A DNA stretch of 64,000 nt. It comes from Lachnospiraceae bacterium. Lineage in GTDB: Bacteria; Bacillota; Clostridia; Lachnospirales; Lachnospiraceae. The translations under genes and the position numbers were made by a program. The notes beneath the pieces are model-generated. The model did no database searches. It saw only the letters and a program-made list of their open reading frames with translations, and had not been told where the DNA came from. Positions 1 through 64,000 of the stretch are shown piece after piece (positions within the stretch are counted from its first letter, which is position 1; each line of letters opens with the position of its first letter). The DNA is taken from positions 23,944 through 87,943 of the forward strand of contig SVFE01000001.1 in the NCBI GenBank assembly GCA_015057055.1, in the 5' to 3' direction.

Positions 1-614
1 CTGCATTTGTGGTAACAAAGGGAGAAGAGGGTCTCAAAGGGTCCGGACGTTCTATCGAAGCCTATCATATGTACGAGGAAATGAATAAAATCGCGGAGGT
101 TTTTACCAAATTTGGCGGCCATGCCCAGGCAGCAGGTTTTTCGCTTCGGGAGGAGAATTTGGATAAGATGCGAAAAATGCTTAATGAGAACTGCAGGTTA
201 ACGCCGGAAAATATGCAGGAAATCCTTCATATTGATGCGGCGGTGCCGTTGTCCTATATATCCCCGAAATTAGTGAATGATTTAAAATTGCTGGAACCCT
301 GCGGCAACGGAAACGAGCGACCGGTATTTGCCGTGAAAAATTTGCTGCTGAAAAGCGGAAAACTTCTCGGTGCAGAAGGCAAAGTGGGAAAATACCGGGT
401 GACGGAGGAAGCAGGAAGTAGTTTTGAATTAACTTTGTTTCAAAAAAACGGGGAATTCAGGCGTTTTCTGGAAGAAAAATACGGAACAGAGACAGCGGCA
501 AAGCTTTACGGCCGCGGATGCGAGGGTGTGCCGGTTTCGGTTGCCTATTATCCCCAGTGGAATGAATTTCAGGGCAAAAAATCCCTGCAGTATGTTATGG
601 TAGATTATTGCTAG
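1..614 (+). CDS. recJ: ssDNA exonuclease RecJ, 3' part (5' end outside window)
   Basis: DHHA1 motif FGGHAQAAGFS, LEPCGNGNERPVF and a C-terminal OB-like region ending YYPQWNEFQGKKSLQ; the frame is open at the window edge. Confidence 0.85.
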   Translation, partial: AFVVTKGEEGLKGSGRSIEAYHMYEEMNKIAEVFTKFGGHAQAAGFSLREENLDKMRKMLNENCRLTPENMQEILHIDAAVPLSYISPKLVNDLKLLEPCGNGNERPVFAVKNLLLKSGKLLGAEGKVGKYRVTEEAGSSFELTLFQKNGEFRRFLEEKYGTETAAKLYGRGCEGVPVSVAYYPQWNEFQGKKSLQYVMVDYC

Positions 615-630
615 GAAAATGTGCGGATGA

Positions 631-660
631 TTGACGATGGGAAAGGAATCGTGATAAAAT
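631..660 (+). promoter_or_regulatory. sigmaA-like promoter for the acyltransferase gene
   Basis: TTGACG (631-636), N18, TAAAAT (655-660) with an extended -10 TG. Confidence 0.6.
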
Positions 661-717
661 TTCAGAAGGAATGAAAGATATCAATAGAGAAGCAAGAATA
701 GACAGATGGAGTGGAAC

Positions 718-1806
718 ATGGAAATAAGCCAAAAAACCAGATGGAATTATATTGATATACTAAAAGGAATCGGAATTATTTTGGTAGTACTCGGTCATAC
801 GGACCGGATTTCCGATGATTTGTTAAAATGGATTTTTTCTTTTCATATGGTCTTGTTTTTTGTTGTGGCAGGTTATCTTATCGGAAAACAGTACCAGGGA
901 GAAAAAGTAAAAGAAATTGCATTAAAACGAACGGCGCAGAAAATTCTTTTGCCATACTTTTGGTTTAGTTTATTTGCAATCGTATGGGATGCGGCAGGAA
1001 TGATTATCGGCAGACCCGGATACAGCATCGATTCTATGATAGAGAAGGGCCGGGATTTTATCACCGGTTACGGAATCTCCGTATTATGGTTTTTGCCGGC
1101 GTATTTTGTAGCGGTGGTACTTTACCGCGCGCTTCGAAGCAAGTTAAACTATGGTCTATGCCTGATGTCCTGCATCCTCCTTTCGGCAACGTATCTTCTG
1201 ATTGAATGGGTGCCGGCGTACGCTTTAAATGCGGAGCGTGTGTTGGAACCGGGAGTAGTAGCCCTACTGTTCTCCTTTGCAATTTGGAGAGGCGTATTTT
1301 GTGCATTGTTTGTCGCTCTGGGAGAAGGTATTTGCCTTTTTACGGAACATATTTGGAAACGTAAAGTGCTGTGCGTGATAACGGCCCTGGGAGCGCTCGG
1401 TATCGGCAGTCTGGCCGGAATGTATAATGAAATGGCGTCACTTCGTTATTTGCAGATTGGGAATGCGTTTTTGTTTGTGGTATCCGGTGTGGGAATTACT
1501 ACAGGACTTTTGATGCTCTGTAAATGGTACGGAGAGTGTTCCCCGCTGGAATTTGCGGGAAGAAATTCACTGCTTATATTGGTAACTCATTTGGATTTTC
1601 GGATTATGAATGCAGCACTGAAATGCTCGGATAAGGTTTTTGAGATTACGGATCATAATTTTGCACGAAATCTTACCCTGGCCGTTGTGCTGATTGTATT
1701 GGAAATTATTGTGATTTTTATTTTGAATCGTTTTTTCTATTTCTTGTTTGGGAAAAAAGAAACGGTAAAAGATAAAATTTTTGCTCCTTCCCGGGAAGAG
1801 GAGTAA
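718..1806 (+). CDS. Acyltransferase family 3 (OafA-like) polytopic membrane protein
   Basis: N-terminal RWNYIDILKGIGIILVVLGH, FHMVLFFVVAG, LWFLPAYF and GRNSLLILVTH motifs; many TM segments. ATG 718 follows a GGAG SD (706 is an alternative start). Confidence 0.85.
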   Translation: MEISQKTRWNYIDILKGIGIILVVLGHTDRISDDLLKWIFSFHMVLFFVVAGYLIGKQYQGEKVKEIALKRTAQKILLPYFWFSLFAIVWDAAGMIIGRPGYSIDSMIEKGRDFITGYGISVLWFLPAYFVAVVLYRALRSKLNYGLCLMSCILLSATYLLIEWVPAYALNAERVLEPGVVALLFSFAIWRGVFCALFVALGEGICLFTEHIWKRKVLCVITALGALGIGSLAGMYNEMASLRYLQIGNAFLFVVSGVGITTGLLMLCKWYGECSPLEFAGRNSLLILVTHLDFRIMNAALKCSDKVFEITDHNFARNLTLAVVLIVLEIIVIFILNRFFYFLFGKKETVKDKIFAPSREEE

Positions 1807-1829
1807 TCAAAAAAGAAAGGCGAGAAGAT

Positions 1830-2309
1830 ATGATTGTAAATAAGTATCGTTTTAGTAAAGAGTTGATAAAAGAATATGTATGGAGATATTGGCGCACACA
1901 TGTGATTGTAGAATGCGGTATTTTTCTGGCTTTTCTTTTGTACTATCTGTACCTGTTTCTGGCAGGATATCAGTGGGCACTTTGGGTAATCCTCATGGTA
2001 TGTTCGATTCCGGTAATGCTGGTGGTTCGTATCCGGCGGGATAATAAGTTGATTTTGGAAAGAAATGTGGCTCTATACGGAAAGGAAGATCCGGAACATA
2101 CCATTGAAATCGGAGAAGAGATTTTGTATTCCGTGGAGGGTGTGTCCCTTCGCATTTCGCCGAATGATGTAAAAAAGTGTACGCAGACGAAGAATTTGAT
2201 TATTTTTAAATTTAAGGGGAACATGGCGGTGATGCTGAAGAAAGATTCTTTTGTACAGGGCTCCGCAGAAGAATGTCTGGCTTGGTTTAAGAAGAATAAA
2301 CAGAAATGA
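1830..2309 (+). CDS. YcxB-like membrane protein (2 TM plus C-terminal soluble domain)
   Basis: Two N-terminal TM helices and a C-terminal TKNLIIFKF...LKKDSFVQG pattern resembling the YcxB family. Confidence 0.6.
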   Translation: MIVNKYRFSKELIKEYVWRYWRTHVIVECGIFLAFLLYYLYLFLAGYQWALWVILMVCSIPVMLVVRIRRDNKLILERNVALYGKEDPEHTIEIGEEILYSVEGVSLRISPNDVKKCTQTKNLIIFKFKGNMAVMLKKDSFVQGSAEECLAWFKKNKQK

Positions 2310-2330
2310 TAAACAAAAACGAAAATAAAA

Positions 2331-2381
2331 AAAGAAGCTGCCATTTTGCGATCGGAGAATCGGCAAGATGGCAGTTTCTTT
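2331..2381 (+). terminator. Long hairpin, probable intrinsic terminator
   Basis: AAAGAAGCTGCCATTTTGCGAT / ATCGGCAAGATGGCAGTTTCTTT, about 22 bp with G-U pairs and one bulge, just after the stop at 2309. Confidence 0.7.
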
Positions 2382-2399
2382 ATGAGGGGGGAGATAAAA

Positions 2400-2507
2400 G
2401 TGTACTTAACAAGTGTTCGGTACACCTTTAAGTTAAGCAGTATTGCAAAAATGCAATATGCACGGGATAGTGAGTGCATCAACTATCTGTTAACAGAATA
2501 CTGGTAA
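2400..2507 (+). CDS. Candidate 35-aa small ORF (MYLTSVRYTFKLSSIAKMQYARDSECINYLLTEYW)
   Basis: GTG start 6 nt after a GGGGGGAG SD; open frame to TAA 2505-2507; below the ORF-track length cutoff; no homology recognised. Confidence 0.35.
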   Translation: MYLTSVRYTFKLSSIAKMQYARDSECINYLLTEYW

Positions 2508-2674
2508 AATGTGTCTTTTTTGTGATGAATTGGTGAAAGAATTAAAAAACATAAGTTTTATGAAAAACAATACAAGAAGCGGGCAATAAATGTACAGGTC
2601 CTCTGCCTTGTCATTTGCATCAAAAAGGGATACAATATAATATAGAAAAGACTGCGTTTACGGAGGAGAATCAA

Positions 2675-4141
2675 ATGCAGATTTTACGGGAATTATTAGC
2701 AGGACTGGATTATGAATGCAAACAGGGTTCTGTAGACGAAAAGATAACAAAGATTATTTACGATTCAAGAAAAATAGAAGAGGGCTGTCTTTTTGTATGT
2801 ATTCGGGGAGCCAATTTTGACGGTCACGATGCCATAGGAGAAGCGGTAGAAAAGAAGGCAGCAGCGGTTCTGGTGGAAAGTACGGATAATGTTAAAGATG
2901 AAAATATCACTGTTATCCGGACGCCGGATACCAGAAAAGGACTGGCATTTGTGGCGGCGGCGTATTTTGGCCATCCGGCAGAAAAAATGAAAACCATCGG
3001 AATTACCGGTACCAAGGGAAAGACTACCACAGCGTATATGGTTAAATCCGTGCTGGAAAATGCAGGATACAAGGTGGGACTTGTGGGGACAATCGAGGTG
3101 CTGACGGGAAGCCGCAGGATGAAAGCACAAAATACAACTCCGGAATCCTATCTTTTGCAGGAATATTTCCGTGAAATGGTAGAAAACGGTTGCGATGCGG
3201 TGGTGATGGAAGTCTCTTCTCAGGGACTTATGATGCATCGTACGGCAGGATTTACGTTTGATTACGGAATTTTCACCAATTTGGAGCCGGACCATATCGG
3301 ACCGAATGAACATGAAAGTTTTGAAGATTATATGCGTTGTAAAGGTCTGCTTTTTCAAAATTGCAGGCACGGCATTTTAAACGGTGACGATATTCACACG
3401 AAAGAGGTGCTTCGAGGCCATACCTGTAAGGTGGAAACCTTCGGTCTTTTTCCCGGCAATGATTTGCAGGCAACGGAGGTGGAAATGGTAAAAGAGGGCG
3501 GTTTACTTGGCGTATCTTTTGCAGTGAAAGGAGTCTATCAGGATAAAATACGGATTAATATTCCGGGAAAATTCAGTGTTTATAATGCCCTCACCACATT
3601 GGCCGTATGCCGGCATTTCGGAGTGGAAGAGCAGAAAACGAGAAATGCCTTGGTCTGTGCCAAAGTTAAGGGACGTACGGAAATGGTAAAAGTATCCGAT
3701 GATTTTTCCCTGATGATTGATTATGCACACAATGCCATGGCGCTGGAGAGTTTGCTTTCGTCACTTCGGGAATACAACCCGGGGCGATTGGTATGTCTCT
3801 TCGGTTGCGGCGGAAACCGTTCGAAGATGCGGCGCTATGAAATGGGAGAAATCAGCGGAAAATTGGCTGACCTTACGATTATTACTTCCGATAATCCCAG
3901 ATTCGAAGACCCGATGGAAATCATTAAGGATATCCGGGTGGGAATGGATAAAACATGCGGTGAATTTGTCGAAATTCCGGACCGGAAGGAGGCTATCCGC
4001 TATGCAATCCGGGAAGGAAAGGCCGGAGATATTATTGTTCTGGCCGGAAAAGGACATGAGGATTATCAGGAAATTGAAGGGAAAAAATATCCCATGGACG
4101 AGAGAGTTTTAATACAGGAAATTCTCGCGGAAACAAAGTAG
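2675..4141 (+). CDS. murE: UDP-MurNAc-L-Ala-D-Glu--meso-DAP ligase
   Basis: GITGTKGKTT P-loop, NTTPES, EVSSQG, DYAHN and the DAP-specific DNPR motif; GGAGGAG SD before ATG 2675. Confidence 0.95.
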   Translation: MQILRELLAGLDYECKQGSVDEKITKIIYDSRKIEEGCLFVCIRGANFDGHDAIGEAVEKKAAAVLVESTDNVKDENITVIRTPDTRKGLAFVAAAYFGHPAEKMKTIGITGTKGKTTTAYMVKSVLENAGYKVGLVGTIEVLTGSRRMKAQNTTPESYLLQEYFREMVENGCDAVVMEVSSQGLMMHRTAGFTFDYGIFTNLEPDHIGPNEHESFEDYMRCKGLLFQNCRHGILNGDDIHTKEVLRGHTCKVETFGLFPGNDLQATEVEMVKEGGLLGVSFAVKGVYQDKIRINIPGKFSVYNALTTLAVCRHFGVEEQKTRNALVCAKVKGRTEMVKVSDDFSLMIDYAHNAMALESLLSSLREYNPGRLVCLFGCGGNRSKMRRYEMGEISGKLADLTIITSDNPRFEDPMEIIKDIRVGMDKTCGEFVEIPDRKEAIRYAIREGKAGDIIVLAGKGHEDYQEIEGKKYPMDERVLIQEILAETK

Positions 4142-4182
4142 AAAAGTAGATTTTGTAGTTACGGAAGAAAGGAGCAAGGCGG

Positions 4183-6456
4183 GTGGACTTGGAACAGGGA
4201 AAAAAATATGCCGGTGTTGTCATTGACATCTCCCATGAGAAGGTGGACCGCCTGTTTCATTATCGGATTCCCGAGCATTTGTGCGGAAGCATCCGGGAAG
4301 GGATGGAGGTTGTTGTTCCTTTTGGCGCAGGCAATAAAATGCGGAAAGCCTATGTTATGGAGATAACGGACTTTGTGGATTTTCCGGAGGATAAAATCAA
4401 ATGGGTGGAATCCATTAACGATAAGGCAATCGGTATGGAGCAAAAGGTGATGTCGCTGGCCTACTGGATGAAGCGGCAATACGGCTGCACCATGATAGCG
4501 GCCATGCAGACGGTGCTTCCGGTAAAGAAAAAAATCAAGGCTTTGGAATGCAAAACCATTGTTAGAAATGCTGCTGAGGATGAAATTCTGCAATTGATAA
4601 ACAAATGTAATCCGCTTCGGCAAGCAGCCAGACTTCGGATTTTGAAGGAACTGCTGGTATTAAAGGAACTGCCCTTTGATTTGGTTACCGGAAAATTAGG
4701 CGTATCGGCTGCTACCATTAAATCGCTGGAAGAAAAAGGCGTTGTGATAATTCGAAAAGAACGGGAATATCGGAATGCGTTTCTTTCCGGGGCGAAAAAA
4801 ACGGAACCGGTAGCGTTGACGCCCTTGCAGCAAAGGGCGGCGGAAGGGATAATAAATTCTTTCCGATCGGAGAAAAAAACGGTTCTTTTACACGGAATTA
4901 CCGGGAGCGGAAAGACGGAGGTTTACATGGAGGCAATTGCGGCCTGCATCCGCGACGGAAAGCAGGCAATTGTATTGATTCCGGAAATCGCATTGACCTT
5001 CCAGACGCTAAAACGGTTTTACATGCGATTCGGCGACCGGGTTTCGGTCCTTCATTCCAAAATGTCGGACGGAGAACGTTTTGACCAGTATGAACGGGCC
5101 AAAAACGGTATGCTGGATATTATCATAGGGCCCAGGTCCGCTTTGTTTGCGCCCTTTCCGAATTTGGGACTCATTGTGATTGATGAGGAACATGAAAGCA
5201 GTTATAAGAGTGAAAAAATGCCTAAATATCATGCCAGAGAAGTGGCGCAGTATCTGTGTGAGCGGGAAGATGCTCTTTTGGTGCTGGGCTCGGCGACGCC
5301 TTCCGTAGATTCCTACTACCGGGCCAAGAAAGGAGATTATCTCCTTTACGAATTGGACGAAAGAATCGGGAGCGCAAAGCTTCCCAGCGTTCATACCGTG
5401 GATATGCGGGAGGAACTGAAAGCGGGAAACAAATCGTTTTTCAGTCGCAAATTAAAGGAATTGATGACGGAACGTTTTGTCCGGGGAGAGCAGGTCATGC
5501 TGTTTATCAATCGCCGGGGCTATGCCGGATTTGTCTCTTGCAGAGAGTGCGGAGAGGTAATAAAATGTCCTCATTGTGACGTTTCCCTGTCGCAACACGG
5601 GGGCAATCGAAACCCCTATACGGGGGTGGTTACACCCCAGTCACTGGTATGTCATTACTGTGGTTATGCGGTGCCTATGGTGACGGAGTGTCCGACGTGC
5701 AAATCCAAAAAGGTGGCCGGTTTTCGCGCGGGAACGCAGCGGCTTGAAGAAGCCCTGAAAGCAGAATATCCGTCGGTACGGATTTTGCGTATGGATGCGG
5801 ATACGACAAAGAAAAAAGAGGATTATGAAAAGATACTGTCTGCTTTCGCAGCAAGGGAAGCGGACGTTTTAATCGGAACGCAAATGATTGTAAAAGGACA
5901 CGATTTTTCCAATGTGACGCTGGTGGGCGTGGTGGCGGCGGATTTGTCCCTGTTTGCGGCCAATTATATGAGCGGTGAGCGAACCTTTCAGCTTCTTACC
6001 CAGGCGGCGGGTCGAGCCGGGCGTGGTGAAAAGAAGGGTGAAGTGGTAATCCAGACTTATCAACCGGACAATTACAGCGTACTTCATGCTTCGTCCCAGG
6101 ATTACAAGGCCTTTTATGAAGAGGAAATGGTATATCGGACTTTTGCGAAATATCCGCCGGTATGTCATATGCTTGCGGTGCAACTGCTGGCAGGTGAAGA
6201 AGAGCGAATCTGGAACCGAGGGGAATCTTTGGCAAAATGGTTGAAAGAAGAATACGGAGAGGAAGCGGGAATTATCGGACCGGCCAAAGGGGTTGTGTCC
6301 AAGGTGAAAGATATTTTCCGTGTAGTGATTTATATAAAGCATCCGGATATGGAGATGCTGATTCGTATGAAAGATGCGATTGAAGAGAAGATGGGAGAGC
6401 GGGATGAAAAAAAGGAGGTTCTCCAATTTGATTTTGACCCCATCAATATGATGTAA
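4183..6456 (+). CDS. priA: Primosomal protein N' (replication restart helicase)
   Basis: HGITGSGKTEVY, DEEHE, four CxxC zinc pairs, IGTQMIVKGHDF, QAAGRAGR. Confidence 0.97.
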   Translation: MDLEQGKKYAGVVIDISHEKVDRLFHYRIPEHLCGSIREGMEVVVPFGAGNKMRKAYVMEITDFVDFPEDKIKWVESINDKAIGMEQKVMSLAYWMKRQYGCTMIAAMQTVLPVKKKIKALECKTIVRNAAEDEILQLINKCNPLRQAARLRILKELLVLKELPFDLVTGKLGVSAATIKSLEEKGVVIIRKEREYRNAFLSGAKKTEPVALTPLQQRAAEGIINSFRSEKKTVLLHGITGSGKTEVYMEAIAACIRDGKQAIVLIPEIALTFQTLKRFYMRFGDRVSVLHSKMSDGERFDQYERAKNGMLDIIIGPRSALFAPFPNLGLIVIDEEHESSYKSEKMPKYHAREVAQYLCEREDALLVLGSATPSVDSYYRAKKGDYLLYELDERIGSAKLPSVHTVDMREELKAGNKSFFSRKLKELMTERFVRGEQVMLFINRRGYAGFVSCRECGEVIKCPHCDVSLSQHGGNRNPYTGVVTPQSLVCHYCGYAVPMVTECPTCKSKKVAGFRAGTQRLEEALKAEYPSVRILRMDADTTKKKEDYEKILSAFAAREADVLIGTQMIVKGHDFSNVTLVGVVAADLSLFAANYMSGERTFQLLTQAAGRAGRGEKKGEVVIQTYQPDNYSVLHASSQDYKAFYEEEMVYRTFAKYPPVCHMLAVQLLAGEEERIWNRGESLAKWLKEEYGEEAGIIGPAKGVVSKVKDIFRVVIYIKHPDMEMLIRMKDAIEEKMGERDEKKEVLQFDFDPINMM

Positions 6457-6511
6457 TGAATGCAAAAGAATGCACAGAAATATACAGAGAATAAGAAAGG
6501 CAGGAAAAACT

Positions 6512-6991
6512 ATGGCAGTAAGAAATATTAGGGAAATGGGTGATGAAGTTCTGGGGAAAGTATGCCGGGAAGTAACCCGGATGAATGAGCACACCAGAGA
6601 GTTAATCGACGATATGCTGGATACCATGTATGAGGCCAACGGAGTAGGTCTGGCAGCGCCCCAGGTAGGTGTTTTGAAACGGATTGTGGTAATTGATGTT
6701 ACCGGAGAGGACCCCATTGTTCTAATCAATCCCCGTATTGTAGAAAGCAGCGGTGAACAGACCGGAACGGAAGGTTGCCTTAGTGTGCCCGGGAAAGCCG
6801 GTACGGTAACCCGTCCCATGTATGTGAAGGCGGTGGCGCTGAACGAAGATATGGAAGAGATTACGGTGGAGGGAACCGAACTGTTGGCCAGAGCGATTTG
6901 TCATGAGTTGGATCACCTGGAAGGGCATCTGTATGTGGAAAAGGTGGAAGGCGAACTGATGGACGCAGAGCCAATCGAGGATGAGGAATAA
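6512..6991 (+). CDS. def: Peptide deformylase
   Basis: GVGLAAPQ, EGCLS and HELDH motifs; located between priA and fmt. Confidence 0.97.
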   Translation: MAVRNIREMGDEVLGKVCREVTRMNEHTRELIDDMLDTMYEANGVGLAAPQVGVLKRIVVIDVTGEDPIVLINPRIVESSGEQTGTEGCLSVPGKAGTVTRPMYVKAVALNEDMEEITVEGTELLARAICHELDHLEGHLYVEKVEGELMDAEPIEDEE

Positions 6992-7012
6992 AAAGACGAA
7001 AGGAAGATGTAA

Positions 7013-7945
7013 ATGAAAGTTGTATATATGGGTACGCCGGATTTTGCCGTGGGAGCACTGGAGGCCATTTTGGCAGCCGGTCATGAAGTGACGGCGGTGG
7101 TAACACAGCCGGACCGGCAAAAAGGCCGGGGCAAAGAAGTACAGTTTTCACCGGTAAAAGAGTGCGCGGTGGCACACGGGATTCCCGTGCTGCAGCCGGT
7201 GCGGATAAAAACACCGGAAGCGGTAGAACAGTTGAAGCAATATGAAGCCGATATTTTTGTGGTAGCTGCCTTCGGACAGATTTTATCCAAGGAAATATTG
7301 GAGATGCCTAAATACGGTTGCATCAATATTCACGCATCGCTTTTGCCGAAATACCGAGGGGCGGCGCCGATTCAATGGGCGGTCATAAACGGAGAAAAGG
7401 TGAGCGGCGTTACCATTATGCAGATGAACGAAGGCTTGGATACGGGGGATATTTTGTTCCAAAGAGAAGTGGAACTGGAGCCCAAGGAAACCGGGGAAAG
7501 TCTTTTTGATAAACTGGCGGATTTAGGGGCCGGGCTTGTGGTGGAAGCCCTCGAAAAGATTGCATCCGGTGATGTTTCTCCGGTTCCCCAGGAGGATTCC
7601 TTAAGCACCTATGCGGGAATGCTTACCAAGGAATGTGGGCGGATGGATTTTTCACTGCCGGCGGTGAAACTGGAACAGCGGATTCGGGGACTGAATTCCT
7701 GGCCGGGCAGCTATACAAGGTGGCGGGGAAAGACGCTGAAAGTATGGGATGCGGACGTAGTGAATTGCGTAGAGACGAAGGCTATGCCGGGAGAAGTAAC
7801 CGAAGTTTCCAAGGACGGATTTACCGTAGCCTGCGGCGAAGGCGGCCTGGTATTGAAATCGGTACAGCCTGAAGGGAAAAAACGTATGGCAGTCAAAGAT
7901 TTCCTGCTGGGCTATAGCGTGGAAATCGGGGAAAAATTGGGATAA
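7013..7945 (+). CDS. fmt: Methionyl-tRNA formyltransferase
   Basis: MGTPDFA, TQPDR, NIHASLLPKYRGAAPIQ, GLDTGD. Confidence 0.97.
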   Translation: MKVVYMGTPDFAVGALEAILAAGHEVTAVVTQPDRQKGRGKEVQFSPVKECAVAHGIPVLQPVRIKTPEAVEQLKQYEADIFVVAAFGQILSKEILEMPKYGCINIHASLLPKYRGAAPIQWAVINGEKVSGVTIMQMNEGLDTGDILFQREVELEPKETGESLFDKLADLGAGLVVEALEKIASGDVSPVPQEDSLSTYAGMLTKECGRMDFSLPAVKLEQRIRGLNSWPGSYTRWRGKTLKVWDADVVNCVETKAMPGEVTEVSKDGFTVACGEGGLVLKSVQPEGKKRMAVKDFLLGYSVEIGEKLG

Positions 7946-7973
7946 TGCTTTTTAAAATGAAGGGAGAAAAAAC

Positions 7974-8648
7974 ATGGATATTTTATACCTTGCACTTTTG
8001 GTGGCAGCAGCAGCGTCGATGATTGCTTCGGCGTCAGTAAATTCCACCTTTGATAAATACAACAAGCAAATGAGCACCACCGGGATGACCGGGGAAACAG
8101 CAGCAAAGCGGATTTTGGAGATGGCAGGCATTCATGACGTGACGGTTAAGCCCATTTCCGGGAAATTGACCGATCATTACAACCCGGGAAGTAAGCAGTT
8201 GTGTCTGTCGGAAGCAGTGTATTATTCCTCTTCCGTAGCAGCAATCGGTGTTGCAGCCCATGAATGCGGACATGCAATTCAGCATCATACGGAATATTTT
8301 CCGCTTCGTCTCAGAAGCTTATTGGTACCGGTTGCCAATATCGGTTCAAAACTCGGAGTACCTTTGATTTTGCTGGGGCTGTTTTTCGAAAGTTTTATTT
8401 TCCTTGCGGACATCGGAATCATTGTATTTGCGGCTTCCGTGTTGTTCCATGTAGTTACTCTTCCGGTGGAATTTGATGCATCGGCAAGAGCTATTGAACT
8501 GACCCAGTCCTACGGAATTTTACAGGGAGAAGAAGGAAAGAGTTGTAAAAAGGTATTAAAGAGTGCAGCCATGACGTATGTGGCCTCGGCAGCAGTTTCC
8601 GTGATTCAGCTGCTGAGATTGATGGCGCTTCGCGGCCGCAGAAGATAA
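7974..8648 (+). CDS. Putative neutral zinc metallopeptidase (YugP-like), membrane associated
   Basis: LTDHYNP, AAHECGHAIQ (HExxH), TLPVEFDAS, AAMTYVA; usual fmt-rsmB synteny. Confidence 0.9.
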   Translation: MDILYLALLVAAAASMIASASVNSTFDKYNKQMSTTGMTGETAAKRILEMAGIHDVTVKPISGKLTDHYNPGSKQLCLSEAVYYSSSVAAIGVAAHECGHAIQHHTEYFPLRLRSLLVPVANIGSKLGVPLILLGLFFESFIFLADIGIIVFAASVLFHVVTLPVEFDASARAIELTQSYGILQGEEGKSCKKVLKSAAMTYVASAAVSVIQLLRLMALRGRRR

Positions 8649-8661
8649 GTGAGGAAATGAT

Positions 8662-10029
8662 TTGGGTAAGAAAAGTACAAAAACCCGCGCTGTTGTTTTG
8701 GAGATACTTACCGTAATCCACAACGACGCCAATGAAAAACTGCATATTTTACTGCGGAATGTTTTGGACAAATACGATTACATGGATGCCCGGGATAAGG
8801 CGCTGATTAAGCGTCTGGCAGAAGGGTGCGTAGAACAGCAGATTAAATTGGATTATGTAATCGGATGCTATGCAAAGACCAAAAACGGCAAGATGAAGCC
8901 AATCATCCGCGATATCCTTCGTATGGGAGTATATCAAATTTTATATATGGACAGTATTCCGGATTTTTCTGCCTGCAATGAGGCTGTGCTTCTGGCCGGT
9001 GAAAAGGGTTATCGGGGGCTGGGCGGTTTTGTGAATGGTGTGCTGCGGAAAATTGCATCGGAAAAGGACAGGATTCCCTGGCCGGAAAAAAGTCAGGGGA
9101 CGTATTATCTTTCTGTCATGTATTCCATGCCGGAATGGATTGTAAAACGTTGGACCGACCGATACGGCGCAGAGCAAACAGAGAAAATGCTGGCCGGCAT
9201 TTTGGAAATATCGGACCTGACTCTTCGAAGGAAGGAATCCATGAGCGGGGATGAAGTTGCAAGATGGCAGCAGGATTTGGAGAAACAGGATGTTTGTTAC
9301 GAAGAGCATCCGTATCTTTCTTATGCCTATGTGCTTAAAAATAATAACAGCATAGAAGAGTTGCCGGGCTACCGGGAAGGTTTGTTTGCCGTGCAGGATG
9401 TCAGTTCCATGCTGGCGATTGAATTGGCCGGAATTAAAAAAGGTGATTTTGTAGTGGATGTGTGCGCAGCACCGGGCGGAAAAGCCATGCATGCGGCGGA
9501 AAAGACAGGAGAAGGCGGAAGGGTTCTGGCCTCGGATTTACTTCCTTATAAAGTGGATTTGATGCAGGAAAATGCAGACCGGATGAGACTGACGCAGATG
9601 CAGGTACGGCAATGGGATGCGCTGATAAAGGATGAAAGTCTGGAAGGCCGGGCGGATGTGGTAATCGCTGATTTGCCCTGCTCAGGCTTAGGTGTCATGG
9701 GGCGGAAAAGTGATATCCGATACCATGTAAGTGAAGAAGGACTTTTGGAAGTGGCAAAACTGCAACGGAGCATCCTGGCGGTTGCCGCTTCGTACGTGAA
9801 GGAAGGCGGCATTTTACTGTACAGTACCTGTACCGTAAATCCGGATGAAAACGAAAAAAACCGGGAATGGTTTTTGGAAAATAATACTGCGTTTGCGGCA
9901 GAAAGTATTGAGGATGCGTTGCCGGAGGAATTAAAGGGAGGGACCGGAAAGGACGGTCACTTGCAACTTCTCCCGGGGGTTCATAAGTGCGACGGATTTT
10001 ACATTGCAAAGTTTCGGAAGAAAAAATGA
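8662..10029 (+). CDS. rsmB: 16S rRNA m5C967 methyltransferase
   Basis: N-terminal NusB-like domain, QDVSSM, DVCAAPGGK, DLPCSGLG, YSTCT. Confidence 0.95.
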   Translation: MGKKSTKTRAVVLEILTVIHNDANEKLHILLRNVLDKYDYMDARDKALIKRLAEGCVEQQIKLDYVIGCYAKTKNGKMKPIIRDILRMGVYQILYMDSIPDFSACNEAVLLAGEKGYRGLGGFVNGVLRKIASEKDRIPWPEKSQGTYYLSVMYSMPEWIVKRWTDRYGAEQTEKMLAGILEISDLTLRRKESMSGDEVARWQQDLEKQDVCYEEHPYLSYAYVLKNNNSIEELPGYREGLFAVQDVSSMLAIELAGIKKGDFVVDVCAAPGGKAMHAAEKTGEGGRVLASDLLPYKVDLMQENADRMRLTQMQVRQWDALIKDESLEGRADVVIADLPCSGLGVMGRKSDIRYHVSEEGLLEVAKLQRSILAVAASYVKEGGILLYSTCTVNPDENEKNREWFLENNTAFAAESIEDALPEELKGGTGKDGHLQLLPGVHKCDGFYIAKFRKKK

Positions 10030-10044
10030 AAAGGGCAAAAGAGC

Positions 10045-11082
10045 ATGCAGACAGATATTAAATCAATGACCACGGAAGAATTAAAGGATCTGATGCGGAG
10101 CCTTGGTGAAAAAGAGTTTCGTGCAAAACAGATTTATGAGTGGATGCATAAAAAACTGGCATCCGATTATGAGGAAATGACTAATATTTCCGCGGCGCTG
10201 AAAGAAAAATTGAAAAACACATGTACTTATACCAAACTGCAAATGCTTAGGATGCAGGAATCTGCCGAGGACGGAACGCGCAAATACCTGTTTGCTTTGC
10301 CGGATGGGAATACGGTGGAGACCGTCTTTATGCGATATAAGCACGGAAACTCTGTTTGTATTTCTTCCCAGGTGGGGTGCCGGATGGGATGCAAATTTTG
10401 TGCGTCGACGCTGGACGGACTGGAACGCTGCCTTTTGCCGTCGGAGATGTTGGAGCAGATTTATGAAGTAACCAGGCATACCGGGGAGCGGGTATCGAAT
10501 ATTGTTGTAATGGGAACAGGAGAGCCCCTGGACAATTATGACAATCTGGTACGGTTTCTTAGAATGATTTCGGATGAAAACGGTCTAAATATCAGTCAGC
10601 GTAACATTACGGTATCGACCTGCGGGTTGGTGCCGAAGATGCTGGAACTGGCCAAGGAGAAACTGCAAATAACGTTGGCTTTGTCCTTACATGCCACAAC
10701 GGATGAAAAACGAAAAGAAATCATGCCGATTGCCAATTCCTACAGTATTTCCCAGTTAATGGATGCCTGCAAAGTTTACTTTGAGGAGACGGGAAGGCGG
10801 ATTACTTTTGAATATGCCCTGATTGCCGGGGTAAATGACAGCATAGAGCAGGCCGCGCAGTTGGCAGAACTGGCAAGACCGTTGCATTGTCATATCAATC
10901 TGATTCCCGTAAATCCCGTAAAAGAGAGAGGATATGCGGAATCTTCCAAGGCTGCAATTGTTGCTTTTAAAAATAAACTTGAAAAAAAACAAATAACCGT
11001 TACAATAAGAAGAGAAATGGGTAGAGACATCGATGGCGCCTGCGGACAACTTAGGAGGCGTTATGTTTGTGAGAAAAAATAA
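10045..11082 (+). CDS. rlmN: 23S rRNA m2A2503 / tRNA radical-SAM methyltransferase
   Basis: CISSQVGCRMGCKFC, MGTGEP, DIDGACGQL. Confidence 0.97.
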   Translation: MQTDIKSMTTEELKDLMRSLGEKEFRAKQIYEWMHKKLASDYEEMTNISAALKEKLKNTCTYTKLQMLRMQESAEDGTRKYLFALPDGNTVETVFMRYKHGNSVCISSQVGCRMGCKFCASTLDGLERCLLPSEMLEQIYEVTRHTGERVSNIVVMGTGEPLDNYDNLVRFLRMISDENGLNISQRNITVSTCGLVPKMLELAKEKLQITLALSLHATTDEKRKEIMPIANSYSISQLMDACKVYFEETGRRITFEYALIAGVNDSIEQAAQLAELARPLHCHINLIPVNPVKERGYAESSKAAIVAFKNKLEKKQITVTIRREMGRDIDGACGQLRRRYVCEKK

Positions 11083-11111
11083 AAGACTACACATTTGTAT
11101 GGAGGGTATCA

Positions 11112-11855
11112 ATGTCGGTTACATCTTATTCCTTAACGGATATAGGAAGACAAAGACAATTGAATCAGGATTATGTATTTACTTCTGAAGTTGCGGTGGG
11201 CCCGCTTCCCAATCTGTTTATCGTGGCAGACGGAATGGGTGGTCACAAAGCAGGGGAGTTTGCATCCAAGAGCGCGGTAGAAACCATTGTGAATGAGGTA
11301 AACCGCAGCAAGGAAAAAAATGCGGTGAAGGTTCTTGGTAAGGCGATTCAGAAGGCAAATGAAAAGGTCAGACAAAAAGCGTCTATGGATGAAAATTATC
11401 AGGGTATGGGAACCACCTTGGTTTTGGCATCCTATAGCGGGCATACCTTGTGTGTTGCCAATGTGGGAGACAGCAGGTTGTATCTGATAAGCGATAAAAT
11501 CCGGCAGATTACAACGGACCATTCCCTGGTGGAAGAAATGATTCGTATGGGTGGTCTGGACAGAGAGAAGGCAAGAAGTCATCCGGATAAAAACATCATC
11601 ACCCGGGCAGTCGGTGTGGTAGATGAAGTGGATGCGGATTTCTTTGAAGTGGACGATATAAAAACGGGAGACATTGTACTGATGTGTTCCGACGGTCTTT
11701 CCAATATGATCTCCGATGCGGAGCTGGAAGAGATTGTCAGAGAAGAGACGTCCCTGGAGGATAGAGCAAAAAAGATGATTGCATTGGCAAATCAAAGAGG
11801 CGGCAAGGATAATATTACGGTCATTCTGGCTCGCCTTGAGGTAAATGAGGAGTAG
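11112..11855 (+). CDS. prpC: PP2C Ser/Thr phosphatase (PrpC/Stp1)
   Basis: VADGMGGH, GMGTT, NVGDSR, CSDGL, GGKDN; adjacent to the kinase gene. Confidence 0.95.
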   Translation: MSVTSYSLTDIGRQRQLNQDYVFTSEVAVGPLPNLFIVADGMGGHKAGEFASKSAVETIVNEVNRSKEKNAVKVLGKAIQKANEKVRQKASMDENYQGMGTTLVLASYSGHTLCVANVGDSRLYLISDKIRQITTDHSLVEEMIRMGGLDREKARSHPDKNIITRAVGVVDEVDADFFEVDDIKTGDIVLMCSDGLSNMISDAELEEIVREETSLEDRAKKMIALANQRGGKDNITVILARLEVNEE

Positions 11856-11858
11856 TAA

Positions 11859-14198
11859 ATGATTAAGGTAGGAATGCTGATAGCAGAACGCTATGAGATA
11901 ATTGAAAAAATCGGAACCGGCGGAATGAGCGATGTATACCGGGCAAAGTGTCACAAACTGAACCGTTTTGTTGCGGTGAAGGTGCTTAAGCAGGAGTTTT
12001 CCGAAAATACGGATTTTGTTTCCAAGTTCCGTGTAGAGGCACAGGCGGCAGCAGGACTCATGCATCCGAACATTGTAAATGTGTATGATGTAGGCGAAGA
12101 AAACGGCTTCCAGTATATCGTTATGGAGCTGGTAGAAGGAATCACGCTGAAAAAATATATTGAGAAGAAGGCAAGATTGTCCGTAAAAGAAGCGGTCAGC
12201 ATTGCCATCCAGGTATCTATGGGTATCGAGGCTTCTCACAACAATCATATTATTCACAGGGATATTAAACCCCAGAATATTATTATCAGCAAGGAAGGAA
12301 AGGTAAAGGTTACGGATTTTGGTATTGCAAAGGCGGCAACCAGCAACACCATTACTTCCAGTGTCATGGGTAGTGTGCATTATACTTCTCCGGAACAGGT
12401 GCGTGGCGGTTTTTCCGATGAGAAGAGTGATATCTATTCTTTGGGTATTACTTTGTTTGAAATGCTTACCGGAAGGGTGCCCTTTAACGGAGAAACCACG
12501 GTTGCGGTAGCGATTAAGCATATCCAGGAGCCGATGCCCTCGCCCAGAAATTTTGTTCCCGAGATTCCCATCAGCGTGGAACAGATTGTAATGAAATGTA
12601 CGCAGAAAAGCCCGGACAGACGTTATCAGTATGCGCCGGAGCTGATTGAAGATTTGAAAAAATCGCTGATTAGTCCGGATGAAAACTTTGTAAAACTGGA
12701 TACGGAAGACGTGCAGGGTGTGACCAAGAATATCACCAGCAAGGAATTGAAGGAAATCAAGAGACAAAGCCATAATTCCGTGGATGTAAAGATGAGCGGT
12801 ACAGGTAATATGGATGTACCTGCCGAAGCTCCCGTGGCAGTACCGGCGGTAGTTCCGGTAAAAGAAAAGGAAAGCAGCAAAGAAGCAAAAAGTGCAAGCT
12901 CCAATGGCCAGGCAAAACCCAAAAACGGCAAGAATTCCAAGAATGCTTCCGGAACGCCCGTCAAAGGAAACGGAGAAAGTGCGCCTAAGAGCGGGGCAAA
13001 AACCCAGAAGCCTTCCGGAAAAAATGCAGCGCCCAGCCGTCCGGCTAAGGCTTCAAAGAGCGGAAAGCCTTCTGCGAAACCGGCCGGAGCAGCTTCCGGT
13101 AAGAAAAAGAAAAACGGAAGTAACTATGAAGAAGAATATGATCCTAAGATGGAGTTTTTGACAACGGTGCTTATTGTTGTGGCAACGGTAATCATCGGTT
13201 GTATCTTTATCTATTTCTTTACCAAGGCGTTGGGAATCAATTTGTTCTCTACGGAGCCGGTAGAAACTGAGGCAGAGCAGACTGCTCAGGTCGAAATGAT
13301 TGCGGTGGATAATATGGATGCGGCCGTTGCGGAAAGTACATTGACCGCTATGGGCCTTACGGTTACGAAGGAATACGAAGAATCGGATGCGGTTCCGGAA
13401 AATCAGGTAATCCGTGCATCCGTAGCAGTAGGAACCATGGTGGACGTAGGAAGTAACGTGGTACTTACGGTCAGCAGCGGGGCGAACGGTGCCGCTGTGC
13501 CTTCCGTTTTGGGATTGTCTAGGGCAGAAGCGACGGCAGCTTTGGAACGGGAAGGATTTGTTGTTACGGTAAATCACGTGAATTCTGACACGGTAGCGAG
13601 AGACAATGTTGTCTCCCAGATGCCGGAAGGTGAATCTCATATTGCCAGAGGCGCCACCGTGGAAATTACGGTCAGCCTGGGCGCGGAAGAAGTCGAGGTT
13701 CAGGTACCAAACATTTTGAACCAGACAGAAGAAGATGCGATTGTGATGCTTGCGGAAGCCGGCCTTGCCGGAGTTATGGTACTTGAAGAGTACAGTGATA
13801 CGGTGGAAGAAGGCCGTGTTACTTATCAGAATTATTCCGGCGGACTTACGGTAAACAGTGGTACAGAGATTGAGTTCCGTATCAGTATGGGTCCGGAGCA
13901 GATTTTCTATAATTGTAATACTACGGTAAACGCACCGGCGGATTATGCCGGAGGCGATGCGGTAATTACCCTTACCGGTGTGGATGGTTCGGAATTGCAC
14001 CGTGTCAATACTTCATCCTTCCCGGTAGAAATTAATCTGTACAATATTTTTGCGATTTCCAAAGGGGAAATTACAATTACCTATAATGTCAATCGTCAGG
14101 AACAGGTTACGGATGCGGCGGGCAACGTAACGGTGCAGACGGTACAGGTGCTTACAACGTCAGCGCCGATTCCCGTTAACTTTACCCGGGCACAGTAA
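11859..14198 (+). CDS. prkC: PASTA-domain Ser/Thr kinase (PrkC/PknB/Stk1)
   Basis: IGTGGM, HRDIKPQN, DFGIA, GSVHYTSPEQ; one TM helix and about three PASTA repeats. Confidence 0.95.
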   Translation: MIKVGMLIAERYEIIEKIGTGGMSDVYRAKCHKLNRFVAVKVLKQEFSENTDFVSKFRVEAQAAAGLMHPNIVNVYDVGEENGFQYIVMELVEGITLKKYIEKKARLSVKEAVSIAIQVSMGIEASHNNHIIHRDIKPQNIIISKEGKVKVTDFGIAKAATSNTITSSVMGSVHYTSPEQVRGGFSDEKSDIYSLGITLFEMLTGRVPFNGETTVAVAIKHIQEPMPSPRNFVPEIPISVEQIVMKCTQKSPDRRYQYAPELIEDLKKSLISPDENFVKLDTEDVQGVTKNITSKELKEIKRQSHNSVDVKMSGTGNMDVPAEAPVAVPAVVPVKEKESSKEAKSASSNGQAKPKNGKNSKNASGTPVKGNGESAPKSGAKTQKPSGKNAAPSRPAKASKSGKPSAKPAGAASGKKKKNGSNYEEEYDPKMEFLTTVLIVVATVIIGCIFIYFFTKALGINLFSTEPVETEAEQTAQVEMIAVDNMDAAVAESTLTAMGLTVTKEYEESDAVPENQVIRASVAVGTMVDVGSNVVLTVSSGANGAAVPSVLGLSRAEATAALEREGFVVTVNHVNSDTVARDNVVSQMPEGESHIARGATVEITVSLGAEEVEVQVPNILNQTEEDAIVMLAEAGLAGVMVLEEYSDTVEEGRVTYQNYSGGLTVNSGTEIEFRISMGPEQIFYNCNTTVNAPADYAGGDAVITLTGVDGSELHRVNTSSFPVEINLYNIFAISKGEITITYNVNRQEQVTDAAGNVTVQTVQVLTTSAPIPVNFTRAQ

Positions 14199-14212
14199 GG
14201 CAGGGAGGACGA

Positions 14213-15100
14213 ATGACAAAAACGGGAAAAATTATGAAAGGCATTGCCGGATTTTACTATGTGCACGTTGCGCAGGTAGGACTTGTGGAATGCCACGCCA
14301 AAGGGATTTTTCGAAAAGAAGGAAAAAAGCCTTTGGTGGGAGATGTTGTAGAAATCGAGATTCTGGATGAAGAAAAAATGACGGGAAGTATTGTGGGAAT
14401 CTTAGAGAGAACCAATCGTCTGATTCGTCCGGAGGTTGCTAATGTGGACCAGGTATTGATTATTTTTGCCCACGTTTCACCGCAACCGAATCTGAATTTA
14501 CTAAATAAATTTCTGATTATGATGGAGATGCAGGGCGTGCCTTGCATTCTCTGTTTTAATAAGCAGGACAAGGCGTCCAAGGAGCAGCGGGAAGGTCTTT
14601 TGAAGATTTACGAAAAGTGCGGTTGCAGAGTTATTACAATCAGCGCATTGGAAGGCGAAGGACTGGCTTCATTAGAGGCAGTTTTTGAGGGAAAGACCAC
14701 GGCACTGGCAGGCCCCAGCGGCGTAGGAAAATCTACGGTTTTAAATTATTTCTGCCCGGATGCGGGAATGGAGACCGGGGACATCAGCCGAAAACTGGAG
14801 CGGGGAAAACATACTACCAGACATTCGGAAGTGTTTTATGTAAAAGATAATACCTATCTTATGGACACCCCGGGATTTACTGCTCTGGAACTGCTGGAAG
14901 GACTGGAGAAGGAAGCGGTAAAGGATTATTTTCCGGAATTTTATCCCTATGAGGGAAAATGTAAATTTGACGGTTGCCATCACATTCATGAACCGAAGTG
15001 CGCCGTACAGGAAGCGGTGCAGGAGGGAAAAATAAGCAAAATCCGCTACGACGGATATTGCGCCATTTACGAGGAAATCAAAAACCGAAAACGATATTAG
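14213..15100 (+). CDS. rsgA: Ribosome small-subunit-dependent GTPase
   Basis: NKQD, GPSGVGKST, GKHTT, DTPGF, CKFDGCHHIHEPKC zinc knuckle. Confidence 0.97.
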   Translation: MTKTGKIMKGIAGFYYVHVAQVGLVECHAKGIFRKEGKKPLVGDVVEIEILDEEKMTGSIVGILERTNRLIRPEVANVDQVLIIFAHVSPQPNLNLLNKFLIMMEMQGVPCILCFNKQDKASKEQREGLLKIYEKCGCRVITISALEGEGLASLEAVFEGKTTALAGPSGVGKSTVLNYFCPDAGMETGDISRKLERGKHTTRHSEVFYVKDNTYLMDTPGFTALELLEGLEKEAVKDYFPEFYPYEGKCKFDGCHHIHEPKCAVQEAVQEGKISKIRYDGYCAIYEEIKNRKRY

Positions 15101-15115
15101 AGGGGAAACAGGGAG

Positions 15116-15574
15116 ATGAACAAAAGAGTTAAAACAAATTTTATTTTGGTAATGATACCGACCGCTGTTTTAGGGCTTGTGGTTTTGCTGGCCTTTTTGG
15201 CAGTTGTGGCGATGCTTGTTTTCGATGAACAGATACTGGGTTATCTGCATTTTTTGGGCGGTTTATTATTAATACTGGAATTTTTTGCAGGCGGATTGGC
15301 GGTTCTTATCATAATTTTGCTTGGGGGATATGTGGCCGCATTATTTGCCTTTGCTTTAATTCCGAAACTTTTGATAGAAAAAAATAAGGGCCGGCTGGTG
15401 GCCTACCGGGTTCTTATGACGATTGAATATCTGTTGCAGGCGCAGATCGTACTTTTTTGCGTCGGCATGATGAGTGAAGAAATCAGTGTATTTTGGATTG
15501 CTGTGGCAGTGGTTGTGACAGTACTCAATGTGATCAGTGCGATTAACACTTACACAAAACGAATTTTAGTATAA
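15116..15574 (+). CDS. Hypothetical 4-TM membrane protein
   Basis: 152 aa, almost entirely hydrophobic; GGGAG SD; sits between rsgA and rpe. Confidence 0.7.
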   Translation: MNKRVKTNFILVMIPTAVLGLVVLLAFLAVVAMLVFDEQILGYLHFLGGLLLILEFFAGGLAVLIIILLGGYVAALFAFALIPKLLIEKNKGRLVAYRVLMTIEYLLQAQIVLFCVGMMSEEISVFWIAVAVVVTVLNVISAINTYTKRILV

Positions 15575-15597
15575 AACATGAGAGAGGAAATGGTAAT

Positions 15598-16251
15598 ATG
15601 AATCATTTTGCACCATCCATACTATCGGCAGATTTTGCCCATTTAAAAGAAGATATTGACGCTACGGTAAGAGGCGGCACGGATTATTTGCACGTGGATG
15701 TGATGGATGGCGTGTTTGTACCGTCGATTTCCTTTGGTATGCCGGTACTTAAATGCATTCGGAAAGCAACGGATTTGTTTTTGGACGTGCACCTTATGAT
15801 TACGAAGCCGGAGCGTTATGTGGAAGAATTTGTAAAAAGCGGGGCTGATCTTGTGACGGTTCATTTGGAGACCCTAGAAAACCCGAAAGAAGTGTTGGAA
15901 CAGATTCGGGCGCAGGGAGTAAAAGTTGGACTTGCCATTAATCCGGAGACACCGGCAGAAGAAATAAAACCCTATCTTCCTTATATTGATATGGCGCTGG
16001 TTATGACTGTGCATCCCGGCTTTGGCGGACAGTCCTATATCCCGGAATGTACGGAGAAAATCAGTCAGATTGCCGGGTGGATTAAGGAAATGGACCTTTC
16101 CGTAGATTTGGAAGTGGACGGCGGAGTGAAGCTGGATAATGTGGAAATGGTGCTGGAAAACGGTGCTAATGTCATTGTAGCAGGTTCTGCGGTATTTGCC
16201 GGTGATATTGAGAAGAATACAAGGGAGTTTATGGATATACTGAAAAAGTAG
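15598..16251 (+). CDS. rpe: Ribulose-phosphate 3-epimerase
   Basis: APSILSADF, HVDVMDG, DVHLM, MTVHPGFGGQ, EVDGG. Confidence 0.97.
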   Translation: MNHFAPSILSADFAHLKEDIDATVRGGTDYLHVDVMDGVFVPSISFGMPVLKCIRKATDLFLDVHLMITKPERYVEEFVKSGADLVTVHLETLENPKEVLEQIRAQGVKVGLAINPETPAEEIKPYLPYIDMALVMTVHPGFGGQSYIPECTEKISQIAGWIKEMDLSVDLEVDGGVKLDNVEMVLENGANVIVAGSAVFAGDIEKNTREFMDILKK

Positions 16252-16284
16252 CGCAGATTTCAATTCGGCAAAGGGGGGCGAAAT

Positions 16285-16965
16285 ATGCATAATCTTAAAT
16301 CAATTATTTTAATTCCGTTAAAAATCAAAAGAAAAGGTCTTGTGCCACCGATTCTTTTAATGCTGTTTTTTTTGTTAGCTATGATTGTGGTTCCGGGGAT
16401 AGTTTCTCTGTTTGTCGAAGATGAGAATACGTTTATTTTTATTCTTTTGCTTTCCTGGTTAGTCTTGTTGCCTCTGTTTCTGATTTCCGTTGCGATTGTT
16501 ATTATGATGGCGGTTAATAAAAAGTTTTCTGTTTTTCGGTATATTCCGGAAGCGCCGGAGGAAGCGACATTTAAAATGAATGTTTTATTTGATTTTGTAT
16601 CCTCACCGGGGCAGATGCTTTATCAGGACGGCGAACCGGAAGCATTGCGGAAATCCGGACCCATGGTGACGATCTATGAGGCAGATAAGGCGGGCAGAGA
16701 CTTTGAGGGAATGCATAAAGTGTCCGAACTTATGGTCAATCATAAATACCGATTGGCGATGTTTTTACGGCTGGCGGCAGGAATTGGTCCCGGCGGAAGA
16801 TACGGTTTTACCGGTACCATGCAGGCATATTGGTACCTATTTATAGGCGAAGAGTATGACGCTTTGATGCAGGCTATGCAGGAACATAGGGTAGATGTTA
16901 AAATAACAAAGCAAAATGACATAGAAGCAAAATACATTGTGGATGGCATTATGGCCAGAAGTTGA
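16285..16965 (+). CDS. Hypothetical protein (2 N-terminal TM plus soluble domain)
   Basis: 226-aa ORF with AAGGGGGG SD, two hydrophobic helices, followed by a terminator. Confidence 0.7.
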   Translation: MHNLKSIILIPLKIKRKGLVPPILLMLFFLLAMIVVPGIVSLFVEDENTFIFILLLSWLVLLPLFLISVAIVIMMAVNKKFSVFRYIPEAPEEATFKMNVLFDFVSSPGQMLYQDGEPEALRKSGPMVTIYEADKAGRDFEGMHKVSELMVNHKYRLAMFLRLAAGIGPGGRYGFTGTMQAYWYLFIGEEYDALMQAMQEHRVDVKITKQNDIEAKYIVDGIMARS

Positions 16966-16979
16966 TTAGAATTATTTTT

Positions 16980-17008
16980 GGGGGAGACTATTATAGTCTC
17001 CCCCTTTT
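16980..17008 (+). terminator. Intrinsic terminator between convergent genes
   Basis: GGGGGAGACTA-TTA-TAGTCTCCCCC followed by TTTT. Confidence 0.85.
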
Positions 17009-17027
17009 GATTATGAATGTGTCTATG

Positions 17028-18365
17028 CTATTTTGTAAAGATGGTGTATTGGACAAAGTTCATGTCAAGAATCACATTTAATGGCTCGTCATTTCCGATT
17101 TCACATTGTCTGCGTAATTCATCCTCAGAATGGTTTATAATTAATAAGAGACCATCATTAAGATAATACATGGTGTAATCAGTATTGTTTGCCAACTCCA
17201 CATTGTTTATAAAAAAGTATCCGATACGAGTTTCTCCGTTGCCTGTACCGGGAGTTATGCCTTCAATATAGAATACAGCGTTTGTATCTGAAAAGCGTCC
17301 GTAGGTTTCGGCAACAACAATATCTGTGGTATATTCTTCCGTAATCTCCAAAGTAGTAAAGTGCTCTCCGAAAAGAGAAGAAAAACTATCGCTATTGTAG
17401 TTATCCGTCTGGATTACAATGCTATTAGTAATTGCTTCTTCGCCAGTGCCAATCTGGATTTGATAATCAATCTGTATTGTTTCAAAGGGAGAGTTATTGT
17501 AGTCGGTTCCGAGTTTGCCATATACCTCTTCAACAAGATCATAATTCAGGTTCTCAAAACACAATTGTGTTGAGTTTCCGGTTTCAAGTTCTGTGAAGGG
17601 CATGCGAATATCATTTTCTGCAAGGTAACGTAAACTGGTATATTCCGGAGTAATGTTTATTCCATTTACATAGATGTCGTTAATATATAAGAATACTTTT
17701 TTGTTGCTGTCATTATTGTTCTCCAAAGTAAGAAACATTGTGTTTGCCTCATCAAAAGAATCAAAGGTTAAAGAAACTCCGTTTTCATTGAAGATAACAT
17801 TATTTGTTACGTTTAGGTTAGTAAAAGCTTTTACTGCTGTATCAATGTTTTCAGTTGCAGTTTGATGGTAGGACAGAAATTCATTGTACAGACTGTCAAA
17901 ATCACTGCTGTACCATACATCATTTTCGGCAATAAAACCTGCTTGAATTTCATCTCTGTGAGTATCAATTAATAGTGCGGCTGCATTACCAAAATCTTCC
18001 CATTCTTGTAACTGCGCAAGTGCTTCTTCGTGCGTTTTCCCTTCGTAATAAATCATGGAACAATAAGCATAAATGAGTTCCCATAATTCCATTTTACGGG
18101 AGTCAGGGTCATTGGAAATCTCATCCATCATGATCTCGAAAGCTTCCATTTTTGCTTCTATATCGTCTTCGTCAGACCGGGGGGCTTCCGGTGTTTCGGC
18201 AACAGGTTCCTCATCAAGTTCCGATGTTTGTGATTCCTGAAGATTGGATTCGGTAACAGGTTCATTCGTGCTTGTGTTTTCGGTCTCTTCCGGTTTTTCG
18301 CCACAAGCAGTAAGACATGCTGCAAGTAAAAGGGCAGCAATAAAAGCAATGCTTTTCTTTTTCAT
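17028..18365 (-). CDS. Acidic hypothetical lipoprotein (445 aa); minus strand, mislabelled + in the ORF track
   Basis: The reverse complement of 18365 downward reads ATG AAA AAG AAA AGC ATT (MKKKSI); stop is CTA at 17028-17030 on +; GGAGGAG SD on the minus strand; lipobox LTAC then an E/T/S-rich linker. Confidence 0.9.
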   Translation of the reverse strand: MKKKSIAFIAALLLAACLTACGEKPEETENTSTNEPVTESNLQESQTSELDEEPVAETPEAPRSDEDDIEAKMEAFEIMMDEISNDPDSRKMELWELIYAYCSMIYYEGKTHEEALAQLQEWEDFGNAAALLIDTHRDEIQAGFIAENDVWYSSDFDSLYNEFLSYHQTATENIDTAVKAFTNLNVTNNVIFNENGVSLTFDSFDEANTMFLTLENNNDSNKKVFLYINDIYVNGINITPEYTSLRYLAENDIRMPFTELETGNSTQLCFENLNYDLVEEVYGKLGTDYNNSPFETIQIDYQIQIGTGEEAITNSIVIQTDNYNSDSFSSLFGEHFTTLEITEEYTTDIVVAETYGRFSDTNAVFYIEGITPGTGNGETRIGYFFINNVELANNTDYTMYYLNDGLLLIINHSEDELRRQCEIGNDEPLNVILDMNFVQYTIFTK

Positions 18366-18530
18366 ATTTTTGTTCTCCTCCTTTTGCTGGTTTATCAGCG
18401 TTTTTTTTAAATTTTAGTGTCTAAAAATCACAAAAAGTGTGACAATAAACATTACAGATTGTACCATATAAAATGTTGCGATTCAAGTTTAAAATAGAAT
18501 TACAAAAATGATGATGGAATAGGTGATGTA

Positions 18531-18716
18531 ATGGCAGAAGGGAAAAAGTTAGTCATTCGTAAGAAGGGCGAGGATGGTACCAAGACTTTTTCGGTACGTT
18601 TGAAGGAAGAAACCATTCGGCGTATCGATGAACTGGCAATGAAGACAGATCGTAGCAGAAACGAATTGATTGGAATGCTTCTTGAATTTGGATTAGAAAA
18701 TTGTGAGACGGAATAG
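18531..18716 (+). CDS. Ribbon-helix-helix (CopG-like) DNA-binding protein
   Basis: TFSVRLKEETIRRIDELAMKTDRSRNELIGMLLE fits the RHH strand-helix-helix pattern; AGGTG SD. Confidence 0.8.
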   Translation: MAEGKKLVIRKKGEDGTKTFSVRLKEETIRRIDELAMKTDRSRNELIGMLLEFGLENCETE

Positions 18717-18729
18717 AAACGGAATAGAA
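18708..18729. repeat. Perfect 11-bp tandem duplication (ACGGAATAGAA x2) across the RHH stop codon
   Basis: 18708-18718 and 18719-18729 are identical. Confidence 0.9.
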
Positions 18730-18744
18730 CAAGAAAAGTGTTAT

Positions 18745-18778
18745 AGCCTATTGAGCAGTGTCTCGGTAGGCTTTTTTT
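18745..18778 (+). terminator. Intrinsic terminator after the RHH gene
   Basis: AGCCTATTGAG-CAGTGT-CTCGGTAGGCT then TTTTTT. Confidence 0.8.
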
Positions 18779-18857
18779 ATTTGTTCAAAAAATGTTTGTA
18801 GTTTATGAAGTGAAGGGGTGAGTTTAAATCGATGAGGTAAAACTCCTGTCGCAACTA

Positions 18858-18900
18858 TTGCCATATACATGTTTGTATGCTAGACTAGTATCATAAATGA
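18858..18900 (+). promoter_or_regulatory. sigmaA promoter with a candidate palindromic operator at +1
   Basis: TTGCCA (18858-63), N17, TAGACT (18881-86) with extended TG; TCAT-AA-ATGA at 18891-18900. Confidence 0.55.
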
Positions 18901-18920
18901 GATTAGAAAAGAGGGAATCT

Positions 18921-19436
18921 ATGGAAGAATTAGTAAAGGTACTTACAGACCCGGTTTCCAACAAGATTTTACAGCTTATAAGAGTGAATGCGGAGATGAC
19001 GATAGCGGATATTCTGGCTGCCAATATTGGCATACCCAGGGCAACAATCTATCGGAAAATGGAGAAGATAGAAAAGGTTGGTGCTGTGTATGTATCATCC
19101 ACCAACAAGATTCGGGGACAGATAGAAAAGGTATATCGGATTAAGGATATCTATATCGCATCCAAGGGTGATCATAAAGAAGATATGAGAAATGTTACGG
19201 TAAGTCTTATGGGGCTGATAGAACAGTATGAGACTTATTTTCGAAAAGAGAATGCAGATGTTGCAAAAGATAAATTGTTTCTGTTCAATTACAATATTTC
19301 TTTGGACGATGAGGATTTTTCTGCAATGCTGAAGGAAATTTACCAGATTGTGGATAAGTATCAGAACAAGCAAGGTACAGGCGATGAGAAGTTAAGGAAT
19401 CTGTATATGATATCAGCACCGGGAGGCGAAGTATAA
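18921..19436 (+). CDS. ArsR-like winged-helix transcriptional regulator
   Basis: LTDPVSNKILQLI...IPRATIYRKMEKIEKVG HTH; GAGGGA SD before ATG 18921; stop overlaps the next start. Confidence 0.8.
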   Translation: MEELVKVLTDPVSNKILQLIRVNAEMTIADILAANIGIPRATIYRKMEKIEKVGAVYVSSTNKIRGQIEKVYRIKDIYIASKGDHKEDMRNVTVSLMGLIEQYETYFRKENADVAKDKLFLFNYNISLDDEDFSAMLKEIYQIVDKYQNKQGTGDEKLRNLYMISAPGGEV

Positions 19437-20434
19437 TGAATAGAAAGAGAAAAGAACGTATCTTATATCCGCAGTGTGAAAATGGCATCTATAGGTATGA
19501 ATACGTAGAAATCGGCGGGATGAAACAATATATTCAAATAAGAGGCAAGGATAAAAGGAATCCGATATTGCTTTTTATCCATGGCGGTCCGGGTGGGTCC
19601 ATGGCCGGTTATGCTCATGTTATGCAGGATTTGTGGGAAGAAAAGTTTACCGTAGTAAATTGGGACCAGAGAAATACCTGTAAGACATACCTTGCAAATA
19701 AGGATAAATCCATGGAGATTGCTAAAACCGGCACCATGGAGGATTACATGGGGGATATCGACGAAATTATCAAATATCTTCATGGCATATACGAATTTGA
19801 AAAGATTATTTTGCTTGGATTTTCCTGGGGGTCTGTAATTGGCTCGGAATATGCAAAGAGGCATCCTGAAAACGTGTACTGTTATATAGGAGTGGGACAG
19901 CTTATCAACTACGCGGAAGGGTTCCGTGTGGTAGGAAAACAGGTGATAGAGCGTGCAGGGCAAAAGAAGAATAAAAAGGATATAGAAAAGATTCATAAAG
20001 TGCTTAATTCGATGCCGGATGGACCGTATATGACTGACGAGTTCATGAAACAGATACAGATTTTTGTCAGAATCAGCAACCAATATTTGTCAGAGAACAG
20101 TAGGAGTTTATCGTGGAAAGATTTTCTGACATCACCGCTTATGGATCGTAAGGCCAGAAAGGCTATGTATGTGCCTCATGAATTGCTGGCCGGGACATTT
20201 AAAACATTGTACGAATTTGATTTTCGAAATGATTTGAATTTTCCGGTACCGGTATATTTTATAACCGGTGAGGAGGATACCGCCTGTCCGCATAGTTTGC
20301 TTAAAGATATTGCAGATGACATCAATGCACCGAAGAAAAAGTTGTTTATTATGGAAAAAGCAGGGCATTGTTGCTTTTATGATAGAAAACAGGAGTTTTA
20401 CAAGCTTTTGCTGGATGTGAGCGATGAGAATTAA
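19436..20434 (+). CDS. Alpha/beta hydrolase, prolyl aminopeptidase (S33)-like
   Basis: HGGPGG oxyanion motif, WDQR, GFSWG nucleophile elbow, GEED and AGH triad positions. Confidence 0.85.
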   Translation: MNRKRKERILYPQCENGIYRYEYVEIGGMKQYIQIRGKDKRNPILLFIHGGPGGSMAGYAHVMQDLWEEKFTVVNWDQRNTCKTYLANKDKSMEIAKTGTMEDYMGDIDEIIKYLHGIYEFEKIILLGFSWGSVIGSEYAKRHPENVYCYIGVGQLINYAEGFRVVGKQVIERAGQKKNKKDIEKIHKVLNSMPDGPYMTDEFMKQIQIFVRISNQYLSENSRSLSWKDFLTSPLMDRKARKAMYVPHELLAGTFKTLYEFDFRNDLNFPVPVYFITGEEDTACPHSLLKDIADDINAPKKKLFIMEKAGHCCFYDRKQEFYKLLLDVSDEN

Positions 20435-20479
20435 GGGGAATGTACACATTCATTTCGATTTTTGGAAGGGATAAAGAGC

Positions 20480-20864
20480 ATGATTGATTTGAAAAATGGC
20501 AGAATTAGAATTGCGGATGATTTAATTATTTATCCGAATTATACATTTGATTTGTTTAAGAAAAGTTCTTTCTATACGAATCAGGATGGCGTTAGAATAA
20601 TAATTTTGGAGAAACAGCAAGTTATCGACGGGAATAAATATATGGCAATGCTTTTCTTTAGAAATAATATATATGTTGTCGCTGGTTTGCTGTGAAGAAC
20701 AGTATTCGGAAGAAAATGAAAAGGAAAGGAAAAAACTGCACGACCGTATACTGGAGAAATATGGTGTTATAGGGAAAGCGGAGTATGCATGGGGAACCGT
20801 TTCGTCAGAATATGACGGACGCAGCAATTGCTGTAGTATTAACTTTGTTTTTTATGGTGAATAA
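20480..20864 (+). pseudogene. Hypothetical gene split by a frameshift in an (AT)4 tract
   Basis: ORFs 20480-20695 and 20673-20864 overlap in different frames; adding one AT at 20667-20674 gives a continuous ...FRNNIYMLSLVCCEE... reading. Confidence 0.65.
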
Positions 20865-20911
20865 TAAGAGAAGCAAATTTTTAGACATCTTTTTATATCG
20901 CTGATAAACCG

Positions 20912-20941
20912 AGCCGATGGGGTTAATCTCATCGGCTTTTT
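20912..20941 (+). terminator. Intrinsic terminator
   Basis: AGCCGATGGG-GTTAAT-CTCATCGGCT then TTTT. Confidence 0.8.
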
Positions 20942-20945
20942 CCGA

Positions 20946-21008
20946 TTCACAACATAAAAAGGTTGTTTCACGCAAAAAAATGTAGCAAAGACACAGACCG
21001 GACGATAT
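20946..21008 (+). promoter_or_regulatory. LytTR-type direct repeats plus sigma28-like promoter (site 1)
   Basis: TTCACAAC (20946) and TTCACGCA (20967) start 21 bp apart; then TAG (20983-85), N16, ACGATAT (21002-08). Confidence 0.6.
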
Positions 21009-21049
21009 ACCTATTGGATAGTATGCTAGTATTTTTGAAAGGACCGGTG

Positions 21050-21643
21050 ATGTTTGTGTCTATGACAATCGGAAATAATATGGGAATCAGTAGTGGTTAC
21101 AAGGTAAGTAAAGCAGGTGGTTATAAAAATGTGCGGGAGTATTCCAATTACTTGTTGGGCAAATACAGTTGCCTGAAACCGGGAAGTAACGTGGCCGTGT
21201 CTGTTACATCAGGAATGCTAAGAAAAGCAATGAGTGATGAGAAAACCGGGCAATGGTTGGAGAGAGAACTTGCCAAAGCACCTGATTATATAAAAGAGGC
21301 ACAGCAGTCTGCCGGTGCTCGCGGGAGTAAACTGTTATCGGTTTCTATAGAGTTTGGAGAAGAGTATACAACTATGTGCACTCTGACAGTTACGGATACA
21401 CCGGGTACGGATGAAGATATTGATAAGTGGCTTGAGAGAGTTGAAGAGAACAGAGAAAAACAAAAGGCGACGGAAAAGAGGAACGAAAAAAGAAGTGCCG
21501 AGAAAAAACTGACAGAGCAGAGAATAGAAGAGTATACTTTCAAAGGACTGGATTTAAAGAGTGTTACCGACAGTTTTATTGCAAAGATGTCTTCGGTACG
21601 TTCTGTAATGCCCAAAGCGTCCGGATTTGACATGAAAGTATAA
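21050..21643 (+). CDS. Uncharacterised protein A, DUF6033-like, ends FDMKV
   Basis: YSNYLLGKY...LRKAMSDEKTGQWLERE aligns by eye with 23952 and 26607; K/E-rich coiled coil; no signal peptide; AAAGGA SD (21062 is an alternative start). Confidence 0.7.
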   Translation: MFVSMTIGNNMGISSGYKVSKAGGYKNVREYSNYLLGKYSCLKPGSNVAVSVTSGMLRKAMSDEKTGQWLERELAKAPDYIKEAQQSAGARGSKLLSVSIEFGEEYTTMCTLTVTDTPGTDEDIDKWLERVEENREKQKATEKRNEKRSAEKKLTEQRIEEYTFKGLDLKSVTDSFIAKMSSVRSVMPKASGFDMKV

Positions 21644-21672
21644 AAGAAATATGAATTGCAAAGGAAGATACC

Positions 21673-22380
21673 ATGCATATAGGAATTTGTGATGATGAAA
21701 AAAACATAAGGGAATTATTAGCCGGTAAAGTGACAAAGCAGTATCCGGATGCCGATATTATATTGTTTTCATCGGGGGAAGAACTACTTTTATCGGACAA
21801 ACAGATAGATATTCTATTTTTGGATATTCAAATGCAAGGTAGAAATGGGATGGAAGCGGCTAGGGAACTTCGTAAGAAGGACAAGGGGGTAATACTTGTT
21901 TTTGTGACCGGAGTGGAGGACTATGTCTTTCAGGCATTTGATGTAGGTGCTTTTCATTACATTGTGAAGCCGGTTGATGATGCGAAGTTTGAAGATGTAC
22001 TTTACAGGGCAGTGTCGGAAGTGAAATCTCAAAAAATGCACGAAAAAGAGCCGGAAGATAAATGTTTGATGATAAATAACGGCGGAGTACACATTAAAGT
22101 GATGATTGAGGATATTGTTTACGCGGAGATATTCAATCGAAAGATAGTTATTCATAAAACGGACGAGACAATTGAGTATTACGGGAAGATGTCTGATCTT
22201 GAAACGTTAGCAGGAGAGAACTTTTTCAGACCGCACAGGGCGTATCTCATCAATTTTAAGTATGTTGAAAAATACGATGCTTCTACAGTTTATCTGGAAA
22301 AAGGAAGTGTTCTTATGGCAAAAGGTAAATTCCCGGAGTTTGTCAAAAGATATATGAAGTATATTCAGCGGAAGGGATAA
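21673..22380 (+). CDS. LytTR-family response regulator (AgrA/VirR-like)
   Basis: Receiver ICDDE...LDIQM...VKP plus LytTR domain FFRPHRAYLIN. Confidence 0.93.
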   Translation: MHIGICDDEKNIRELLAGKVTKQYPDADIILFSSGEELLLSDKQIDILFLDIQMQGRNGMEAARELRKKDKGVILVFVTGVEDYVFQAFDVGAFHYIVKPVDDAKFEDVLYRAVSEVKSQKMHEKEPEDKCLMINNGGVHIKVMIEDIVYAEIFNRKIVIHKTDETIEYYGKMSDLETLAGENFFRPHRAYLINFKYVEKYDASTVYLEKGSVLMAKGKFPEFVKRYMKYIQRKG

Positions 22381-22385
22381 TATTT

Positions 22386-23753
22386 ATGAGTCATATGGAA
22401 ATGTACTGGGCGATAGCCAACCATTCAATATCTATAATTAACATTTTGGTGGAATGCTGGTTGTTTTACCGATTTGTGCAGCCGTTTATGAAAAAAGGGG
22501 CATATTACGCCGGATTAAGTTATTCGGCGACAATGCTGGTTTTTTATTGTGTTCCGCAGGAAATTTATTATCCGTATTTTTTCGCAATTCTTATAGCATG
22601 TGTTACGATGTGCTTGTTGGAAAGAAGAAATATTAAGCAGAAAGTATTTTTGGCAACATGTATGTATCTGTTTCGCTGGGTGGTCTATGGAGTAACATTG
22701 GTACTTAGAGATATACTGTTTGCCCTGTTTATTAATACGCCGTATATGTATACGAGACCGATAAAACAATTATGCGCATATATTGTTGTGGAGACGGTGT
22801 ATTACGCCGTGGCTTTATCGGTAATGTATCTGGTGATTCGATTGATTCACAAAGTGTATATAAATAAAAAAGATGACATTTCCGGTAAAGAATTGTTACT
22901 GCTTTATGCCACTCTGTTAACAGTAATGGTAGGCTATATTACTTTCAATTTCTTTTCTAAGGTATATCTGGAGGACATGGAAGTTTATATCTGGAATGTG
23001 CACCCGGGCTATACTTTTTTGCGGGTAATCTATCAGATTGTTTCGTTTGCGGCAATACTTATCGCTATTGTGATATACCAAAAGATAAAGGAAAAACAAC
23101 GTGAAGATAAGGTTAATATTTTATTGGCAGAGCAGCTGGAAAATACGAAACAGCGTATCAGTGAAGTAGAGAAATTGTACGGAGATATGCGTGCAATGAA
23201 ACATGATATGGGAAATCATATCTCGGTGTTGGAAAACCTAATTATGAAAAATGAAACCGAAGAGGTGGAAAAGTATTTATCCGAGTTAAAAGCATCTTGG
23301 AATGAGAACGGGACAGAAATAAAGACGGGCAATCCTGTCACGGATGTGGTTCTGGCGCAAAAGAGGAGAGAGGCAGAAGAAAAAGGAATCGGGTTTAAAT
23401 GTGAATTCGTTTATCCGACGGATACCAATATCAATGCTTTCGATGTCAGTGTGATTTTAAGCAATGCGCTGGAAAATGCTTTTGGAGGTGCAAGCGGCTG
23501 CGAAAATCCTTATGTTTTGATAAATGCGTATCGTAAGAAAAATGCGTATATGTTGGAAGTGAAAAACAGTATCCTTAAATCGGTAGAGATTGATGGTGAA
23601 ACCGGTTTGCCGGAAACAACGAAGGAAGATAAGGAAAGTCACGGTTTTGGACTTGCCAATATTCGCAAGGTGGCGCAGAAATATTACGGAGACATAGATA
23701 TCCATCAGGATGAAAACAGTTTTACATTGACGGTTATGTTGATGGTTGAATAA
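22386..23753 (+). CDS. AgrC/VirS-like membrane sensor histidine kinase (GHKL)
   Basis: About 7 N-terminal TM helices, H-box KHDMGNH, N-box SNALEN, G-box TTKEDKESHGFGL. Confidence 0.9.
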   Translation: MSHMEMYWAIANHSISIINILVECWLFYRFVQPFMKKGAYYAGLSYSATMLVFYCVPQEIYYPYFFAILIACVTMCLLERRNIKQKVFLATCMYLFRWVVYGVTLVLRDILFALFINTPYMYTRPIKQLCAYIVVETVYYAVALSVMYLVIRLIHKVYINKKDDISGKELLLLYATLLTVMVGYITFNFFSKVYLEDMEVYIWNVHPGYTFLRVIYQIVSFAAILIAIVIYQKIKEKQREDKVNILLAEQLENTKQRISEVEKLYGDMRAMKHDMGNHISVLENLIMKNETEEVEKYLSELKASWNENGTEIKTGNPVTDVVLAQKRREAEEKGIGFKCEFVYPTDTNINAFDVSVILSNALENAFGGASGCENPYVLINAYRKKNAYMLEVKNSILKSVEIDGETGLPETTKEDKESHGFGLANIRKVAQKYYGDIDIHQDENSFTLTVMLMVE

Positions 23754-23761
23754 GAAATATG

Positions 23762-23802
23762 AGACACAGTCTGTACAAAAAAGTGTGGATTGTGTCTTTT
23801 TT
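23762..23802 (+). terminator. Intrinsic terminator after the histidine kinase
   Basis: AGACACAGTCTGTAC-AAAAAA-GTGTGGATTGTGTCT (with G-U pairs) then a T run. Confidence 0.75.
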
Positions 23803-23808
23803 ATTTGC

Positions 23809-23883
23809 TTCACAACAGAAAAAGGTCGGTTCACAACAAGTCTATTTAGTATGAAGTTTACTATTCCGAAATAGGAAGTAGCA
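23809..23883 (+). promoter_or_regulatory. LytTR-type direct repeats plus sigma28-like promoter (site 2)
   Basis: TTCACAAC at 23809 and 23830 (21-bp period); TAG (23847-49), N16, CCGAAAT (23866-72); AAGTAGCA at 23876. Confidence 0.65.
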
Positions 23884-23951
23884 GAAGTGTTTGCATATGG
23901 AGAAACGGATTTCTGAACAAAAAGCAAGGAGGAAAACAAGGAGGTTTACCG

Positions 23952-24917
23952 ATGTCAATTATTTCGAATGTAAGTGGTAGTGGACTAAATGCTCAAAATG
24001 CACATAGGCTGAAAGATATCCAAAGGGCAGAAGGAGCAGAAGAAAATGCAAAAAAACGGATGGAAAGAAATCGTGAAAAAGAGGGTGTGAGTTACGAAAA
24101 AACGATTTCCGATTCTGTAACAGCAGGACTTGCGTTTATGCAGGGCTTGGAAAAACAGTTTGGCGGTACAAAGTTCTTTGTTGGAACAGTAAGTTATGGA
24201 CAGACTTATGGTAATTCTATGGATACGAATTTTGTGGTTAATCCCCAATTTCTTGATAAGTTGGGGACTGATGAAGCGGTCAGAAAACAGTTTGAAGAAG
24301 ACGTCAAATATCTGACAGATTTTTCTGAAAGGTTTCGAAAACAGCAACTTGCATCTGGGCGTGAGATTGTAAATCAGGGGTGGTTTTGTGATGAGAATGG
24401 TAATTGGGGTGGCTGGTCGGTTGGCCGACCAATCAATCAAAACTCTGTTTTGCAGGATATGACAGATAGTGCCGAGAAAATTCGGAAGGAAAAGTTTGTG
24501 GAGCGAGAAAAAGCGGAAGCAGAATTGAAAGAACATTTTGGAGACCGTTTCAAAGGATTTAGTGTGAAATGGGCAGAAGATGATAAAACCGGGGAATCGG
24601 AAGGAACAAAAGACAGGGAAGCTTCTTCCGATGAAGAAAGTGAGACCGTATCAGGTAAAGTTGGTGTAAATGTCGGCAAGACTGCAAGAAAAATTTCGGC
24701 GGCAAAGACAAAGGAACAGTTGCGGATGGTGATGGCTGAAATTAAAAGCGATGCCCAGGTCGTGAAAGCAGGAATTGAAAAGGGTTGGTGCGACGAGACA
24801 GAGTTGGACAAAGTGGAGATGCTTATGTCTATGGCGCAGAATCGCATGGGACAAGTGGAAGATAGAGAGGCAACGCCGGAAGAAGAGAGCATGTTTACTC
24901 TGGCTTCATTATTATAA
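23952..24917 (+). CDS. Uncharacterised protein B, DUF6033-like with an extra C-terminal helical domain
   Basis: FMQGLEKQF...NPQFLDKLGTDEAVRKQFEED...GWFCDENG core; AAGGAGG SD. Confidence 0.75.
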   Translation: MSIISNVSGSGLNAQNAHRLKDIQRAEGAEENAKKRMERNREKEGVSYEKTISDSVTAGLAFMQGLEKQFGGTKFFVGTVSYGQTYGNSMDTNFVVNPQFLDKLGTDEAVRKQFEEDVKYLTDFSERFRKQQLASGREIVNQGWFCDENGNWGGWSVGRPINQNSVLQDMTDSAEKIRKEKFVEREKAEAELKEHFGDRFKGFSVKWAEDDKTGESEGTKDREASSDEESETVSGKVGVNVGKTARKISAAKTKEQLRMVMAEIKSDAQVVKAGIEKGWCDETELDKVEMLMSMAQNRMGQVEDREATPEEESMFTLASLL

Positions 24918-24945
24918 TTTGATAGGAAAAAGGAGGATGTTTCGT

Positions 24946-25731
24946 ATGAAAATTAACGGTATAGACGGAATGAACACTTCAATCAAAGGGATGAATATGT
25001 TGCAATCAAATGATTCTGTCAGTAAAAATATTCAGAATAAAATTGCCAATGCGCAGAAACAGTTGCAGGATCTCTCTTCAAACAAAGAGATGAGTATTGA
25101 AGAAAAAATGAAAAAAAGACAGGAAATACAACAACAAATTGCAGATTTGAATAGCCAACTAAGACAACATCAAATCACCCAAAGAAAAGAGCAACAGGCA
25201 AAAGAAACTTCTATGAATGATATGCTTGGCGCAAGTAAGCAGACTGCTTCCGGAACAGGAAAACGAACCGCAGGTTTATCAAGGGCAAATATGAAAGCTA
25301 TGATTTCTGCGGATTCTGCAATGGCGCAGGCAAAGATACAAGGCAGCGTAGCGGGGCAAATGGAAGGTAAAGCCGGTGTATTGGAAACAGAAATCAAGTT
25401 GGACGCTGCCCGGGGAGTCGACGTGGAAAAAAAGAAAGAGGAACTGGCAGAAGTAGAACAGAAGGCAACTGCGGCAGAGACTGCGCAGCTGAGTACTTTA
25501 GCAGATGCCAATAAGGAACTGGAAGCGGCAACGAAGGAAGAACGGCAGACAAAGCGTGTCGACGAAAAGAATACGAAGGAAGAAAAGACAGAAAATAAGA
25601 TTAGTGTGGATGCTATTGATAATTCGGATGTTGACAATGTGATAAATGAAAATGGTACGGAAATGACAGAAACCGAGGAGCCTCTTTCAAAGGAAACAAC
25701 TTCGTCCGTGCATGTTGATGTTAGAGTATAG
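24946..25731 (+). CDS. FlxA-like coiled-coil protein C, ends VDVRV
   Basis: IQNKIANAQKQLQDLS...KMKKRQEIQQQIADLNSQL pattern typical of FlxA-like proteins; AGGAGG SD before ATG 24946. Confidence 0.7.
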   Translation: MKINGIDGMNTSIKGMNMLQSNDSVSKNIQNKIANAQKQLQDLSSNKEMSIEEKMKKRQEIQQQIADLNSQLRQHQITQRKEQQAKETSMNDMLGASKQTASGTGKRTAGLSRANMKAMISADSAMAQAKIQGSVAGQMEGKAGVLETEIKLDAARGVDVEKKKEELAEVEQKATAAETAQLSTLADANKELEAATKEERQTKRVDEKNTKEEKTENKISVDAIDNSDVDNVINENGTEMTETEEPLSKETTSSVHVDVRV

Positions 25732-25743
25732 GAGGAGATTGCG

Positions 25744-26493
25744 ATGGCAGGAATAAATAAATTTAATCAATATATGAATCTGTATAATTCAGAGGATTAT
25801 TCGTTGTTTTCGGGAGGTGCGCAGTTGCCGTCAATGAGCAGCTCCTATAGCCTTTCGGATTATGCTGCAATAAAGAACGGTAGTTATGGCAAAGCGTTAA
25901 AAGCGTATTATAAAAAAATGGATGCAGAGAAATTATCTTTCGGAGCAGATTCCGCACAAAAGAATTTGCTTATGAAATCCGGCGCCGATGCTTTGGAGAA
26001 ATCTGCGGAGGCTCTAAAAAAGGATACTCTTTGGGAGAAGAAGGAAACCCGGGAAAAAGATGAAGCAACGGGAGAAGAAACTGTAGTGCATGATTATGAC
26101 CGGGATGCTATTGCCAAAGCGGTAAAAACTTTTGTTGAGGATTATAATGATGCCGTGGAACAGGCCGGTGATTCCGATTCAAAAGAGGTATTAAGAAATG
26201 CAATGTGGATGACCGATACTACGGATGCAAACAAAAAGGTCCTTGCAAAAATCGGGATTGAAGTAGGAAAGGGAAATAAGCTGGAGTTGGATGAAGAAAC
26301 CCTCAGAAAGGCGGATATCGGCACGCTCAAAATGCTTTTTACAGGCTATAATTCTTTTGCAGATAAGGTATCCATGAAAGCAAGAAGTATTTCTGCTGCA
26401 TCATCAAAGGCCGGCGTTACTTATACGAGTGACGGAAAGTATAATGACGTAGTGTCGAAACTTGTATCAAAGAAAGTGAACAAAGAAGTATAA
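25744..26493 (+). CDS. Uncharacterised protein D resembling the FliD C-terminal domain
   Basis: AVKTFVEDYN...LAKIGIEV...LELDEETL...LKMLFTG resembles FliD_C; GGAGGAG SD. Confidence 0.6.
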   Translation: MAGINKFNQYMNLYNSEDYSLFSGGAQLPSMSSSYSLSDYAAIKNGSYGKALKAYYKKMDAEKLSFGADSAQKNLLMKSGADALEKSAEALKKDTLWEKKETREKDEATGEETVVHDYDRDAIAKAVKTFVEDYNDAVEQAGDSDSKEVLRNAMWMTDTTDANKKVLAKIGIEVGKGNKLELDEETLRKADIGTLKMLFTGYNSFADKVSMKARSISAASSKAGVTYTSDGKYNDVVSKLVSKKVNKEV

Positions 26494-26519
26494 AATTGCA
26501 TATCCTCTTGTGATGTTTA

Positions 26520-26558
26520 TAATATTTGAGGACAAATATGCCGATATACAAAGTAGCA
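26520..26558 (+). promoter_or_regulatory. sigma28 (SigD/FliA)-like promoter (site 3)
   Basis: TAAT (26520-23), N16, GCCGATAT (26540-47), a perfect SigD -10; AAGTAGCA at 26551. Confidence 0.7.
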
Positions 26559-26606
26559 TAGTATGGGTAAAAGGATTTACCGCGCAAAATACAAGGAGGT
26601 AGCAGG

Positions 26607-27380
26607 ATGGATGTTGGTATAATGAATAGCAGTATTCATGCATCGTCAGAGGCATATGCTGCGAAAGAAGCAAAGCAAACGAAAGAGACAAAGCCGGCGA
26701 AAGAAAACAAACCTACCGAGGAAGTTAAAAAATACGGTGTTTCCGGTAGGACAGTAGGGCAACCGAAACTTAGTGAAAATGCAAAGAAGTATTATGAGGA
26801 ATTAAAGTCTAAATTTCAAAATATGGATTTTATTCTGGTGAGCAAGGATATGAAGGAAATGGCCAAAGCGAATGCCGGAAGTTTTGCTAATCCTCATAAA
26901 ATGGTTGTTTTGATTGACGAAGAAAAAATTGAACGTATGGCGACGGACGAGCAGTATCGCAAGCAATACGAAGGCATTATTGCTTCCGCGGGAAACAAAT
27001 TACCGCAGCTACAAAAAACGCTGGAAAAATCCGGGAAGGTGAAAGCCTTCGGCATGCAGATTAATGACAATGGAGCAGCTTCGTTTTTTGCCGTGATGGA
27101 TAACGCATTTAAGTCCCAGGCCAAACGATTGGAAAAACAAAGAGCCGAGAAAAAAGAAGAAAAGAAAGCGGCAGAGAAAAAAGCGGAGAAAGCAAAACGG
27201 GAGGAACAACTTAAGGAGAAACGCCTTTCGAAAGGCGAAGAATCGGAAACGGTAATATATGCAGATTCGTTCGAAGAGTTAAAACTGAAAGTAGAGGATT
27301 ATATTTTTGAACATATGGCGGACACCGTAAAGACGGATTCTGAAAGATATCTTGGAACGCATATCGATTTCAAGGGTTAG
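26607..27380 (+). CDS. Uncharacterised protein E, DUF6033-like, ends IDFKG
   Basis: YYEELKSKF...IDEEKIERMATDEQYRKQYEG...FGMQINDNG core plus K/E/A coiled coil. Confidence 0.75.
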   Translation: MDVGIMNSSIHASSEAYAAKEAKQTKETKPAKENKPTEEVKKYGVSGRTVGQPKLSENAKKYYEELKSKFQNMDFILVSKDMKEMAKANAGSFANPHKMVVLIDEEKIERMATDEQYRKQYEGIIASAGNKLPQLQKTLEKSGKVKAFGMQINDNGAASFFAVMDNAFKSQAKRLEKQRAEKKEEKKAAEKKAEKAKREEQLKEKRLSKGEESETVIYADSFEELKLKVEDYIFEHMADTVKTDSERYLGTHIDFKG

Positions 27381-27390
27381 GAGGCACGTC

Positions 27391-28134
27391 ATGATTACGG
27401 GAACCATCTATAATGCGGGGAAAATGCTGGAAATGACACAAAAGTGGGAGCAAAAGAAAGCATCCGGTAATATCCTCGGAAAAGAGAAAAAGGAATTGTC
27501 ACCGGAAGAACAACAACTCAAAATGTATCAGGAACAGCTTGCGAGTATGCGGGAGGGAAACGAAGTCAGTGCCATATATGCAAAACTTCAAAGCGGTCAG
27601 GAACTGAGTCCGGAAGAAGAGGGAATCCTTCGTGAGAGAGACCCTAAACTGTACATGGAGTATAAGGCGGATCGAATGGAACAGGAAGCCTACGAGAAAG
27701 AGTTGAAAAATTGTAAGACAAAGGAAGAAGCGGAAAAACTTCATGTAAACCGAATGAACGGCAAGCTGTCTGAATTAAAATCAATTGTAAATAATCCGAA
27801 TATCCCTAAAAGTGAAAAAATAAAAGAGTCACAGAGAATTCTGGGAGACACTACGAAAACGGCGCAGATTTTTCAGATATTTACAAAAAGTGAGGAGTTT
27901 AAGAAACTGCCCACGGAAGAAGAAGCGGCGGAAAACAGCCGGGAAGAGGCGAATCTGCAAGAAGAGCAACCGCCGGTAGAAACGGATGAATATGCAGAGG
28001 TTACTTCAGATGGTGCTTCAGGTAGTGATAACGATAATAACATTTCGACGGAGGTATTGAAAGAAATGCTTGCGTTGGAGAAAAAGCATTTTGGAGAATT
28101 AAAAAAGACGGTAAAAATTGATGTCACAATCTAA
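27391..28134 (+). CDS. Uncharacterised coiled-coil protein F, ends IDVTI
   Basis: GGAGG SD overlapping the upstream stop; repeated ELSPEE; acidic tail. Confidence 0.7.
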   Translation: MITGTIYNAGKMLEMTQKWEQKKASGNILGKEKKELSPEEQQLKMYQEQLASMREGNEVSAIYAKLQSGQELSPEEEGILRERDPKLYMEYKADRMEQEAYEKELKNCKTKEEAEKLHVNRMNGKLSELKSIVNNPNIPKSEKIKESQRILGDTTKTAQIFQIFTKSEEFKKLPTEEEAAENSREEANLQEEQPPVETDEYAEVTSDGASGSDNDNNISTEVLKEMLALEKKHFGELKKTVKIDVTI

Positions 28135-28137
28135 TAA

Positions 28138-28166
28138 TTTACTTTTAAGCCCGAACATGGTATATT
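28138..28166 (+). promoter_or_regulatory. sigmaA-like promoter for ychF
   Basis: TTTACT, N17, TATATT with extended TG. Confidence 0.5.
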
Positions 28167-28284
28167 GATACTGTTGTGCGGGCTTATTTTTATGGAAAGA
28201 ACCCGGTGCACGTCATGAAATGAAACCAACAAAGGAAAATAAAAAAGCCGTAAAGCAGCGGTTTTTAAGGAGGAAATAGAAGCC

Positions 28285-29382
28285 ATGAAGCTCGGAATCG
28301 TGGGATTACCCAACGTAGGAAAATCAACTTTATTTAATTCGCTTACCAAGGCAGGGGCAGAATCTGCCAACTACCCGTTCTGTACCATTGACCCCAATGT
28401 AGGCGTGGTGGCAGTGCCGGATGAGAGAATCAAACTTTTGGGCAATATGTACCAGTCCAAGAAGGTGACTCCTGCGGTGATTGAATTTGTGGATATTGCA
28501 GGCTTGGTAAAAGGCGCATCCAAGGGAGAAGGTCTCGGAAATCAGTTCCTTGCCAACATTCGTGAAGTGGATGCCATTGTGCATGTGGTTCGTTGTTTTG
28601 AAGATGCCAATATCGTGCACGTAGATGGTAACATCAATCCCTTAAGAGACATTGAAACCATCAATTTAGAACTTTTATTCTCGGACCTTGAGATTTTGGA
28701 ACGAAGAATTGCCAAGACATCCAAGGGTGCAAAGAACGATAAAACCCAGGCGAAAGAGCTCGTGCTTTTGGAAGCGTTAAAGACTCACATGGAAGAAGGG
28801 GCGATGGCAAAGACCTATGAGCCCAAGGACGAAGATGAGGAGGCCTGGTTTGCGTCCTACAATTTATTGACCGCAAAGCCGGTGATTTATGCAGCCAATG
28901 TGGCAGAGGATGATTTGGCGGATGACGGCGTAAATAATGAGCAGGTAAAGGCGGTTCGTGAATATGCCAAAAACGAAGGCAGTGAAGTGTTTGTTATCTG
29001 CGCCCAGATTGAACAGGAAATCGCAGAGTTGGATGACGACGAGAAGATGATGTTCTTGGAGGATTTGGGATTAAAAGAGTCCGGATTGGACAAACTGATT
29101 GCAGCAAGCTATTCCTTGCTTGGACTGATTAGTTATCTGACCGCCGGAGAGGATGAGACCAGAGCATGGACCATCAAGGTGGGAACGAAAGCACCCCAGG
29201 CAGCAGGAAAGATTCATTCTGATTTCGAGCGTGGATTTATCCGGGCAGAAGTTGTAAATTACAAAGATTTGCTGGAACTTGGTTCTTTGGCGGCGGCCAA
29301 GGAAAAGGGCCTCGTGGGATTGGAAGGTAAGGAATACGTGGTGCAGGACGGAGACGTTATTTTGTTCCGCTTTAATGTGTAA
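28285..29382 (+). CDS. ychF: Redox-regulated ribosome-binding ATPase
   Basis: GIVGLPNVGKSTLFN, NYPFCTIDPN, DIAGLVKGA, GKIHSDFERGFIRAE, DGDVILFRFNV. Confidence 0.98.
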   Translation: MKLGIVGLPNVGKSTLFNSLTKAGAESANYPFCTIDPNVGVVAVPDERIKLLGNMYQSKKVTPAVIEFVDIAGLVKGASKGEGLGNQFLANIREVDAIVHVVRCFEDANIVHVDGNINPLRDIETINLELLFSDLEILERRIAKTSKGAKNDKTQAKELVLLEALKTHMEEGAMAKTYEPKDEDEEAWFASYNLLTAKPVIYAANVAEDDLADDGVNNEQVKAVREYAKNEGSEVFVICAQIEQEIAELDDDEKMMFLEDLGLKESGLDKLIAASYSLLGLISYLTAGEDETRAWTIKVGTKAPQAAGKIHSDFERGFIRAEVVNYKDLLELGSLAAAKEKGLVGLEGKEYVVQDGDVILFRFNV

Positions 29383-29450
29383 CCTTTTACTGTATAATAT
29401 GAAGTAGGTATCCTATTTGTATGAGATAAAATTAGTATACGATAAAACTG

Positions 29451-29477
29451 ACTGCCGGTTCTGCCGGCAGTGTTTTG
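29451..29477 (+). terminator. GC-rich hairpin between ychF and lgt, possible terminator
   Basis: ACTGCCGG-TTCTG-CCGGCAGT followed by GTTTTG (weak U tract). Confidence 0.5.
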
Positions 29478-29496
29478 TAAGAAGGAAGGTATAAAG

Positions 29497-30402
29497 ATGT
29501 CGATTGGAATGAGTGATACGGAAGGAACGTTTCCGGACTGGATGGGCGATACGGACATTGCATTTCCGGGACTTGGGATTTATCTTGAAAACGTGCCGAA
29601 AACATTTGAAATCTTCGGGGTAACCATTGCCTGGTACGGCGTATTGATTGGGATTGGAATGCTTTTGGCTTTTGTACTAATCAGTCATGTGGCAAAAAAA
29701 CAGAAAATGAATCCGGATGATTTTTATGATGTGGGACTTTATATTTTGATTTTCGGAATTTTGGGTGCCCGGCTTTATTATGTCATTTTCTCGTGGGATT
29801 ATTATAAAGATAATCTGTCGAGTATTTTTAATATCCGCCAGGGCGGTCTTGCCATTTACGGCGGTCTGATTGCCGGTTTTGCAACCATGATTATATATTG
29901 TATCCGGAAAAAGAAAAATATGTTTGCCATGATGGATGTAGGCGTTTTGGGCGTTTTGGTAGGACAGATTCTCGGACGCTGGGGCAATTTTATGAACCGG
30001 GAAGCCTTCGGGGATTATTCGGACGGCTTGTTTGCCATGCGTCTTCCGGTAGCGGCGGTGCGCAGCGGTGAAATTACCGATACCATGCGGGCCCATATGA
30101 CGGAAGGGTCTAATTACATTCAGGTGCATCCCACCTTTTTATATGAAAGTATGTATAATCTGGCGTTGCTTATATTGATATACTTCCTGCAGGGAAAGAA
30201 ACGGTTTGAAGGGGAAGTTGCATTGTGGTATATCGGCGGCTACGGAATCGGGCGTTTCTTTATTGAAGGCCTACGTACGGACCAGCTTCTGCTTCCGGGA
30301 ACCCATCTTCCGGTATCCCAAATGCTTGGAATTATCCTGTTTACGGCGGCATTGCTTACCGATATTATCGTACGAAAAAAGCAGAAAATGGCTACAAAAT
30401 AG
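29497..30402 (+). CDS. lgt: Prolipoprotein diacylglyceryl transferase
   Basis: IAWYG, GARLYYV, GGLAIYGG, GRWGNFMNREAFG, HPTFLYES. Confidence 0.96.
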   Translation: MSIGMSDTEGTFPDWMGDTDIAFPGLGIYLENVPKTFEIFGVTIAWYGVLIGIGMLLAFVLISHVAKKQKMNPDDFYDVGLYILIFGILGARLYYVIFSWDYYKDNLSSIFNIRQGGLAIYGGLIAGFATMIIYCIRKKKNMFAMMDVGVLGVLVGQILGRWGNFMNREAFGDYSDGLFAMRLPVAAVRSGEITDTMRAHMTEGSNYIQVHPTFLYESMYNLALLILIYFLQGKKRFEGEVALWYIGGYGIGRFFIEGLRTDQLLLPGTHLPVSQMLGIILFTAALLTDIIVRKKQKMATK

Positions 30403-30443
30403 TGGTCATATTTTATAAAAACACAAGATATAGTGAAAGTGAT

Positions 30444-30473
30444 AAAAATACGCTTTTTAAGCGTATTTTTTTT
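30444..30473. terminator. Terminator hairpin after lgt
   Basis: AAAAATACGCTT-TTT-AAGCGTATTTTT plus further Ts. Confidence 0.75.
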
Positions 30474-30494
30474 GTACATTTTTTCAAAAAAACC

Positions 30495-30568
30495 TTGTCA
30501 AAGCTAAAAAATGGGTATAAAATGATGACTAAGTGGTGAAAAGTGGAGTAAAGGTGGTAAAAAGTGGA
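30495..30568 (+). promoter_or_regulatory. dcw promoter with four MraZ-binding boxes
   Basis: TTGTCA, N17, TAAAAT; GTGG repeats at 30533, 30543, 30554, 30564 (10-11 bp period), the known MraZ operator layout. Confidence 0.85.
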
Positions 30569-30611
30569 GAATTAGAAAAAATTTCACTACATTTCCAGGA
30601 AAGGGTGGAAC

Positions 30612-31043
30612 ATGTTTAAAGGCGAGTATAGTCACACAATTGATACCAAAGGCCGTATTATTGTTCCCGTGAAGCTTAGAGAAGCCCTCGGGGATAGTTT
30701 TGTTGTGACGAAAGGTTTGGACGGATGCCTTTGGATGTTCGATAATGCAGCCTGGGAAAGTGTGGAAAAAGAAATTCAGGCAATGCCCTTTACTTTGAAA
30801 GAAGCCCGTATTTTGGCAAGATTTATGATTGCCGGTGCATCGGATGGCGAATTGGACAAGCAGGGACGTATCTTGGTTCCCCCCAATTTGCGTGAATATG
30901 CACAACTGGACAAAGAGGTCGTTCTCTCCGGTGTCGGAAGCCGCGTGGAAATCTGGTCGAAAGAAAGATACAACGCGATTACGGATTATGAAGATATGGA
31001 TATGATTGCTGAGAAACTGATTGATTTGGGATTTCGGTTGTAA
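30612..31043 (+). CDS. mraZ: Division/cell-wall cluster repressor
   Basis: [30 protein letters not shown]. Confidence 0.97.
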
Positions 31044-31069
31044 TCCGGGAGCAGCACAGGAGGAATGAG

Positions 31070-32032
31070 ATGGAGTTTGCACACATTTCCGTGCTTTTAG
31101 AGGAGACGATAGAGGCACTGAACATTAAGCCGGATGGCGCATATTTGGACGGAACTTTGGGTGGCGCAGGCCACTCCGGAGAAATTGTAAAACGTTTGAC
31201 AAAGAACGGACATTTGTACGGAACCGACCAGGACGGCGATGCAATCGCGGTTGCATCGGAACGTTTAAAACCTTATCAGGAGCAGGTGACGATAATCCGC
31301 TGCAACTACCAGGAAGCGGTAGAACAGTTGAAAAGCCGGGGCGTGAGCGGTTTAGATGGAATCCTGTTGGACCTTGGGGTGTCATCTTACCAGTTGGATA
31401 CCGCAGAACGAGGATTTTCCTATCACACGGATACGGTTTTGGATATGCGGATGGACACAAGACAATCCCTGACGGCAAAAGAAATTGTTAATACCTATGA
31501 CGAAATGCAGTTGTTTCGCATGATTCGGGATTACGGCGAGGACAAGTTTGCGAAAAACATTGCAAAGCATATTGTACGAGCAAGAAGTGAGAAACCGATT
31601 GAAACAACCTTTGAATTAAATGAAATTATTAAAGCGGCGATTCCTGCAAAGATGCGAGCGGAAGGCGGACATCCTTCCAAGAGAACATTTCAGGCAATTC
31701 GAATTGAATGTAACCGGGAATTGGAAGTGCTTCGCAATTCCTTGGAAGCAATGGTGGATTTTTTGAATCCCGGAGGTCGAATCGCAATTATTACATTCCA
31801 GTCTTTGGAGGACCGCATTGTAAAAAATATGTTCCGGGACATGCAAAATCCCTGTACCTGTCCGGCATCCCTGCCTATGTGTGTATGCGGAAAACAGTCC
31901 AAAGGATGGGTAGTTACAAGAAAACCGATTTTACCGTCAGATGAGGAAATTGAGCGAAACCGTCGGTCCAAATCGGCAAAATTGAGAGTGTTTGAAAAGG
32001 CCCAAGACGGAACGAGGGCATCAGAAATATAA
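31070..32032 (+). CDS. rsmH: 16S rRNA m4C1402 methyltransferase
   Basis: [44 protein letters not shown]. Confidence 0.97.
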
Positions 32033-32071
32033 GCAAGGAAGCGAAAAGAAAGGCTTCGGAACGGAGTAGAA

Positions 32072-32503
32072 ATGGCAAGAAGAGCAGAATATGTATATGG
32101 ATCCGCAGCGCGGCAGTATGCACCGGCACCGAAAAAAGAAGCGGTAGAAAGAGTACAGGTAAGAAACAATACACAAAAGGCTGTACATATGTCCCTTCCA
32201 TATGGTATCTTTTTAGTAGCGGCTTTAATTTTTGCAGCAGCTATTTTGGTGCAATACGTACAGTTGCAGTCGGATATCATCAGCAATCGGAAACACTGCG
32301 CTTCTTTGCAGAATGAATATGAAGATCTTCGTTTATCCAATGATTTGTATTATGACAGCATTATGAGTTCTGTGGATATTCGTGAAATCGAGCGTATCGC
32401 AGTAGAAGAATTGGGAATGCATCTTGCCGGAGAAGGCCAGATTATCACCTATTCCGGCGATATAGAGGATTATGTAAGGCAGTATGAAGATATCCCGGAA
32501 TAG
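32072..32503 (+). CDS. ftsL: Cell division protein FtsL-like
   Basis: One TM, coiled coil, IERIAVEELGM; between rsmH and the PBP gene. Confidence 0.8.
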   Translation: MARRAEYVYGSAARQYAPAPKKEAVERVQVRNNTQKAVHMSLPYGIFLVAALIFAAAILVQYVQLQSDIISNRKHCASLQNEYEDLRLSNDLYYDSIMSSVDIREIERIAVEELGMHLAGEGQIITYSGDIEDYVRQYEDIPE

Positions 32504-32535
32504 AGTCGTAGGACTTGAATCTAGGAGTGAATAAA

Positions 32536-34773
32536 GTGAAAAATAACAGAGAACAGAGACCGGTTCGTAAGAATGAAATAAGAGATTATACCAAGAGAAA
32601 ACTGGTAGTACTATACGTTTTAGTGCTACTGGTTTTTGCTGTGTTAATGGCAAGATTGGTATCGATTACCAGTGATAACGGGGATCAATACAAACGCCAG
32701 ATTTTGTCCCAGCAGGCCTATGACAGTGTGACGCTGCCTTATCAGCGCGGAGCCATCGTAGACCGAAACGGTACCGTTTTGGCATACAGTGAAATCGTGT
32801 ATAATGTGATTTTGGATTCTAAGCTCATGCGGTCGGATGCGGATGCATTAGAGCCTACTTTGGTAGCATTGCAGACCTGCTTTGGAATCAATCCTTCGGA
32901 AGTCAGAACCTACATTTCCGAGAATCCGGACTCGGGATACCATATTTTGCTCAAGCAGCTGACCTATGATCAGATTCGGGAATATACAGAGCTTCGGGAT
33001 GCGGAAGACAGCCAGATTAATGCTTCCGGTATTTGGTTTGAGGAAGAGTACAAGCGGGTGTATCCGTACGGTTCATTGGCTTGCGATGCACTGGGCTTTA
33101 CTACCATGGAAGGCGGACAGTATGGTCTGGAAGAATATTATAACGATATTTTGTCCGGAAGGAACGGTCGGGAATACGGTTATCTTTCGGATGAAAACGC
33201 TTTGGAGCGGACGATTATTCCGGCAGAAAACGGAAATACCATCGTAACGACATTGGATACTTATATCCAGACCGTGGTGGAAAACAGTATTTTGGAATTT
33301 AATGAAGAACATTACGGCGAGTACCGTGAAGGCGAATGGGGTTCGGATAATACCGGCGTCATTATCATGGAAGTGGATACGGGGGAAATTCTGGCGATGG
33401 CCAGTTTCCCGAATTACGATTTGAACAATCCTTATGATATCAGTACTTATTATTCGGAAGAACAGATTGCTTTGATGCAGGAAGAGGAAACCTATTACTC
33501 TACACTGAACCAGTTATGGAAGAATTACTGTATTTCCGAGTCCTATGAACCGGGAAGCGTCTGCAAGACATTTACCATGGCTTCTGCTTTGGATTGCGGT
33601 GCCATTTTGCCTACGGACACTTTTTTCTGCGGCGGATTTTTGCAATTCGGACAAGGGGATGATATGGTTACCATCCGTTGTCATAACCGGTACGGAGAAG
33701 GGGAACTTACCCTGCGCCAGGCCCTTGGAGAATCCTGTAACGTATGCCTTATGCAAATCGGTCAGCGTATGGGCGCGGCAACGTACCTTGAATATTTCCG
33801 GAATTTCAATTTTGGTTTAAAAACGAATGTGGACCTGGCGGGCGAGATGAGAACGGATTCCCTGGTGTTTAATCTGGATACCATGGGACCTACCGAACTT
33901 GCAACATCGACCTTTGGACAGGGTTATAATGTTACCATGATACAGACCATTTCAGCATTTTGTTCTCTGGTGAACGGTGGATATTATTACCAGCCGCACA
34001 TGGTCAGCCGTATCGTTGATGACGAAGGCGCTACGGTAGAGAATGTGGAACCGGTTCTTTTGCGTCAGACGGTATCGGAGACGGTGTCGGATATTATGAT
34101 TGATTATTGTATCGGCGTAGTAGAAGAGGGAACCGGTACGTATGCAAGACCGGCAGGATATCGCATCGGCGGAAAGACCGGTACGGCAGAGCATTCCGGT
34201 GACGGTAAGCAGGATTACGTTGTTTCCTTTATGGGATTTGCGCCTGCAGATGATCCGCAGATTGCAATTTACGTGGTTATCGACAGACCGAATGCACCGG
34301 AACAGGATTTGGCAACTCGTTATGCATGTCTCCTATGCAGGGATATTTTGACGGATGTGCTGCCCTATCTGCACATTTTTATGACGGAAGAATTGTCGGA
34401 AAGTGAAATTGAGGAATTGGAAGAGGCCGGTCATAATACGGCAATTCTTACCCAGCCCTCTGCTTCGGAAAATGCTGTTTCGGAAAATGCCGTATCCGGA
34501 AATGAAGCCGGAGAAGGAACCGGTGAAGAGCCGGAATATATTGAATTAGATATCCCGGGCAGCGAAGATTCGCAGGGAACCGGGCCGGAGATAGAAGTCA
34601 TTATTGACCCAGAGACCGGATACGCCATTGATCCTTTAAACGGGGAATATCTGGATCCGGAAACGGGCGTCCCCATTGACCCGAATTCATCCATTTTCCA
34701 ATACGGTGATGAGGATGGAAACGCTGAGGGAACGGAGGATACCTCCGGAGAAGATGCGACGGTGAGTGAATAA
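32536..34773 (+). CDS. ftsI: Class B penicillin-binding protein (FtsI/PBP2B-like) with acidic tail
   Basis: RGAIVDRNG, YEPGSVCK (SxxK), SCN, KTGTAE; AGGAG SD before GTG 32536. Confidence 0.8.
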   Translation: MKNNREQRPVRKNEIRDYTKRKLVVLYVLVLLVFAVLMARLVSITSDNGDQYKRQILSQQAYDSVTLPYQRGAIVDRNGTVLAYSEIVYNVILDSKLMRSDADALEPTLVALQTCFGINPSEVRTYISENPDSGYHILLKQLTYDQIREYTELRDAEDSQINASGIWFEEEYKRVYPYGSLACDALGFTTMEGGQYGLEEYYNDILSGRNGREYGYLSDENALERTIIPAENGNTIVTTLDTYIQTVVENSILEFNEEHYGEYREGEWGSDNTGVIIMEVDTGEILAMASFPNYDLNNPYDISTYYSEEQIALMQEEETYYSTLNQLWKNYCISESYEPGSVCKTFTMASALDCGAILPTDTFFCGGFLQFGQGDDMVTIRCHNRYGEGELTLRQALGESCNVCLMQIGQRMGAATYLEYFRNFNFGLKTNVDLAGEMRTDSLVFNLDTMGPTELATSTFGQGYNVTMIQTISAFCSLVNGGYYYQPHMVSRIVDDEGATVENVEPVLLRQTVSETVSDIMIDYCIGVVEEGTGTYARPAGYRIGGKTGTAEHSGDGKQDYVVSFMGFAPADDPQIAIYVVIDRPNAPEQDLATRYACLLCRDILTDVLPYLHIFMTEELSESEIEELEEAGHNTAILTQPSASENAVSENAVSGNEAGEGTGEEPEYIELDIPGSEDSQGTGPEIEVIIDPETGYAIDPLNGEYLDPETGVPIDPNSSIFQYGDEDGNAEGTEDTSGEDATVSE

Positions 34774-34778
34774 AATGA

Positions 34779-34827
34779 ATAACCTTTTTCTCACGGTAAT
34801 AGATTTTACTAAGGAAAGAAAAAGGTT
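34779..34827 (+). promoter_or_regulatory. sigmaE-like promoter nested in an 11-bp inverted repeat that covers the spoVD SD
   Basis: ATA (34779-81), N16, AATAGATT (34798-805); AACCTTTTTCT (34781-91) pairs perfectly with AGAAAAAGGTT (34817-27). Confidence 0.5.
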
Positions 34828-34833
34828 GCCGAT

Positions 34834-36561
34834 ATGGAACAGTGGGAAAACAGTAACCGATTTTATCATCGTAAGAAGATGATTGTCTTTGGCGCAGCGG
34901 CACTGGGAATTACCGTTATGCTGGTACTGCGTCTCGGATATCTTATGATATTTGCCTCAGCCTATTATGAGGAACGGGCAATTGAAGTACATGAGCGTGA
35001 AAGAGACATTAAAGCGGCCAGAGGCAGAATTATAGACGTAAACGGAGTGGTACTTGCAGATAATACAACTGTTTGTACCATTTCTGTGATTCACAGCCAA
35101 ATAGAGGACCCGGAAGCTGTTATTGAAATGCTTTGCAGAGAATTATCTCTTTCCGAGGAATATGTTCGGGAAAGAGTGGAAAAATATACATCAATCGAAA
35201 GAATTCTAAGCAATGTAGATAAGGAAACAGGAGACCGGATTCGCAGCTATCAGATGGCCGGAGTCAAAGTGGATGAGGACTACCGCAGGTATTATCCTTA
35301 TGATGACCTGGCGGCGAAGGTACTGGGATTTACGGGAGGCGACAATCAGGGAATTATCGGATTGGAAGTAATGTATGAGGAGTATTTGCGTGGTACTCCG
35401 GGACAGATTCTGACGGTTACGGACGCCTCCGGCTTGGAATTGGCGTCAGAAGGGGAGCGGAGAATTGAGCCGATTCCCGGGGATGATTTGATTATCAGCT
35501 TGGATTATAATATCCAATGCTATGCGCAGCAGCTTGCGTATCAGGCGCTGGAAGCGAAAGGCGCGGAAGGGGTCTCCATTTTGGTCATGAATCCCCAAAA
35601 CGGAGAAATTCTGGCAATGGTCAGCGTACCGGAGTTTCATCTGAATGAACCGTTTATGCTGGTCAGCGGAAATGCGGCGGAACTGTCGGAAGAAGAACGC
35701 CAGGATGCGTTAAACGAAATGTGGAGAAACGACTGCGTCAGTGACACCTACGAGCCGGGTTCGATTTTTAAGATTATAACGGCGGCCGCAGCATTGGAAG
35801 AGGGCGTGGTGAGCCTGGAGGACAGTTTTCATTGTCCCGGCTATGTCATTGTGGAGGACCGAAGAATACGCTGTCATGAGACGGACGGTCACGGTTCCCA
35901 GACATTTACGGAAGCCATCTGCAATTCCTGTAATCCGGCCTTTGTAAATATCGGACACCGTCTTGGCGTGGAGACTTATTATGATTATTTTCAGCAGTTT
36001 CGGCTGTTGGAACGTACGGGCATCGATTTGCCGGGAGAGGCCGGTACGATTATGCATGCCGAGGAAAATATAGGGCCGACGGAACTGGCAACCATTTCCT
36101 TTGGCCAATCCTTTCAGATTACACCCATTCAGCTGGCAACTACCGTTTCCTCCATTATTAACGGCGGAAGGCGCGTGACACCGCATTTTGGTTTGTACAC
36201 CAGATCGGCGGCAGGAGAAATCACCAATATTTTTGATTATCCGGTGACGGAGGGAATTGTAAGTACGGAAACCTCGGAAACCATGCGCATGCTTTTAGAA
36301 CAGGTAGTGGCAGTCGGCGGCGGGCATAATGCCTATATTGAAGGCTTTCGAATCGGAGGAAAGACCGCTACCAGCCAGACCTTACCCCGAAACAACGGAG
36401 TTTATATCTCCTCTTTCCTTGGATTTGCACCGGCAGAGAATCCGACGGTTTTGGCAATCGCCATTGTGGACCATCCACAGGGGGTGTACTACGGCAGTCA
36501 GGTGGCAGCGCCTATCGTACGGCAATTATTTGAAAATATCCTTCCGTATCTGGCGGAATAG
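34834..36561 (+). CDS. spoVD: Sporulation class B PBP
   Basis: Second class B PBP in tandem: YEPGSIFK, SCN, KTATSQ; position between ftsI and mraY. Confidence 0.8.
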   Translation: MEQWENSNRFYHRKKMIVFGAAALGITVMLVLRLGYLMIFASAYYEERAIEVHERERDIKAARGRIIDVNGVVLADNTTVCTISVIHSQIEDPEAVIEMLCRELSLSEEYVRERVEKYTSIERILSNVDKETGDRIRSYQMAGVKVDEDYRRYYPYDDLAAKVLGFTGGDNQGIIGLEVMYEEYLRGTPGQILTVTDASGLELASEGERRIEPIPGDDLIISLDYNIQCYAQQLAYQALEAKGAEGVSILVMNPQNGEILAMVSVPEFHLNEPFMLVSGNAAELSEEERQDALNEMWRNDCVSDTYEPGSIFKIITAAAALEEGVVSLEDSFHCPGYVIVEDRRIRCHETDGHGSQTFTEAICNSCNPAFVNIGHRLGVETYYDYFQQFRLLERTGIDLPGEAGTIMHAEENIGPTELATISFGQSFQITPIQLATTVSSIINGGRRVTPHFGLYTRSAAGEITNIFDYPVTEGIVSTETSETMRMLLEQVVAVGGGHNAYIEGFRIGGKTATSQTLPRNNGVYISSFLGFAPAENPTVLAIAIVDHPQGVYYGSQVAAPIVRQLFENILPYLAE

Positions 36562-36635
36562 ATTTATAATAGAAACGGTATGCTTGACCTTGGGAAGGCA
36601 ACCGATGGATACCGAAAAGAAAGGGAACAAAAAAC

Positions 36636-37595
36636 ATGAAATATGATGTGATAATACCGGTTTTGATGTCGTTTGGAATCAGCGTAGTGCTCGGTCCGTT
36701 TGTGATACCGTTTTTGCGGAGATTAAAGGTTGGTCAAACCGTAAGAGAAGAGGGCCCCCAGAGTCATCTGAAAAAATCCGGAACCCCCACTATGGGAGGA
36801 CTGATGATTCTCACGGCAATTGTGATTACATCATTGGTATATATGGAAAGGTATCCGGGAATCGTTCCCATCCTCTTTTTGACGCTGGGTTTTGGACTCA
36901 TTGGATTTTTGGACGATTACATTAAAGTAGTGCTAAAACGTTCCATGGGACTTCGGGCGTGGCAAAAGATGGCGCTGCAGTTGGTGGTAACCGGTATTTT
37001 TGCGTTTTATCTGCAAAATGTTCTGGAGATGGATTTGGCAATGAAAATTCCTTTCCTTCCGGATCATTATCTGGATTTTGGAATTTGGAATATTCCGCTT
37101 TTGTTTATCGTAGTTATCGGTACGGATACCGGAGCTAATTTTACGGACGGCTTGGACGGACTTGCCAGCAGCGTAACGGTTATGATTGCCGTATTTTTCT
37201 CTGTTGTGGCCATTGGTATGGAGAGCGGAATTGCGCCTATCACCTGTGCGGCAGTGGGTGCTCTTTTGGGCTTTTTGCTTTATAATGTGCATCCGGCCAG
37301 CGTGTTTATGGGGGATACCGGTGCTTTGGCCCTGGGCGGTTTTGTGGCAGCCACCGCGTATGTGCTGCAAATGCCTTTATTTTTGCTTTTAATTGCTTTG
37401 ATCTATGTAATCGAAGTGTTGTCAGTAATGATTCAGGTTACCTATTTCAAATTGACCCACGGAAAGCGCATCTTTAAGATGGCGCCGATTCACCATCATT
37501 TTGAGATGTGCGGATGGTCAGAGACAAGGATTGTTGCAGTCTTTTCCATTGTGACGGCGCTCCTTTGTCTGGTGGCAATGCTGGGTGTTTGGTAA
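36636..37595 (+). CDS. mraY: Phospho-MurNAc-pentapeptide translocase
   Basis: KSGTPTMGG, GFLDD, NFTDGLDGLA, FMGDTG, MAPIHHHFE. Confidence 0.97.
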   Translation: MKYDVIIPVLMSFGISVVLGPFVIPFLRRLKVGQTVREEGPQSHLKKSGTPTMGGLMILTAIVITSLVYMERYPGIVPILFLTLGFGLIGFLDDYIKVVLKRSMGLRAWQKMALQLVVTGIFAFYLQNVLEMDLAMKIPFLPDHYLDFGIWNIPLLFIVVIGTDTGANFTDGLDGLASSVTVMIAVFFSVVAIGMESGIAPITCAAVGALLGFLLYNVHPASVFMGDTGALALGGFVAATAYVLQMPLFLLLIALIYVIEVLSVMIQVTYFKLTHGKRIFKMAPIHHHFEMCGWSETRIVAVFSIVTALLCLVAMLGVW

Positions 37596-37616
37596 ATTTG
37601 ACACAAGGAGAATGTT

Positions 37617-38972
37617 ATGGATATTCGAGGGAAAAAGGTTGTTGTAATGGGCGCAGGAAAGAGCGGCGTGGCTGCAGCGCGTCTTTTGCTGTATCACGGT
37701 GCGGATGTGGTAATTTATGACGAAAATGAAAATTTGGATAAGGCGGCGCTTTTGGAAAAGGTAGGAGATACTGCCTGCCGGTGCATTGCCGGTGCGTGGC
37801 CGGAAGCGGAAATGAAGGGGGTAAGTCTCCTTGTGATGAGTCCCGGAATTCCGGTGGATACGCCTTTTGTTGAGTCATTTCGTGCAAACAATATTCCCGT
37901 ATACGGTGAAATTGAATTGGCATATACCTTTGCAAAAGGTCCGGTTATTGCCATTACCGGTACCAACGGAAAAACCACCACAACGGCATTGACAGGTAAA
38001 ATTGCAGAGGACTATTTCGGTAAGGCGTTTGTGGTAGGAAATATCGGAAATCCGTATACGGAAGCAGCCATTTCCATCGGAGAAAAGGATGTGGTTGTGG
38101 CCGAGGTCAGCAGTTTTCAGTTGGAGACGATTCATCGTTTTCACCCCAAGGTTTCGGCTATTTTGAATATTACGCCGGATCATTTAAATCGGCATCATAC
38201 CATGGAGAATTACATTGCATGCAAGGAGGCGGTTGCCCAAAATCAAACGCCGGAGGATTTGTGTGTGTTAAATTATGAAGATGAGACAACGCGTGCATTT
38301 GCAAAAAAATGTCCGGCTAAAGTGTGCTTTTTCTCGTCGGCAAGAGAGTTAGAAGAAGGATTATACCTTAAAGAGGATGATATTTATCTGGCTGAAAACG
38401 GTACTTCCCAAAAGATTATGAACATTCACGAAATGAAGCTTTTGGGGATTCATAATGTGGAAAATGTGATGGCTGCAATTGCCATGACCAGAGGATTTGG
38501 AATTCCGCTGGAGAGTATCTTAAAATCCGTAAAGGAATTTAACGCAGTAGAACACCGCATTGAATACGTGGATACCGTTGACGGCGTTGATTATTACAAT
38601 GATTCGAAGGGCACTAATCCGGATGCGGCAATCAAAGGGATTCAGGCGATGAACAGAAAAACCGTATTGATTGGCGGCGGATATGATAAGGACAGCACCT
38701 ACGATGAGTGGATTGAAAGCTTTGAAGGCAAAGTTACCTACCTTATTCTAATCGGTCAGACTCGAGAGAAAATTGAAGCCTGTGCCAAGGCCCACGGATT
38801 TACCAGTACCATATTGGCAGATTCCTTCGAGGAAGCAATGGAAATTGCAAAAGAAAAGGCATTGCCGGGAGAAGCGGTTTTGCTGTCACCGGCTTGTGCA
38901 AGCTGGGGGATGTTCCCGAACTATGAAGTGCGGGGGCAGCGTTTTAAAGAGTTGGTCCGGGCGATGAAGTAA
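37617..38972 (+). CDS. murD: UDP-MurNAc-L-Ala--D-Glu ligase
   Basis: GAGKSG, ITGTNGKTT, EVSSFQL, YYNDSKGTN, LLSPACAS. Confidence 0.97.
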   Translation: MDIRGKKVVVMGAGKSGVAAARLLLYHGADVVIYDENENLDKAALLEKVGDTACRCIAGAWPEAEMKGVSLLVMSPGIPVDTPFVESFRANNIPVYGEIELAYTFAKGPVIAITGTNGKTTTTALTGKIAEDYFGKAFVVGNIGNPYTEAAISIGEKDVVVAEVSSFQLETIHRFHPKVSAILNITPDHLNRHHTMENYIACKEAVAQNQTPEDLCVLNYEDETTRAFAKKCPAKVCFFSSARELEEGLYLKEDDIYLAENGTSQKIMNIHEMKLLGIHNVENVMAAIAMTRGFGIPLESILKSVKEFNAVEHRIEYVDTVDGVDYYNDSKGTNPDAAIKGIQAMNRKTVLIGGGYDKDSTYDEWIESFEGKVTYLILIGQTREKIEACAKAHGFTSTILADSFEEAMEIAKEKALPGEAVLLSPACASWGMFPNYEVRGQRFKELVRAMK

Positions 38973-39004
38973 CCGGATGAGAGTGTAAGAAAGGATGACT
39001 TACT

Positions 39005-40171
39005 TTGGCACGAAGAGGAGCAAAGAAAAAGTATTACTATTTTGATATAAACTTTTTGTTTATTGTAATCAGTTTGCTGGTATTTGGATTGTTGATGATT
39101 TATTCCACCAGTTCCTACGAAGCAAATATGGAATTCGGCGATGCGGCGTTTTATTTTCGTAAGCAGCTCGGCGCAACCGTTGTCGGACTTTTATTTATGA
39201 TTTTGGTTGCGGTAATTCCGTATCGCGTATACCGGTTGGATTTCCTTCCGGAGAAATTACATAGATTGCCAATTTATGTGGCGATGTTTTTCCTGCTTTT
39301 GTTGTTAACCCCCTTGGCTTATTCGGCAAACGGTGCAACCAGATGGTTGGATTTGGGTGTGAGCGTGCAACCGGCGGAAATTGCAAAACTTGCGGTTATT
39401 GTCTATCTGGCTGCGTATACCACCCGTTATCCCAAGGCGATTCAGACCGCCAAAGGGATGCTGCACTTTATGTTCTGGCCTCTTGTTTTGGCCGTAATGA
39501 TTTACGGTATTTCTTCCAATTTGTCCAGTGCGATTATCGTAGTGGGAATTGCGGCGGTTATGTTGTTTGTGGCAACTCCGCAATATAAGAGATACATATT
39601 GATTGTTTTGGTGGTTTTGCTTGTGGCTGCAGCAGTGGTTGCATTTGTTTTGAATCAGGATCCGGCGACTTCGCAGCTGGGATACCGCGGAGACCGTATC
39701 CGTGCCTGGGTAGATCCGGAAGCGTATGCTGATTCCAAAGGATATCAGACGTTGCAGTCCCTTTATGCTATCGGTTCCGGTGGTTTTTGGGGAAAAGGAC
39801 TGGGCGAAAGTGTCCAGAAACTGGGATTTATCCCTGAAGCACAAAATGACATGATTTTTTCGATTATATGTGAAGAGTTGGGTCTTTTGGGTGCAACGGT
39901 AATTATTGTATTGTTTATTGCTCTTTTGTACCGGTGTCTTTATATTGCCACCAATGCAAAAGATTTGTTTGGAGCAATGCTGGTGGTGGGGGTTATGGCT
40001 CACATTGCAATTCAGGTGATTTTGAATATCGCGGTTGTTACTAACACGATTCCCAATACCGGTATTTCCCTTCCCTTTATCAGTTACGGCGGTTCTTCCG
40101 TGGTATTTTTGCTGATGGAAGTCGGATTGGTGCTGGGCGTCGCACGTTCCATTGAAATGAAAGACGAGTAA
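39005..40171 (+). CDS. ftsW: SEDS peptidoglycan polymerase FtsW/SpoVE
   Basis: GATRW, QPAEIAK, GYQTLQSLYAIGSGG, PEAQNDMIF, LPFISYGGSS. Confidence 0.9.
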   Translation: MARRGAKKKYYYFDINFLFIVISLLVFGLLMIYSTSSYEANMEFGDAAFYFRKQLGATVVGLLFMILVAVIPYRVYRLDFLPEKLHRLPIYVAMFFLLLLLTPLAYSANGATRWLDLGVSVQPAEIAKLAVIVYLAAYTTRYPKAIQTAKGMLHFMFWPLVLAVMIYGISSNLSSAIIVVGIAAVMLFVATPQYKRYILIVLVVLLVAAAVVAFVLNQDPATSQLGYRGDRIRAWVDPEAYADSKGYQTLQSLYAIGSGGFWGKGLGESVQKLGFIPEAQNDMIFSIICEELGLLGATVIIVLFIALLYRCLYIATNAKDLFGAMLVVGVMAHIAIQVILNIAVVTNTIPNTGISLPFISYGGSSVVFLLMEVGLVLGVARSIEMKDE

Positions 40172-40177
40172 AAAAGA

Positions 40178-40204
40178 ACTATTTTACATTGAACGGCATA
40201 TACT
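40178..40204 (+). promoter_or_regulatory. Mother-cell sigma (sigmaE/sigmaK)-like promoter before murA
   Basis: AC (40178-79), N17, CATATACT (40197-204). Confidence 0.45.
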
Positions 40205-40248
40205 AGCAAAGGAGTATTCCCAAATTGGTAGAAGTCGGAAGGTGTAAA

Positions 40249-41523
40249 ATGAAATCATTGTTGATAGACGGCGGTTGTGTGCTTAACGGACAGATAAAAG
40301 TGCAGGGTTCCAAAAATGCAGCACTTCCCATAATAGCAGCATCTCTTCTGTTTCCGGGAAAAACGGTGTTACAGGAATGTCCGCAAATCCGGGATGTGGA
40401 ATTGATGAAAAACCTACTGGAGTGTCTGGGGTGTGAGGTTAGCAGCCGGGAAAACTGTCTTAGCGTGGAGGCCGGTGAAGCGAAAGTAAATAATCTTCCT
40501 GCCCGGTGGGTAGGCGGTATGCGTTCTTCCATACTGCTTTTGGGAGCAATGCTGGCAAGATTTCATTCGGCAGTGATTTGTTATCCCGGCGGATGTGTAA
40601 TCGGAGAGCGTCCCATTGATTTACATATTATGGCGTTAGAAAAATTGGGGGCCGAAATTCACATAGAAGGTGAGTGCATCATTGCGAAGGCAACCAATCT
40701 GAAGGGATGTAAAATACAATTCCCGATATCCAGTGTCGGTGCAACGGAGCAGGCGATATTGGCGGCCTGCGGTGCGCAGGGCATTACGGATTTGTACAAT
40801 GCGGCAACGGAGCCGGAAGTGGTTCATTTATGCCGGTTTTTGCACTCTGCGGGGATTGAGATTCAGGGAATCGGATGCAAACATTTGCGGATTACGGGGC
40901 AATCTTTTGCAAAGAATTATCCCGGGGAAATACAATATACCATACCGGCAGACCGGATTGTGGCAGGTACTTATCTGCTTATGGCGGCGGCCTGCGGAGG
41001 AGAGATTTACTTGGAGAACGGGCAATCGCAGGAAATGGAAGCCTTACTTGCCGTGACGAGGCAACTGGGGAGTCGCGTAGAGGGTAGCAAAACGGATTTG
41101 CCTGGGGGTATTTTTTTAAAAGCAGAAAAGAACCTGAAAGCACCGGAGAAGATTGTGACCGGACCTTATCCGGAATTTCCTACCGATATGCAGCCGATTT
41201 TGGCGGCAACCCTCAGTAAAGCGGACGGCGAAAGCATTATTGAAGAGACGGTGTTTGAGAATCGTTTTTGTTATGTTTCGGAATTGGAAAAAATGGGCGG
41301 AAAATTCCGGACGGACAATCGGCGGTTATCGGTTTATCCCGCTTATCTGCATGGTGCATGTGTGCAGGCGGCAGATTTACGAGGCGGGGCGGCCTTGGTT
41401 TTGGCAGGACTTATTGCCGAGGGTCGAACCAAGGTGGAAAATGCACATTTTATCGAACGGGGCTATGAGGATATCGTCCGGGATTTGCGAAAACTCGGGG
41501 CAAAAATTACAAGTGAAACTTAG
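40249..41523 (+). CDS. murA: UDP-GlcNAc 1-carboxyvinyltransferase (divergent paralogue)
   Basis: GSKNAALP, PGGCVIGERPIDLH (catalytic Cys kept), SVGATE, FPTDMQ, DLRGGAAL; TTG 40225 is an alternative start. Confidence 0.9.
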   Translation: MKSLLIDGGCVLNGQIKVQGSKNAALPIIAASLLFPGKTVLQECPQIRDVELMKNLLECLGCEVSSRENCLSVEAGEAKVNNLPARWVGGMRSSILLLGAMLARFHSAVICYPGGCVIGERPIDLHIMALEKLGAEIHIEGECIIAKATNLKGCKIQFPISSVGATEQAILAACGAQGITDLYNAATEPEVVHLCRFLHSAGIEIQGIGCKHLRITGQSFAKNYPGEIQYTIPADRIVAGTYLLMAAACGGEIYLENGQSQEMEALLAVTRQLGSRVEGSKTDLPGGIFLKAEKNLKAPEKIVTGPYPEFPTDMQPILAATLSKADGESIIEETVFENRFCYVSELEKMGGKFRTDNRRLSVYPAYLHGACVQAADLRGGAALVLAGLIAEGRTKVENAHFIERGYEDIVRDLRKLGAKITSET

Positions 41524-41544
41524 AACGGAGAGCAGGTACACAGA

Positions 41545-42285
41545 TTGAAACAGGCAGATTATGACCTTATCATACAAAAGAAAATAAAGATTTGTATTGT
41601 GCTTGGAATCATTACCGTGGTTCTTCTTGCCTTTGATTTGATTTTGGAATTGTTTCAGGTAACAACGGTCTATGTTGAGGGAAATGAGCATTACTCGGCG
41701 CAGGAAATCCGGGAGATGGTGCAGGAAGGACGATTTGGAGATAATTCCCTGTATTTATCCATGCGATACAGCAATCGCAGCATTACGGACATTCCCTTCA
41801 TTGAAACAATGGATGTGGATGTTTTGGATAGGAACACCATCAAGATTACCGTTTACGAAAAAGCTCTGGCAGGGTATGTGGAATATCTGGGTACCTACAT
41901 GTATTTTGACAAGGATGGGGTGATTGTGGAAAGTTCATCCATGCGGACCTACGGGATTCCGCTGGTTACCGGACTTTCCTTCGACCATTTTGTAATGTAC
42001 GAGCCTCTGCCGGTGGAAAATGAAGAGATTTTCCAAACGATACTGAATGTCACGCAAATGCTGAACAAATACGAAATAGTAACGGACAAGATTTATTTTG
42101 ATGATTCGTACAACATGGTACTGTATTTTGGCGATGTGCGGGTGGATATGGGTTCCATGGATTTGCTGGAAGAAAAAATACAGCGTTTGGATGCGATTCT
42201 GCCTCAATTGGAGGGGCGCAGCGGTATCCTTCATATGAACAATTATGATTCGGAACACGGAGATATTACGTTTACGGTTGACTAA
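41545..42285 (+). CDS. ftsQ: Cell division protein FtsQ/DivIB
   Basis: One TM then a POTRA-like VYVEGNEHYS segment; precedes ftsZ. Confidence 0.85.
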   Translation: MKQADYDLIIQKKIKICIVLGIITVVLLAFDLILELFQVTTVYVEGNEHYSAQEIREMVQEGRFGDNSLYLSMRYSNRSITDIPFIETMDVDVLDRNTIKITVYEKALAGYVEYLGTYMYFDKDGVIVESSSMRTYGIPLVTGLSFDHFVMYEPLPVENEEIFQTILNVTQMLNKYEIVTDKIYFDDSYNMVLYFGDVRVDMGSMDLLEEKIQRLDAILPQLEGRSGILHMNNYDSEHGDITFTVD

Positions 42286-42451
42286 AGTAGTCAACGAGCC
42301 CTAATTTTGCTGAAATAATTTGGGAAAAGTGGTTGCGAAATCGGGAAAATAATTATATGATGTTTCTAGACTTCTTGTGTTTGAGTGATATTGGACATAC
42401 AAAATATAGAAAGAAGCATACAAAAATGAAGTGTATAGGAGGAACAGAGCC

Positions 42452-43684
42452 TTGCTGGAAATTACAAGTAAAGAGTCAGAAGTTGCTGCAAAGATTCTGG
42501 TAGTCGGAGTCGGCGGAGCGGGGAATAATGCAGTCAACCGAATGATTGATGAAAATATAATCGGTGTAGAGTACATAGGTGTTAATACGGATGTTCAGGC
42601 ATTGCAGAAGTGCAAAGCGGCACGTTTGGTACAGATTGGTGAAAAACTTACCAAAGGTCTCGGCGCCGGAGCAAAACCGGAAATCGGTCAGCAGGCTGCA
42701 GAGGAAAGTGCGGAAGAGTTGGCAGAAGTTATGAAAGGCAGCGATATGGTATTCGTTACTGCCGGAATGGGTGGCGGTACCGGTACTGGTGCAGCATCCG
42801 TAGTAGCTAAGATTGCGAAAGAAATGGGCGCACTTACCGTTGCTGTTGTAACCAAGCCCTTTGCATTTGAGCAGAGAAAGCGTATGGACAATGCCCTCTA
42901 CGGAATCGAGAATTTAAAAGGCTGTGTAGATACCATGATTGTAATTCCCAATGAAAAGCTTTTGGGAATCGTAGATAAGAGAACTTCCCTTCGGGAAGCA
43001 TTCTGCAAGGCGGATGAAGTACTTCAGCAGGCAGTACAGGGAATCACTGATTTGATTAATGTTCCTTCCGATATTAACCTTGACTTTGCGGATGTGCAGA
43101 CGGTTATGAAGGACAAGGGTGTTGCCCATGTGGGTATCGGTATCGGAAAGGGAGATGATAAGGCGTTAGAAGCAGTGCAGATGGCTGTTCAGAGCCCGCT
43201 TTTGGAAACTTCCATTGCAGATGCAACGGATATTATCATCAATGTGACCGGTGATATTACACTTTACGATCCTGCAGCAGCTGCAGAGTTTATCGAAGGC
43301 ATTACCGGAAATGATGTTAACGTTATTTTCGGTGCAAGAGTGGACGAGTCCATGACAGATACCTGTGTGGTTACTGTTATTGCAACCGGTATTGAAATGC
43401 CCAACGTTCCTTCTGCACGGATTACCAGCGCAAGTTCTTATAAGCCTGCATCGGCACCTTATAAGCCCCGCGCAGTAGCACCCGGTGTTCCGGTTCAGAA
43501 TAAGCCGGCGGCAGTACCTGTAACAGCACCGGTAGCAGAAGAACCGGTAGCAGAAAGACCGGTAAAACCGGTAAGTCCTATGGTAGGTACCACCAATATT
43601 CCTACATTTAACGGAAGATTCAACAGCAAGATTGAAGATAAGACTTATCAGCTTCCTTCTTTTATGAGAAAATCCGACTCATAA
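42452..43684 (+). CDS. ftsZ: Cell division protein FtsZ
   Basis: [24 protein letters not shown] tubulin signature, NLDFADV; GGAGGA SD before TTG 42452. Confidence 0.98.
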
Positions 43685-43720
43685 ACAGGAATATTAACCG
43701 AACGAATAAAATGTAAAATC

Positions 43721-43773
43721 AGAAGAGTTTTCACTTAGCGAAGTCGTTTCGCAGGAGTGGGAACTCTTTTTTT
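43721..43773 (+). terminator. Terminator after ftsZ
   Basis: AAGAGTTTTCACTT...GAGTGGGAACTCTT stem followed by a T run. Confidence 0.75.
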
Positions 43774-43814
43774 GTCGTTTTTCGAAAAAAAGTTATGTGA
43801 ATCAGAGGATTTAT

Positions 43815-43858
43815 TTCGGCAAATTATGCGCGGCTACTATTTTATAATTGAAAAAAAG
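43815..43858 (+). promoter_or_regulatory. spoIIG promoter with a Spo0A box
   Basis: TTCGGCA (reverse complement TGCCGAA = TGNCGAA) at 43815-21; TATAAT at 43853-58. Confidence 0.55.
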
Positions 43859-43879
43859 ATAAGGGCAGGCGGATGAAAT

Positions 43880-44653
43880 GTGCAGTACACCATATACATA
43901 GATGTTCTCTTTTATAAACTGTTTATCCTTAGTTTTGTATTGCTTTGGTCGGCGGGAATGTGGAACCGGGCATCAATGAAACTTTGGAAAATTTCCATCG
44001 GTGCCGCTGTCTGGAGCATTATATCCATTGCATGTCTTATGCTTCCGCAGGAAATCAGGCTTGTAGCAGGATTTATGTTGCAGTGTTTCCTGGGGCTGGT
44101 AGTTCTGACGCTGGTATTTGGAAAAACGAATTGGATTTCCTTTGTTTTTATTGCATTGTATTACTCCGGGATATTCCGGATGCTGGATTGGTTGCAGCCC
44201 ATGCTTGGAAAGACCGGGGCGCAGCTGTGTATACTTTCGATTGCCTTGGTGATTTTTGCGTTTTCATTGAAAAGAGGAAGGGAAAACAAGTATGTAACCG
44301 TATCTCTGCATACCGGAGATGAGACTTTGGAAATAAAAGCGCTGGTGGATTCCGGAAATTCTCTCTCGGAACCGTTAAGCGGAAAGCCGGCGTGCGTGTT
44401 GGAGAAAGATTGCCTGCCGGAAAACTGGCAGCCGGAAGAACCTTATTGCAGTCCCGGAATTTTTTTAATTCCTTATCGGGCAGTTGGCACGGAGGAAGGC
44501 CTTCTGCAGGGCATTTGTTTTAAAAATGCCAAGGTCAAGGCCGATAATAAAACGATGCTGTGCAAAGAGATGATGGTTGCCCTTTGTGAACAGAAATTGT
44601 CAAAAAATGGGGCTTACCGGATGCTCTTACACGAGGACTACCGGCCGGATTAG
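43880..44653 (+). CDS. spoIIGA: Pro-sigmaE processing aspartic peptidase
   Basis: IYIDVLF N-terminus, TM region, [16 protein letters not shown]; directly before sigE. Confidence 0.9.
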
Positions 44654-44676
44654 TTTTTAGAAAGGAAAGGAATGTT

Positions 44677-45456
44677 ATGTTGCAAATGGTTTTACCCGTA
44701 AAGTGGAATTTTATTGTGGGACGAGGCAACTCTATTTTTAACCGGGGAGGAGAAATTCATTACATAGGCGGTGCAGACATTTTGCCGGCGCCGCTTTCGC
44801 CGGAAGAAGAGACGGAGATGATTTCTCACATGGAAAACGAAGGAAGCGTTTCGGCCAAAAACAGTTTGATTGAGCACAATTTACGTTTGGTGGTTTATAT
44901 TGCCAAAAAATTTGATAATACGGGAATCGGTGTAGAGGATTTAATATCCATCGGAACCATTGGCTTAATTAAGGCCATTAATACATTTCGTTCCGACAAA
45001 AATATCAAACTGGCAACTTATGCTTCCAGATGCATTGAAAATGAAATTCTGATGTATCTTCGGCGAAATAACAAGACGAAAATGGAGGTTTCCATTGATG
45101 AGCCGTTGAATGTGGACTGGGACGGTAATGAACTTCTCCTTTCTGATATTTTGGGTACGGAGGAGGACATTATCTATCGGGATATTGAGACGGAGGCGGA
45201 ACAAAAAATGCTGTCAAAGGCGATTGAACGGCTAAAAGAACGTGAAAAAACAATCGTTATGCTTCGGTTTGGTATTAACCGCTCGGACGGAAAAGAAATG
45301 ACGCAAAAGGAAGTGGCGGATTTGCTGGGGATATCCCAATCCTATATTTCCAGATTGGAAAAAAAGATTATGAAACGTTTGCAAAAGGAGATGCTTCGTG
45401 AAGAAAACGGACGTGGACCGGAAGGGAATCAGCAGTATATTTCCGCCCGCTCTTAG
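44677..45456 (+). CDS. sigE: Sporulation sigma factor E (C-terminus extended over spoIIIAA)
   Basis: Pro-sequence, [54 protein letters not shown]. Confidence 0.95.
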
Positions 45457-46381
45457 AGAGATGGCAAATCGAATCTGTGATTTGCCAGGGGTGGAAGAAA
45501 TACGCATCAGACGAAACTGTCCGGTGATTGTTTATGCCGGCGGCGCAGAATATTGGATTTCAAAAAACGGCCGGCGGGTGTTTTCTTTGGAAGAGGCATA
45601 TCATTGCAGTGGGGAAGACTTGGAGCAGATGCTTTCTTTTCTGTGCAGACAGTCGGTTTATGCATATGAAGAGGAACTTCGGCAAGGCTTTGTAACGATT
45701 CCCGGCGGGCACCGCGTAGGGATTGCGGGACAGGTTATCCGGGAGAAAGGAAAGGTAAAAAATATACGGTATATATCCGGAATGAATATACGAATTGCCG
45801 GTATGGTGAACGGAGCAGCGGATTCTCTTCTGCCTTATCTGTACGAGAACGGCGTATTTTGCAATACCTTGGTGTTATCTCCGCCAGGATGCGGAAAAAC
45901 AACGCTGCTACGGGATTTGATTCGGCAAATATCAAACGGAAATCCCTTTGCGCCGGGACAGACTGTGGGGGTCGTTGATGAGCGTTCGGAGCTTTCCGGC
46001 GGTTATCTGGGTGAGGCTTTTCTGGATTTGGGAATCCGCACGGATGTACTGGATCGGTGTCCGAAATCGGAAGGAATGATGATGTTGGTACGAAGCATGA
46101 ATCCTTCTGTTTTGGCAGTCGATGAACTGGGCGGAGAAGAAGATGTGACGGCGCTTAAGACCGCCCTGTATTGCGGCTGTAAAATACTGGCAACCGTCCA
46201 CGGAAATGATTTGAGCGATATCGACAGGAAACCTTCTCTTAGGCATTTGCAGGAAGAAAAAGCGTTTTGTCGAATTCTTCGGCTATATAAAAAGGATGGA
46301 ATTTTTTCTTCCGAAATCTATAACGGGGAGGGGCGGCTCATGGACAGAAAAAGACTCGTTAGGAGAGACGAAGCGCAATGA
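45398..46381 (+). CDS. spoIIIAA: Stage III sporulation protein AA (ATPase)
   Basis: [38 protein letters not shown]. Confidence 0.95.
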
Positions 46382-46890
46382 AACTGCTGGGAGCATTACT
46401 TTTGATTACCGGTGCCGGCGGCCTTGGCTATCTGGCGGAATACGGATTGAAGCGGCGAATTACGTTCTTACTGAAATTGAAGGAATTATTACTGTTGCTG
46501 GAAAGCGAAATTACATATAAAAACGCAACATTGGGTGAAGCGTTTTGGGAACTGTCTGAAAGAAAGCAAGGCATGGAGGGTTCGTTTTTAAAGGATGTTT
46601 TTGAAGGAATGGAAGTACAGGGAAGAAATTTTGAGGACGTTTGGTGCGAATATTTGAAAAAATGGGGTAACGACAACGGTTTGACAGAAGAAGATTTAAG
46701 GGGCGCATTTTCTTTTTCGGATGCGGTAGGTATATATGACATTTCCTTGCAGGAGAGAATGATTCGGTATGCAACGGAGCAGCTGGAGGAACGGATTCGT
46801 TTATTAAAAAAAGAGCATGAAAAAAAGGGAAAAGCCTATTTCTATCTCGGGATTGCCGGCGGAGCAATGGGAGTAATCATTTTTCTGTAA
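46378..46890 (+). CDS. spoIIIAB: Stage III sporulation protein AB
   Basis: [17 protein letters not shown]-terminal TM; operon order. Confidence 0.88.
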   Translation: MKLLGALLLITGAGGLGYLAEYGLKRRITFLLKLKELLLLLESEITYKNATLGEAFWELSERKQGMEGSFLKDVFEGMEVQGRNFEDVWCEYLKKWGNDNGLTEEDLRGAFSFSDAVGIYDISLQERMIRYATEQLEERIRLLKKEHEKKGKAYFYLGIAGGAMGVIIFL

Positions 46891-46902
46891 TAAGGGGGAA
46901 TT

Positions 46903-47097
46903 ATGAACGAAGGGTTAATTTTTAAAATAGCAGCGGTAGGAATTCTTATCGCTGTGTTAAATCAAATATTGAAACACAGCGGGCGGGATGAACAGGCATT
47001 TTTGCTTAGTCTTGCCGGTCTGGTATTGGTACTGACCTGGATTGTACCCTACATTGCAACCCTGTTTGAGACCATTCGGGATTTATTTGAATTGTAA
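46903..47097 (+). CDS. spoIIIAC: Stage III sporulation protein AC
   Basis: LIFKIAAVGILIAVLNQILKHSGRDEQA. Confidence 0.93.
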   Translation: MNEGLIFKIAAVGILIAVLNQILKHSGRDEQAFLLSLAGLVLVLTWIVPYIATLFETIRDLFEL

Positions 47098-47106
47098 GGG
47101 CTGTGT

Positions 47107-47493
47107 ATGGAAGCGATAAAGATTGCATTATTGGGAATCGTTGTAGTGCTTCTTGCCATCGTGGTACGACAAAAAGAGCCGGTGTTCGGCACGCTTTTGT
47201 CGCTGGCGGGATGTTTCCTTGTGTTTGGAGCTATTATTTCAAGAGTATCGGCAGTGGTCATTCTCCTGGAGGATTTAATGGAACTATTGGGGGAGCAAAG
47301 GGCATATTTATTGTTGCTCCTTAAGGCGGTGGGAATCACCATGCTGACGGAATTTTCAGCCGGTATCTGCAAGGAAAACGGTCTTGTGGCAATGGGAGAT
47401 CTGGTACGTATTTTCGGGAAAATCTCCGTGCTGCTTTTGGGGATTCCCATTATGGCAAGTCTCTTGGAAGTCATTCTGTCATTTTCGCTTTAA
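47107..47493 (+). CDS. spoIIIAD: Stage III sporulation protein AD
   Basis: LLKAVGITMLTEFSAGICKENG, GKISVL. Confidence 0.92.
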   Translation: MEAIKIALLGIVVVLLAIVVRQKEPVFGTLLSLAGCFLVFGAIISRVSAVVILLEDLMELLGEQRAYLLLLLKAVGITMLTEFSAGICKENGLVAMGDLVRIFGKISVLLLGIPIMASLLEVILSFSL

Positions 47494-47521
47494 TCGGATG
47501 AGGCCGGGAAGGGTAAGAAAA

Positions 47522-48637
47522 ATGCTGTGGATTATTGGTAAATGCAATGCCGCCACTTTGGCTGACGGCGGTGAAGAAGGGGAAAACTATATGGACGAGT
47601 TTCTGGCGGAATATGATTTTTCTGAGGCGCAGGAGCTTATTGATGAAGCACTTCCGGATTTTACGATGTCCGTTGATGAACTTTTGGCAGGAATCATTTC
47701 CGGAGAAAATGTGCTGTCTTTTTCGGAATGTTGTAATCAAATTTTAGCGGCAATGCAGGCGGAATGGTGGGAGAGGAAGGAATTGTTTGCCGTGCTTTTG
47801 CTTTGCGGTATATTGGCTTCTTTTTGTAAAAATATCGCGGGTCTTTGTGAAAACAAACAAATTATAGATTTGGGATACTACTTTATCTATCTGCTGCTAG
47901 CCGTTTTTTTGTTTGAGGCATTTACTGATGCAGCGGACATTGTCCGGGAGTGTCTTGAAAACATAACCGCTTTTTTATCGGCATTATTGCCGAGTTATTT
48001 TCTGGCGGTAGGAATGGCAGTAGGGACTACGACGGCGGCCGGCTTTTATCAGATTGCCCTTGTGGTTATCTGCGGCGTGCAATATGTTTTTTTACTGCTT
48101 CTTTTGCCGGCCTGCCTTCTTTACATGTTTTTGTCGGTCATCAGCGGTTTGTCCGGAGAAGACCGGATGGCCGGAATATTGGGCCTTCTTTTTAAACTAA
48201 TCGGATATGTACAAAAAACTTCCCTTGCCATCGTAGGGGGCTTGAGTGCAGTGCAAATGTGTATTTCGCCTATGGTGGACGGGGTTAGTTACGGTGCGGC
48301 AAAAAAGGTTCTGGGGGCGTTGCCCGGGGTGGGGAATATTACGGATTCTTCACTGCAACTGATTTCCGGGGCCCTTCTTTTGATTAAGAACGGAATCGGT
48401 GTTACGATTTTGGTTTTTTTGCTTTTTTTATGCCTGGTGCCTGCGGTACGGGTATTTACCATTGTACTGATTTTAAAGGTCGGGAGTGCGTTGATGGCAC
48501 TGGTTACGGATTTTAGAATTGTAAAATGTACGGACCGGGTTGGTACCGGAAGTATGCAATTGCTGAAACTTTTAGTGACTGCATTTACGCTTAATTTTGT
48601 GTGTATCGCAATTGCTGCAGCCAGTAGGGGGATATAG
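47522..48637 (+). CDS. spoIIIAE: Stage III sporulation protein AE (start uncertain: 47498, 47522 or 47591)
   Basis: Polytopic membrane protein with LPGVGN, LIKNGIG, LCLVP; operon order. Confidence 0.88.
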   Translation: MLWIIGKCNAATLADGGEEGENYMDEFLAEYDFSEAQELIDEALPDFTMSVDELLAGIISGENVLSFSECCNQILAAMQAEWWERKELFAVLLLCGILASFCKNIAGLCENKQIIDLGYYFIYLLLAVFLFEAFTDAADIVRECLENITAFLSALLPSYFLAVGMAVGTTTAAGFYQIALVVICGVQYVFLLLLLPACLLYMFLSVISGLSGEDRMAGILGLLFKLIGYVQKTSLAIVGGLSAVQMCISPMVDGVSYGAAKKVLGALPGVGNITDSSLQLISGALLLIKNGIGVTILVFLLFLCLVPAVRVFTIVLILKVGSALMALVTDFRIVKCTDRVGTGSMQLLKLLVTAFTLNFVCIAIAAASRGI

Positions 48638-48640
48638 AAC

Positions 48641-48958
48641 TTGGATGAATGGATAGAACAAATAAAATGTGTGGGCGTATATATAATTTTGGGTGAAATG
48701 CTGCTGCATCTTGTACCGGGAAAAGAATATGAGAAGTACTTCCGCTTCATTCTGGATTTGTCCGCGGTAGCGATCATTTTTGTCCCGCTACTGGCAGGAG
48801 GATTACCGGGGACCGGTAATGCAAGAGACGCTTCCTTGCAGGTAGAATCGGTGCTGGCGGAAGAGGTCAATGATTTTGAGGAAAATTACAATGTGCATTT
48901 GCAGAATATTCAGGAAAATATTGCGAAAAAAATGAATGGGGAAGGAACGGCGGAATGA
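48641..48958 (+). CDS. spoIIIAF: Stage III sporulation protein AF
   Basis: W...LVPGKEYEKYFRF; operon order. Confidence 0.85.
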   Translation: MDEWIEQIKCVGVYIILGEMLLHLVPGKEYEKYFRFILDLSAVAIIFVPLLAGGLPGTGNARDASLQVESVLAEEVNDFEENYNVHLQNIQENIAKKMNGEGTAE

Positions 48959-49551
48959 ATTTAGATTTTCTGGAAAAGAAAAAAGTTTTTTTGGAAAAAG
49001 TACTGAAAAAAGAGAACCTGTTTCTTCTGATGTTGGCAGGTATATTGATTTTGGTCGTTGCCTGGCCGTTGCCGGATGCGGAGGCGGAAAATGTCATGGC
49101 AGAAGCAGACGTTGTAGGCAGAGAAAATGTTATGTCTGCTGCAACGGAGCTTGAAAACTACCAAAGGGAAACGGAAGAACGGCTTGAAGAAATATTATCT
49201 TCTATGGAAGGTGTCGGAGAATGCAGGGTCATGATTACCCTGGCAACATCCTATGAGAGCATTGTGCTTCGGGATACGGATTCTTCTTCCCGGGAAAGTG
49301 AAGATTCCGGCGGAGAAGAGACGCATCATGAATCGGAAGAGGCGGATTTGACAACCACTGTTTTTTATACCGATGCGGAGGGAAATGAGGTGCCGTATTG
49401 TGTTCAAACCATATATCCCGAGGTGGAAGGCGTGGTGGTAGTAGCGCAGGGCGCAGGTGATGCGGAAACCGTGATTAATATTACGGATGCAATTCAGGCA
49501 TTATTTGGAATTGAGGCACATAAGATTAGAGTAGTAAAAATGAAAATTTAA
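48955..49551 (+). CDS. spoIIIAG: Stage III sporulation protein AG
   Basis: LEEILSSMEGVGECRVMITL, PEVEGVVVVAQGA, IEAHKIRV. Confidence 0.93.
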   Translation: MNLDFLEKKKVFLEKVLKKENLFLLMLAGILILVVAWPLPDAEAENVMAEADVVGRENVMSAATELENYQRETEERLEEILSSMEGVGECRVMITLATSYESIVLRDTDSSSRESEDSGGEETHHESEEADLTTTVFYTDAEGNEVPYCVQTIYPEVEGVVVVAQGAGDAETVINITDAIQALFGIEAHKIRVVKMKI

Positions 49552-49568
49552 TTATATAGGAGGACAAC

Positions 49569-50243
49569 GTGAAGAAAATATTTAAGAAAAACCAGATTGT
49601 TATCGGAACGCTTGCAGTTATGATTGCAGTTGCGGGGTACTTGCATTTTACCGGGGAACAGGTGACGGAGGAAGAAGTAATTGCGCAGATTCCGGAAGAT
49701 GTCATTACGGAAACCGGAGAAGATGTGACGGCTCTTTTGGACATTTCAGAGGAAGATTTGGAAAATGGTGAACTGGTAACGATTGAAAGCATGGATGATG
49801 ACGGCATGCAGCTTACGGAAAACTACATAGAAGAAGACCTGACCATTGAAGAAATTCCCGGAGAAGCCGTATTTACTTCCGGGGTCAGCGTGACCAGCCT
49901 TTCGTCCGCCAGATTGGCAAAGGAGCAGACCAGAGCACAGAACCGGGAAAGCCTGATGGAAATCATTAACAGCGAAACCGCGGATGAGGCATCCATTCAG
50001 GAAGCAACTGCAAGTATGATTGCACTTACGGATGTGGCTGAGCGGGAAACGGCAGCGGAAATATTATTGGAAGCCAGAGGGTATACGGAGACGGTGGTGA
50101 GTATTACCGGTGACAGCGCGGATGTTGTGGTAGGCTTATCGGAATTGACGGACAGTCAGTGTGCACAGATTATCGATATCGTATCAAGAAAGGCTGAAAT
50201 TGATGCGGCAAATGTCATTATTACCCCCGTAACCGCTGATTGA
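49569..50243 (+). CDS. spoIIIAH: Stage III sporulation protein AH
   Basis: KKNQIVIGTLAVMIAVAGYL, ARLAKEQTR, EILLEARGY. Confidence 0.92.
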   Translation: MKKIFKKNQIVIGTLAVMIAVAGYLHFTGEQVTEEEVIAQIPEDVITETGEDVTALLDISEEDLENGELVTIESMDDDGMQLTENYIEEDLTIEEIPGEAVFTSGVSVTSLSSARLAKEQTRAQNRESLMEIINSETADEASIQEATASMIALTDVAERETAAEILLEARGYTETVVSITGDSADVVVGLSELTDSQCAQIIDIVSRKAEIDAANVIITPVTAD

Positions 50244-50268
50244 ATAATTGAATAAGAAGTGATATAAT
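50240..50268 (+). promoter_or_regulatory. sigmaA promoter for deoB overlapping the spoIIIAH stop
   Basis: TTGAAT, N17, TATAAT with extended TG. Confidence 0.7.
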
Positions 50269-50289
50269 TGTCAGGAATAAAAGGGAAAG

Positions 50290-50323
50290 CAGGGCTTCTT
50301 CAAATGGATTTGGAGAAGTCCTG
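50290..50323 (+). other. Strong hairpin in the deoB leader without a U tract
   Basis: CAGGGCTTCTTCAAA-TGGA-TTTGGAGAAGTCCTG, 15 bp with G-U pairs. Confidence 0.6.
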
Positions 50324-50365
50324 ATAACAGTAAAAGCTTAAAGAAAGCGGCGGAAAAGAGGACAG

Positions 50366-51517
50366 ATGAAGAGAGTATTTTTGATTGTTTTGGACAGTGT
50401 CGGAATCGGTGCATTGCCGGATGCCAAGGAGTATGGTGATGAAGGTACCAATACCCTGAAGTCGGCTGCAACCAGCCCTTATTTTCATATGCCGAATATG
50501 AAAAAACTGGGATTGTTTAATATTGAAGGCGTTGACTGGGCGGAAGGAACAGATGCTCCGGAGGCTTTTTTTGCGCGTATGAAAGAGGCGTCCAAAGGAA
50601 AAGATACAACCATAGGACATTGGGAAATTGCGGGACATATTTCAAAAGCCCCTTTGCCTGTTTATCCGGAAGGTTTTCCGAAGGAGGTTCTGGATGCATT
50701 TTCCAAAGCCACCGGTAGGGGCGTGCTTTGCAACAAACCCTATTCCGGTACAGAGGTAATCAAGGATTACGGGGATGAACATGTTAAGACCGGAGATTTG
50801 ATTGTATATACCTCTGCAGACAGCGTATTTCAAATTGCAGCCCATGAAGAAGTGGTGCCGGTAGAAACCTTGTATGAATACTGCCGAGCTGCCCGGATAA
50901 TTTTGACCGGGGAACACGGTGTGGGAAGAGTAATTGCCAGACCCTTCGTAGGTGCAGACGGCAATTATACAAGGACAACCAACCGCCACGATTTCTCTCT
51001 GGAACCGCCCGGAGTAACCATGCTGGATCAGCTTACCGAAGCAGGACTTACGGTTATCGGTGTAGGTAAGATTAAGGATATTTTTGCAGGCAAGGGAATC
51101 GGAGAATATACTTATACCACGGGAAATCAGGACGGCATTGAAAAAACATTGGAATATATGAAAAAAGATTTTGAAGGTCTTTGCTTTGTGAATCTTGTGG
51201 ACTACGATATGCTTTACGGACACCGGAACGATATTGACGGATACGCTAAAGCTCTGACGTATTTTGATGAACGGTTGCCGGAAATTCTTGCCCTTCTTGG
51301 CGATGAAGATTTGCTAATGATTACGGCGGACCATGGATGTGACCCGGGCTATACGGAATCGACGGATCATTCCAGAGAGCATACACCGTTTTTGATTTAC
51401 GGAAAAAATGTTGCCCCGGGGAATGGCGGTACCAGGGAAACCTTTGCCGATATCGGTGCGACGATATTAAAATACTTTGGTATTTCGCAAAAAATCAGCG
51501 GAACGCCGGTAATTTAA
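50366..51517 (+). CDS. deoB: Phosphopentomutase
   Basis: FLIVLDSVGIG, GKDTTIGHWE, YTSADSVFQIAAHE, YGHRND, TADHGCDP. Confidence 0.97.
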   Translation: MKRVFLIVLDSVGIGALPDAKEYGDEGTNTLKSAATSPYFHMPNMKKLGLFNIEGVDWAEGTDAPEAFFARMKEASKGKDTTIGHWEIAGHISKAPLPVYPEGFPKEVLDAFSKATGRGVLCNKPYSGTEVIKDYGDEHVKTGDLIVYTSADSVFQIAAHEEVVPVETLYEYCRAARIILTGEHGVGRVIARPFVGADGNYTRTTNRHDFSLEPPGVTMLDQLTEAGLTVIGVGKIKDIFAGKGIGEYTYTTGNQDGIEKTLEYMKKDFEGLCFVNLVDYDMLYGHRNDIDGYAKALTYFDERLPEILALLGDEDLLMITADHGCDPGYTESTDHSREHTPFLIYGKNVAPGNGGTRETFADIGATILKYFGISQKISGTPVI

Positions 51518-51557
51518 CAAGGATACGTTACATTTGTATCTTGGAATGGAGGAAAAA

Positions 51558-53153
51558 GTGAAAGAATATGCAAATGAAATAAACCGGCGACGTACGTTTG
51601 CCATTATTTCCCACCCGGATGCGGGAAAAACCACATTGACCGAAAAACTTCTGTTGTACGGAGGTGCCATTAATCTGGCAGGTAGTGTAAAGGGAAAGGC
51701 AACGGCAAGACACGCCGTATCCGACTGGATGGAGATTGAAAAGGAAAGAGGTATTTCCGTAACTTCATCGGTACTGCAGTTTGAATACGACGGCTTCTGC
51801 ATCAATATTTTGGATACGCCGGGACATCAGGACTTCTCGGAGGATACGTATCGTACCCTGATGGCTGCAGACTCTGCCGTGATGGTAATTGACGCATCGA
51901 AGGGCGTGGAAGCCCAGACCAGAAAATTGTTCAAGGTATGCGGTATGCGGGGAATTCCGATTTTTACGTTTATCAACAAGTTGGACAGGGATGCCAATGA
52001 AACCTTGGACCTTTTGGATGAAATTGAAAAAGAATTGGGGATTGAAACCTGCCCCATGAACTGGCCCATTGGTTCCGGTAAAAATTTTAAGGGTGTTTAT
52101 GACCGGGAAGAGAAGTGTGTAGTAACCTTTTCCGATACCCAGAAGGGTACGAAAGAAGGCGAGACCAAACGTATCCCTGTGGAGGATAAAGAAACGGTTT
52201 TATCGCTTATCGGAGAAGCCGCAATGGATAAACTGAATGATGATATTGAACTTTTGGATATAGCCAGTGCGGAGTTTGATTTGGAGCAGGTACGGTGCGG
52301 AAAATTAACACCGGTATTTTTTGGTTCTGCATTGACTAATTTCGGTGTTGAAATTTTCCTGCAGAACTTCTTGAAAATGACTACCACACCGCTTCCCAGA
52401 AAGTCGGAGGGCGGAATGATTGACCCGGTGGAAAATGATTTTTCGGCTTTTGTCTTTAAAATTCAGGCCAATATGAATAAAGCGCACCGTGACAGAATTG
52501 CTTTTATGCGAATCTGCTCCGGACATTTTGATGCTTCCATGGAAGTAAAGCATGTGCAGGGCGGAAGAAATCTCCGCTTGCAGCAACCGCAGCAATTAAT
52601 GGCCAGCGAGCGTAAGATTTTGGAGGAAGCCTATGCCGGAGATATTATCGGGGTATTTGATCCGGGTATTTTTTCCATTGGTGATACCATCTGCAGCCCG
52701 AAGGATACGGTGGTATATGAAGGTATTCCGACCTTTGCGCCGGAGCATTTTGCAAGAGTGCGTCAGGTGGATACCATGAAGAGAAAGCAGTTTGTAAAGG
52801 GTATTACCCAGATTGCCCAGGAGGGTGCGATTCAGATTTTCCAGGAAATTGCTTCCGGTATGGAAGAAATTATCGTGGGCGTGGTTGGTGTACTTCAGTT
52901 TGAAGTGTTGAAGTATCGTCTGGAAAATGAATACAATGTAGAAATCCGTATGGACCCGCTCCCCTATGAGCATATCCGTTGGATTGAAAACAAAGAAGAG
53001 GTGGATGTTAAGAAATTAAGCGGTACCTCCGATATGAAAAAAATTCAGGATTTGAAAGGTAATCCGCTTCTTTTGTTTATCAATGCCTGGAGCGTAGGTA
53101 TGACGCTGGAACGTAATCCGGGGCTGAAGCTCAGCGAATTTGGAAGGGAATAA
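51558..53153 (+). CDS. prfC: Peptide chain release factor 3
   Basis: RRTFAIISHPDAGKTTLTEK, DTPGHQDFSEDTYR, GVVGVLQFEV; GGAGG SD before GTG 51558. Confidence 0.97.
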   Translation: MKEYANEINRRRTFAIISHPDAGKTTLTEKLLLYGGAINLAGSVKGKATARHAVSDWMEIEKERGISVTSSVLQFEYDGFCINILDTPGHQDFSEDTYRTLMAADSAVMVIDASKGVEAQTRKLFKVCGMRGIPIFTFINKLDRDANETLDLLDEIEKELGIETCPMNWPIGSGKNFKGVYDREEKCVVTFSDTQKGTKEGETKRIPVEDKETVLSLIGEAAMDKLNDDIELLDIASAEFDLEQVRCGKLTPVFFGSALTNFGVEIFLQNFLKMTTTPLPRKSEGGMIDPVENDFSAFVFKIQANMNKAHRDRIAFMRICSGHFDASMEVKHVQGGRNLRLQQPQQLMASERKILEEAYAGDIIGVFDPGIFSIGDTICSPKDTVVYEGIPTFAPEHFARVRQVDTMKRKQFVKGITQIAQEGAIQIFQEIASGMEEIIVGVVGVLQFEVLKYRLENEYNVEIRMDPLPYEHIRWIENKEEVDVKKLSGTSDMKKIQDLKGNPLLLFINAWSVGMTLERNPGLKLSEFGRE

Positions 53154-53157
53154 GAAC

Positions 53158-54426
53158 GTGACAGATAGAAAACAAAGATTTGTAATTGGACTCTTTAGCA
53201 TGCTGGTAGCCGGCATTTTAGCAGGTTGCAGTGCCGGGCAGGATGATTTGCCGGCCGCCCCGATTCAGCCGTCGGTTACTTCTTCCGAGGTTACGGGATA
53301 CCGTGCACCGGAGGTAAACAGTGCGGATGCGGTGGCAACGGCCGATGATGAAGAAACGCAGCTGGAAGCCGCCCGGGAGGCAATCGGCATCACGCAGGAA
53401 CAATTGGAACAAACCATGGCGGAGCAGGCAGGGAAATACGCCTATGAAACCATGGATGAATCCTATCGTTTGTTGTATGCGGAACTGCTTTTGATTATGC
53501 AAAAGCAGGGGGAAAACATTAAAGTATCCACCAACGATTCGGATATTTTGCAGTATGTTTTTCAATGTGTGTATAATGATCATCCGGAAATCTACTGGGT
53601 AGACGGCTATTCGTATGTAAGGCATACCCGGGGGGACGAAATCCTGTATTTGACGTTCACCGGAAAATACACCTACTCTTTGGAAGAAATCCGGGTGAAT
53701 CAGATTTATATTGACCAATACAAAGCAACCTGTTTTGCTTATATTCCGAATAATGCAAGTGAATACGAAAAAGTAAAACACGTATACGAGTACATTATTG
53801 AAAATACGGATTACGTTATTTCCGCACGTGACAATCAAAATATTTTATCTGTGTTTTTGTATGGGGAATCCGTATGTCAGGGATATGCCAAAGCAACCCA
53901 GTATCTTTTGAATGAACTGGGAGTCGCCTGTACCATGGTGGTGGGCCGCGTCCACAGTGGTGAAGGACATGCCTGGAATTTGGTTCAGATTGACGGGGCA
54001 TACTATTATGTGGATACTACCTGGGGTGATGCCAGTTATATCATCGAAGGGGAAGCCGCGTCTGAAGCTGCGATGCCGGTAAGTTATGAATATCTGAATA
54101 TTACGACAGAGCAACTGCAACTTACCCATGTGATTGAAAACGTGGTGCCCATGCCCCATTGTATGGAGACGGCCAACAACTATTATGTAAGAGAAAATTT
54201 GTATTTGACGGCATACGACACGGCGGTGCTGGGAAATATGTTTGATACTGCCTACGCAGAGGGGGCGGACAGCGTGACGTTTAAATGCGCGGATAGCAAT
54301 GTATTTTCCTTTGTGTGTGATGAGTTAATCGGAAATCAGCAGATTTTCAACTTCCTTCACAGCGAAACGACATCGGTTGTTTACTCTGTTTCAGAAGAAC
54401 AATTAACCCTCAGTTTTTGGCTGTAA
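53158..54426 (+). CDS. Transglutaminase-like domain lipoprotein
   Basis: Lipobox ILAGC; triad motifs VCQGYA, HAWN, VDTTW. Confidence 0.85.
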   Translation: MTDRKQRFVIGLFSMLVAGILAGCSAGQDDLPAAPIQPSVTSSEVTGYRAPEVNSADAVATADDEETQLEAAREAIGITQEQLEQTMAEQAGKYAYETMDESYRLLYAELLLIMQKQGENIKVSTNDSDILQYVFQCVYNDHPEIYWVDGYSYVRHTRGDEILYLTFTGKYTYSLEEIRVNQIYIDQYKATCFAYIPNNASEYEKVKHVYEYIIENTDYVISARDNQNILSVFLYGESVCQGYAKATQYLLNELGVACTMVVGRVHSGEGHAWNLVQIDGAYYYVDTTWGDASYIIEGEAASEAAMPVSYEYLNITTEQLQLTHVIENVVPMPHCMETANNYYVRENLYLTAYDTAVLGNMFDTAYAEGADSVTFKCADSNVFSFVCDELIGNQQIFNFLHSETTSVVYSVSEEQLTLSFWL

Positions 54427-54450
54427 ATGCGATTTTTTCGCTTCGCGGAC

Positions 54451-54479
54451 TAGTCAAAACACAAAGGCTTTGGTATAAT
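54451..54479 (+). promoter_or_regulatory. sigmaA-like promoter for asp23-nusB
   Basis: TAGTCA, N17, TATAAT with extended TG. Confidence 0.6.
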
Positions 54480-54548
54480 CATTGTGATAGAAAGAGTGTT
54501 ACTGTCAGGTGCATTGACTCCTGTCAGGTATCGGATCGGAGGTTCATT

Positions 54549-54920
54549 ATGGATTCAGACAATATTATCATTTCAAAGGAAGAGCGTGGAATTGGAACCG
54601 TGCAGATTGCGGATGATGTGGTGGCAATGATTGCGTCCCTGGCAGCAACGGAAATTGAAGGCGTTTCTTCTATGGTAGGAAATATTACAAACGAGCTTAT
54701 GAGCAAGGTTGGCATGAAGAAACTGACCAAAGGTGTCAAAGTAGATATTTTGGAAAACGTAGTAACGGTTGACTTGGCAGTTGTTTTAGAGTACGGATTC
54801 AATATTCCGAAAACCTGTCAGAAGGTACAGGAAAAGGTGAAAACAGCGATTGAAACCATGACCGGTCTTACGGTATCGGATGTTAATATCCGTATTGCAG
54901 GTGTCAGCACCGCAAAATAA
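54549..54920 (+). CDS. Asp23/Gls24 (YqhY-like) protein
   Basis: VQIADDVVAMIASLAATEIEGV, KGVKVD, IETMTGLTVSDVNIRI; directly before nusB. Confidence 0.9.
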   Translation: MDSDNIIISKEERGIGTVQIADDVVAMIASLAATEIEGVSSMVGNITNELMSKVGMKKLTKGVKVDILENVVTVDLAVVLEYGFNIPKTCQKVQEKVKTAIETMTGLTVSDVNIRIAGVSTAK

Positions 54921-54943
54921 TTATATCGGATTTGTGAGAAATC

Positions 54944-54971
54944 AGGTCTCCTCTGCGGGGGAGACTTTTTT
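54944..54971 (+). terminator. Intrinsic terminator-like hairpin between asp23 and nusB
   Basis: AGGTCTCCTC-TGCG-GGGGAGACTT then TTTT. Confidence 0.7.
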
Positions 54972-54990
54972 CCACTTATGAGGAGAGACT

Positions 54991-55395
54991 ATGAGCAGAC
55001 GAGATATCCGGGAACAGGTTTTCAAATTGCTGTTTCGCGTGGAGTTTAATGAAATTGAAGAAATGGAAAGTCAGACGGACTTTTTCTATGGCGAAGAAGA
55101 AAATGCTACCGGCGATGAGCAACGGGAAGAAGTTACCGCCAAACTGAATAAAATTTTGGACTGTTTGGAGGAATTGGATTCCTGTATTACAGAGAATATT
55201 ACCGGTTGGACCATCGAAAGAATCGGCAAGGTGGAGTTGACGATTCTGCGTTTGGCAGTGTTTGAAATAAAATACGATGATGAGGTTCCTGTTTCCGTTG
55301 CAATCAATGAAGCGGTTGAATTGGCAAAAAAATACGGACAGAATGATTCGTCATCCTTTGTAAACGGTGTGTTGGCAAAATTAGCCAAGGCATAG
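54991..55395 (+). CDS. nusB: Transcription antitermination factor
   Basis: MSRRDIREQVFKLLF, VAINEAVELAKKYG, FVNGVL. Confidence 0.96.
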   Translation: MSRRDIREQVFKLLFRVEFNEIEEMESQTDFFYGEEENATGDEQREEVTAKLNKILDCLEELDSCITENITGWTIERIGKVELTILRLAVFEIKYDDEVPVSVAINEAVELAKKYGQNDSSSFVNGVLAKLAKA

Positions 55396-55417
55396 GACAA
55401 ATAAAGGAATTGCAGTT

Positions 55418-56647
55418 ATGCAGAGAAATATCTATTCCGTATGTCAGGTAAATTCCTATATAAAGAACATGTTTGCCCAGGATTATATGCTTGGGCTTGT
55501 TTATGTTAGAGGAGAAACCAGCAATGTAAAGTATCATTCCTCGGGGCATATTTATTTTACCCTCAAGGATGAAAAATCCTCCATTGCCTGCGTGTGCTTC
55601 AGCGGGTACCGGAAAGGGTTGGATTTTCGACTGGAGGAAGGGATGCAGGTTGTAGCCGGCGGAAGCATCGAAGTGTATGAACGGGATGGTAAGTATCAGT
55701 TATATGTAAAAGAAATTCGCCGGGAAGGCAAGGGTGACCTGGCAGAACGTTTTGAGGCTTTGAAATTAAAACTGGAAGAGATGGGAATGTTTGATGCGCA
55801 GTACAAGCAGCCCATCCCTAAATACGTAAGGACTCTGGGGGTTGTTACGGCTTCTACGGGAGCGGCCATCCGGGATATCATCAATGTAGCGACCAGGCGG
55901 AATCCCTATATTCAAATCATCCTTTATCCGGCCATTGTGCAGGGCGATGCGGCGGCAGACAGCATCGTAAGAGGCATTCAAAGTCTGGAAGCCTATGGTG
56001 TGGATGTGATGATTGTGGGACGCGGCGGTGGTTCCATGGAGGATTTATTTTGCTTTAACGATGAAAAAGTTGCCCAGGCAATCTTTGACTGTATGGTACC
56101 GGTAATTTCCGCGGTAGGTCATGAGACGGATTTTACCATTGCGGATTTTGTGGCGGATTTACGTGCTCCGACGCCTTCGGCAGCCGCGGAATTGGCAGTG
56201 TTTGATTATCGGGATTTTGAGGAAAGTCTGGAATTAAAAAGGCAAAGAATGCAAAAACTTCTTCGGGAGCAGATGCGGCGGCGGCAGATGCGTCTGGAAC
56301 ACTTGGAGAGGCGGCTGAAATTGCAGTCTCCGGAAAAGAAAATCAATGAAAAAAGAATGCAGGCAGATGCCATAGAAGAGCGTCTAAACGCATTAGTAAA
56401 AGAGAAGATAATGAAAACGCGGCACCGGATGCAACTGCTGGGGGTGCGGTTGGAAGGGAATTCGCCCCTGGCAAAATTAAACCGTGGCTATGCCCATATC
56501 GCGGACAAAAGCGGAAAAACAATTAAGTCGGCGACGGATATAAAGACAGGCGATTATGTGGAAATAACGTTAAAGGACGGCGTGGCCGAAGCAGTGGTGG
56601 CGTCAATTCAGAGAGGAGATATCTATGGCGAAAAAGCAGGAAGTTAA
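55418..56647 (+). CDS. xseA: Exonuclease VII large subunit
   Basis: SGHIYFTLKDE, GRGGGSMEDL, SAVGHETDFTIAD, RAPTPSAAAE. Confidence 0.97.
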   Translation: MQRNIYSVCQVNSYIKNMFAQDYMLGLVYVRGETSNVKYHSSGHIYFTLKDEKSSIACVCFSGYRKGLDFRLEEGMQVVAGGSIEVYERDGKYQLYVKEIRREGKGDLAERFEALKLKLEEMGMFDAQYKQPIPKYVRTLGVVTASTGAAIRDIINVATRRNPYIQIILYPAIVQGDAAADSIVRGIQSLEAYGVDVMIVGRGGGSMEDLFCFNDEKVAQAIFDCMVPVISAVGHETDFTIADFVADLRAPTPSAAAELAVFDYRDFEESLELKRQRMQKLLREQMRRRQMRLEHLERRLKLQSPEKKINEKRMQADAIEERLNALVKEKIMKTRHRMQLLGVRLEGNSPLAKLNRGYAHIADKSGKTIKSATDIKTGDYVEITLKDGVAEAVVASIQRGDIYGEKAGS

Positions 56648-56849
56648 AAATGATTTATCGCTGGAAAATAAGTTGGATATTTTGGAAGAAACCATTTCTA
56701 AAATGGAAGCGGAAGAGATTTCCATGGAGGAATCGTTTGCATTGTACAAGCAGGGTGTAGTGATGTTAAAAGAGTGCAATGAAGAAATTGACCGGATAGA
56801 GAAAAAAGTTTTGTTATTAAACGAGAGTGGGGAGACAAATGAATTTTAA
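56625..56849 (+). CDS. xseB: Exonuclease VII small subunit
   Basis: LEETISKME...MEESFALYKQG; follows xseA. Confidence 0.93.
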   Translation: MAKKQEVKNDLSLENKLDILEETISKMEAEEISMEESFALYKQGVVMLKECNEEIDRIEKKVLLLNESGETNEF

Positions 56850-57738
56850 GGATAATCTGACACAAAAAACAACGGAAACAGAGGCTGTGATTAAGGCTTA
56901 TCTGCCGGCAGAAGAGGGCTATCAGAAGACTGTTTTGGAGGCAATGAATTATAGCTTTTTAGTTGGCGGAAAACGGCTTCGTCCCTTATTGATGAAAGAA
57001 AGCTTTGCGCTGTTTGGCGGGGAAGGTGATTTGTGCAATCCCTTTATGGCAGCCATCGAAATGATTCACACCTATTCACTGGTACATGACGATTTACCGG
57101 AGATGGATAACGACGAACTAAGACGAGGGATGCCCACGACCCATGTAAAGTATGGCGTAGATATGGCAGTTCTGGCCGGCGACGGACTGCTGAATTATGC
57201 GTTTGAAACGGCGCTCCAGGCATTTGATGTTGCCGGCGAAAAGGAATTTTCCCGTGTGGTTCATGCCATGAAAGTGCTGGCAAGGAAAGCCGGGGTTTAT
57301 GGAATGATTGGCGGCCAGACCTTGGATGTGGAAGCGGAAAAGAAAGGAATCGGGCTCGGTTTGCCGGAGGTGTCATTTATTGATGAACATAAGACGGCAG
57401 CACTTTTGCAAGCGTCCCTTATGATTGGCGCAATCCTGGCCGGTGCCGGAGAAGAAGAAGTGCATGCGATGGAAACCATAGGATATAATGTAGGTGTGGC
57501 GTTCCAGATTCAGGATGATATTTTGGATATCACAAGTTCCACGGAAGTCCTTGGAAAACCGGTGGGAAGTGATGAGAAAAACAGTAAAGTAACCTATGTC
57601 TCCCTGATGGGAATGGAGGCAGCCGAAGAAAAACAAAAGAGTCTTTCCGACGAAGCGGTAACGCTTTTACGGGGACTTGGCAAAGAAGCGTCTTTTATGG
57701 AAGAGTTGATTTTATCTTTGGTTCATCGGAAGATGTAA
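56839..57738 (+). CDS. ispA: Farnesyl/geranylgeranyl diphosphate synthase
   Basis: GGKRLRP, SLVHDDLPEMD (FARM), FQIQDD (SARM); start overlaps the xseB stop. Confidence 0.93.
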   Translation: MNFKDNLTQKTTETEAVIKAYLPAEEGYQKTVLEAMNYSFLVGGKRLRPLLMKESFALFGGEGDLCNPFMAAIEMIHTYSLVHDDLPEMDNDELRRGMPTTHVKYGVDMAVLAGDGLLNYAFETALQAFDVAGEKEFSRVVHAMKVLARKAGVYGMIGGQTLDVEAEKKGIGLGLPEVSFIDEHKTAALLQASLMIGAILAGAGEEEVHAMETIGYNVGVAFQIQDDILDITSSTEVLGKPVGSDEKNSKVTYVSLMGMEAAEEKQKSLSDEAVTLLRGLGKEASFMEELILSLVHRKM

Positions 57739-57765
57739 AACAATTTGTGAAAGGGATGAAGGGAT

Positions 57766-59658
57766 ATGGAAAGCACCTTTGAACTTTTGAGACAGATAGA
57801 AAAAGAAAATGACATAAAAAAGATTCCGGCTGAAAAGTATGATGAATTGGCGGAAGAAATCCGCCGGTTTTTATTGGAGCATATCAGTGTGACGGGTGGC
57901 CATCTCGGTTCCAATTTGGGAGCAGTGGAGTTGACAATGGCGTTGCATCTTAGTTTGCAATTGCCGAAAGATAAGATTATTTGGGATGTAGGTCATCAAT
58001 CCTATACCCACAAACTTTTGACCGGCCGCAGGGAAGGCTTTGATAACCTACGTAAATACGGAGGGATGAGCGGTTTCCCGAAACGAAAAGAGAGTGACTG
58101 TGACTGTTTTGATACCGGACACAGTTCGACTTCTATTTCCGCAGGACTCGGAATGGTTATGGCGCGGGATATCCGGAAGGAAAAGCATACCATTGTTTCG
58201 GTAATCGGAGATGGTTCTCTCACCGGCGGTATGGCTTATGAAGCCATGAACAATGCGTCTAAACTGGATACTAATTTTATCATTATCCTGAACGATAACA
58301 ATATGTCGATTTCGGAGAATGTGGGCGGCGTAAGCCAATATCTTAATAATATCCGGACGGCAGAAACCTATTTGGATATCAAAGAAGGGGTGTATAACCG
58401 GCTGATGCGCTCCAAAACGGGTGAAGGCCTGGTGGAAACTATCCGTAGGGCAAAAAGCAGTGTAAAACACTTGGTTATTCCGGGAATGTTTTTTGAAGAT
58501 ATGGGACTGACCTATCTTGGTCCCGTGGACGGACATGATGTGCCTGCAATGCTTAAGGTTATGAAGGAAGCGAAGCGTTGTAAAGGGGCTGTTATTGTTC
58601 ATGTGATGACGCAGAAAGGAAAAGGATATGCCCCGGCAGAACGGCATCCGGCGCGTTTTCACGGAGCGGAACCCTTTGAAATCGAAACGGGACTTCCGAA
58701 AAAAACAAGGGAAAAAGCCAACTATACCGATGTCTTTTCTACCGTTATGTGTAAGTTGGGACAACGGAATGATAAGATTGTGGCAATTACGGCAGCGATG
58801 CCGGACGGAACCGGATTAAAGCGATTTCATAATATGTTTCCGGAGAGGTTCTTTGACGTGGGTATTGCAGAGGAGCACGCGGTAACGTTTGCTGCCGGAC
58901 TGGCGGCCGGCGGAATGAAGCCCATTGTGGCAATTTATTCTTCCTTTTTGCAACGGGCCTACGATCAGATTTTGCATGATGTTTGTATTCAGAATATGCC
59001 GGTTATTTTTGCAATTGACAGAGCCGGATTGGTGGGAAGTGATGGTGAGACCCACCAGGGTATTTTTGACTTGTCCTTCCTATCTTCGATTCCAAATATG
59101 CAGATTATGGCGCCGAAGAATAAGTGGGAATTGTCGGATATGCTGAAGTTTGCCGTGGATTTTGAAGGGCCCATTGCAATCCGCTATCCCAGGGGAACTG
59201 CTTACGATGGACTTTCAGAATACCGGGAGGCGATTTCTTTCGGCAAGAGTGAAATGATATACGAAGAACGGAATACCGCATTGTTGGCGGTAGGAAGCAT
59301 GGTGCAGACTGCAGTAGGAGTACGGGATGCATTAAAAGCAGAAGGAATGGATTGCAGTTTAGTGAATGCCCGTTTTGTTAAGCCGATTGATGAAGAAATG
59401 ATACGTCGATTGGCAAAAGAGCATGACCTTTTGGTGACGATGGAAGAAAACGTCCTTAGCGGAGGTTTTGGCGAAAAGGTTATGGAATTTGTTCGGGCGG
59501 AAAATCTGCCCTGCAAGGTTATGCCGATTGCTCTTCCGGATGAATATGTAGAACACGGCAATGTAGATATTTTGAAAAAAGAAGTCGGCATAGATGAAGA
59601 AAGTATTGTTGAACGGATTTGCAGTTCACAAGATAGACCGAAACGGAGAGAAAAGTGA
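57766..59658 (+). CDS. dxs: 1-deoxy-D-xylulose-5-phosphate synthase
   Basis: GGHLGSNLG, WDVGHQSY, GHSSTSISAG, GDGSLTGG, DVGIAEEHAV, DGETHQG. Confidence 0.98.
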   Translation: MESTFELLRQIEKENDIKKIPAEKYDELAEEIRRFLLEHISVTGGHLGSNLGAVELTMALHLSLQLPKDKIIWDVGHQSYTHKLLTGRREGFDNLRKYGGMSGFPKRKESDCDCFDTGHSSTSISAGLGMVMARDIRKEKHTIVSVIGDGSLTGGMAYEAMNNASKLDTNFIIILNDNNMSISENVGGVSQYLNNIRTAETYLDIKEGVYNRLMRSKTGEGLVETIRRAKSSVKHLVIPGMFFEDMGLTYLGPVDGHDVPAMLKVMKEAKRCKGAVIVHVMTQKGKGYAPAERHPARFHGAEPFEIETGLPKKTREKANYTDVFSTVMCKLGQRNDKIVAITAAMPDGTGLKRFHNMFPERFFDVGIAEEHAVTFAAGLAAGGMKPIVAIYSSFLQRAYDQILHDVCIQNMPVIFAIDRAGLVGSDGETHQGIFDLSFLSSIPNMQIMAPKNKWELSDMLKFAVDFEGPIAIRYPRGTAYDGLSEYREAISFGKSEMIYEERNTALLAVGSMVQTAVGVRDALKAEGMDCSLVNARFVKPIDEEMIRRLAKEHDLLVTMEENVLSGGFGEKVMEFVRAENLPCKVMPIALPDEYVEHGNVDILKKEVGIDEESIVERICSSQDRPKRREK

Positions 59659-60461
59659 AAGAACGATTGGATGTGTTGCTTTTTAAACAGGGATTTGCGG
59701 AGTCCAGAGAAAAAGCAAAAACACTTATTATGACAGGAAATGTCTTTGTAAACGGGCAGCGGGAGGATAAAGCCGGTACCACGTTTGATGAAGAAAAGAT
59801 AACTATTGAAGTTAAAGGAAGCACATTGAAATACGTAAGTCGGGGCGGATTGAAATTGGAGAAAGCGATGGAGTCCTTTTCGCTGTCGCTGGACGGCTAT
59901 GTGTGTATGGACATCGGAGCATCTACCGGTGGTTTTACGGATTGTATGTTACAAAACGGAGCTGCTAAGGTTTTTTCCATTGATGTGGGACACGGGCAGC
60001 TTGCGTGGAAATTACGTCAGGACGAGAGAGTGGTTTGCATGGAGCGGACGAATTTCCGTTATGTAACTCCGGAGGATATCGGTGAACAGATTCGGTTTGC
60101 TTCCGTGGATGTTTCCTTTATTTCATTGTCCAAGATATTACCGGCGGCGTACCCTTTGCTATGTGAGGGCGGGCAAATGGTCTGCCTGATTAAACCGCAA
60201 TTTGAAGCAGGTCGGGATAAGGTCGGAAAAAAGGGTGTTGTAAGGGAACCGGAAATTCATAAAGAAGTTATTATGAATGTCCTCGGATACATTTCTGAAA
60301 ACGGATTCCGTGCGCTGGCGCTGGATTTTTCTCCGGTACGCGGGCCGGAAGGAAATATTGAGTATTTGGTACATATTGCAAAAGAAGAAGGAGCCTCGCT
60401 TGTAACGGAAACGCTGGTGGATGATGTCGTAAGCCGGGCGCATACGACGCTGTCACAGTAA
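59655..60461 (+). CDS. tlyA: TlyA-family rRNA 2'-O-methyltransferase
   Basis: S4 domain KERLDVLL, YVSRGGLKL, DIGASTGGFTD, LIKPQFE, GNIEY. Confidence 0.95.
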   Translation: MKERLDVLLFKQGFAESREKAKTLIMTGNVFVNGQREDKAGTTFDEEKITIEVKGSTLKYVSRGGLKLEKAMESFSLSLDGYVCMDIGASTGGFTDCMLQNGAAKVFSIDVGHGQLAWKLRQDERVVCMERTNFRYVTPEDIGEQIRFASVDVSFISLSKILPAAYPLLCEGGQMVCLIKPQFEAGRDKVGKKGVVREPEIHKEVIMNVLGYISENGFRALALDFSPVRGPEGNIEYLVHIAKEEGASLVTETLVDDVVSRAHTTLSQ

Positions 60462-60481
60462 CCGTACATTTTGTATGGAGG

Positions 60482-61336
60482 ATGAAAATGAAGCATTTCT
60501 ATATTATTCCGAATCGCAGCAAAGACGTGAATTTGGAAATTGCCAATGAGATTAAAAGAGAATTTGAGAGCAAAAGTGAAGAAGTAAGCGTTGTAATTTG
60601 CGATTCGGCGCAATACGGAAAAGAGTTACATAGATGTATTCCGGCCGATACGGAATGCATTTTGGTTTTGGGCGGTGACGGAACTTTGCTTCAGACCGCC
60701 AAAGAGACTGTGCACCTTGGGATTCCCCTTTTGGGAATCAATTTAGGAACGCTGGGGTATCTGGCAGAGATAGAACCGGCCGGAATTCCTACCGCGGCAG
60801 AGCAGTTGATTGCTGACCGGTATGTGATAGAAGAACGGATGATGTTGCAGGGAAGCGTAATGAAAGGCGGTATTTGCGCCAAGGAAGATATTGCGTTAAA
60901 TGACGTGGTGTTATCCCGCCGGGGCGATTTGCAGATTGTAGGATACCGCGTGTATGTAAACGGATTGTTTTTAAATGACTTTTATGCGGACGGTATTATC
61001 ATCAGTACGCCCACCGGATCTACCGGGTATAATCTTTCGGCCGGAGGTTCCATCGTGGAGCCGAAAGCAAATCTGATGGTGCTTACGCCGGTATGCCCGC
61101 ATACACTGAATACCAGAAGTATTATGCTTTCGCCGGAGGACAATGTGGAAGTGGAATTGTTGCCTCCTAAGGGTGAAAAGCAGGTGGAAGTGGGCGTGTA
61201 TTTTGACGGTGGCAGTTGCGAGATTTTAGAAGCAGGAAACCGGGTTGCGGTATCCCGTTCAAAGGAAGTTACCAAAATATTGAAATTGAGTGATGTAGGT
61301 TTTTTGGAAGTCTTGCAGAAAAAAATGAGTGAGTAA
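60482..61336 (+). CDS. nadK: NAD kinase
   Basis: LGGDGT, NLGTLGYL, ALND, DGIIISTPTGSTGYNLSAGG. Confidence 0.96.
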   Translation: MKMKHFYIIPNRSKDVNLEIANEIKREFESKSEEVSVVICDSAQYGKELHRCIPADTECILVLGGDGTLLQTAKETVHLGIPLLGINLGTLGYLAEIEPAGIPTAAEQLIADRYVIEERMMLQGSVMKGGICAKEDIALNDVVLSRRGDLQIVGYRVYVNGLFLNDFYADGIIISTPTGSTGYNLSAGGSIVEPKANLMVLTPVCPHTLNTRSIMLSPEDNVEVELLPPKGEKQVEVGVYFDGGSCEILEAGNRVAVSRSKEVTKILKLSDVGFLEVLQKKMSE

Positions 61337-61414
61337 AAGTAGTTAATTGGTATGGGTATACATGTCGGATAGATTGCATGGGCTGGAGAAGTGCTTATGT
61401 AAAGGAGTGAGGAT

Positions 61415-63103
61415 ATGTTAGAACGTTTACACGTAAAAAATTTGGCTCTGATTGAAGAAGCCGAAGTGAATTTCCGGGAAGGACTTAATATTCTTACCGG
61501 AGAAACCGGAGCCGGGAAATCTATAATTATCGGTTCCGTGAATTATGCTTTGGGTGCAAAAGCAGACGCAGATGTTATCCGGAGCGGAGCAGAATATGCG
61601 CTGGTGGAATTGGTTTTTTATCTGGAGCAGGAAGAAAAAAGACGCCTTGTCCGCGAAATGGATTTTGCGCTGGAAGAAGACGGAACCCTGATTATAAGCA
61701 GAAAAATTATGCCGGGCAGAAGCATTATCAGGGTGGGCGGCGAAACGGTGACGGTCAAGCAGGTAAAAGAACTTGCGAATATTTTAATTGACATTCACGG
61801 CCAGCATGAGCATCAATCGCTTCTAAAGCCCAAAAAGCAGCTGGATTTGCTGGATGATTTTGCCGGTGAGAAAGCCATGGAATGGAAGGCTTCTGTTGCA
61901 AAAGAATATAAAGAGTATAAGGATTTGCTGGCAGAATTGGATGCGCTGGACATGGATGAAGGGGCAAGAGAAAGGGAAGTGTCCCTGGCACGCTATGAAG
62001 TGGATGAAATTGAAGGCGCAGGAATATGTCCGGGAGAAGAAATAGAACTCCAAAACAAGTATCGGAAAATGCAGAACGGGAAAAAGATTGTGGATGCCTT
62101 GCAAAAAGTATCCATGTATCTGGATGCCGGGGACGGAAATGCCGTGGAATTTACCGGATATGCGTTGCGGGAACTGTCGAATGCGGCCGGTATGGACGAG
62201 GAACTAACCCCTATGGAAGAGCGTTTGCGTGATGTGGAATCGTTGCTTGCGGATGTTTCAAGGGACATTAAAAACTATGCGGAGGATTTTTCTTTTTCGG
62301 AAGAAGAATTTGATGAAACAGAAAAACGACTGGACATTCTGAATCATCTTATGACGAAATACGGCAACAGCACCGAGAAAATTCTTGCATATGGGGAAAA
62401 GCGCCGGAAAGAGTTGGACCAATTAATGGATTTGGCCAATGTGCAAATGAACCTTAAGAACCGGCTTTCTCAAAAAGAGGAAGAGATTCGGAAAATCTGC
62501 CGTCAACTGCATGAACTTCGAAGCATACAGGCAACTGCTTTGTCCGAGGAAATTACGGCGGTACTGGAAGACTTGAATTTTTTGCGGGTGACGTTTGAAA
62601 TTGCGGTTACGGAAAAAGATTCCTTTGGTGAAAACGGTGCGGATGAGGTTTGTTTCCTGATTTCGTTAAATCCCGGGGAAGCAAAGAAACCGGTGGCGGA
62701 AGTGGCCAGTGGCGGTGAATTGTCAAGAATTATGCTTGCGCTGAAAACGGTATTTGCTCGAAAAGACCGGATGGAAACACTGATTTTTGATGAAATTGAT
62801 GCCGGAATCAGCGGAAAAACGGCATGGAGAGTTTCGGAGCGGATGGATGCACTGGGAAAAGGACATCAGATTTTATGCATTACCCATCTGCCCCAGATTG
62901 CAGCTATGGCAGACCGGCATTATCTTATTGATAAAAAAGAAGAAGAAGGAGTCACGAAGACCGAAATCCGGGAATTAGATGCCGGAGAAAGCGTAGAAGA
63001 GGTGGCAAGACTTCTGGGAAGCGACATGGTGACGGATGCCGTTTTGGAAAATGCCAAAGAATTGATATCAATGGCAAAAATGACCAAAGAAAAAAAGATT
63101 TAA
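61415..63103 (+). CDS. recN: DNA repair protein RecN
   Basis: TGETGAGKSII, ASGGELSRIML, IFDEIDAG, ITHLPQIA. Confidence 0.97.
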   Translation: MLERLHVKNLALIEEAEVNFREGLNILTGETGAGKSIIIGSVNYALGAKADADVIRSGAEYALVELVFYLEQEEKRRLVREMDFALEEDGTLIISRKIMPGRSIIRVGGETVTVKQVKELANILIDIHGQHEHQSLLKPKKQLDLLDDFAGEKAMEWKASVAKEYKEYKDLLAELDALDMDEGAREREVSLARYEVDEIEGAGICPGEEIELQNKYRKMQNGKKIVDALQKVSMYLDAGDGNAVEFTGYALRELSNAAGMDEELTPMEERLRDVESLLADVSRDIKNYAEDFSFSEEEFDETEKRLDILNHLMTKYGNSTEKILAYGEKRRKELDQLMDLANVQMNLKNRLSQKEEEIRKICRQLHELRSIQATALSEEITAVLEDLNFLRVTFEIAVTEKDSFGENGADEVCFLISLNPGEAKKPVAEVASGGELSRIMLALKTVFARKDRMETLIFDEIDAGISGKTAWRVSERMDALGKGHQILCITHLPQIAAMADRHYLIDKKEEEGVTKTEIRELDAGESVEEVARLLGSDMVTDAVLENAKELISMAKMTKEKKI

Positions 63104-63126
63104 AAAATAATATTTGCAACATACTA
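63098..63126 (+). promoter_or_regulatory. Forespore sigma (sigmaG-like) promoter for spoIVB
   Basis: ATTTA (63098-102), N17, CATACTA (63120-26); the -10 matches the sigmaG consensus. Confidence 0.45.
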
Positions 63127-63165
63127 AGAAGGACATGGGAATAAATTCCCGGTTCTTCTTTTTTT
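63126..63165 (+). terminator. Intrinsic terminator after recN
   Basis: AAGAAGGAC-A-TGGGAA-TAAA-TTCCCG-GTTCTTCTT then TTTTT. Confidence 0.75.
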
Positions 63166-63220
63166 ACTGACTGAGCATTTGTATGAAAGAAGTATGGAAG
63201 TGAAAGTATGGAGAATGGAT

Positions 63221-64000
63221 ATGAAGAGTCGAAAAATGAAAAGTATAGTTATTTTATTATTTTTGGTGATTGCCCTTGTCGGATTGTTTGGGGTGTATAA
63301 ATATTATTGGGAGCAGATTCCGGATGCCATAAATCTGAAGGCCGGAAGCGAGCAGACCATTGAATTTTGTGTGCCGGTCAGCGGAACCATTATGCCGGAA
63401 AGTATAGCGGTGGCGGGCTACGCTTATTCAGACCGGGACAGCAGTCTGGCAGTGGATTTTTCAAAACCATTTACGATAGTAACGGGAGACAGCAGTACTT
63501 ACACGGCGCGATTAAAACTTTTTGGATTTTTGCCGTATAAATCTGTGGAAATCAGGGTTTTAGAAGAAGAAATGTTGATTCCCGTGGGAATAACCGTAGG
63601 AATCTACGTGCGTACCGATGGTGTTTTGGTGATTGATACCGGTGAATTCGAGGGAGCAGACGGTGCAATGCATGCGCCGGCGGCAGATGTAATTATGGCA
63701 GGTGACTATTTACTGGCGGTGAATGGTGTTGCCCTAAGCGGAAAAACCGATTTTATGAATCAGGTAGAAAATTGCGCCGGAGAGGCCTTGACCGTAACGC
63801 TGCGAAGAGAAAATGAAACCATGGATGTTATTTTACAACCGACGGAAAATGTAAATGGCGAGTATAAGGTCGGTATTTGGGTGAGGGACAGCGCACAGGG
63901 CATCGGTACGATGACTTATTTGGATGCAGAGGGTAATTTCGGTGCCCTTGGGCACGGGATTACAGATTATGATATCGGAGAATTGATGGAAATGGAGAAC
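63221..64000 (+). CDS. spoIVB: SpoIVB serine peptidase, 5' part (absent from the ORF track; no stop in window)
   Basis: Manual translation: N-terminal TM, LIPVGITVGI, DGVLVI, PDZ region, GIWVRDSAQGIGTMTY, FGALGHGI; follows recN. Confidence 0.92.
   Translation, partial: MKSRKMKSIVILLFLVIALVGLFGVYKYYWEQIPDAINLKAGSEQTIEFCVPVSGTIMPESIAVAGYAYSDRDSSLAVDFSKPFTIVTGDSSTYTARLKLFGFLPYKSVEIRVLEEEMLIPVGITVGIYVRTDGVLVIDTGEFEGADGAMHAPAADVIMAGDYLLAVNGVALSGKTDFMNQVENCAGEALTVTLRRENETMDVILQPTENVNGEYKVGIWVRDSAQGIGTMTYLDAEGNFGALGHGITDYDIGELMEMEN

Follow-up and report, generated by a model that had tools for sequence, protein, structure and literature searches.

The 64-kb stretch of DNA analyzed here, which comes from a gut Lachnospiraceae bacterium and is referred to as the window, contains a gene cluster that is arranged in three transcription units, A-RR-HK, B-C-D, and E-F; all features described below lie on the plus strand. 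The first unit begins with the gene for protein A (positions 21050 to 21643; 197 amino acids), a diverged DUF6033 protein with the C-terminal tail FDMKV, followed by the response regulator RR (21673 to 22380), which combines a receiver with a LytTR DNA-binding domain (Pfam Response_reg, 61.8 bits; LytTR, 53.6 bits), and the histidine kinase HK (22386 to 23753), in which a sensor region of 6 to 7 transmembrane segments is joined to a GHKL domain (HATPase_c_5, 84.4 bits) of the AgrC/HPK10 type. The second unit encodes protein B (23952 to 24917; 321 amino acids), a diverged DUF6033 protein with an additional C-terminal domain and a different tail (...FTLASLL); protein C (24946 to 25731; 261 amino acids), a FlxA-like coiled-coil protein with the tail VDVRV; and protein D (25744 to 26493; 249 amino acids), a short FliD relative with C-terminal FliD motifs only. 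The third unit encodes protein E (26607 to 27380; 257 amino acids), a full-length DUF6033 protein with the tail IDFKG, and protein F (27391 to 28134; 247 amino acids), an all-helical protein with an acidic linker and the tail IDVTI that belongs to no Pfam family. An earlier note on this DNA had described six K/E-rich proteins, lacking both a Sec signal and a transmembrane helix, around a regulator and a kinase, and this description holds. All six are hydrophilic. The open reading frames lie where it had placed them, the lysine plus glutamate content is 20 to 30% in all six proteins, and the maximal 19-residue hydropathy does not exceed 0.6 across A to F, which leaves room for neither a transmembrane helix nor a signal peptide h-region; HK, with its 6 to 7 transmembrane-like windows, is the sole membrane protein of the cluster. 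The division into three units is likewise supported by comparison with related genomes. A terminator-like hairpin (20913 to 20944; GCCGATG...CATCGGC plus a T run, read by eye) ends the upstream gene and isolates the first unit, which is closed by an intrinsic terminator identified by a scan (23761 to 23798; 16-bp stem and T run). A probable terminator of the third unit (28147 to 28193; AAGCCCG...CGGGCTT followed by ATTTTTAT) was also read by eye, as the scan missed it because of its large loop. The GC content is low across 17 to 24 kb of the window. No flagellar genes, including fliA, were found in the 64-kb window.

The regulator pair had been called AgrA/AgrC-like, which is appropriate for the domain types only and not in the sense of an agr system. 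No AgrB match was found among the proteins encoded within 14.2 to 30.4 kb, AgrD is absent as well, and the gene preceding RR encodes the soluble DUF6033 protein A. The absence of AgrB and AgrD rules out an agr quorum-sensing system.

The Pfam scores all exceed the relevant thresholds, and the family assignments made before, DUF6033, FlxA-like, and FliD_C, are right. Protein E matches DUF6033 (PF19498; gathering threshold, 25 bits) with 255.4 bits across the full profile (positions 1 to 205), and A and B match it with 37.1 and 35.3 bits, respectively; when the DUF6033 proteins were compared by hhalign, the probabilities were 96% for E versus A and 79% for E versus B. Residues 16 to 93 of C match the FlxA-like family (PF14282) with 59.9 bits, compared with a gathering threshold of 26.3. 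Protein D scores 33.5 bits against FliD_C (cutoff, 25.4), aligned to profile positions 106 to 201 only, and 11 of 14 members of the D family match this profile. When D by itself was searched against the PDB sequences, nothing useful emerged; only the profile of the D family reached FliD, namely, the solved structure 5fhy (E = 3e-6). Within Pfam, no FliD_N match was reported for D at E values of up to 0.1, and with 249 amino acids D falls short of a full-length FliD, defined here by FliD_N, head domains, and at least 400 amino acids. None of the six proteins matched an entry in NCBIfam, PHROGs, or PADLOC. We also considered and rejected a single paralogous superfamily comprising all six proteins, as hhalign relates C, D, and F neither to DUF6033 nor to each other. 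As for annotation, the cluster of B carries no name; among the sources that do name the other proteins, the label is "hypothetical protein" for A, D, E, and F and "FlxA-like family protein" for C. The DUF6033 family is large: 3,260 homologues were found, 407 species genomes contain the family, and clustering at 50% identity yields 837 groups. Literature searches on DUF6033, DUF3879, and LytTR together with flagella or SigD returned nothing relevant, and DUF6033 is mentioned in no paper that was found.

Units 1 and 2 both begin, directly past a terminator (20913 to 20944 and 23761 to 23798, respectively), with TTCACAAC-N13-TTCAC, an arrangement unique to these two places in the window; an exact TTCAC-N16-TTCAC likewise occurs only at 20946 and 23809. 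The surrounding segments, 20937 to 20971 and 23800 to 23834, are 80% identical across 35 nt (repeat family D6). In unit 1, the LytTR-type direct repeats (20946 to 20975) read TTCACAACA, 12 nt, and TTCACGCAA, with starts at 20946 and 20967 and thus a 21-bp period; in unit 2 (23809 to 23838; starts at 23809 and 23830), they read TTCACAACA, 12 nt, and TTCACAACA. The arrangement, two 9-bp repeats with a 12-bp spacer that end a few bases upstream of a weak -35 region (containing TTTAG, 23845 to 23849, in unit 2), is the classic one for LytTR sites. Downstream of the repeats, unit 1 has the sigma-28-type -10 element GACGATAT (21001 to 21008), whose CGA lies 57 nt past the start of the first repeat and whose CGATATA is invariant in five promoters, and unit 2 has the sigma-28-like -10 element TCCGAAAT (23865 to 23872), whose CGA lies 58 nt past the first repeat and which is invariant in four orthologous promoters. 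The third unit, which has no LytTR repeats, carries a sigma-28 promoter of the form TAAT-N16-GCCGATAT (26520 to 26547; -10 element at 26540 to 26547). Hence, a complete sigma-28 promoter is found at E-F, while the A and B promoters have only the sigma-28-type -10 element (nCGAWAT) and a weak -35 region. In a consensus scan, none of the regions upstream of A, B, and E yielded a sigma-70-type promoter.

Within the window alone, the -10 elements are not significant, because CCGATAW occurs in it 48 times, mostly in coding sequence, and it is the comparative data that give them weight. Of 83 loci, 62 have nCGATA[AT] upstream of the E-type gene, with -65 as its typical position, against a background of 0.15 CGATAW cores per 250 nt. 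When 61 distinct upstream regions are anchored on this -10 element, they give TTAA (70 to 80%), N16, GCCGATAT. The full motif T[TA]A[AT]-N15-17-nCGATA[AT] precedes 21 of 36 E-type DUF6033 lineages, clustered at 70% identity, versus 19 of 604 control genes (Fisher P = 4e-19). Among these 3% of controls are many flagellins, other families of these same clusters, and mbl genes, the last probably representing the mbl-flgF-flgG locus, and the flagellin genes in loci L048, L075, and L076 have the same promoter geometry as the E-F unit. The sigma-28 consensus described for Lachnospiraceae is TAAA N16-17 MCGATAa, and the flgB-fliA locus of related Lachnospiraceae ends with fliA (PMC3720852). As for the repeat-bearing promoters, at least 16 of them, distributed over nine loci, combine 9-bp repeats of 21-bp periodicity with CGAWAY exactly 57 to 58 nt downstream, and this register is kept although the half-sites differ between clades (TTCACAACA, TTCACACCC, TTTGCAACA, and TTACAACA); nothing but the two repeats and CGATATA is invariant in a footprint alignment. 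Comparison with related genomes thus bears out both the 21-bp-periodic repeats at two units and the sigma-28-type -10 elements at all three that had been proposed from the window.

Four of the proteins end in a common pentapeptide pattern, hydrophobic-D-hydrophobic-x-x: FDMKV in A, VDVRV in C, IDFKG in E, and IDVTI in F. This observation of the earlier note was confirmed, and the tail is kept in homologues (76 of 86 for E, 7 of 7 for A, 6 of 6 for C, and 15 of 19 for F) compared with 15 of 677 other ORFs, at least 5 of which are themselves known cluster neighbors, namely, DUF3879 copies and the gene after E in L045 and L051. It is conserved in families for which hhalign detects no mutual homology. 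Protein D ends in KVNKEV, and since its relatives end in KVDEEV or YDFWG, we count it as a decayed fifth case. In AlphaFold2 (AF2) models, the tails of E and F are of low confidence or unstructured. The model of E is compact (pLDDT, 64.5) with residues 1 to 47 below 50, and that of F (pLDDT, 75.5 overall) is a helical bundle at about 90 over residues 40 to 180, its N terminus being modeled as a helix (pLDDT, 56 to 69) rather than as disordered. Foldseek searches of the PDB with both models gave no match at an E value of 0.001 or better, and the folds consequently provide no functional lead. An N-terminal flagellin-like pattern, M-x-[IV]-x-[GAT], is present in 6 of 6 C, 6 of 7 A, 21 of 26 c1, 15 of 21 D, and 1 of 19 F sequences and in 15% of controls; we do not rely on it, because it was defined post hoc and is only modestly enriched.

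The synteny in related genomes indicates that the cluster is a real and recurrent module. The same cluster, at 70% identity, is found in L019, where rsgA lies immediately upstream; rsgA is also upstream of the cluster in the window. Loci L085 and L086 contain LytTR-HK pairs with DUF6033 copies and FlxA-like and FliD-like genes, and in L048, L075, and L076, flagellin is followed by RR, HK, paralogues, E-type DUF6033, and FliS and then by mbl-flgF-flgG. Flagellar structural genes are found within 10 kb in only 4 of 46 long loci; the taxa that carry the module belong mostly to flagellated genera. The pairing of E with F is confined to closer relatives (about 20 loci), and in L001, L002, and L003, E is followed by genes that are not homologous to F. 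In L014, a MazF toxin gene and two serine recombinase genes adjoin the cluster, and many relatives lie on short contigs. Transcripts of the cluster are present in gut metatranscriptomes, in contigs without transcription starts; as these contigs span the D-E spacer, read-through and DNA contamination are inseparable in them.

The promoters of this conserved cluster, which combine a sigma-28 signature with repeats for the neighboring regulator, suggest that the six proteins are probably signal-gated accessory products of the flagellar program. Our preferred reading, to which we assign a probability of roughly one-half, is that of an accessory module specific to Lachnospiraceae, which belongs to the late flagellar regulon (sigma-28/FliA/SigD), is gated by a two-component system, and has products that are exported or dock on the export machinery or the filament tip. 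E-F would be a plain late sigma-28 unit, made once completion of the hook-basal body releases sigma-28, and A-RR-HK and B-C-D would additionally need the LytTR regulator, phosphorylated and bound at about -71 to -42, a requirement that would create an AND gate for the flagellar assembly state and a signal sensed by the membrane kinase. Because the operon of the regulator carries its own repeat site, positive autoregulation would be expected. Proteins A to F may be late flagellar type III substrates, or they may dock on the export apparatus or the filament tip, and the amphipathic tail that most of them carry at the extreme C terminus could be a common docking strand for one partner, be it a chaperone, the export gate, or each other. 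Judged from sequences and models, exit through the flagellar type III export system is plausible; the support is circumstantial and comes from the late-flagellar promoters, the FliD relative, the disordered N terminus of E, the position between flagellin and fliS in one clade, and the taxa, which are mostly flagellated genera. Several observations weigh against the preferred reading: the window has no flagellar gene, few of the long loci (4 of 46) have flagellar structural genes nearby, some regulator promoters could be used by the housekeeping sigma factor, the DUF6033 core is very strongly conserved, and the N terminus of F is predicted to be helical. More tentatively, and with considerably less confidence, one may imagine that LytTR activators recruit sigma-28 polymerase and that gut commensals (Agathobacter, Roseburia, Lachnospira, and Butyrivibrio) use the flagellar apparatus as a signal-gated secretion device for tagged cargo. 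The cargo would consist of DUF6033 and the allied families that share the C-terminal strand, with only part of the repertoire switched on by LytTR activators, and it would act on the host or neighboring microbes or assemble at the tip around a mini-FliD. If so, this class of activator-dependent sigma-28 promoters would be one not described before.

It is possible, if somewhat doubtful, that the proteins are regulated in the same manner and remain intracellular as accessory factors of the flagellar program, for example, as chaperones of assembly or export, modulators of the motor or switch, or regulators of late genes, with the tail docking on an intracellular partner. The alpha/beta core of DUF6033 is compact in the model and very strongly conserved (65% mean column identity), as would be expected for a protein with fixed partners inside the cell rather than for a secreted effector that evolves fast; F, a helical bundle predicted with good confidence, resembles chaperone-like proteins; and the E-type gene directly adjoins fliS in one clade. 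Moreover, E. coli FlxA, the namesake of the family of C, is FliA regulated yet dispensable for flagellar function (Pfam description and general background). However, the E and F models match no FliS, FliT, or FlgN fold, D is related to the exported cap protein FliD, and some D-family members begin with MRITTQMLN, a start that resembles axial proteins. The many variable paralogues per genome, the acidic low-complexity linkers, and the terminal tags also suggest cargo more than housekeeping chaperones.

We consider it unlikely that units 1 and 2 have ordinary sigma-A promoters under a LytTR activator of the kind found in agr- or bacteriocin-like peptide-sensing regulons, in which case the CGA would belong to an extended -10 element or to an activator contact, the flagellar link would apply to E-F alone, and E-F would be adjacent by coincidence. 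To our knowledge, all characterized LytTR activators work with the housekeeping sigma factor, and the literature searched describes no LytTR regulator at a sigma-28 promoter. In addition, five regulator promoters have CGATATAAT and with it a perfect sigma-A TATAAT with a G at -14, so that the housekeeping sigma factor could use these promoters. Against this, poor sigma-A hexamers together with a fixed CGA register are seen in the B-type promoters (TCCGAAATAGG) and in others (CGATACAGT, CGATATGGT, and CGATACATT), the CGA is invariant in at least 16 promoters with diverged half-sites, and the sigma-70 scan finds nothing at A and B. The regulated genes are furthermore paralogues of sigma-28-driven genes, and in one clade, flagellin and fliS flank the module. 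Very unlikely, in our view, is that the proteins are cargo of an unlinked export or assembly route (type VII secretion system-like, matrix, or surface), with the tail as its signal and the flagellar coregulation as incidental. An extreme C-terminal motif across unrelated families does behave like a sorting tag, and flagellar export signals are normally N-terminal, but flagellar substrates also use C-terminal regions for chaperone binding (FliS-flagellin, FliT-FliD, and FlgN-FlgK/L), and no secretion system genes were seen in the window or in the minority of the 87 loci that was annotated gene by gene. Cargo of a phage or mobile element, or a defense system, to which the low GC content, the short contigs, and the MazF and recombinase genes in L014 might point, can be dismissed on the basis of zero PHROGs and PADLOC matches, a single remote relative in 2.9 million viral contigs, and the position downstream of rsgA in both the window and L019.

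The flagellated Lachnospiraceae belong to the most abundant bacteria of human and animal guts, and their flagella are major contact points for the immune system. The accessory-module reading assigns at least 3,000 unannotated DUF6033 proteins from 407 species genomes to the late flagellar regulon and defines further coregulated families that share a terminal tag, and the design of LytTR repeats with a sigma-28 -10 element would join the flagellar assembly state with an external signal. If exported, the proteins would constitute an accessory flagellar secretome, the first to be described for commensal Firmicutes of the gut; if not, they would still be unrecognized conserved parts of the flagellar program. 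This hypothesis can be tested directly in cultivable relatives.

The cluster resembles LytTR regulons (AgrA P2/P3, ComE, VirR, and CdtR): a receiver-LytTR regulator is paired with a kinase of the HPK10/AgrC type, the -35 region is closely preceded by two 9-bp repeats separated by 12 bp, and the regulator operon has a site of its own. It differs from these in that AgrB/AgrD and peptide export genes are absent and that the -10 element is of the sigma-28 type (CGAWAT at a fixed register), a combination with LytTR repeats that was not found in the literature searched. In the D family, the FVxxYN and LGIt..dGtLxxDxxkL motifs of the C-terminal region of FliD (HAP2) are retained; unlike FliD, members of this family have 220 to 250 rather than 400 to 900 amino acids, too short for head domains, and D stands in a regulated array as one among several paralogous families. 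Protein C passes the threshold of PF14282, the family of the FliA-regulated E. coli FlxA, which is the product of a prophage-borne gene of a proteobacterium, but the match covers only an 80-residue coiled-coil region, and C adds a variable region and the VDVRV tail. Finally, the nonflagellar Campylobacter jejuni proteins Feds, FspA, and CiaI are small, Sec-less, expressed from sigma-28 promoters alongside the late flagellar genes, and not needed for motility, and several of them are secreted by the flagellum (PMC9856085). Proteins A to F are likewise Sec-less with sigma-28-type promoters; the Campylobacter set, for which export has been shown, is unrelated in sequence, and its genes are scattered, with neither a two-component gate nor a shared C-terminal tag.

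The cluster comprises eight genes on the + strand at 20.9-28.2 kb of the window, arranged in three transcription units. Unit 1 holds A (21050-21643; weak DUF6033 match, 37 bits), the LytTR response regulator RR (21673-22380; Response_reg plus LytTR) and the AgrC-type histidine kinase HK (22386-23753; HATPase_c_5, an AgrC-type GHKL domain, with 6-7 hydrophobic stretches); unit 2 holds B (23952-24917; weak DUF6033 match, 35 bits), C (24946-25731; FlxA-like, 60 bits) and D (25744-26493; FliD_C match, 33.5 bits); and unit 3 holds E (26607-27380; DUF6033 across the full profile, 255 bits) and F (27391-28134; no family), all according to Pfam. The three families brought up in the earlier note, DUF6033 (A, B, E), FlxA-like (C) and FliD_C (D), were thus all matched. 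Its description of six K/E-rich proteins lacking a Sec signal or transmembrane helix also holds: Lys plus Glu account for 20-30% of each of A to F, and none has a hydrophobic stretch able to form either feature. Housekeeping genes flank the cluster: rsgA and rpe lie upstream, and ychF and lgt, followed by the mraZ division cluster, lie downstream. No flagellar genes are present within the 64-kb window, which sequence-cluster matches assign to an uncultured Lachnospiraceae bacterium of gut samples. In gut metatranscriptome contigs, which do not resolve transcription starts, A, RR, HK, B, C, D and E are covered at low depth, which shows in vivo transcription of the cluster.

The GC content is 0.36-0.40 at 17000-24000 versus 0.44-0.50 in the flanks, and the interval from rsgA/rpe to ychF has the appearance of a variable island. 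In the related locus L019, the cluster directly follows rsgA, and the genes that occupy 16.3-20.9 kb of the window are missing. Just upstream of the cluster, at 20462-20864, the window lacks 5 bp (ATAAT, in a short repeat) that are present in contig L005 of the same species; this deletion divides one 135-aa ORF into two overlapping ORFs, which represent either a pseudogene or an assembly error. The sole large minus-strand gene of this area is a 445-aa ORF (17028-18365) that lacks a Pfam match and whose N-terminus is of the lipoprotein type (…LLLAACLTACGEK).

Synteny extends to related loci. The entire cluster was found in L019 at ~70% identity, and L085 and L086 carry a LytTR-HK pair together with several DUF6033 genes, one FlxA-like gene and one D homologue. 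Three further loci (L048, L075 and L076), whose regulator is ~40% identical to the window RR, share the order flagellin, RR, HK, DUF6033 paralogues, D-family protein, unknowns, E-type (full-length, E-like) DUF6033, FliS and mbl-flgF-flgG. Other loci have a solitary E with a sigma-28 promoter and a variable downstream partner, and flagellar structural genes lie ≤10 kb away in only 4 of 46 long loci. The FliS homologue directly follows the E-type gene (L048 10762-11241, L075 10655-11155, L076 10669-11148), and no full-length FliD was seen in these three loci; other bacteria with the canonical fliD-fliS order usually have fliD in the position before fliS. In L014 (6346-10670), a MazF/PemK toxin gene and two large serine recombinase genes lie immediately 3' of a DUF6033 array. 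Many close relatives are on 2-7 kb contigs, which hints that their surroundings are strain-variable or hard to assemble.

Two units had been said to start with the same 21-bp-periodic repeat, and this is borne out: the regions 20937-20971 and 23800-23834 are 80% identical, and an exact TTCAC-N16-TTCAC is restricted to them in all 64 kb; the paired repeats span 20946-20975 and 23809-23838. Both copies are directly preceded by a terminator (terminator scan and direct reading), and unit 3 is closed after F by a hairpin followed by a T run (28147-28193, + strand). A promoter scan found no sigma-70-type promoter upstream of A, B or E. The sigma-28-type -10 elements claimed for all three units are in place on the + strand (GACGATAT at 21001, TCCGAAAT at 23865 and GCCGATAT at 26540 for units 1 to 3, respectively); however, because CCGATAW occurs 48 times in the window, such short motifs prove nothing within it.

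DUF6033 has 3260 homologues (837 clusters at 50% identity), and its relatives span 407 species genomes; most of the 80 best carry the label Lachnospiraceae bacterium, and the named genera include Agathobacter, Roseburia, Lachnospira, Butyrivibrio and Eubacterium. Parablautia muri D42-62 also has an E-type gene (L050). A literature search found no paper mentioning the family. The motif nCGATA[AT] precedes E-type genes in 62 of 83 loci, mostly with ~65 nt between it and the start codon (the CGATAW core has a background frequency of 0.15 per 250 nt), and when 61 distinct upstream regions are anchored on it, a second conserved block appears, giving the consensus TTAA (70-80%), N16, GCCGATAT. With E-type genes collapsed at 70% protein identity into 36 lineages, the full sigma-28 motif precedes 21 of them versus 19 of 604 control genes of the same loci (p = 4e-19). 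Those 19 include flagellin and DUF3879 genes, a 198-aa family adjoining F, and mbl genes that probably belong to the mbl-flgF-flgG motility locus. The flagellin genes of L048, L075 and L076 have TAAA-N16-nCCGATAT/A in the geometry of the E-type promoters, and TAAA N16-17 MCGATAa has been published as the consensus of flagellin promoters in Lachnospiraceae (PMC3720852). From this promoter conservation, we conclude that E-type DUF6033 genes would be conserved members of the late flagellar regulon. The DUF3879 proteins downstream of F homologues (L008 2533-3195, L018 3144-3806, L033 1682-2344), described in Pfam solely from an E. rectale gene, combine the full motif with an RRGFDIQV end and, given both features, are likely further members.

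Direct repeats precede regulator operons and paralogue operons in L019, L014/L023, L085, L086, L048, L075 and L076. A shared layout is seen in at least 16 promoters, drawn from 9 loci, partly non-independent and belonging to at least four half-site classes: two 9-bp half-sites repeat with a 21-bp period, and CGAWAY lies exactly 57-58 nt downstream of the first (motif frequency, 0.0015 per position in the compared loci). The half-sites vary by clade (TTCACAACA, TTCACACCC, TTTGCAACA and TTACAACA) despite a constant -10 register, as would be expected if each regulator co-evolved with its own site, and an alignment of five regulator promoters leaves only the two repeats and CGATATA invariant. Gene A is missing from L019, where the repeats directly precede the regulator, which points to autoregulation as the conserved feature. 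The repeat promoters have a weak -35 region (in the B type, TTTAG), which would be expected under activator dependence, and if transcription starts ~8 nt after the -10 element, the repeats would lie at ~-71 to -42.

By profile comparison, A, B and E belong with two further subfamilies to a single DUF6033 superfamily, and no homology of C, D or F to this superfamily or to each other was detected. The D-family profile matches the solved Pseudomonas FliD 5fhy (E = 3e-6) through FVxxYN and LGIt..dGtLxxDxxkL motifs, and 11 of 14 members have a FliD_C match; D is a short FliD relative, too small for head domains. Some members start with MRITTQMLN, resembling axial proteins. AlphaFold2 models of E (residues 1-47 disordered, an alpha/beta core with four strands, a long helix rich in Lys and Glu, and a flexible tail) and F (a helical bundle predicted with confidence, a disordered acidic linker, an additional helix and a free tail) matched no solved structure. 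The most striking protein feature of the set is the C-terminal pentapeptide pattern that the earlier note had correctly read in four proteins (FDMKV, VDVRV, IDFKG and IDVTI). This hydrophobic-D-hydrophobic-x-x tail ends 76/86 E, 7/7 A, 6/6 C and 15/19 F homologues and many D-family members (YDFWG; others end in KVDEEV), compared with 15 of 677 other ORFs, at least 5 of which are known cluster neighbours, including the DUF3879 copies. Such an alternating pattern at the very ends of proteins of different families suggests that they share a docking strand for a single partner.

The observation of the cluster is well confirmed, its gene content, repeats, conserved promoter geometry, synteny and relationship to FliD being directly visible, and the regulatory model of sigma-28 with a LytTR gate is well supported. 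Neither the types of regulator nor the sigma-28 logic is new; our literature search found no description of the protein families, of the shared tail or of a LytTR site paired with a sigma-28-type -10 element. That sigma-28 genes are turned on after completion of the hook-basal body is established flagellar control logic in Salmonella and Bacillus. In the proposed working, this completion would allow sigma-28 to drive E-F, and the membrane kinase, upon a signal, would phosphorylate the LytTR regulator, which the A-RR-HK and B-C-D promoters would need in addition and which would amplify its own production. Direct reading of the regulator sequence suggests D51 as the phospho-acceptor Asp. Related Lachnospiraceae have both fliA and flgM (PMC3720852). 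The products would be late export substrates or flagellum-associated proteins; their secretion is plausible but unproven, the closest functional precedent being the sigma-28-dependent, non-flagellar proteins that leave through the flagellum in Campylobacter jejuni (PMC9856085). The main rival retains the regulation as proposed and has the proteins stay in the cytoplasm. The second rival has the repeat promoters used by sigma-A: the five regulator promoters read CGATATAAT, which also holds a perfect sigma-A hexamer, and this hexamer is absent from the B-type and several other repeat promoters. The cluster is unlikely to derive from a phage, a mobile element or a defence system.

Two further loci are of note. 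In L002, a 1635-aa flagellin (8052-12959; Flagellin_N, Flagellin_C and a giant insert) is encoded two genes downstream of a DUF6033 gene, immediately preceded by a gene for a GGDEF protein. L086 (521-13117) carries three LytTR-kinase pairs in tandem; pairs 1 and 2 have clear direct-repeat promoters with half-sites TTCACACCC and TTCACAACA, respectively, and are followed by DUF6033 arrays, and pair 3 is ambiguous, an arrangement that suggests parallel, insulated signalling channels.

Follow-up and report, generated by a model that had tools for sequence, protein, structure and literature searches.

The window analysed here, a 64,000-nucleotide stretch of a Lachnospiraceae MAG, carries on its forward strand two adjacent groups of genes, each headed by a copy of the same direct repeat (Table 1). 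The first group consists of gene A, for which GTG 21056 and ATG 21062 are alternative starts (RBS GAAAGGA at 21037-43), a response regulator and a histidine kinase. A preliminary description of this DNA had taken the gene at 21673 for a LytTR-type regulator with its kinase downstream, and the Pfam matches bear this out: the regulator joins a REC to a LytTR domain (the latter with E 2.7e-14 and 53.6 bits against a cut-off of 22.6) and has ComE (4cbv, 3e-10) and the AgrA LytTR domain (3bs1, 2e-5) as its best solved relatives, and the kinase is of the AgrC-type GHKL kind, with about six TM helices in residues 1-230 as judged by hydropathy and an H-box reading MKHDMGNH (His273). The gaps between these genes, 29 nt from the stop of gene A to the ATG of the regulator and 5 nt from the regulator stop to the ATG of the kinase, come out of the gene coordinates as originally described. 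The second group, which we refer to as the target operon, spans 23952 to 26493, and the same gene families lie behind the corresponding repeat in relatives. DUF6033, FlxA-like and FliD_C-like proteins, a hydrolase and housekeeping genes make up the neighbouring ORFs, and the cluster encodes no second DNA-binding protein besides the regulator.

Several further features of the coding and leader regions were observed. Two short ORFs just upstream of the first terminator (20462-20695 and 20673-20864) overlap out of frame, have no Pfam match and may together represent a frameshifted gene. Dissimilar target proteins end in a common tail, hydrophobic-D-hydrophobic-x-V/I (FDMKV, VDVRV, IDFKG, LDLKV, FDFSV, FDLSI, IDILV), which is encoded in the window at 21623-21643, 25711-25731 and 27360-27380 and in relatives by ORFs of L088 (2910-3632, 3814-4539, 4575-5165), L054 (810-1538) and L160 (3332-4042), and which may be a common recognition tag. 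The 5' leader of the target operon (23880-23951; SD AAGGAGG) contains a conserved small hairpin with GGA in its loop, GAGAAACGGATTTCTGAAC at about 23900-23918, that recurs in the distant loci L030, L034 and L041. Its fold energy is not significant by itself (z -0.5), and it is similar to the sites at which CsrA binds the hag leader of B. subtilis.

Table 1. Features of the A-regulator-kinase and target-operon region (window positions; operators and promoter elements are predictions).
Feature	Position	Strand	Description
Intrinsic terminator, upstream unit	20911-20941	+	11-bp stem, 6-nt loop, U-run
Candidate operator 1 (site 1)	20946-20975	+	30 bp; 20946-20974 reads TTCACAACATAAAAAGGTTGTTTCACGCA
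Distal half-site, operator 1	20946-20954	+	TTCACAACA; consensus TTcACAACA from 61 orthologous sites
Spacer, operator 1	20955-20966	+	12 bp, TAAAAAGGTTGT; conserved A-tract nAAAAAgG.CG.
Proximal half-site, operator 1	20967-20975	+	TTCACGCAA; 7/9 against consensus TTCACAaCA
Predicted -35, site 1	20981-20984	+	weak TGTA, 5 bp behind proximal half-site; inferred from conserved-block position
Predicted sigma-28-type -10, site 1	21001-21008	+	GACGATAT; ACGATAT at 21002-08
Gene A	21050-21643	+	first gene of unit; weak DUF6033 member, PF19498, E 3.7e-9, 37 bits (cut-off 25)
Response regulator	21673-22380	+	REC PF00072, E 8e-17; LytTR PF04397
AgrC-like histidine kinase	22386-23753	+	GHKL ATPase; HATPase_c_5 PF14501, E 5.6e-24
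Intrinsic terminator, end of A-regulator-kinase unit	23761-23803	+	16-bp stem
Candidate operator 2 (site 2)	23809-23838	+	TTCACAACA-gaaaaaggtcgg-TTCACAACA; perfect 9-bp direct repeat, 12-bp spacer
Predicted target-operon promoter, site 2	23845-23872	+	-35-like TTTA 23845-48; -10 TCCGAAAT 23865-72
DUF6033 protein, target operon	23952-24917	+	PF19498, E 1e-8
FlxA-like protein, target operon	24946-25731	+	PF14282, E 3e-16
FliD_C-like protein, target operon	25744-26493	+	PF07195, E 4e-8

The preliminary description had pointed to two TTCAC half-sites 21 bp apart directly behind a terminator. We find them at 20946-20950 and 20967-20971, with a start-to-start period of 21 bp, and the repeat begins 5 nt past the terminator hairpin (20911-20938; dG -17.9 kcal/mol, z -4.11, matched by none of 200 shuffles) and its U-run. 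This terminator would insulate the site 1 promoter against transcription from upstream. The bare TTCAC pair is weakly significant in itself: TTCAC-N16-TTCAC is expected 0.31 times per window, so that a single occurrence means little, and it was seen twice, with at least two matches in 3 of 100 shuffles. The only further match in the window, TTCACAACAGAAAAAGGTCGGTTCAC at 23809-23834, is identical to site 1 at 23 of the 26 positions and shows the true repeat unit to be 9 bp, TTCACAACA, with a 12-bp spacer, rather than the 5-bp TTCAC. With 12 bp between them, the two 9-bp half-sites face the same side of the helix. At site 1 the proximal half-site is a degenerate copy, and its variant TTCACGCA recurs in the gene-A-type promoters of relatives (L054, L088, L073 and L045).

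With up to three mismatches allowed, the 26-mer consensus is expected 0.00 times in the window and matches solely at site 1 and site 2. Recent duplication as the origin of the two copies is ruled out by their unrelated flanks (17/60 identical on the 5' side, 13/54 on the 3' side), and the 26-mer is therefore a conserved element and not part of a duplicated stretch. Both copies lie on the + strand ahead of protein-coding genes, and site 2, like site 1, stands a few bases behind a terminator (hairpin 23761-23798; dG -18.6 kcal/mol, z -4.9) and ahead of an operon. Its counterpart is kept behind the kinase gene in 35 orthologous loci.

We gathered 49 loci (L001, the window, to L049) from species-representative genomes via the regulator protein alone. 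A lack of conservation upstream of orthologues had been named in advance as evidence against a role for the motif; it proved instead to be conserved there, at a fixed place on the coding strand, down to about 44% regulator identity. In 44 of these loci (L002-L045, thus excluding the window and four loci at 33% identity or below) every 5-mer that recurred 12 to 30 bp away was counted in the 230 bp upstream of the regulator. The top same-word pairs all recurred at exactly 21 bp, with CAACA found in 18 loci, ACAAC in 17 and TTCAC in 8, against a shuffle maximum of 3, and the region behind the kinase gene yielded the same repeated words. A PWM scan placed coding-strand sites in most of L001-L045, at about -99 nt relative to the regulator ATG and again +2.1 to +2.3 kb from it (26 sites scoring at least 20 upstream of the regulator and 35 just behind the kinase), and found none in L046-L049, whose regulators share no more than 33% identity with that of the window. 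Across 61 anchored sites five blocks are conserved, TTcACAACA, AAAAAgG.CG, TTCACAaCA, TTtAgT and either tCCGATAT (regulator promoters) or tCCGAAA (target promoters); the DNA between them is unconserved and the intergenic DNA of these species is otherwise unalignable. Conservation at spacer positions 10-16 is almost as high as in the half-sites.

Such conservation of the spacer, seen at 20955-20966, at 23818-23829 and in all orthologous sites, is unusual for LytTR operators, and the paralogue clade described below likewise retains AAAA directly behind the distal half-site. The conserved A-tract may provide a bend or an extra contact.

The A-regulator-kinase operon of the preliminary description is present in the window as a layout, but it is specific to this lineage. 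In most relatives regulator and kinase have a repeat of their own about 99 nt upstream, and any gene A forms a unit of its own ahead of it, its orthologues in L088, L139 and L152 ending before the regulator's repeat. The window and its closest relatives (L002 and L045) lack a separate promoter for the regulator; gene A directly adjoins the regulator gene, all that is left of the regulator upstream region is the conserved RBS region GAATTGCAAAGGAAG, and the sole repeat of the three-gene unit lies ahead of gene A. Given the missing promoter and this single repeat, the three-gene operon would be a derived arrangement. Comparison of these loci suggests that the regulator's promoter was lost in this lineage and that the promoter of gene A drives all three genes, autoregulation itself probably being ancestral. 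The 3' part of gene A also contains a sigma-70-like sequence, CTGACA-18-TATACT (21509-21538; 10/12), about 135 nt upstream of the regulator, which could give basal expression of regulator and kinase after loss of their own promoter.

A -35 element just past the repeat had been predicted previously, and conservation would place one there too, but the promoter looks sigma-28-type, with an ACGATAT -10, instead of sigma-70. A sigma-70 scan of 20400-24200 gave no candidate between the repeat and gene A. In relatives a conserved TTtA/TAAA block stands 10-14 nt past the second TTCAC, to which the TGTA of site 1 corresponds in position, and the invariant tCCGATAT/CCGAAA block starts 31 nt past the second TTCAC in 46/61 sites (1 nt closer at site 1). 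At the offsets of the site 2 promoter, TTtAgT and CCGAAA are nearly invariant in relatives. The gap from the repeats to the predicted -35 is 5-6 bp, the promoter elements being predicted from conservation only.

The site 1 -10 fits the sigma-28 -10 (CCGATAT or MCGATAa), as does CCGAAAT at 23866-72 with one mismatch. Sigma-28 promoters carry TAAA as their -35; this element, at 15-17 nt before the -10, is absent from the two window promoters (TGTA, TTTA), and TAAAG is present in the gene-A-type promoters of relatives. The sigma-28 promoters of Butyrivibrio fibrisolvens read TAAA-N16-17-MCGATAa and the fliC flagellin promoters of Roseburia and E. eligens taaa-N16-ccgatat, and the cultured carriers E. 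eligens and Roseburia possess the flgB-fliA locus (PMC3720852). Many regulator promoters read CCGATATAAT, which also includes TATAAT, and a plain T/CTATAAT takes the -10 place in the regulator promoter of Pseudobutyrivibrio and Butyrivibrio, whose target promoter retains TCGATAG. Some regulator promoters may be read by sigma-A, and since the repeat is kept where the -10 is TATAAT, the operator would be independent of the sigma factor used. For the window promoters sigma-28 would be the better reading because CGATATACC at site 1 and CCGAAATAGG at site 2 are poor sigma-A -10s, an assignment that is uncertain. The TAGTAT sequences at 21019 and 21027 (TGCTAGTAT) were considered as an alternative -10 and are less likely than the conserved CGATAT box, since they have no -35 and lie 47 nt from the repeat. 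When mapped to L105, RNA-seq contigs from Lachnospira eligens relatives either cross both repeats or break at uninformative places; they resolve no transcription start and may contain DNA.

A third, near-consensus sigma-28 promoter in the window (TAAT-N16-GCCGATAT, 26520-26547) precedes a strong DUF6033 gene at 26607-27380. It has no upstream repeat, and that part of the cluster would therefore need sigma-28 only.

Some relatives carry a second LytTR pair, whose regulator is 37% identical to that of the window. Its half-sites are of the type TTCACACCC compared to TTCACAACA in the window's clade. Upstream of the paralogue we find TTTCACACCC-N11-TTTCACACCC, with the same 21-bp period, followed by ACGATATAAT, and the paralogue operator, TTCACACC[CA]-N12-TTCACACC[CA], occupies the same place as that of the window's clade (L107 4590-4655, - strand; L169-L248). 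We retrieved 80 loci of the paralogue clade, 75 of them with upstream sequence. The AACA type was found in 25/44 loci of the window's clade and 0/75 of the paralogue clade, and the ACCC type in 0/44 and 33/75, respectively. With no cross-occurrence, the half-site variant tracks the regulator clade, as expected if each regulator reads its own operator. The link between regulator and motif, drawn from synteny and this clade-specific covariation and with the regulator as the sole transcription factor of the cluster, is strong but indirect. The paralogous system, which occurs in many Lachnospiraceae, also adjoins DUF6033-type genes, and the two systems lie side by side in L088, L107 and L158.

Using the 22-base pattern TTCACAACANAAAAAGGTNNNTTCAC in a complete scan of 185,579 species' genomes, we identified 92 sites in 81 stretches, all of them in Clostridia-type records. 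A regulator orthologue follows within 60-450 nt in 42 of the 92, and 33 are upstream of a DUF6033, FlxA-like or FliD_C-like gene; 13 fall at a contig end and 4 are unassigned, one of these being ahead of a K/E-rich protein whose C-terminus is of the same kind. In other words, of the 79 exact matches that could be assessed, 75 have a regulator orthologue or a gene of these three families downstream. In the window's own assembly the two window sites are the only matches to the pattern. Among the cultured carriers are Lachnospira eligens, L. hominis, Roseburia inulinivorans, R. faecis, R. amylophila, Butyrivibrio fibrisolvens 16/4 and Pseudobutyrivibrio species. Matches to a looser 19-base pattern in Bacteroidota and other phyla were rejected as background, as they lack the CCGA box and the neighbour genes and are gone with the 22-base pattern.

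We suggest, with a probability of about 0.8, that 20946-20975 is the operator through which the LytTR regulator encoded 0.7 kb downstream activates its own operon. A dimer of the regulator, phosphorylated in response to a signal presumably received by the kinase, would bind both half-sites. Since the operator ends 5 bp before the -35 and the -10 lies at 21001-08, the centres of the half-sites would fall near -45 and -66 relative to a predicted start at about 21015, which is probably an activator position, and from there the regulator would recruit RNA polymerase, probably the sigma-28 (FliA/SigD) holoenzyme. Transcription of gene A, regulator and kinase as one unit would then give positive feedback, and operator 2, the better copy, would put the DUF6033/FlxA-like/FliD_C-like operon under the same control.

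An unlikely variant of this reading is that the regulator does bind the repeat but with a negative or neutral outcome, such as auto-repression, roadblocking or tethering. The gene-A-type promoters of some relatives (L054, L088 and L158) lend it some weight, as they pair the repeat with a near-consensus sigma-28 promoter, TAAAG-N16-GCCGATGT, which should need no activator. The -35 elements of the window are poor, however, and the whole of each site precedes the -35, with constant phasing (31 nt in 46/61), as for class I activators and in the same upstream position as all characterised LytTR autoregulatory repeats. It is also very unlikely that the block is read by something else, either as an extended element of an alternative-sigma holoenzyme or by a distant regulator, and was co-inherited with the cassette. 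Both sites are always within the same cluster, so synteny alone cannot tell a site of the regulator from a part of the cassette, and the A-tract in the spacer is conserved like the half-sites, as is unusual for LytTR operators. Yet the repeat persists when the -10 shifts from CCGATAT to TATAAT, and is hence not bound to one sigma factor; the 31 nt from the second TTCAC to the -10 exceed the distance within a -35/-10 pair; each regulator clade has its own half-site variant; and no further DNA-binding protein is encoded in the cluster.

That the repeat has no regulatory role, being a chance match, the remnant of a promoter cassette that was once duplicated, or a piece of an RNA hairpin, is highly improbable. 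The bare TTCAC pair would be compatible with chance, and site 1 does contain a small inverted repeat, ACAAC...GTTGT. Against this, the 26-mer consensus is expected 0.00 times and is conserved across species in which the surrounding intergenic DNA cannot be aligned. We rejected the RNA hairpin within site 1, which is weak (dG -3.7 kcal/mol, z -1.4) and unconserved, its arms not being complementary in other sites (GGTCGG).

Beyond the activation of its own operon by the regulator, we tentatively entertain a broader and rather doubtful idea, namely that these sites define a class of activator-dependent sigma-28 promoters, in which a LytTR system gates late-flagellar-type transcription of putative flagellar-export substrates (DUF6033, FlxA-like, FliD_C-like) in motile gut and rumen Lachnospiraceae, and in which paralogous pairs separated by half-site positions 6-9 (AACA versus ACCC) form parallel channels onto the same protein family. 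Our literature search found nothing relevant on DUF6033, nor on LytTR with sigma-28, FliA or flagella, and no publication on this two-component system. To our knowledge, few LytTR operator-regulator pairs are known. The present one would provide a base-resolution operator and a minimal regulon for a two-component system found widely among abundant, motile commensals of the gut, including Lachnospira eligens, Roseburia and Butyrivibrio. With targets of flagellar signature and sigma-28-type promoters, the site is a handle for asking what the targets do and which signal the orphan AgrC-like kinase receives, and the AACA/ACCC split between paralogous regulators is a ready system for studies of LytTR specificity.

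The LytTR half-site consensus is [TA][AC][CA]GTTN[AG][TG], with a GTT core, and neither TTCACAACA nor its complement TGTTGTGAA has this core in register on the repeat strand. LytTR operators are otherwise recognised as direct repeats of about 9 bp that are 11-13 bp apart, an architecture seen in TTCACAACA-N12-TTCACAACA at site 2 and in the 21-bp pairs of orthologous loci. The AgrA half-site of S. aureus, ACAGTTAAG, also differs from TTCACAACA. Divergence from the consensus has been documented for other LytTR operators, whose repeats, 12 bp apart and 4-11 bp from the -35 on its upstream side, mediate direct positive autoregulation (PMC6193735), and the AgrA repeats lie immediately upstream of P2 and P3 (PMC4227749).

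The S. aureus agr P2/P3 system shares with this locus a LytTR regulator paired with a multi-TM GHKL kinase of the AgrC type. In both, a poor-core promoter is preceded by two direct repeats of 9 bp spaced by 12 bp, and, as predicted here, one copy would serve the regulator-kinase operon (feedback) and a second an output unit. The likeness to agr P2 drawn in the preliminary description holds for autoregulation alone, and does not extend to agrB and agrD or to a divergent P3-like unit. The agr promoters are back to back, whereas the two here are co-directional and 2.9 kb apart, and divergent promoters with a regulatory RNA output are not seen at the locus. The agrB, agrD and RNAIII genes of S. 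aureus are absent here, with neither agrB nor agrD among the neighbouring ORFs and, given the gaps of 29 and 5 nt, no room for them in the operon. Finally, agr uses sigma-A promoters compared to the sigma-28-type appearance here, where the output consists of uncharacterised flagellum-like proteins.

The VirR box of C. perfringens is about 12 bp long, with a CCAGTT core and ends reading ...TTCAC or ...TGCAC, and it serves genes for toxins and regulatory RNAs that have sigma-A promoters. VirS/VirR thus resembles the present system in its clostridial LytTR regulator and in a pair of imperfect direct repeats, spaced by about two turns of the helix, just before the -35, and differs in the length and core of the box from the 9-bp half-site here. 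The boxes of S. mutans HdrR/BrsR and of S. pneumoniae ComE, the latter being the closest solved relative of the regulator (4cbv), are direct repeats 12 bp apart that lie 4-11 bp before the -35 and give direct positive autoregulation (PMC6193735), an arrangement predicted here too, but their repeat sequence differs, peptide pheromone and exporter genes are not present here, and HdrR and BrsR have no receiver domain and are under the control of a membrane inhibitor, in contrast to the classical kinase-regulator pair of this locus. The sigma-28 flagellin promoters of Butyrivibrio, Roseburia and Eubacterium eligens have the -10 in common with it (MCGATAa/CCGATAT), with their -35 lying 16-17 nt upstream (PMC3720852); classical sigma-28 promoters need no activator, whereas here a degenerate -35 is abutted by an activator-type operator. 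The element would appear to be a further LytTR direct-repeat operator, of which the coupling to a sigma-28-type promoter and to flagellum-like targets is apparently the unusual part.

Follow-up and report, generated by a model that had tools for sequence, protein, structure and literature searches.

What would a direct repeat do that stands twice in a short stretch of a bacterial chromosome, once on either side of the genes of a two-component system? The question is raised by a locus in the window, by which we mean the whole stretch of 64,000 nucleotides from a Lachnospiraceae bacterium that was analysed here. An earlier note on this DNA had described a second copy of a direct repeat ahead of an operon of genes B, C and D, had matched it to a first copy, and had held that the two copies flank the two-component genes and define a small regulon. 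The second copy is indeed present at 23809-23838. The two sites, and the terminators that precede them, are the following.

20911-20943, + strand: terminator hairpin with an 11-bp stem (hairpin 20911-20938, -17.9 kcal/mol, z -2.9) and a U-run, which ends the upstream gene directly 5' of site 1.
20946-20975, + strand: site 1, made of TTCACAACA (20946-20954), the 12-nt spacer TAAAAAGGTTGT (20955-20966) and TTCACGCAA (20967-20975).
23761-23806, + strand: terminator hairpin with a 16-bp stem (hairpin 23761-23798, -19.3 kcal/mol, z -5.5) and a U-run, which ends the kinase gene.
23809-23838, + strand: site 2, made of TTCACAACA (23809-23817), the 12-nt spacer GAAAAAGGTCGG (23818-23829) and TTCACAACA (23830-23838).

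In site 2 both direct repeats are perfect, with 12 nt between them. The repeat had been described with a unit of eight nucleotides; it is real, but its unit is nine, as the sequence originally noted spans 23809-23837 and the next A completes the second repeat. Sites 1 and 2 are identical at 24 of their 30 positions, and a repeat search aligns 20937-20971 to 23800-23834 (80% identity), that is, two similar stretches of about 35 nt lying 2863 nt apart. The likeness that the earlier note had seen in both half-sites stands for the first half-site and for the A-rich part of the spacer, which are the same in the two copies, but not for the second half-site of site 1, which is weak (6/9 matching). 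The common layout of terminator, repeat and TAG-N16-MCGAWAT holds at both sites: TAG lies at 20983-20985 and 23847-23849, and 16 nt past it come ACGATAT (21002-21008) at site 1 and CCGAAAT (23866-23872) at site 2. The TAG itself fared less well as a part of the motif, being kept among relatives only within the TTTA(G/T) of one promoter type, that of flxA-like genes. The terminators isolate each of the two promoters. No Rfam family matched within 20400-24400.

The genes between and after the sites all lie on the same strand.

21050-21643 (start 21050 or 21062), + strand: gene A, DUF6033 protein (Pfam DUF6033, 3.8e-9).
21673-22380, + strand: response regulator (RR) with receiver and LytTR domains (Pfam Response_reg, 8.4e-17, 61.8 bits; LytTR, 2.7e-14, 53.6 bits with a cutoff of 22.6).
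22386-23753, + strand: sensor histidine kinase (HK) of the AgrC/ComD type (Pfam HATPase_c_5, 5.6e-24, 84.4 bits).
23952-24917, + strand: gene B, DUF6033 protein, the first gene after site 2 (Pfam DUF6033, 1.4e-8).
24937-25731, + strand: gene C, FlxA-like protein (Pfam FlxA, 2.9e-16).
25744-26493, + strand: gene D, FliD_C-like protein (Pfam FliD_C, 3.8e-8).
26607-27380, + strand: gene E, DUF6033 protein with a full-length match (Pfam DUF6033, 5.7e-76).
27391-28134, + strand: gene F, charged protein without a Pfam or NCBIfam family.

The best solved relatives of the RR are ComE (4cbv, E 2.7e-10) and, over the LytTR domain only, the LytTR domain of AgrA (3bs1, E 1.8e-5). It has 2668 homologues at E<=1e-20. 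Since its scores fall far under the NCBIfam equivalog cutoffs of BtsR (77 bits against 246), LytR (62 against 375) and AgrA (52 against 400), it belongs to an unnamed group of the LytTR family. The kinase, with domains of the HPK10 type, carries six to seven hydrophobic segments within residues 1-236, an H-box at H273 and an HDMGN motif. Pfam domains of pheromone precursors or of their processing and export proteins (AgrD/AgrB, ComC/ComAB) were found in none of the products A to F, and no such gene is conserved next to the RR-HK pair across species, so the input signal may be encoded elsewhere.

An AAGGAGG ribosome-binding site precedes the ATG of gene B. Gene F lies on the strand of B to E after a short gap and is probably the last gene of a B-F operon. 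The products A to F are about 30% charged, with no hydrophobic segment and no signal peptide, and none of them matched an NCBIfam family. Gene D is syntenic in 11 of the related loci (L003-L009, L025, L034, L041 and L170), and its protein matched none of the PDB sequences. The DUF6033 protein E has 3259 homologues in the protein collection. In its AlphaFold model (mean pLDDT 65) an alpha/beta core at residues ~45-165, with pLDDT 70-90, leads into a long helical region rich in charged residues; a Foldseek search of this model against the PDB gave no match (best E = 4).

Several features of the gene products were observed in passing. A C-terminal motif of the form hydrophobic-D-hydrophobic-(K/R/T/S)-hydrophobic is common to otherwise unrelated families, namely the FlxA-like and DUF6033 proteins, protein F and a family of about 200 aa that we call 'KSTQDKL'; examples are VDVRV, FDMKV, IDFKG, IDVTI, PIDIRL and VDVKL. 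Of the 60 distinct products of first ORFs that follow a site (L051-L167), 44 have it, and in the window it is seen at the ends of genes A (21620-21643), C (25708-25731), E (27357-27380) and F (28111-28134), where protein F ends in I-D-V-T-I, kindred to the C-termini of the other products. It could be a tag for sorting, assembly or docking. At their N-termini, FlxA-like proteins (24946-24990 in the window; L051-L167) begin M(M)(R/K)ING(F/I), reminiscent of the flagellin N-terminus MRINHN. Protein B (23952-24010) begins MSIISNVSGSGLNAQ, which brings to mind the N-terminal SGL-A motif of flagellar axial proteins. Upstream of site 1, two small ORFs that overlap in different frames (20480-20695 and 20673-20864) look like a gene of about 130 aa that a frameshift has divided; L001, another assembly of the same species, shows this division too, and the first part has no Pfam family.

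What, then, could bind the repeats? Response regulators of the LytTR family dimerise on 9-bp direct repeats lying 12 bp apart (PMC2766830), and the sites of AgrA are found immediately 5' of promoters whose spacing is poor or whose core is defective, one of them driving the operon of AgrA itself (PMC4227749). At our locus a LytTR regulator is encoded, the repeats have the 9+12+9 form, and their placement is fixed 5' of the inferred promoters, including that of the RR itself. It is very probable that sites 1 and 2 are operators of the LytTR RR encoded between them, and that the RR would activate A-RR-HK from the first and B-C-D-E-F from the second, a prediction drawn from sequence. We hypothesize that the AgrC-like membrane kinase senses a signal and phosphorylates the RR, a dimer of which would bind head-to-tail to two TTYACARCA repeats whose starts are 21 nt apart, the length of two helical turns. 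Bending of the DNA would probably be aided by the conserved A-tract of the 12-nt spacer. The promoter-proximal repeat ends about 8 nt 5' of a weak -35-like position and starts 36-37 nt 5' of CCGA(T/A)A, and the bound RR would there recruit RNA polymerase to a promoter without a good -35. By driving geneA-RR-HK, site 1 would provide positive autoregulation, while site 2 would drive the B-C-D-E-F operon with its DUF6033, FlxA-like and FliD_C-like proteins.

The arrangement was followed among relatives by a search with the RR protein, taking one genome per species. This yielded 49 loci, mostly from Lachnospiraceae MAGs, with Acetatifactor, Agathobacter, Butyrivibrio and Lachnoclostridium as named genera, and also Criibacterium bergeronii (45% identity). 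Almost all loci L002-L045, whose RRs are 44-88% identical to ours, carry two sites on the coding strand, one about 100 nt 5' of the RR start and the other past the kinase gene, before a FlxA-like or DUF6033 gene, so that, of some 44 orthologous loci, almost every one shows the two-site arrangement. Orthologues of site 2 precede an flxA-type operon in 37 loci; those of site 1 are found in L001, L002, L045 and L067. The claim that the sites flank the two-component genes and define a small regulon is thus borne out by about 44 loci and, as described below, by metagenome sites that are mostly promoters of RR or FlxA-like/DUF6033 genes.

The logo of 72 non-redundant sites reads TTcACAaCA, g/t-AAAAAgG-n-cGt, TTcACAaCAt. 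Past it the DNA diverges until an invariant CCGA(T/A)A, whose CGA is offset from the first repeat by 57-59 nt in 75 of 78 promoters, and by exactly 58 in 60 of the 78. From the site to the next start codon there are about 95-140 nt. Behind the second site, an FlxA-like gene follows in nearly all of the distant loci (L011-L043), and DUF6033, FlxA-like and FliD_C-like genes follow in the closest relatives. Where genes have been inserted after the kinase (L017, L021, L022, L025 and L042), the site stays directly 5' of the FlxA-like gene. As the other flanking genes vary by species, the conserved unit can be written promoter-RR-HK plus promoter-flxA-like, with or without DUF6033 and FliD_C. The motif is absent at L046-L049, where the regulators are LytTR proteins of 26-33% identity.

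In most relatives the first site lies directly 5' of the RR; a DUF6033 gene stands between them only in the window, L001, L002 and L045. Here the gap from gene A to the RR is 29 nt and holds neither a site nor a terminator, and gene A is probably the first gene of an A-RR-HK operon in this lineage. Three sites are present in L067 (1440, 3131 and 5368, minus strand) and in L123 (1238, 7638 and 9880), the extra one lying 5' of a DUF6033 gene upstream of the RR promoter. Site 1 shares with this extra promoter a CGA offset of 57 and a similar sequence after CGA; judged by that, its counterpart by descent appears to be the extra DUF6033 promoter and not the one that usually lies next to the RR. Gene A has likely turned into the first gene of the operon, as site 1 resembles the extra promoter of the three-site loci. 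A third site was also observed in L017 (position 210), before a gene of the 'KSTQDKL' family (about 200 aa).

When a metagenome collection was scanned with the DNA motif alone, at least 120 loci were recovered and re-scored at a threshold of at least 18 bits. Among the matches listed, 160 sites reached it, and 135 of them had CGA at an offset of 56-60. Behind these 135 sites, again among the matches listed, the first gene was distributed as follows.

RR orthologue: 55 sites.
FlxA-like gene: 55 sites.
DUF6033 gene: 3 sites.
Other gene: 7 sites.
No callable ORF: 15 sites, mostly at contig ends.

Among the matches listed, the scan was therefore nearly restricted to promoters of RR or FlxA-like/DUF6033 genes; the 'other' genes included a recurring family of about 200 aa, which also follows the third site of L017, and the 25 sites without CGA stood in unrelated DNA and look like chance matches. 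In one human-gut contig (L142, position 3796) the first called ORF behind an flxA-type site is acetate-kinase-like and lies 190 nt downstream; the target gene may have been deleted there, or a FlxA-like gene may have been missed by ORF calling.

The spacer deserves separate mention. Across orthologous sites, its sequence G/T-AAAAAGG-N-CGN is conserved almost as strongly as the half-sites. Such conservation of a spacer A-tract is unusual among LytTR operators, and it may reflect an intrinsic bend or contact with a second factor. It is also the observation, together with the further LytTR regulators encoded nearby in L014, L021, L047 and L048, that would speak for a real site bound by some other protein, be it another LytTR RR or an A-tract factor, with the two-component system as a mere target. 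We regard this as highly improbable. The motif accompanies the orthologue group of this RR in every context examined and is missing beside the more distant LytTR regulators. Moreover, 9+12+9 is precisely the geometry known from the LytTR family, in which autoregulatory sites 5' of the regulator's own gene are the rule.

If the RR is the binding protein, it could in principle repress the promoters, or activate one and repress the other. The direction of regulation is unreadable from sequence, and for AgrA, repression has been reported at one site that lies 3' of a promoter (PMC4227749). Here, however, both sites lie upstream of the -35 position, in the same placement as at AgrA- and SilA-activated promoters, and the combination of no good -35 with a non-canonical -10 is a typical mark of activator dependence. 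Repression is on these grounds highly improbable, and activation by the RR is the reading that we retain.

A purely structural origin of the two copies, as ends of a mobile cassette, recombination sites or a recent local duplication without a regulatory role, fits the similar stretches of about 35 nt around a two-gene unit and the flanking genes that vary between species, but it has next to no probability: the likeness is confined to motif positions, with unrelated DNA on either side and past the second repeat, the distances to the -10 and to the start codon are fixed in dozens of species, it is the flxA-like gene and not the kinase that the second copy accompanies when the two are separated, and no integrase or transposase is conserved nearby.

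Chance was assessed with a 30-nt weight matrix trained on other species' sites only, with which both strands of the window were scored. Site 2 obtained 43.9 bits and site 1 35.5 bits, the next best position in 64 kb only 8.2, and none of 200 first-order Markov simulations of the window went above 21.4 bits. The exact site pattern occurs once in the window and was found 0 times in 100 shuffles. The weight-matrix scan that the earlier note had suggested was in this way run on the window and on relatives; only the two sites stand out in the 64 kb, and the statement that two such copies are unlikely to be accidental proved right. A lone direct repeat proves little, because in 64 kb about one 8-mer is expected to recur at any given spacing, such as the 21-nt period seen here, but a chance likeness of the pair in A/T-rich intergenic DNA can practically be dismissed, as the scores lie far beyond the simulated maximum and the sites are kept in some 44 loci from genomes and in over 100 contigs from metagenomes.

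Which RNA polymerase would read these promoters? The core elements are the following.

21001-21008, + strand: -10-like element of the site 1 promoter, GACGATAT, with the C of CGA at offset 57.
23845-23849, + strand: TTTAG, a weakly conserved -35-like element of the flxA type, which contains TAG (consensus gTTtA.T at -23..-17 from the C of CGA).
23865-23872, + strand: -10-like element of the site 2 promoter, TCCGAAAT, with the C of CGA (23867) at offset 58.

As far as can be read from the DNA, neither the site 1 nor the site 2 promoter has a good -35. The -35-like consensus was taken from 34 non-redundant promoters aligned on CGA. Two types of promoter are seen. Regulator-type promoters have the consensus tCCGATAtAat and no conserved -35, and CCGATATAAT, the sequence found in many RR promoters, includes a perfect TATAAT of sigma-A as well. 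In flxA-type promoters gTTtA.T is followed by 15 nt, by ttCCGAAA.Aa and then by a conserved aagTaagaa, within which transcription would start. The information content comes close to its maximum over CCGA(T/A)A and falls after it, to about 0.4 bit where the T-7 of sigma-A would be. This profile misfits a sigma-A -10 and fits the -10 of a composite sigma-28/SigD promoter.

The SigD consensus is TAAA-N15-GCCGATAT (PMC5200910). In E. coli, flxA is FliA-dependent, its promoter is given as TAAAGATTTTTTTGTGCATGCCGATAGT in FliA ChIP data, and GCCGAAATA is among the FliA-bound sites (PMC4183435). The -10 element of sigma-28, GCCGATAA/T, is represented in the window by GACGATAT at site 1 and TCCGAAAT at site 2. 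Its -35, a TAAA about 15 nt 5' of the -10 octamer, is absent, GTAG and TTAG standing there in the window; the TTtA of flxA-type promoters matches TAAA at T and at the third-base A only, in the same register (PMC4183435). In the window, TAAA-N14-16-CCGATA and TCCGAWAT were matched in coding sequence only. A flagellin search of 1.5 Mb of the relatives' loci returned a single gene fragment, in L121. The carrier Criibacterium bergeronii has been described as motile (PMC8375425). Reading of the promoters by a sigma-28-type holoenzyme is accordingly put forward as tentative, being suggested by the -10 profile and somewhat less likely to hold than to fail. It is tempting to propose, further, that the LytTR regulator takes the place of the absent -35 at CCGA(T/A)A promoters read by sigma-28/SigD, and that the products are new flagellar-export substrates or accessory structures of motile gut Lachnospiraceae and Peptostreptococcaceae; as a whole this proposal is doubtful, and we consider it unlikely. 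If true, a two-component system that senses a peptide or the envelope would gate a promoter of the sigma-28 class.

Two other readings of the promoter region were discarded. An ECF-type promoter, with AAC of the repeat as -35 and CGA as -10, would have a spacing of 29 nt, which is too long. A third half-site at TTCCGATAT would lie 34 nt from repeat 2, which is not a multiple of 10.5, and matches at 4/9 only. Three public runs labelled as RNA contain parts of the locus as short unitigs that include untranscribed promoter and terminator and indicate presence only; they are uninformative on start sites, since the unitigs contain the promoter DNA itself. In the metatranscriptome assemblies of two runs (X25 and X26) the operator region 23804-23859 was seen at raised k-mer depth, which is likely due to DNA carry-over and to a motif common to several species in the sample.

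The module of RR, kinase and FlxA-like protein with both of its promoters recurs in gut Lachnospiraceae of humans, ruminants and mice, and is also carried by a motile vaginal Peptostreptococcaceae isolate. A search of the literature returned no paper on DUF6033, on FlxA-like proteins or on LytTR systems of Lachnospiraceae. The motif could serve as a handle for the study of this system, offering a defined operator and a compact predicted regulon. If the sigma-28-like -10 is real, these would be unusual activator-dependent promoters of the sigma-28 class, and several domains of unknown function would be linked with the flagellar regulon in commensals that are abundant and whose flagellar products are important for immune recognition by the host.

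Compared with the sigma-28 (FliA/SigD) promoters, TAAA-N15-GCCGATAT/A, the elements TCCGATAT and TCCGAAAT match at 6-7 of 8 positions, the information peaks on CCGAWA, a weak TTtA stands in the register of TAAA, and FlxA and FliD_C domains are encoded downstream, as at the FliA-dependent flxA of E. coli (PMC5200910, PMC4183435). The differences are the lack of a TAAA -35 and the upstream activator site, which is unusual for sigma-28; an extended -10 of sigma-A is also possible.

Compared with S. aureus agr P2/P3, the locus differs in its half-site, TTYACARCA here and ACAGTTAAG for AgrA. The two systems are alike in their REC+LytTR response regulator and multi-pass HPK10-type kinase (PMC4227749, PMC2766830), in the two 9-bp direct repeats lying 12 bp apart and 5' of defective core promoters, and in having one site for the own operon and one for an effector transcript. 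Nevertheless, agrB and agrD are absent from the locus here, the identity of the RR to AgrA is low (E 1.8e-5, LytTR domain only), and the AgrA promoters are divergent, whereas those described here are in tandem with the two-component genes between them. If the start lies about 12 nt after CGA, the centre of the proximal repeat would be at about -47, compared with about -60 reported for AgrA, and the -10 is CCGAWA instead of sigma-A-like.

In the ComE boxes and the SilA/BlpR sites of streptococci, direct repeats likewise have a period of 21 bp and lie 5' of promoters without a -35 (PMC2766830), the regulons too are small, with the operon of the regulator among their members, and ComE is the best solved relative of the RR. 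Unlike in those systems, neither a pheromone gene nor an ABC exporter is present here, the targets are charged proteins of 190-320 aa instead of bacteriocins or competence genes, and the spacer has a conserved A5GG tract.

VirS/VirR of C. perfringens also pairs a clostridial LytTR response regulator with an AgrC-like kinase and has imperfect direct repeats directly 5' of its target promoters, while the VirR boxes differ from our sites in sequence and length. The peptide signal of VirS/VirR is encoded elsewhere in the genome, and the VirR regulon consists of toxins and regulatory RNAs. Set beside these systems, the kind of operator is well known; the two-component system, its regulon and the -10 element are the uncharacterised or unusual addition.

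Follow-up and report, generated by a model that had tools for sequence, protein, structure and literature searches.

Three neighbouring transcription units in a Lachnospiraceae genome are each preceded by an element that resembles the -10 region of a sigma28 promoter, and two of the three also carry direct repeats of the LytTR type. This raises the question of which sigma factor reads these units, and whether the LytTR-type response regulator encoded in the first of them has a say at two of the promoters. In general, control of sigma28 promoters is viewed as being exerted only via sigma28 itself and its anti-sigma factor. Direct activation of such promoters is uncommon; the textbook examples are aer and trg, both activated by CRP. 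The whole stretch of DNA analysed here, 64 kb in length, is referred to as the window. It originates from an uncultured member of the Lachnospiraceae.

Gene content of the locus

Eight genes, all on the + strand, lie within 20.9-28.2 kb of the window and were annotated by Pfam searches on their translations. Gene A (21062..21643, with an alternative start at 21050) encodes a short DUF6033 protein (PF19498, E = 3.8e-09). It is followed by a response regulator with receiver and LytTR DNA-binding domains (21673..22380; PF00072, PF04397) and by a multi-pass membrane histidine kinase of the GHKL (HATPase_c_5) type with an AgrC-like layout (22386..23753; PF14501, E = 5.6e-24). The operon B-C-D (23952..26493), assigned from Pfam and from synteny in 18 genomes, comprises gene B (DUF6033, 23952-24917), gene C (FlxA-like, 24946-25731) and gene D (FliD_C-like, 25744-26493). 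Genes E and F (26607..28134) form a pair that is kept in L001, L005, L008 and L015. Gene E (26607-27380) is again a DUF6033 gene (PF19498, E = 5.7e-76), and gene F (27391-28134) has no Pfam match and is assigned to no family.

The boundaries of the units are partly marked by hairpins. A likely terminator, recognised by eye (gagccgatg...catcggctt and a T run, 20911..20942, + strand), closes the upstream unit before site 1. With a loop of more than 8 nt, it was not listed by the terminator scan, and an equivalent hairpin is located 5' of the repeat pair in orthologous regulator loci. On the 3' side of the kinase gene, the scan detected a strong intrinsic terminator on the + strand with a stem of 16 pairs and a trailing T run (23761..23798). 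The same scan found no terminator between D and E, so that transcripts of B-C-D may also extend into E-F.

The order regulator, kinase, B, C, D is kept in 18 further genomes, with proteins that are 54-77% identical to those of the window; regulator orthologues show the same range of identity (54-77%) and conserved synteny. The MAG locus L060 is much closer, with 97-100% protein identity to the window cluster. No agrB/agrD-like peptide genes adjoin the regulator-kinase pair. Elsewhere, the window contains a cell-division cluster, spoIIGA adjoining a sigma-factor gene, and the spoIIIA operon, and no flagellar genes (fliA and flgM included) were found within the 64 kb. For the three intergenic regions, a sigma70-type promoter scan listed no site, and an Rfam search of positions 20500-28500 found no family.

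A repeat-free promoter upstream of gene E

The first-pass annotation had proposed a sigma28 promoter of the form TAAT-N16-GCCGATAT without an upstream repeat in front of gene E. This is borne out by the sequence of site 3 (26520..26558, + strand): the -35 element TAAT (26520-26523) is separated by 16 nt from the -10 element GCCGATAT (26540-26547), and no activator repeat was found 5' of it. The predicted start, at about 26555, would fall inside AAGTAGCA (26551-26558).

For comparison, we collected 59 loci with relatives of gene E, all from Lachnospiraceae or close to them. In 47 of the 59 homologues, [C/T]CGATA occurs 40-340 nt 5' of the gene, and the extended motif T[A/T]AA-N16-G[C/A/T]CGATATA lies upstream in 47/59 across the Lachnospiraceae. 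We number promoter positions from the first C of CCGATAT, which puts the family -35 at -21 to -18. In the -35 region of the E-homologue promoters, T is found at -21 (40/47), A or T at -20, A at -19 (36/47) and A at -18 (43/47); the -10 element is flanked by G at -1 (31/47) and A at +7 (40/47), with a T-purine step at +13/+14. Anchored on [C/T]CGATA, the 47 promoters yield the consensus T[A/T]AA-N16-GCCGATATA. This is the sigma28 consensus of Butyrivibrio fibrisolvens, TAAA-(N16-17)-MCGATAa, which has been used for flagellin genes of Roseburia and Eubacterium (PMC3720852). To calibrate the consensus, the collected loci were also searched for flagellin genes with a regular expression, without a match.

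A weight matrix was built from the 47 homologous sigma28-type promoters, and 127,938 window positions were scored with it. Site 3 ranks 1st among them and is the best sigma28-type match, with a -35 (TAAT) that agrees with TAAA in three of four bases. Its closest orthologues read TTAA-N16-GACGATATA (L062), TTAA-N16-GTCGATATA (L001, L002) and TATA-N16-GTCGATATA (L004). The bases in which these four loci differ indicate that position 0 is free, as it is in MCGATAa. Three E homologues use the variant -10 TGCCGAAATA, the same variant as CCGAAAT at site 2.

An alternative E promoter, TTGCAT-N17-TATAAT (26476-26524), overlaps the -35 of site 3. It was rejected, as it is not conserved in L062, L001, L002 and L004. 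In the site 3 orthologues, G-N-CGATATA is kept and the overlapping TATAAT is not. By its sequence match, site 3 is a sigma28-type promoter, and it is predicted to be self-sufficient.

Two promoters with LytTR-type repeats

Site 1 precedes gene A. Its direct repeat pair of the LytTR type, TTCACAACA-N12-TTCACGCAA (20946..20975, + strand), has a 21-bp period and consists of TTCACAACA at 20946-20954 and a degenerate proximal copy, TTCACGCAA, at 20967-20975. The promoter core (20981..21008, + strand) has the -35 TGTA (20981-20984) and the -10 ACGATAT (21002-21008), with a predicted start at about 21016. At site 2, upstream of gene B, the two copies are exact and start at 23809 and 23830 (TTCACAACA-N12-TTCACAACA, 23809..23838, + strand). 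Here, the promoter core (23845..23883, + strand) has the -35 TTTA (23845-23848) and the -10 CCGAAAT (23866-23872), and its predicted start, at about 23880, would lie inside AAGTAGCA (23876-23883). Both pairs fit the LytTR layout of two imperfect 9-bp direct repeats, 12-13 bp apart, upstream of the -35 (cf. PMC5600425). In the 64-kb window, exact TTCACAACA occurs in three copies only (20946, 23809, 23830), all of them at these two sites, and a CGA[T/A]AT element lies 27-28 nt 3' of the second repeat in either case.

These two sites had been described earlier as TAG-N16-ACGATAT and TAG-N16-CCGAAAT with LytTR repeats and a degenerate -35. All of these motifs are present, with TAG at 20983-20985 and 23847-23849, each 16 nt before the respective -10 (21002-21008 and 23866-23872). 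The -35 elements, TGTA and TTTA, are degenerate as described, but the register has to be corrected, as 'TAG' sits 2 nt downstream of the family -35. The -10 of site 1, ACGATAT, fits the MCGATAa of B. fibrisolvens (PMC3720852) and is paralleled by GACGATATA at the site 3 orthologue in L062. Sites 3 and 1 match the sigma28 -10 (GCCGATAA / CCGATAT), and CCGAAAT of site 2 departs from it at one base.

As stand-alone matrix matches, sites 1 and 2 are weak: they rank 41st and 22nd of the 127,938 window positions. They could thus resemble a sigma28 -10 by chance and carry no sigma-specific information, the more so as CCGATAT is over-represented in coding sequence (25 copies versus 7.7 expected).

The identical AAGTAGCA that had been noted exactly 3 nt after the -10 of sites 2 and 3 is indeed found there, and its copies at 23876 and 26551 are the only two in the window. 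As a specific shared operator it was discarded: it is not kept in the site 3 orthologues and matches the general start-site context. The shared letters are mostly those of the common start-site context A10-A11-n-T13-A14 of both promoter classes. Three other readings of sites 1 and 2 were dropped as well. TACTAT (23859-23864), as a sigmaA -10 of site 2, lies in the least conserved stretch of the orthologues. CGA as a third LytTR half-site would be placed 36-37 nt, start to start, from the second repeat, which is off the 21-bp period. A sigmaH-type promoter is contradicted by the lack of an AGGA-type -35.

Conservation of the repeat-bearing promoters

The repeat pair of site 2 is kept in 18/18 orthologous kinase-B intergenic regions. 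The consensus of this spacer in the 18 genomes is TTCACAACA-N12-TTCACAACA-agtctaTTTAgtatgaag-(8-9 variable nt)-[C/A/T]CGAAAT-AGGAAnTAnCAGAAGTGT. Repeats, TTTA and CGAAAT are essentially fixed in these genomes, in which identity of the flanking proteins is only 57-77%. The one exception to [C/A/T]CGAAAT is L078 with ACGATAT; the other 17 of the 18 orthologues retain it. The most variable segment is formed by the 8-9 nt 5' of the -10, and it is this segment that holds the only sigmaA-like hexamer, TACTAT.

We then consider repeat pairs irrespective of the neighbouring genes. A scan for exact repeat pairs in one genome per species (185,579 species) returned 120 loci, 22 of them from Clostridia. 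Together with the loci already collected, and after removal of near-duplicates, the Clostridia set comprises 31 non-redundant repeat pairs. In 24 of these 31, CGA[ACT]A follows the second repeat at exactly 27 nt (5 pairs) or 28 nt (19 pairs), and elsewhere within 60 nt downstream of the 31 pairs the motif occurs only twice. Outside the Clostridia, the Flavobacteriaceae pairs and the Nostoc matches, the latter being tandem repeat arrays, have no CGA at the 27-28 nt offset. The Flavobacteriaceae pairs are followed by a TAnnTTTG motif, which we take to be the -7 promoter element of Bacteroidetes. The fixed offset in 24/31 non-redundant sites from many species, together with the near absence of the motif at other offsets, effectively refutes a chance resemblance, which we regard as very improbable.

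The seven exceptions among the 31 pairs are two spurious overlaps, the loci L076 and L077, which are discussed below, and L129, L144 and L156. The last three have no CGA and instead show TATATT, TATCCT or TATGCT at 29-34 nt, preceded by TG in two of the three. Since these hexamers share the register of CGAWAW, the LytTR repeat is placed alike before either type of -10. Within the CGA class, several promoters show no sigmaA-like overlap: CCGAAAGAAT (L097, L123, L165), CCGATAAAAG (L151), ACGATAAAGT (L160), GCCGACATAAA (L150) and GCGAAATATA (L083, L143, L194). The genes downstream of the CGA class encode the regulator, FlxA-like, FliD_C-like and DUF6033 proteins, and three proteins of no family.

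How do the repeat-bearing promoters differ from the repeat-free ones of the E family? T at -21 is kept in both (25/31 versus 40/47), and A at +7 is retained in 29/31 repeat-bearing promoters. At -19, T prevails (25/31, versus A in 36/47), and the share of A at -18 drops from 43/47 to 14/31. At -1, the repeat-bearing class has T (22/31) where the repeat-free class has G (31/47). Judged from these counts, the -35 and the base 5' of the core -10 are systematically weaker in the repeat-bearing class. With T at -19 in 25/31, random decay of TAAA does not account for the degenerate -35. For E. coli, Koo et al. (2009) reportedly described the upstream portion of the sigma28 -10 as an 'extended -10' motif. 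A weakened -35 combined with a weakened 'extended -10' part would fit promoters that need help.

The comparative data thus confirm the three-promoter observation well beyond chance. The first reading of the locus, with one activator-independent sigma28-type promoter and two repeat-bearing promoters of sigma28-type -10 and weak -35, is in good agreement with this phylogenetic footprinting.

The regulator-kinase promoter and the housekeeping alternative

Which sigma factor would use the repeat-bearing promoters is less obvious for the regulator-kinase unit than for B-C-D. In most relatives, a second repeat pair is located about 100 nt directly 5' of the regulator gene, with no gene A in between, and such a pair is present 5' of the regulator gene in 14 orthologous loci. 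This promoter has the form repeat-N27-CCGATATAAT in 12 of 15 orthologues, with TCGAAA 17 nt 5' of TATAAT. CCGATATAAT contains a perfect sigma28 -10 that overlaps a perfect sigmaA -10, and TCGAAA-N17-TATAAT is a credible sigmaA promoter. CCGA has been lost in L076 and L077, which retain TATAAT. The reverse is seen in the window and in L060, where CGATAT is kept and TATACC replaces the TATAAT of the relatives. Given the overlap within CCGATATAAT and the loss of CCGA in two relatives, the class of the regulator-kinase promoter is ambiguous or dual.

Characterised LytTR regulators mostly act at promoters of the housekeeping sigma factor, with a similar spacing between repeats and -10. Sites 1 and 2 might therefore be LytTR-activated housekeeping promoters in the style of agr P2/P3, in which CGA serves as spacer, as extended -10 or for another purpose, and site 3 would be the only sigma28 promoter. 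The LytTR sites studied so far do sit upstream of a housekeeping -35 (PMC5600425), and in our data the geometry from repeat to -10 equals that of the sigmaA-type repeat promoters. The orthologous TCGAAA-N17-TATAAT and the two relatives that dispense with CCGA point in the same direction, and CG-A-TATAAT places a G at -14 of an extended -10. A usable sigmaA hexamer is, however, missing from site 2 and from no fewer than eight further independent promoter types; at site 2, neither of the candidate frames (AATAGG, GAAATA) ends in T. This key last T of the supposed hexamer is found in only 15/31 repeat-bearing promoters, compared with CGA at one fixed offset in 24/31. Moreover, the TATAAT of the regulator promoters lies 3 nt downstream of the register seen in the clear sigmaA-type examples, and site 1 of the window itself has TATACC. 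We therefore consider a housekeeping origin of both sites unlikely.

A mixed solution would treat only the regulator-kinase class, site 1 included, as dual: a housekeeping promoter would supply a basal level, an overlapping LytTR-assisted sigma28 promoter would provide feedback, and pure AND gates would be restricted to promoters of the B-C-D type. The overlap within CCGATATAAT in 12/15 orthologues and the separate loss of each half in some lineages speak for it, and a two-component system presumably needs basal expression before autoinduction. In the window and in L060, by contrast, the housekeeping half is degraded (TATACC, with TGTAGC in the -35 region), and regulator and kinase of the window would have to rely on the sigma28-type element or on read-through. 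We consider such a dual promoter rather improbable, more so than the housekeeping reading of both sites.

RNA runs, of which assembled contigs only were used, cover the window (X1-X5) and the Lachnospira hominis locus (X10, X11, X13, X14); for the Roseburia locus L123, none are listed. The contigs either span the promoters, as a result of read-through, DNA carry-over or other strains, or differ upstream, and yield no 5' ends.

A proposed AND gate

Our preferred reading, to which we assign a probability of roughly 0.6, is that sites 1 and 2 act as AND gates for sigma28 and the phosphorylated LytTR regulator, and that E-F depends on sigma28 only. The sequence elements, their constant spacing, their conservation and the identities of the adjacent genes are observed; the sigma factor used, the binding of the regulator to the repeats and the transcript starts are inferred from them. 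All three transcription units would be read by RNA polymerase with sigma28 (FliA/SigD). The promoter of E-F, T[A/T]AA-N16-GCCGATATA, would be self-sufficient. The weak -35 elements (TGTA, TTTA) and the missing G before the -10 suggest that A-regulator-kinase and B-C-D, when left alone, have poor sigma28 promoters. There, a dimer of the phosphorylated regulator would bind the two 9-bp repeats, which would be centred at about -46 and -67 and end 6 nt before the -35, if transcription starts near +14, counted from the first C. From this position upstream of the -35, the regulator could recruit or stabilise the sigma28 holoenzyme.

Two consequences would follow. sigma28 becomes active late in flagellar assembly, and the DUF6033, FlxA-like and FliD_C-like proteins would be made only if sigma28 is active and the kinase senses its signal. 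The regulator would also reinforce its own synthesis.

Comparison with known systems

The initial reading was not aware of activator-dependent sigma28 promoters of this type. Activator dependence as such is known for sigma28, since CRP activates the aer and trg promoters of E. coli from -49.5 (Hollands et al. 2010, PMC2859248). The principle is therefore not new, and a LytTR regulator that works with an alternative sigma factor is known as well (AlgR with AlgU). On the more specific combination, our literature search found no report that links LytTR regulators directly to sigma28 promoters. What appears to be new is the LytTR-sigma28 pairing and this regulon.

At aer and trg, the C-terminal domain of the alpha subunit is contacted, and domain 4 of sigma28 is located further downstream than that of sigma70 (PMC2859248). 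The likeness lies in an activator just upstream of the -35 (CRP at -49.5, the proximal repeat predicted at about -46 here) and in the combination of flagellar stage and a second signal as input. In contrast, a CRP dimer binds a palindrome, whereas a LytTR response regulator would act on tandem direct repeats. The aer promoter, TAAAGATA-n11-GCCGACAT, combines a variant -10 with a near-consensus -35 (PMC2859248), whereas both the -35 and the G at -1 are weak in our promoters, which belong to a Gram-positive anaerobe.

AgrA and other LytTR sites consist of two imperfect 9-bp direct repeats, 12 bp apart, directly upstream of the -35 (PMC5600425). Like agr P2/P3 of Staphylococcus aureus, the present system shows this repeat layout, a multi-pass membrane GHKL kinase, an own operon under putative autoregulation, and control of a second output operon. 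It differs in that agr-type promoters use the housekeeping sigma factor and drive toxins, bacteriocins or competence genes rather than flagellum-like proteins, and in that agrB/agrD-like peptide genes are missing beside the pair. The nearest case in the literature comes from Clostridioides difficile, where expression of flagellar genes, fliA included, is lowered in an agrA mutant; this effect is apparently indirect.

The LytTR-family regulator AlgR works with AlgU (sigma22) at algD of Pseudomonas aeruginosa (PMC4064291) and is thus a precedent for co-activation of an alternative-sigma promoter by this regulator family. However, AlgU is of the ECF type, and the AlgR sites are far upstream, inverted and dependent on DNA looping and several co-regulators; algD has no tandem repeat of 21-bp period abutting the -35.

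Closest to home are the SigD flagellin promoters of the Lachnospiraceae, whose consensus TAAA-N16-17-MCGATAa is that of site 3 and the E family (PMC3720852). The genes studied here, in contrast, are not flagellin genes and lie away from motility loci, and an activator site is present in addition at two of the three promoters. Flagella and a fliA gene are found in related genera (PMC3720852). The FliA targets of E. coli include flxA, and FliA ChIP recovered GCCGAAATA as bound in vivo, with TAATATTTTGCGAGTTCACGCCGAAATA listed in the table under pntA (PMC4183435). By analogy with the FliA ChIP site, with GCCGACAT of aer and with TGCCGAAATA of the E homologues, the variant -10 elements of the class of sites 1 and 2 are probably tolerated by sigma28.

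Leader hairpins and a possible role of CsrA

The leaders of genes B and E each contain a hairpin. The first (23898..23915, + strand) has a CGGA tetraloop and lies about 20 nt 5' of the AAGGAGG ribosome site of gene B. The second, ggtaaaAGGAtttacc (26566..26581, + strand), is located upstream of the gene E ribosome site CAAGGAGG. The hairpins share an NGGA tetraloop; 5 pairs of the stem covary, and AAGGAGG lies 20-25 nt downstream. The covariation score of 0.506 exceeds the 0.133 of the shuffles, and 0/500 shuffles reach it. A GGA in the loop and a second GGA in the ribosome site are the features of a CsrA leader of the hag type. This suggests the B and E leaders as candidate CsrA sites, with translational control as on flagellin mRNA, a role that we infer from the hairpins. 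The csrA gene belongs to the motility loci of genera such as Roseburia and Eubacterium (PMC3720852).

Implications

Taken together, many gut and rumen Lachnospiraceae might possess an extra, signal-gated flagellar tier, in which an AgrCA-like pair without peptide genes gates weakened sigma28 promoters of export-substrate-like families and CsrA holds the messages. This broader picture is tentative, and we rate it slightly below an even chance. The families in the gated tier would be the FlxA-like, the short FliD_C-like and the DUF6033 proteins, which occur in abundant motile commensals (Lachnospira, Roseburia, Agathobacter, Butyrivibrio). If it is true, this would be the first regulon that is co-dependent on LytTR and sigma28, and Gram-positive gut anaerobes would join a two-component input to the flagellar assembly checkpoint at the promoter. 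A regulon would then be defined for the DUF6033, FlxA-like and stand-alone FliD_C-like families, providing a functional handle on uncharacterised proteins; for DUF6033, our literature search found no mention. The fixed geometry, with the repeat ending 27 nt before CCGA and in the register of the sigmaA hexamers, could furthermore serve to model the contact between LytTR dimer and holoenzyme.

The DUF6033 family also provides a variant of the arrangement: in L094, a further pair, TTCACACAA-N26-CCGATATACC, is located 5' of a DUF6033 gene. It resembles site 1 and has the same 1-nt shorter offset.

Leader hairpins and candidate CsrA sites

The 5'-UTRs of the DUF6033 genes B and E each contain a hairpin with an NGGA tetraloop, located at 23898-23915 and 26566-26581, respectively. 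Altogether, 42 instances were found in the leaders of B and E and of homologous genes (loci L001-L166). The stem, capped by AAA/UUU, and the exposure of NGGA in the tetraloop are conserved, and five stem pairs show covariation (score 0.506 versus 0.133 in shuffles, with none of 500 shuffles reaching the observed score). An Rfam search of positions 20500-28500 assigned this hairpin to no family. The ribosome site CAAGGAGG follows 20-25 nt downstream, and hairpin and ribosome site, as candidate CsrA sites, exhibit the same layout as the two CsrA sites of the Bacillus subtilis flagellin mRNA. The leader of gene A, which also encodes a DUF6033 protein, carries no NGGA hairpin of the kind found ahead of B and E.

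An insertion of approximately 32 nt occurs in the B leader of the species representative (L060:5935-5975), of the relatives L061 and L065, and of the assembled public RNA runs X4 and X5. It folds as a hairpin (acctctgctcgcagaggctcgcattttccttc) and duplicates the ribosome-site region ggaaaacaaggagg. The window's B leader lacks it at the corresponding position, 23931-23936.

Composition and spread of the repeat-bearing promoters

The operon composition of the LytTR-repeat regulon is fluid. The repeat-bearing promoter is separated from the regulator gene by gene A in the window's species and L060 alone (21050-21672, compared with L061-L078); in these relatives the regulator gene directly follows its own promoter, and A-like genes are placed elsewhere, e.g., downstream of C or D (L066, L073). 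In some genomes the regulator module or the repeat-plus-CGA promoter is present in at least two paralogous copies (L094, L165, and L097 with L126), and in Lachnospira hominis NSJ-43 (L097, L126) the repeat-bearing regulator genes reside on two contigs.

An identical pair, TTCACAACA-N12-TTCACAACA, was observed in Flavobacteriaceae genomes among L080-L199 (e.g., L080:3379, L090:4135, L106:6137). Since it precedes, by 24-33 nt, a TAnnTTTG motif that we interpret as the -7 promoter element of Bacteroidetes, the LytTR-type repeat, with unchanged spacing, seems to serve a third kind of promoter as well.

Further sigma28-matrix matches

The window scan yielded three further strong sigma28-matrix matches (scores 16.7-17.6), all inside coding regions: 53005-53037 (+) within the RF3 gene, 19753-19785 (-) antisense within an alpha/beta-hydrolase-like gene (19436-20434), and 47973-48005 (-) antisense within spoIIIAE. 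They probably represent chance matches or intragenic sites like those of E. coli FliA.

Positions 43880-50243 hold spoIIGA, a sigma-factor gene and the spoIIIA operon, and the organism is thus a potential spore former.
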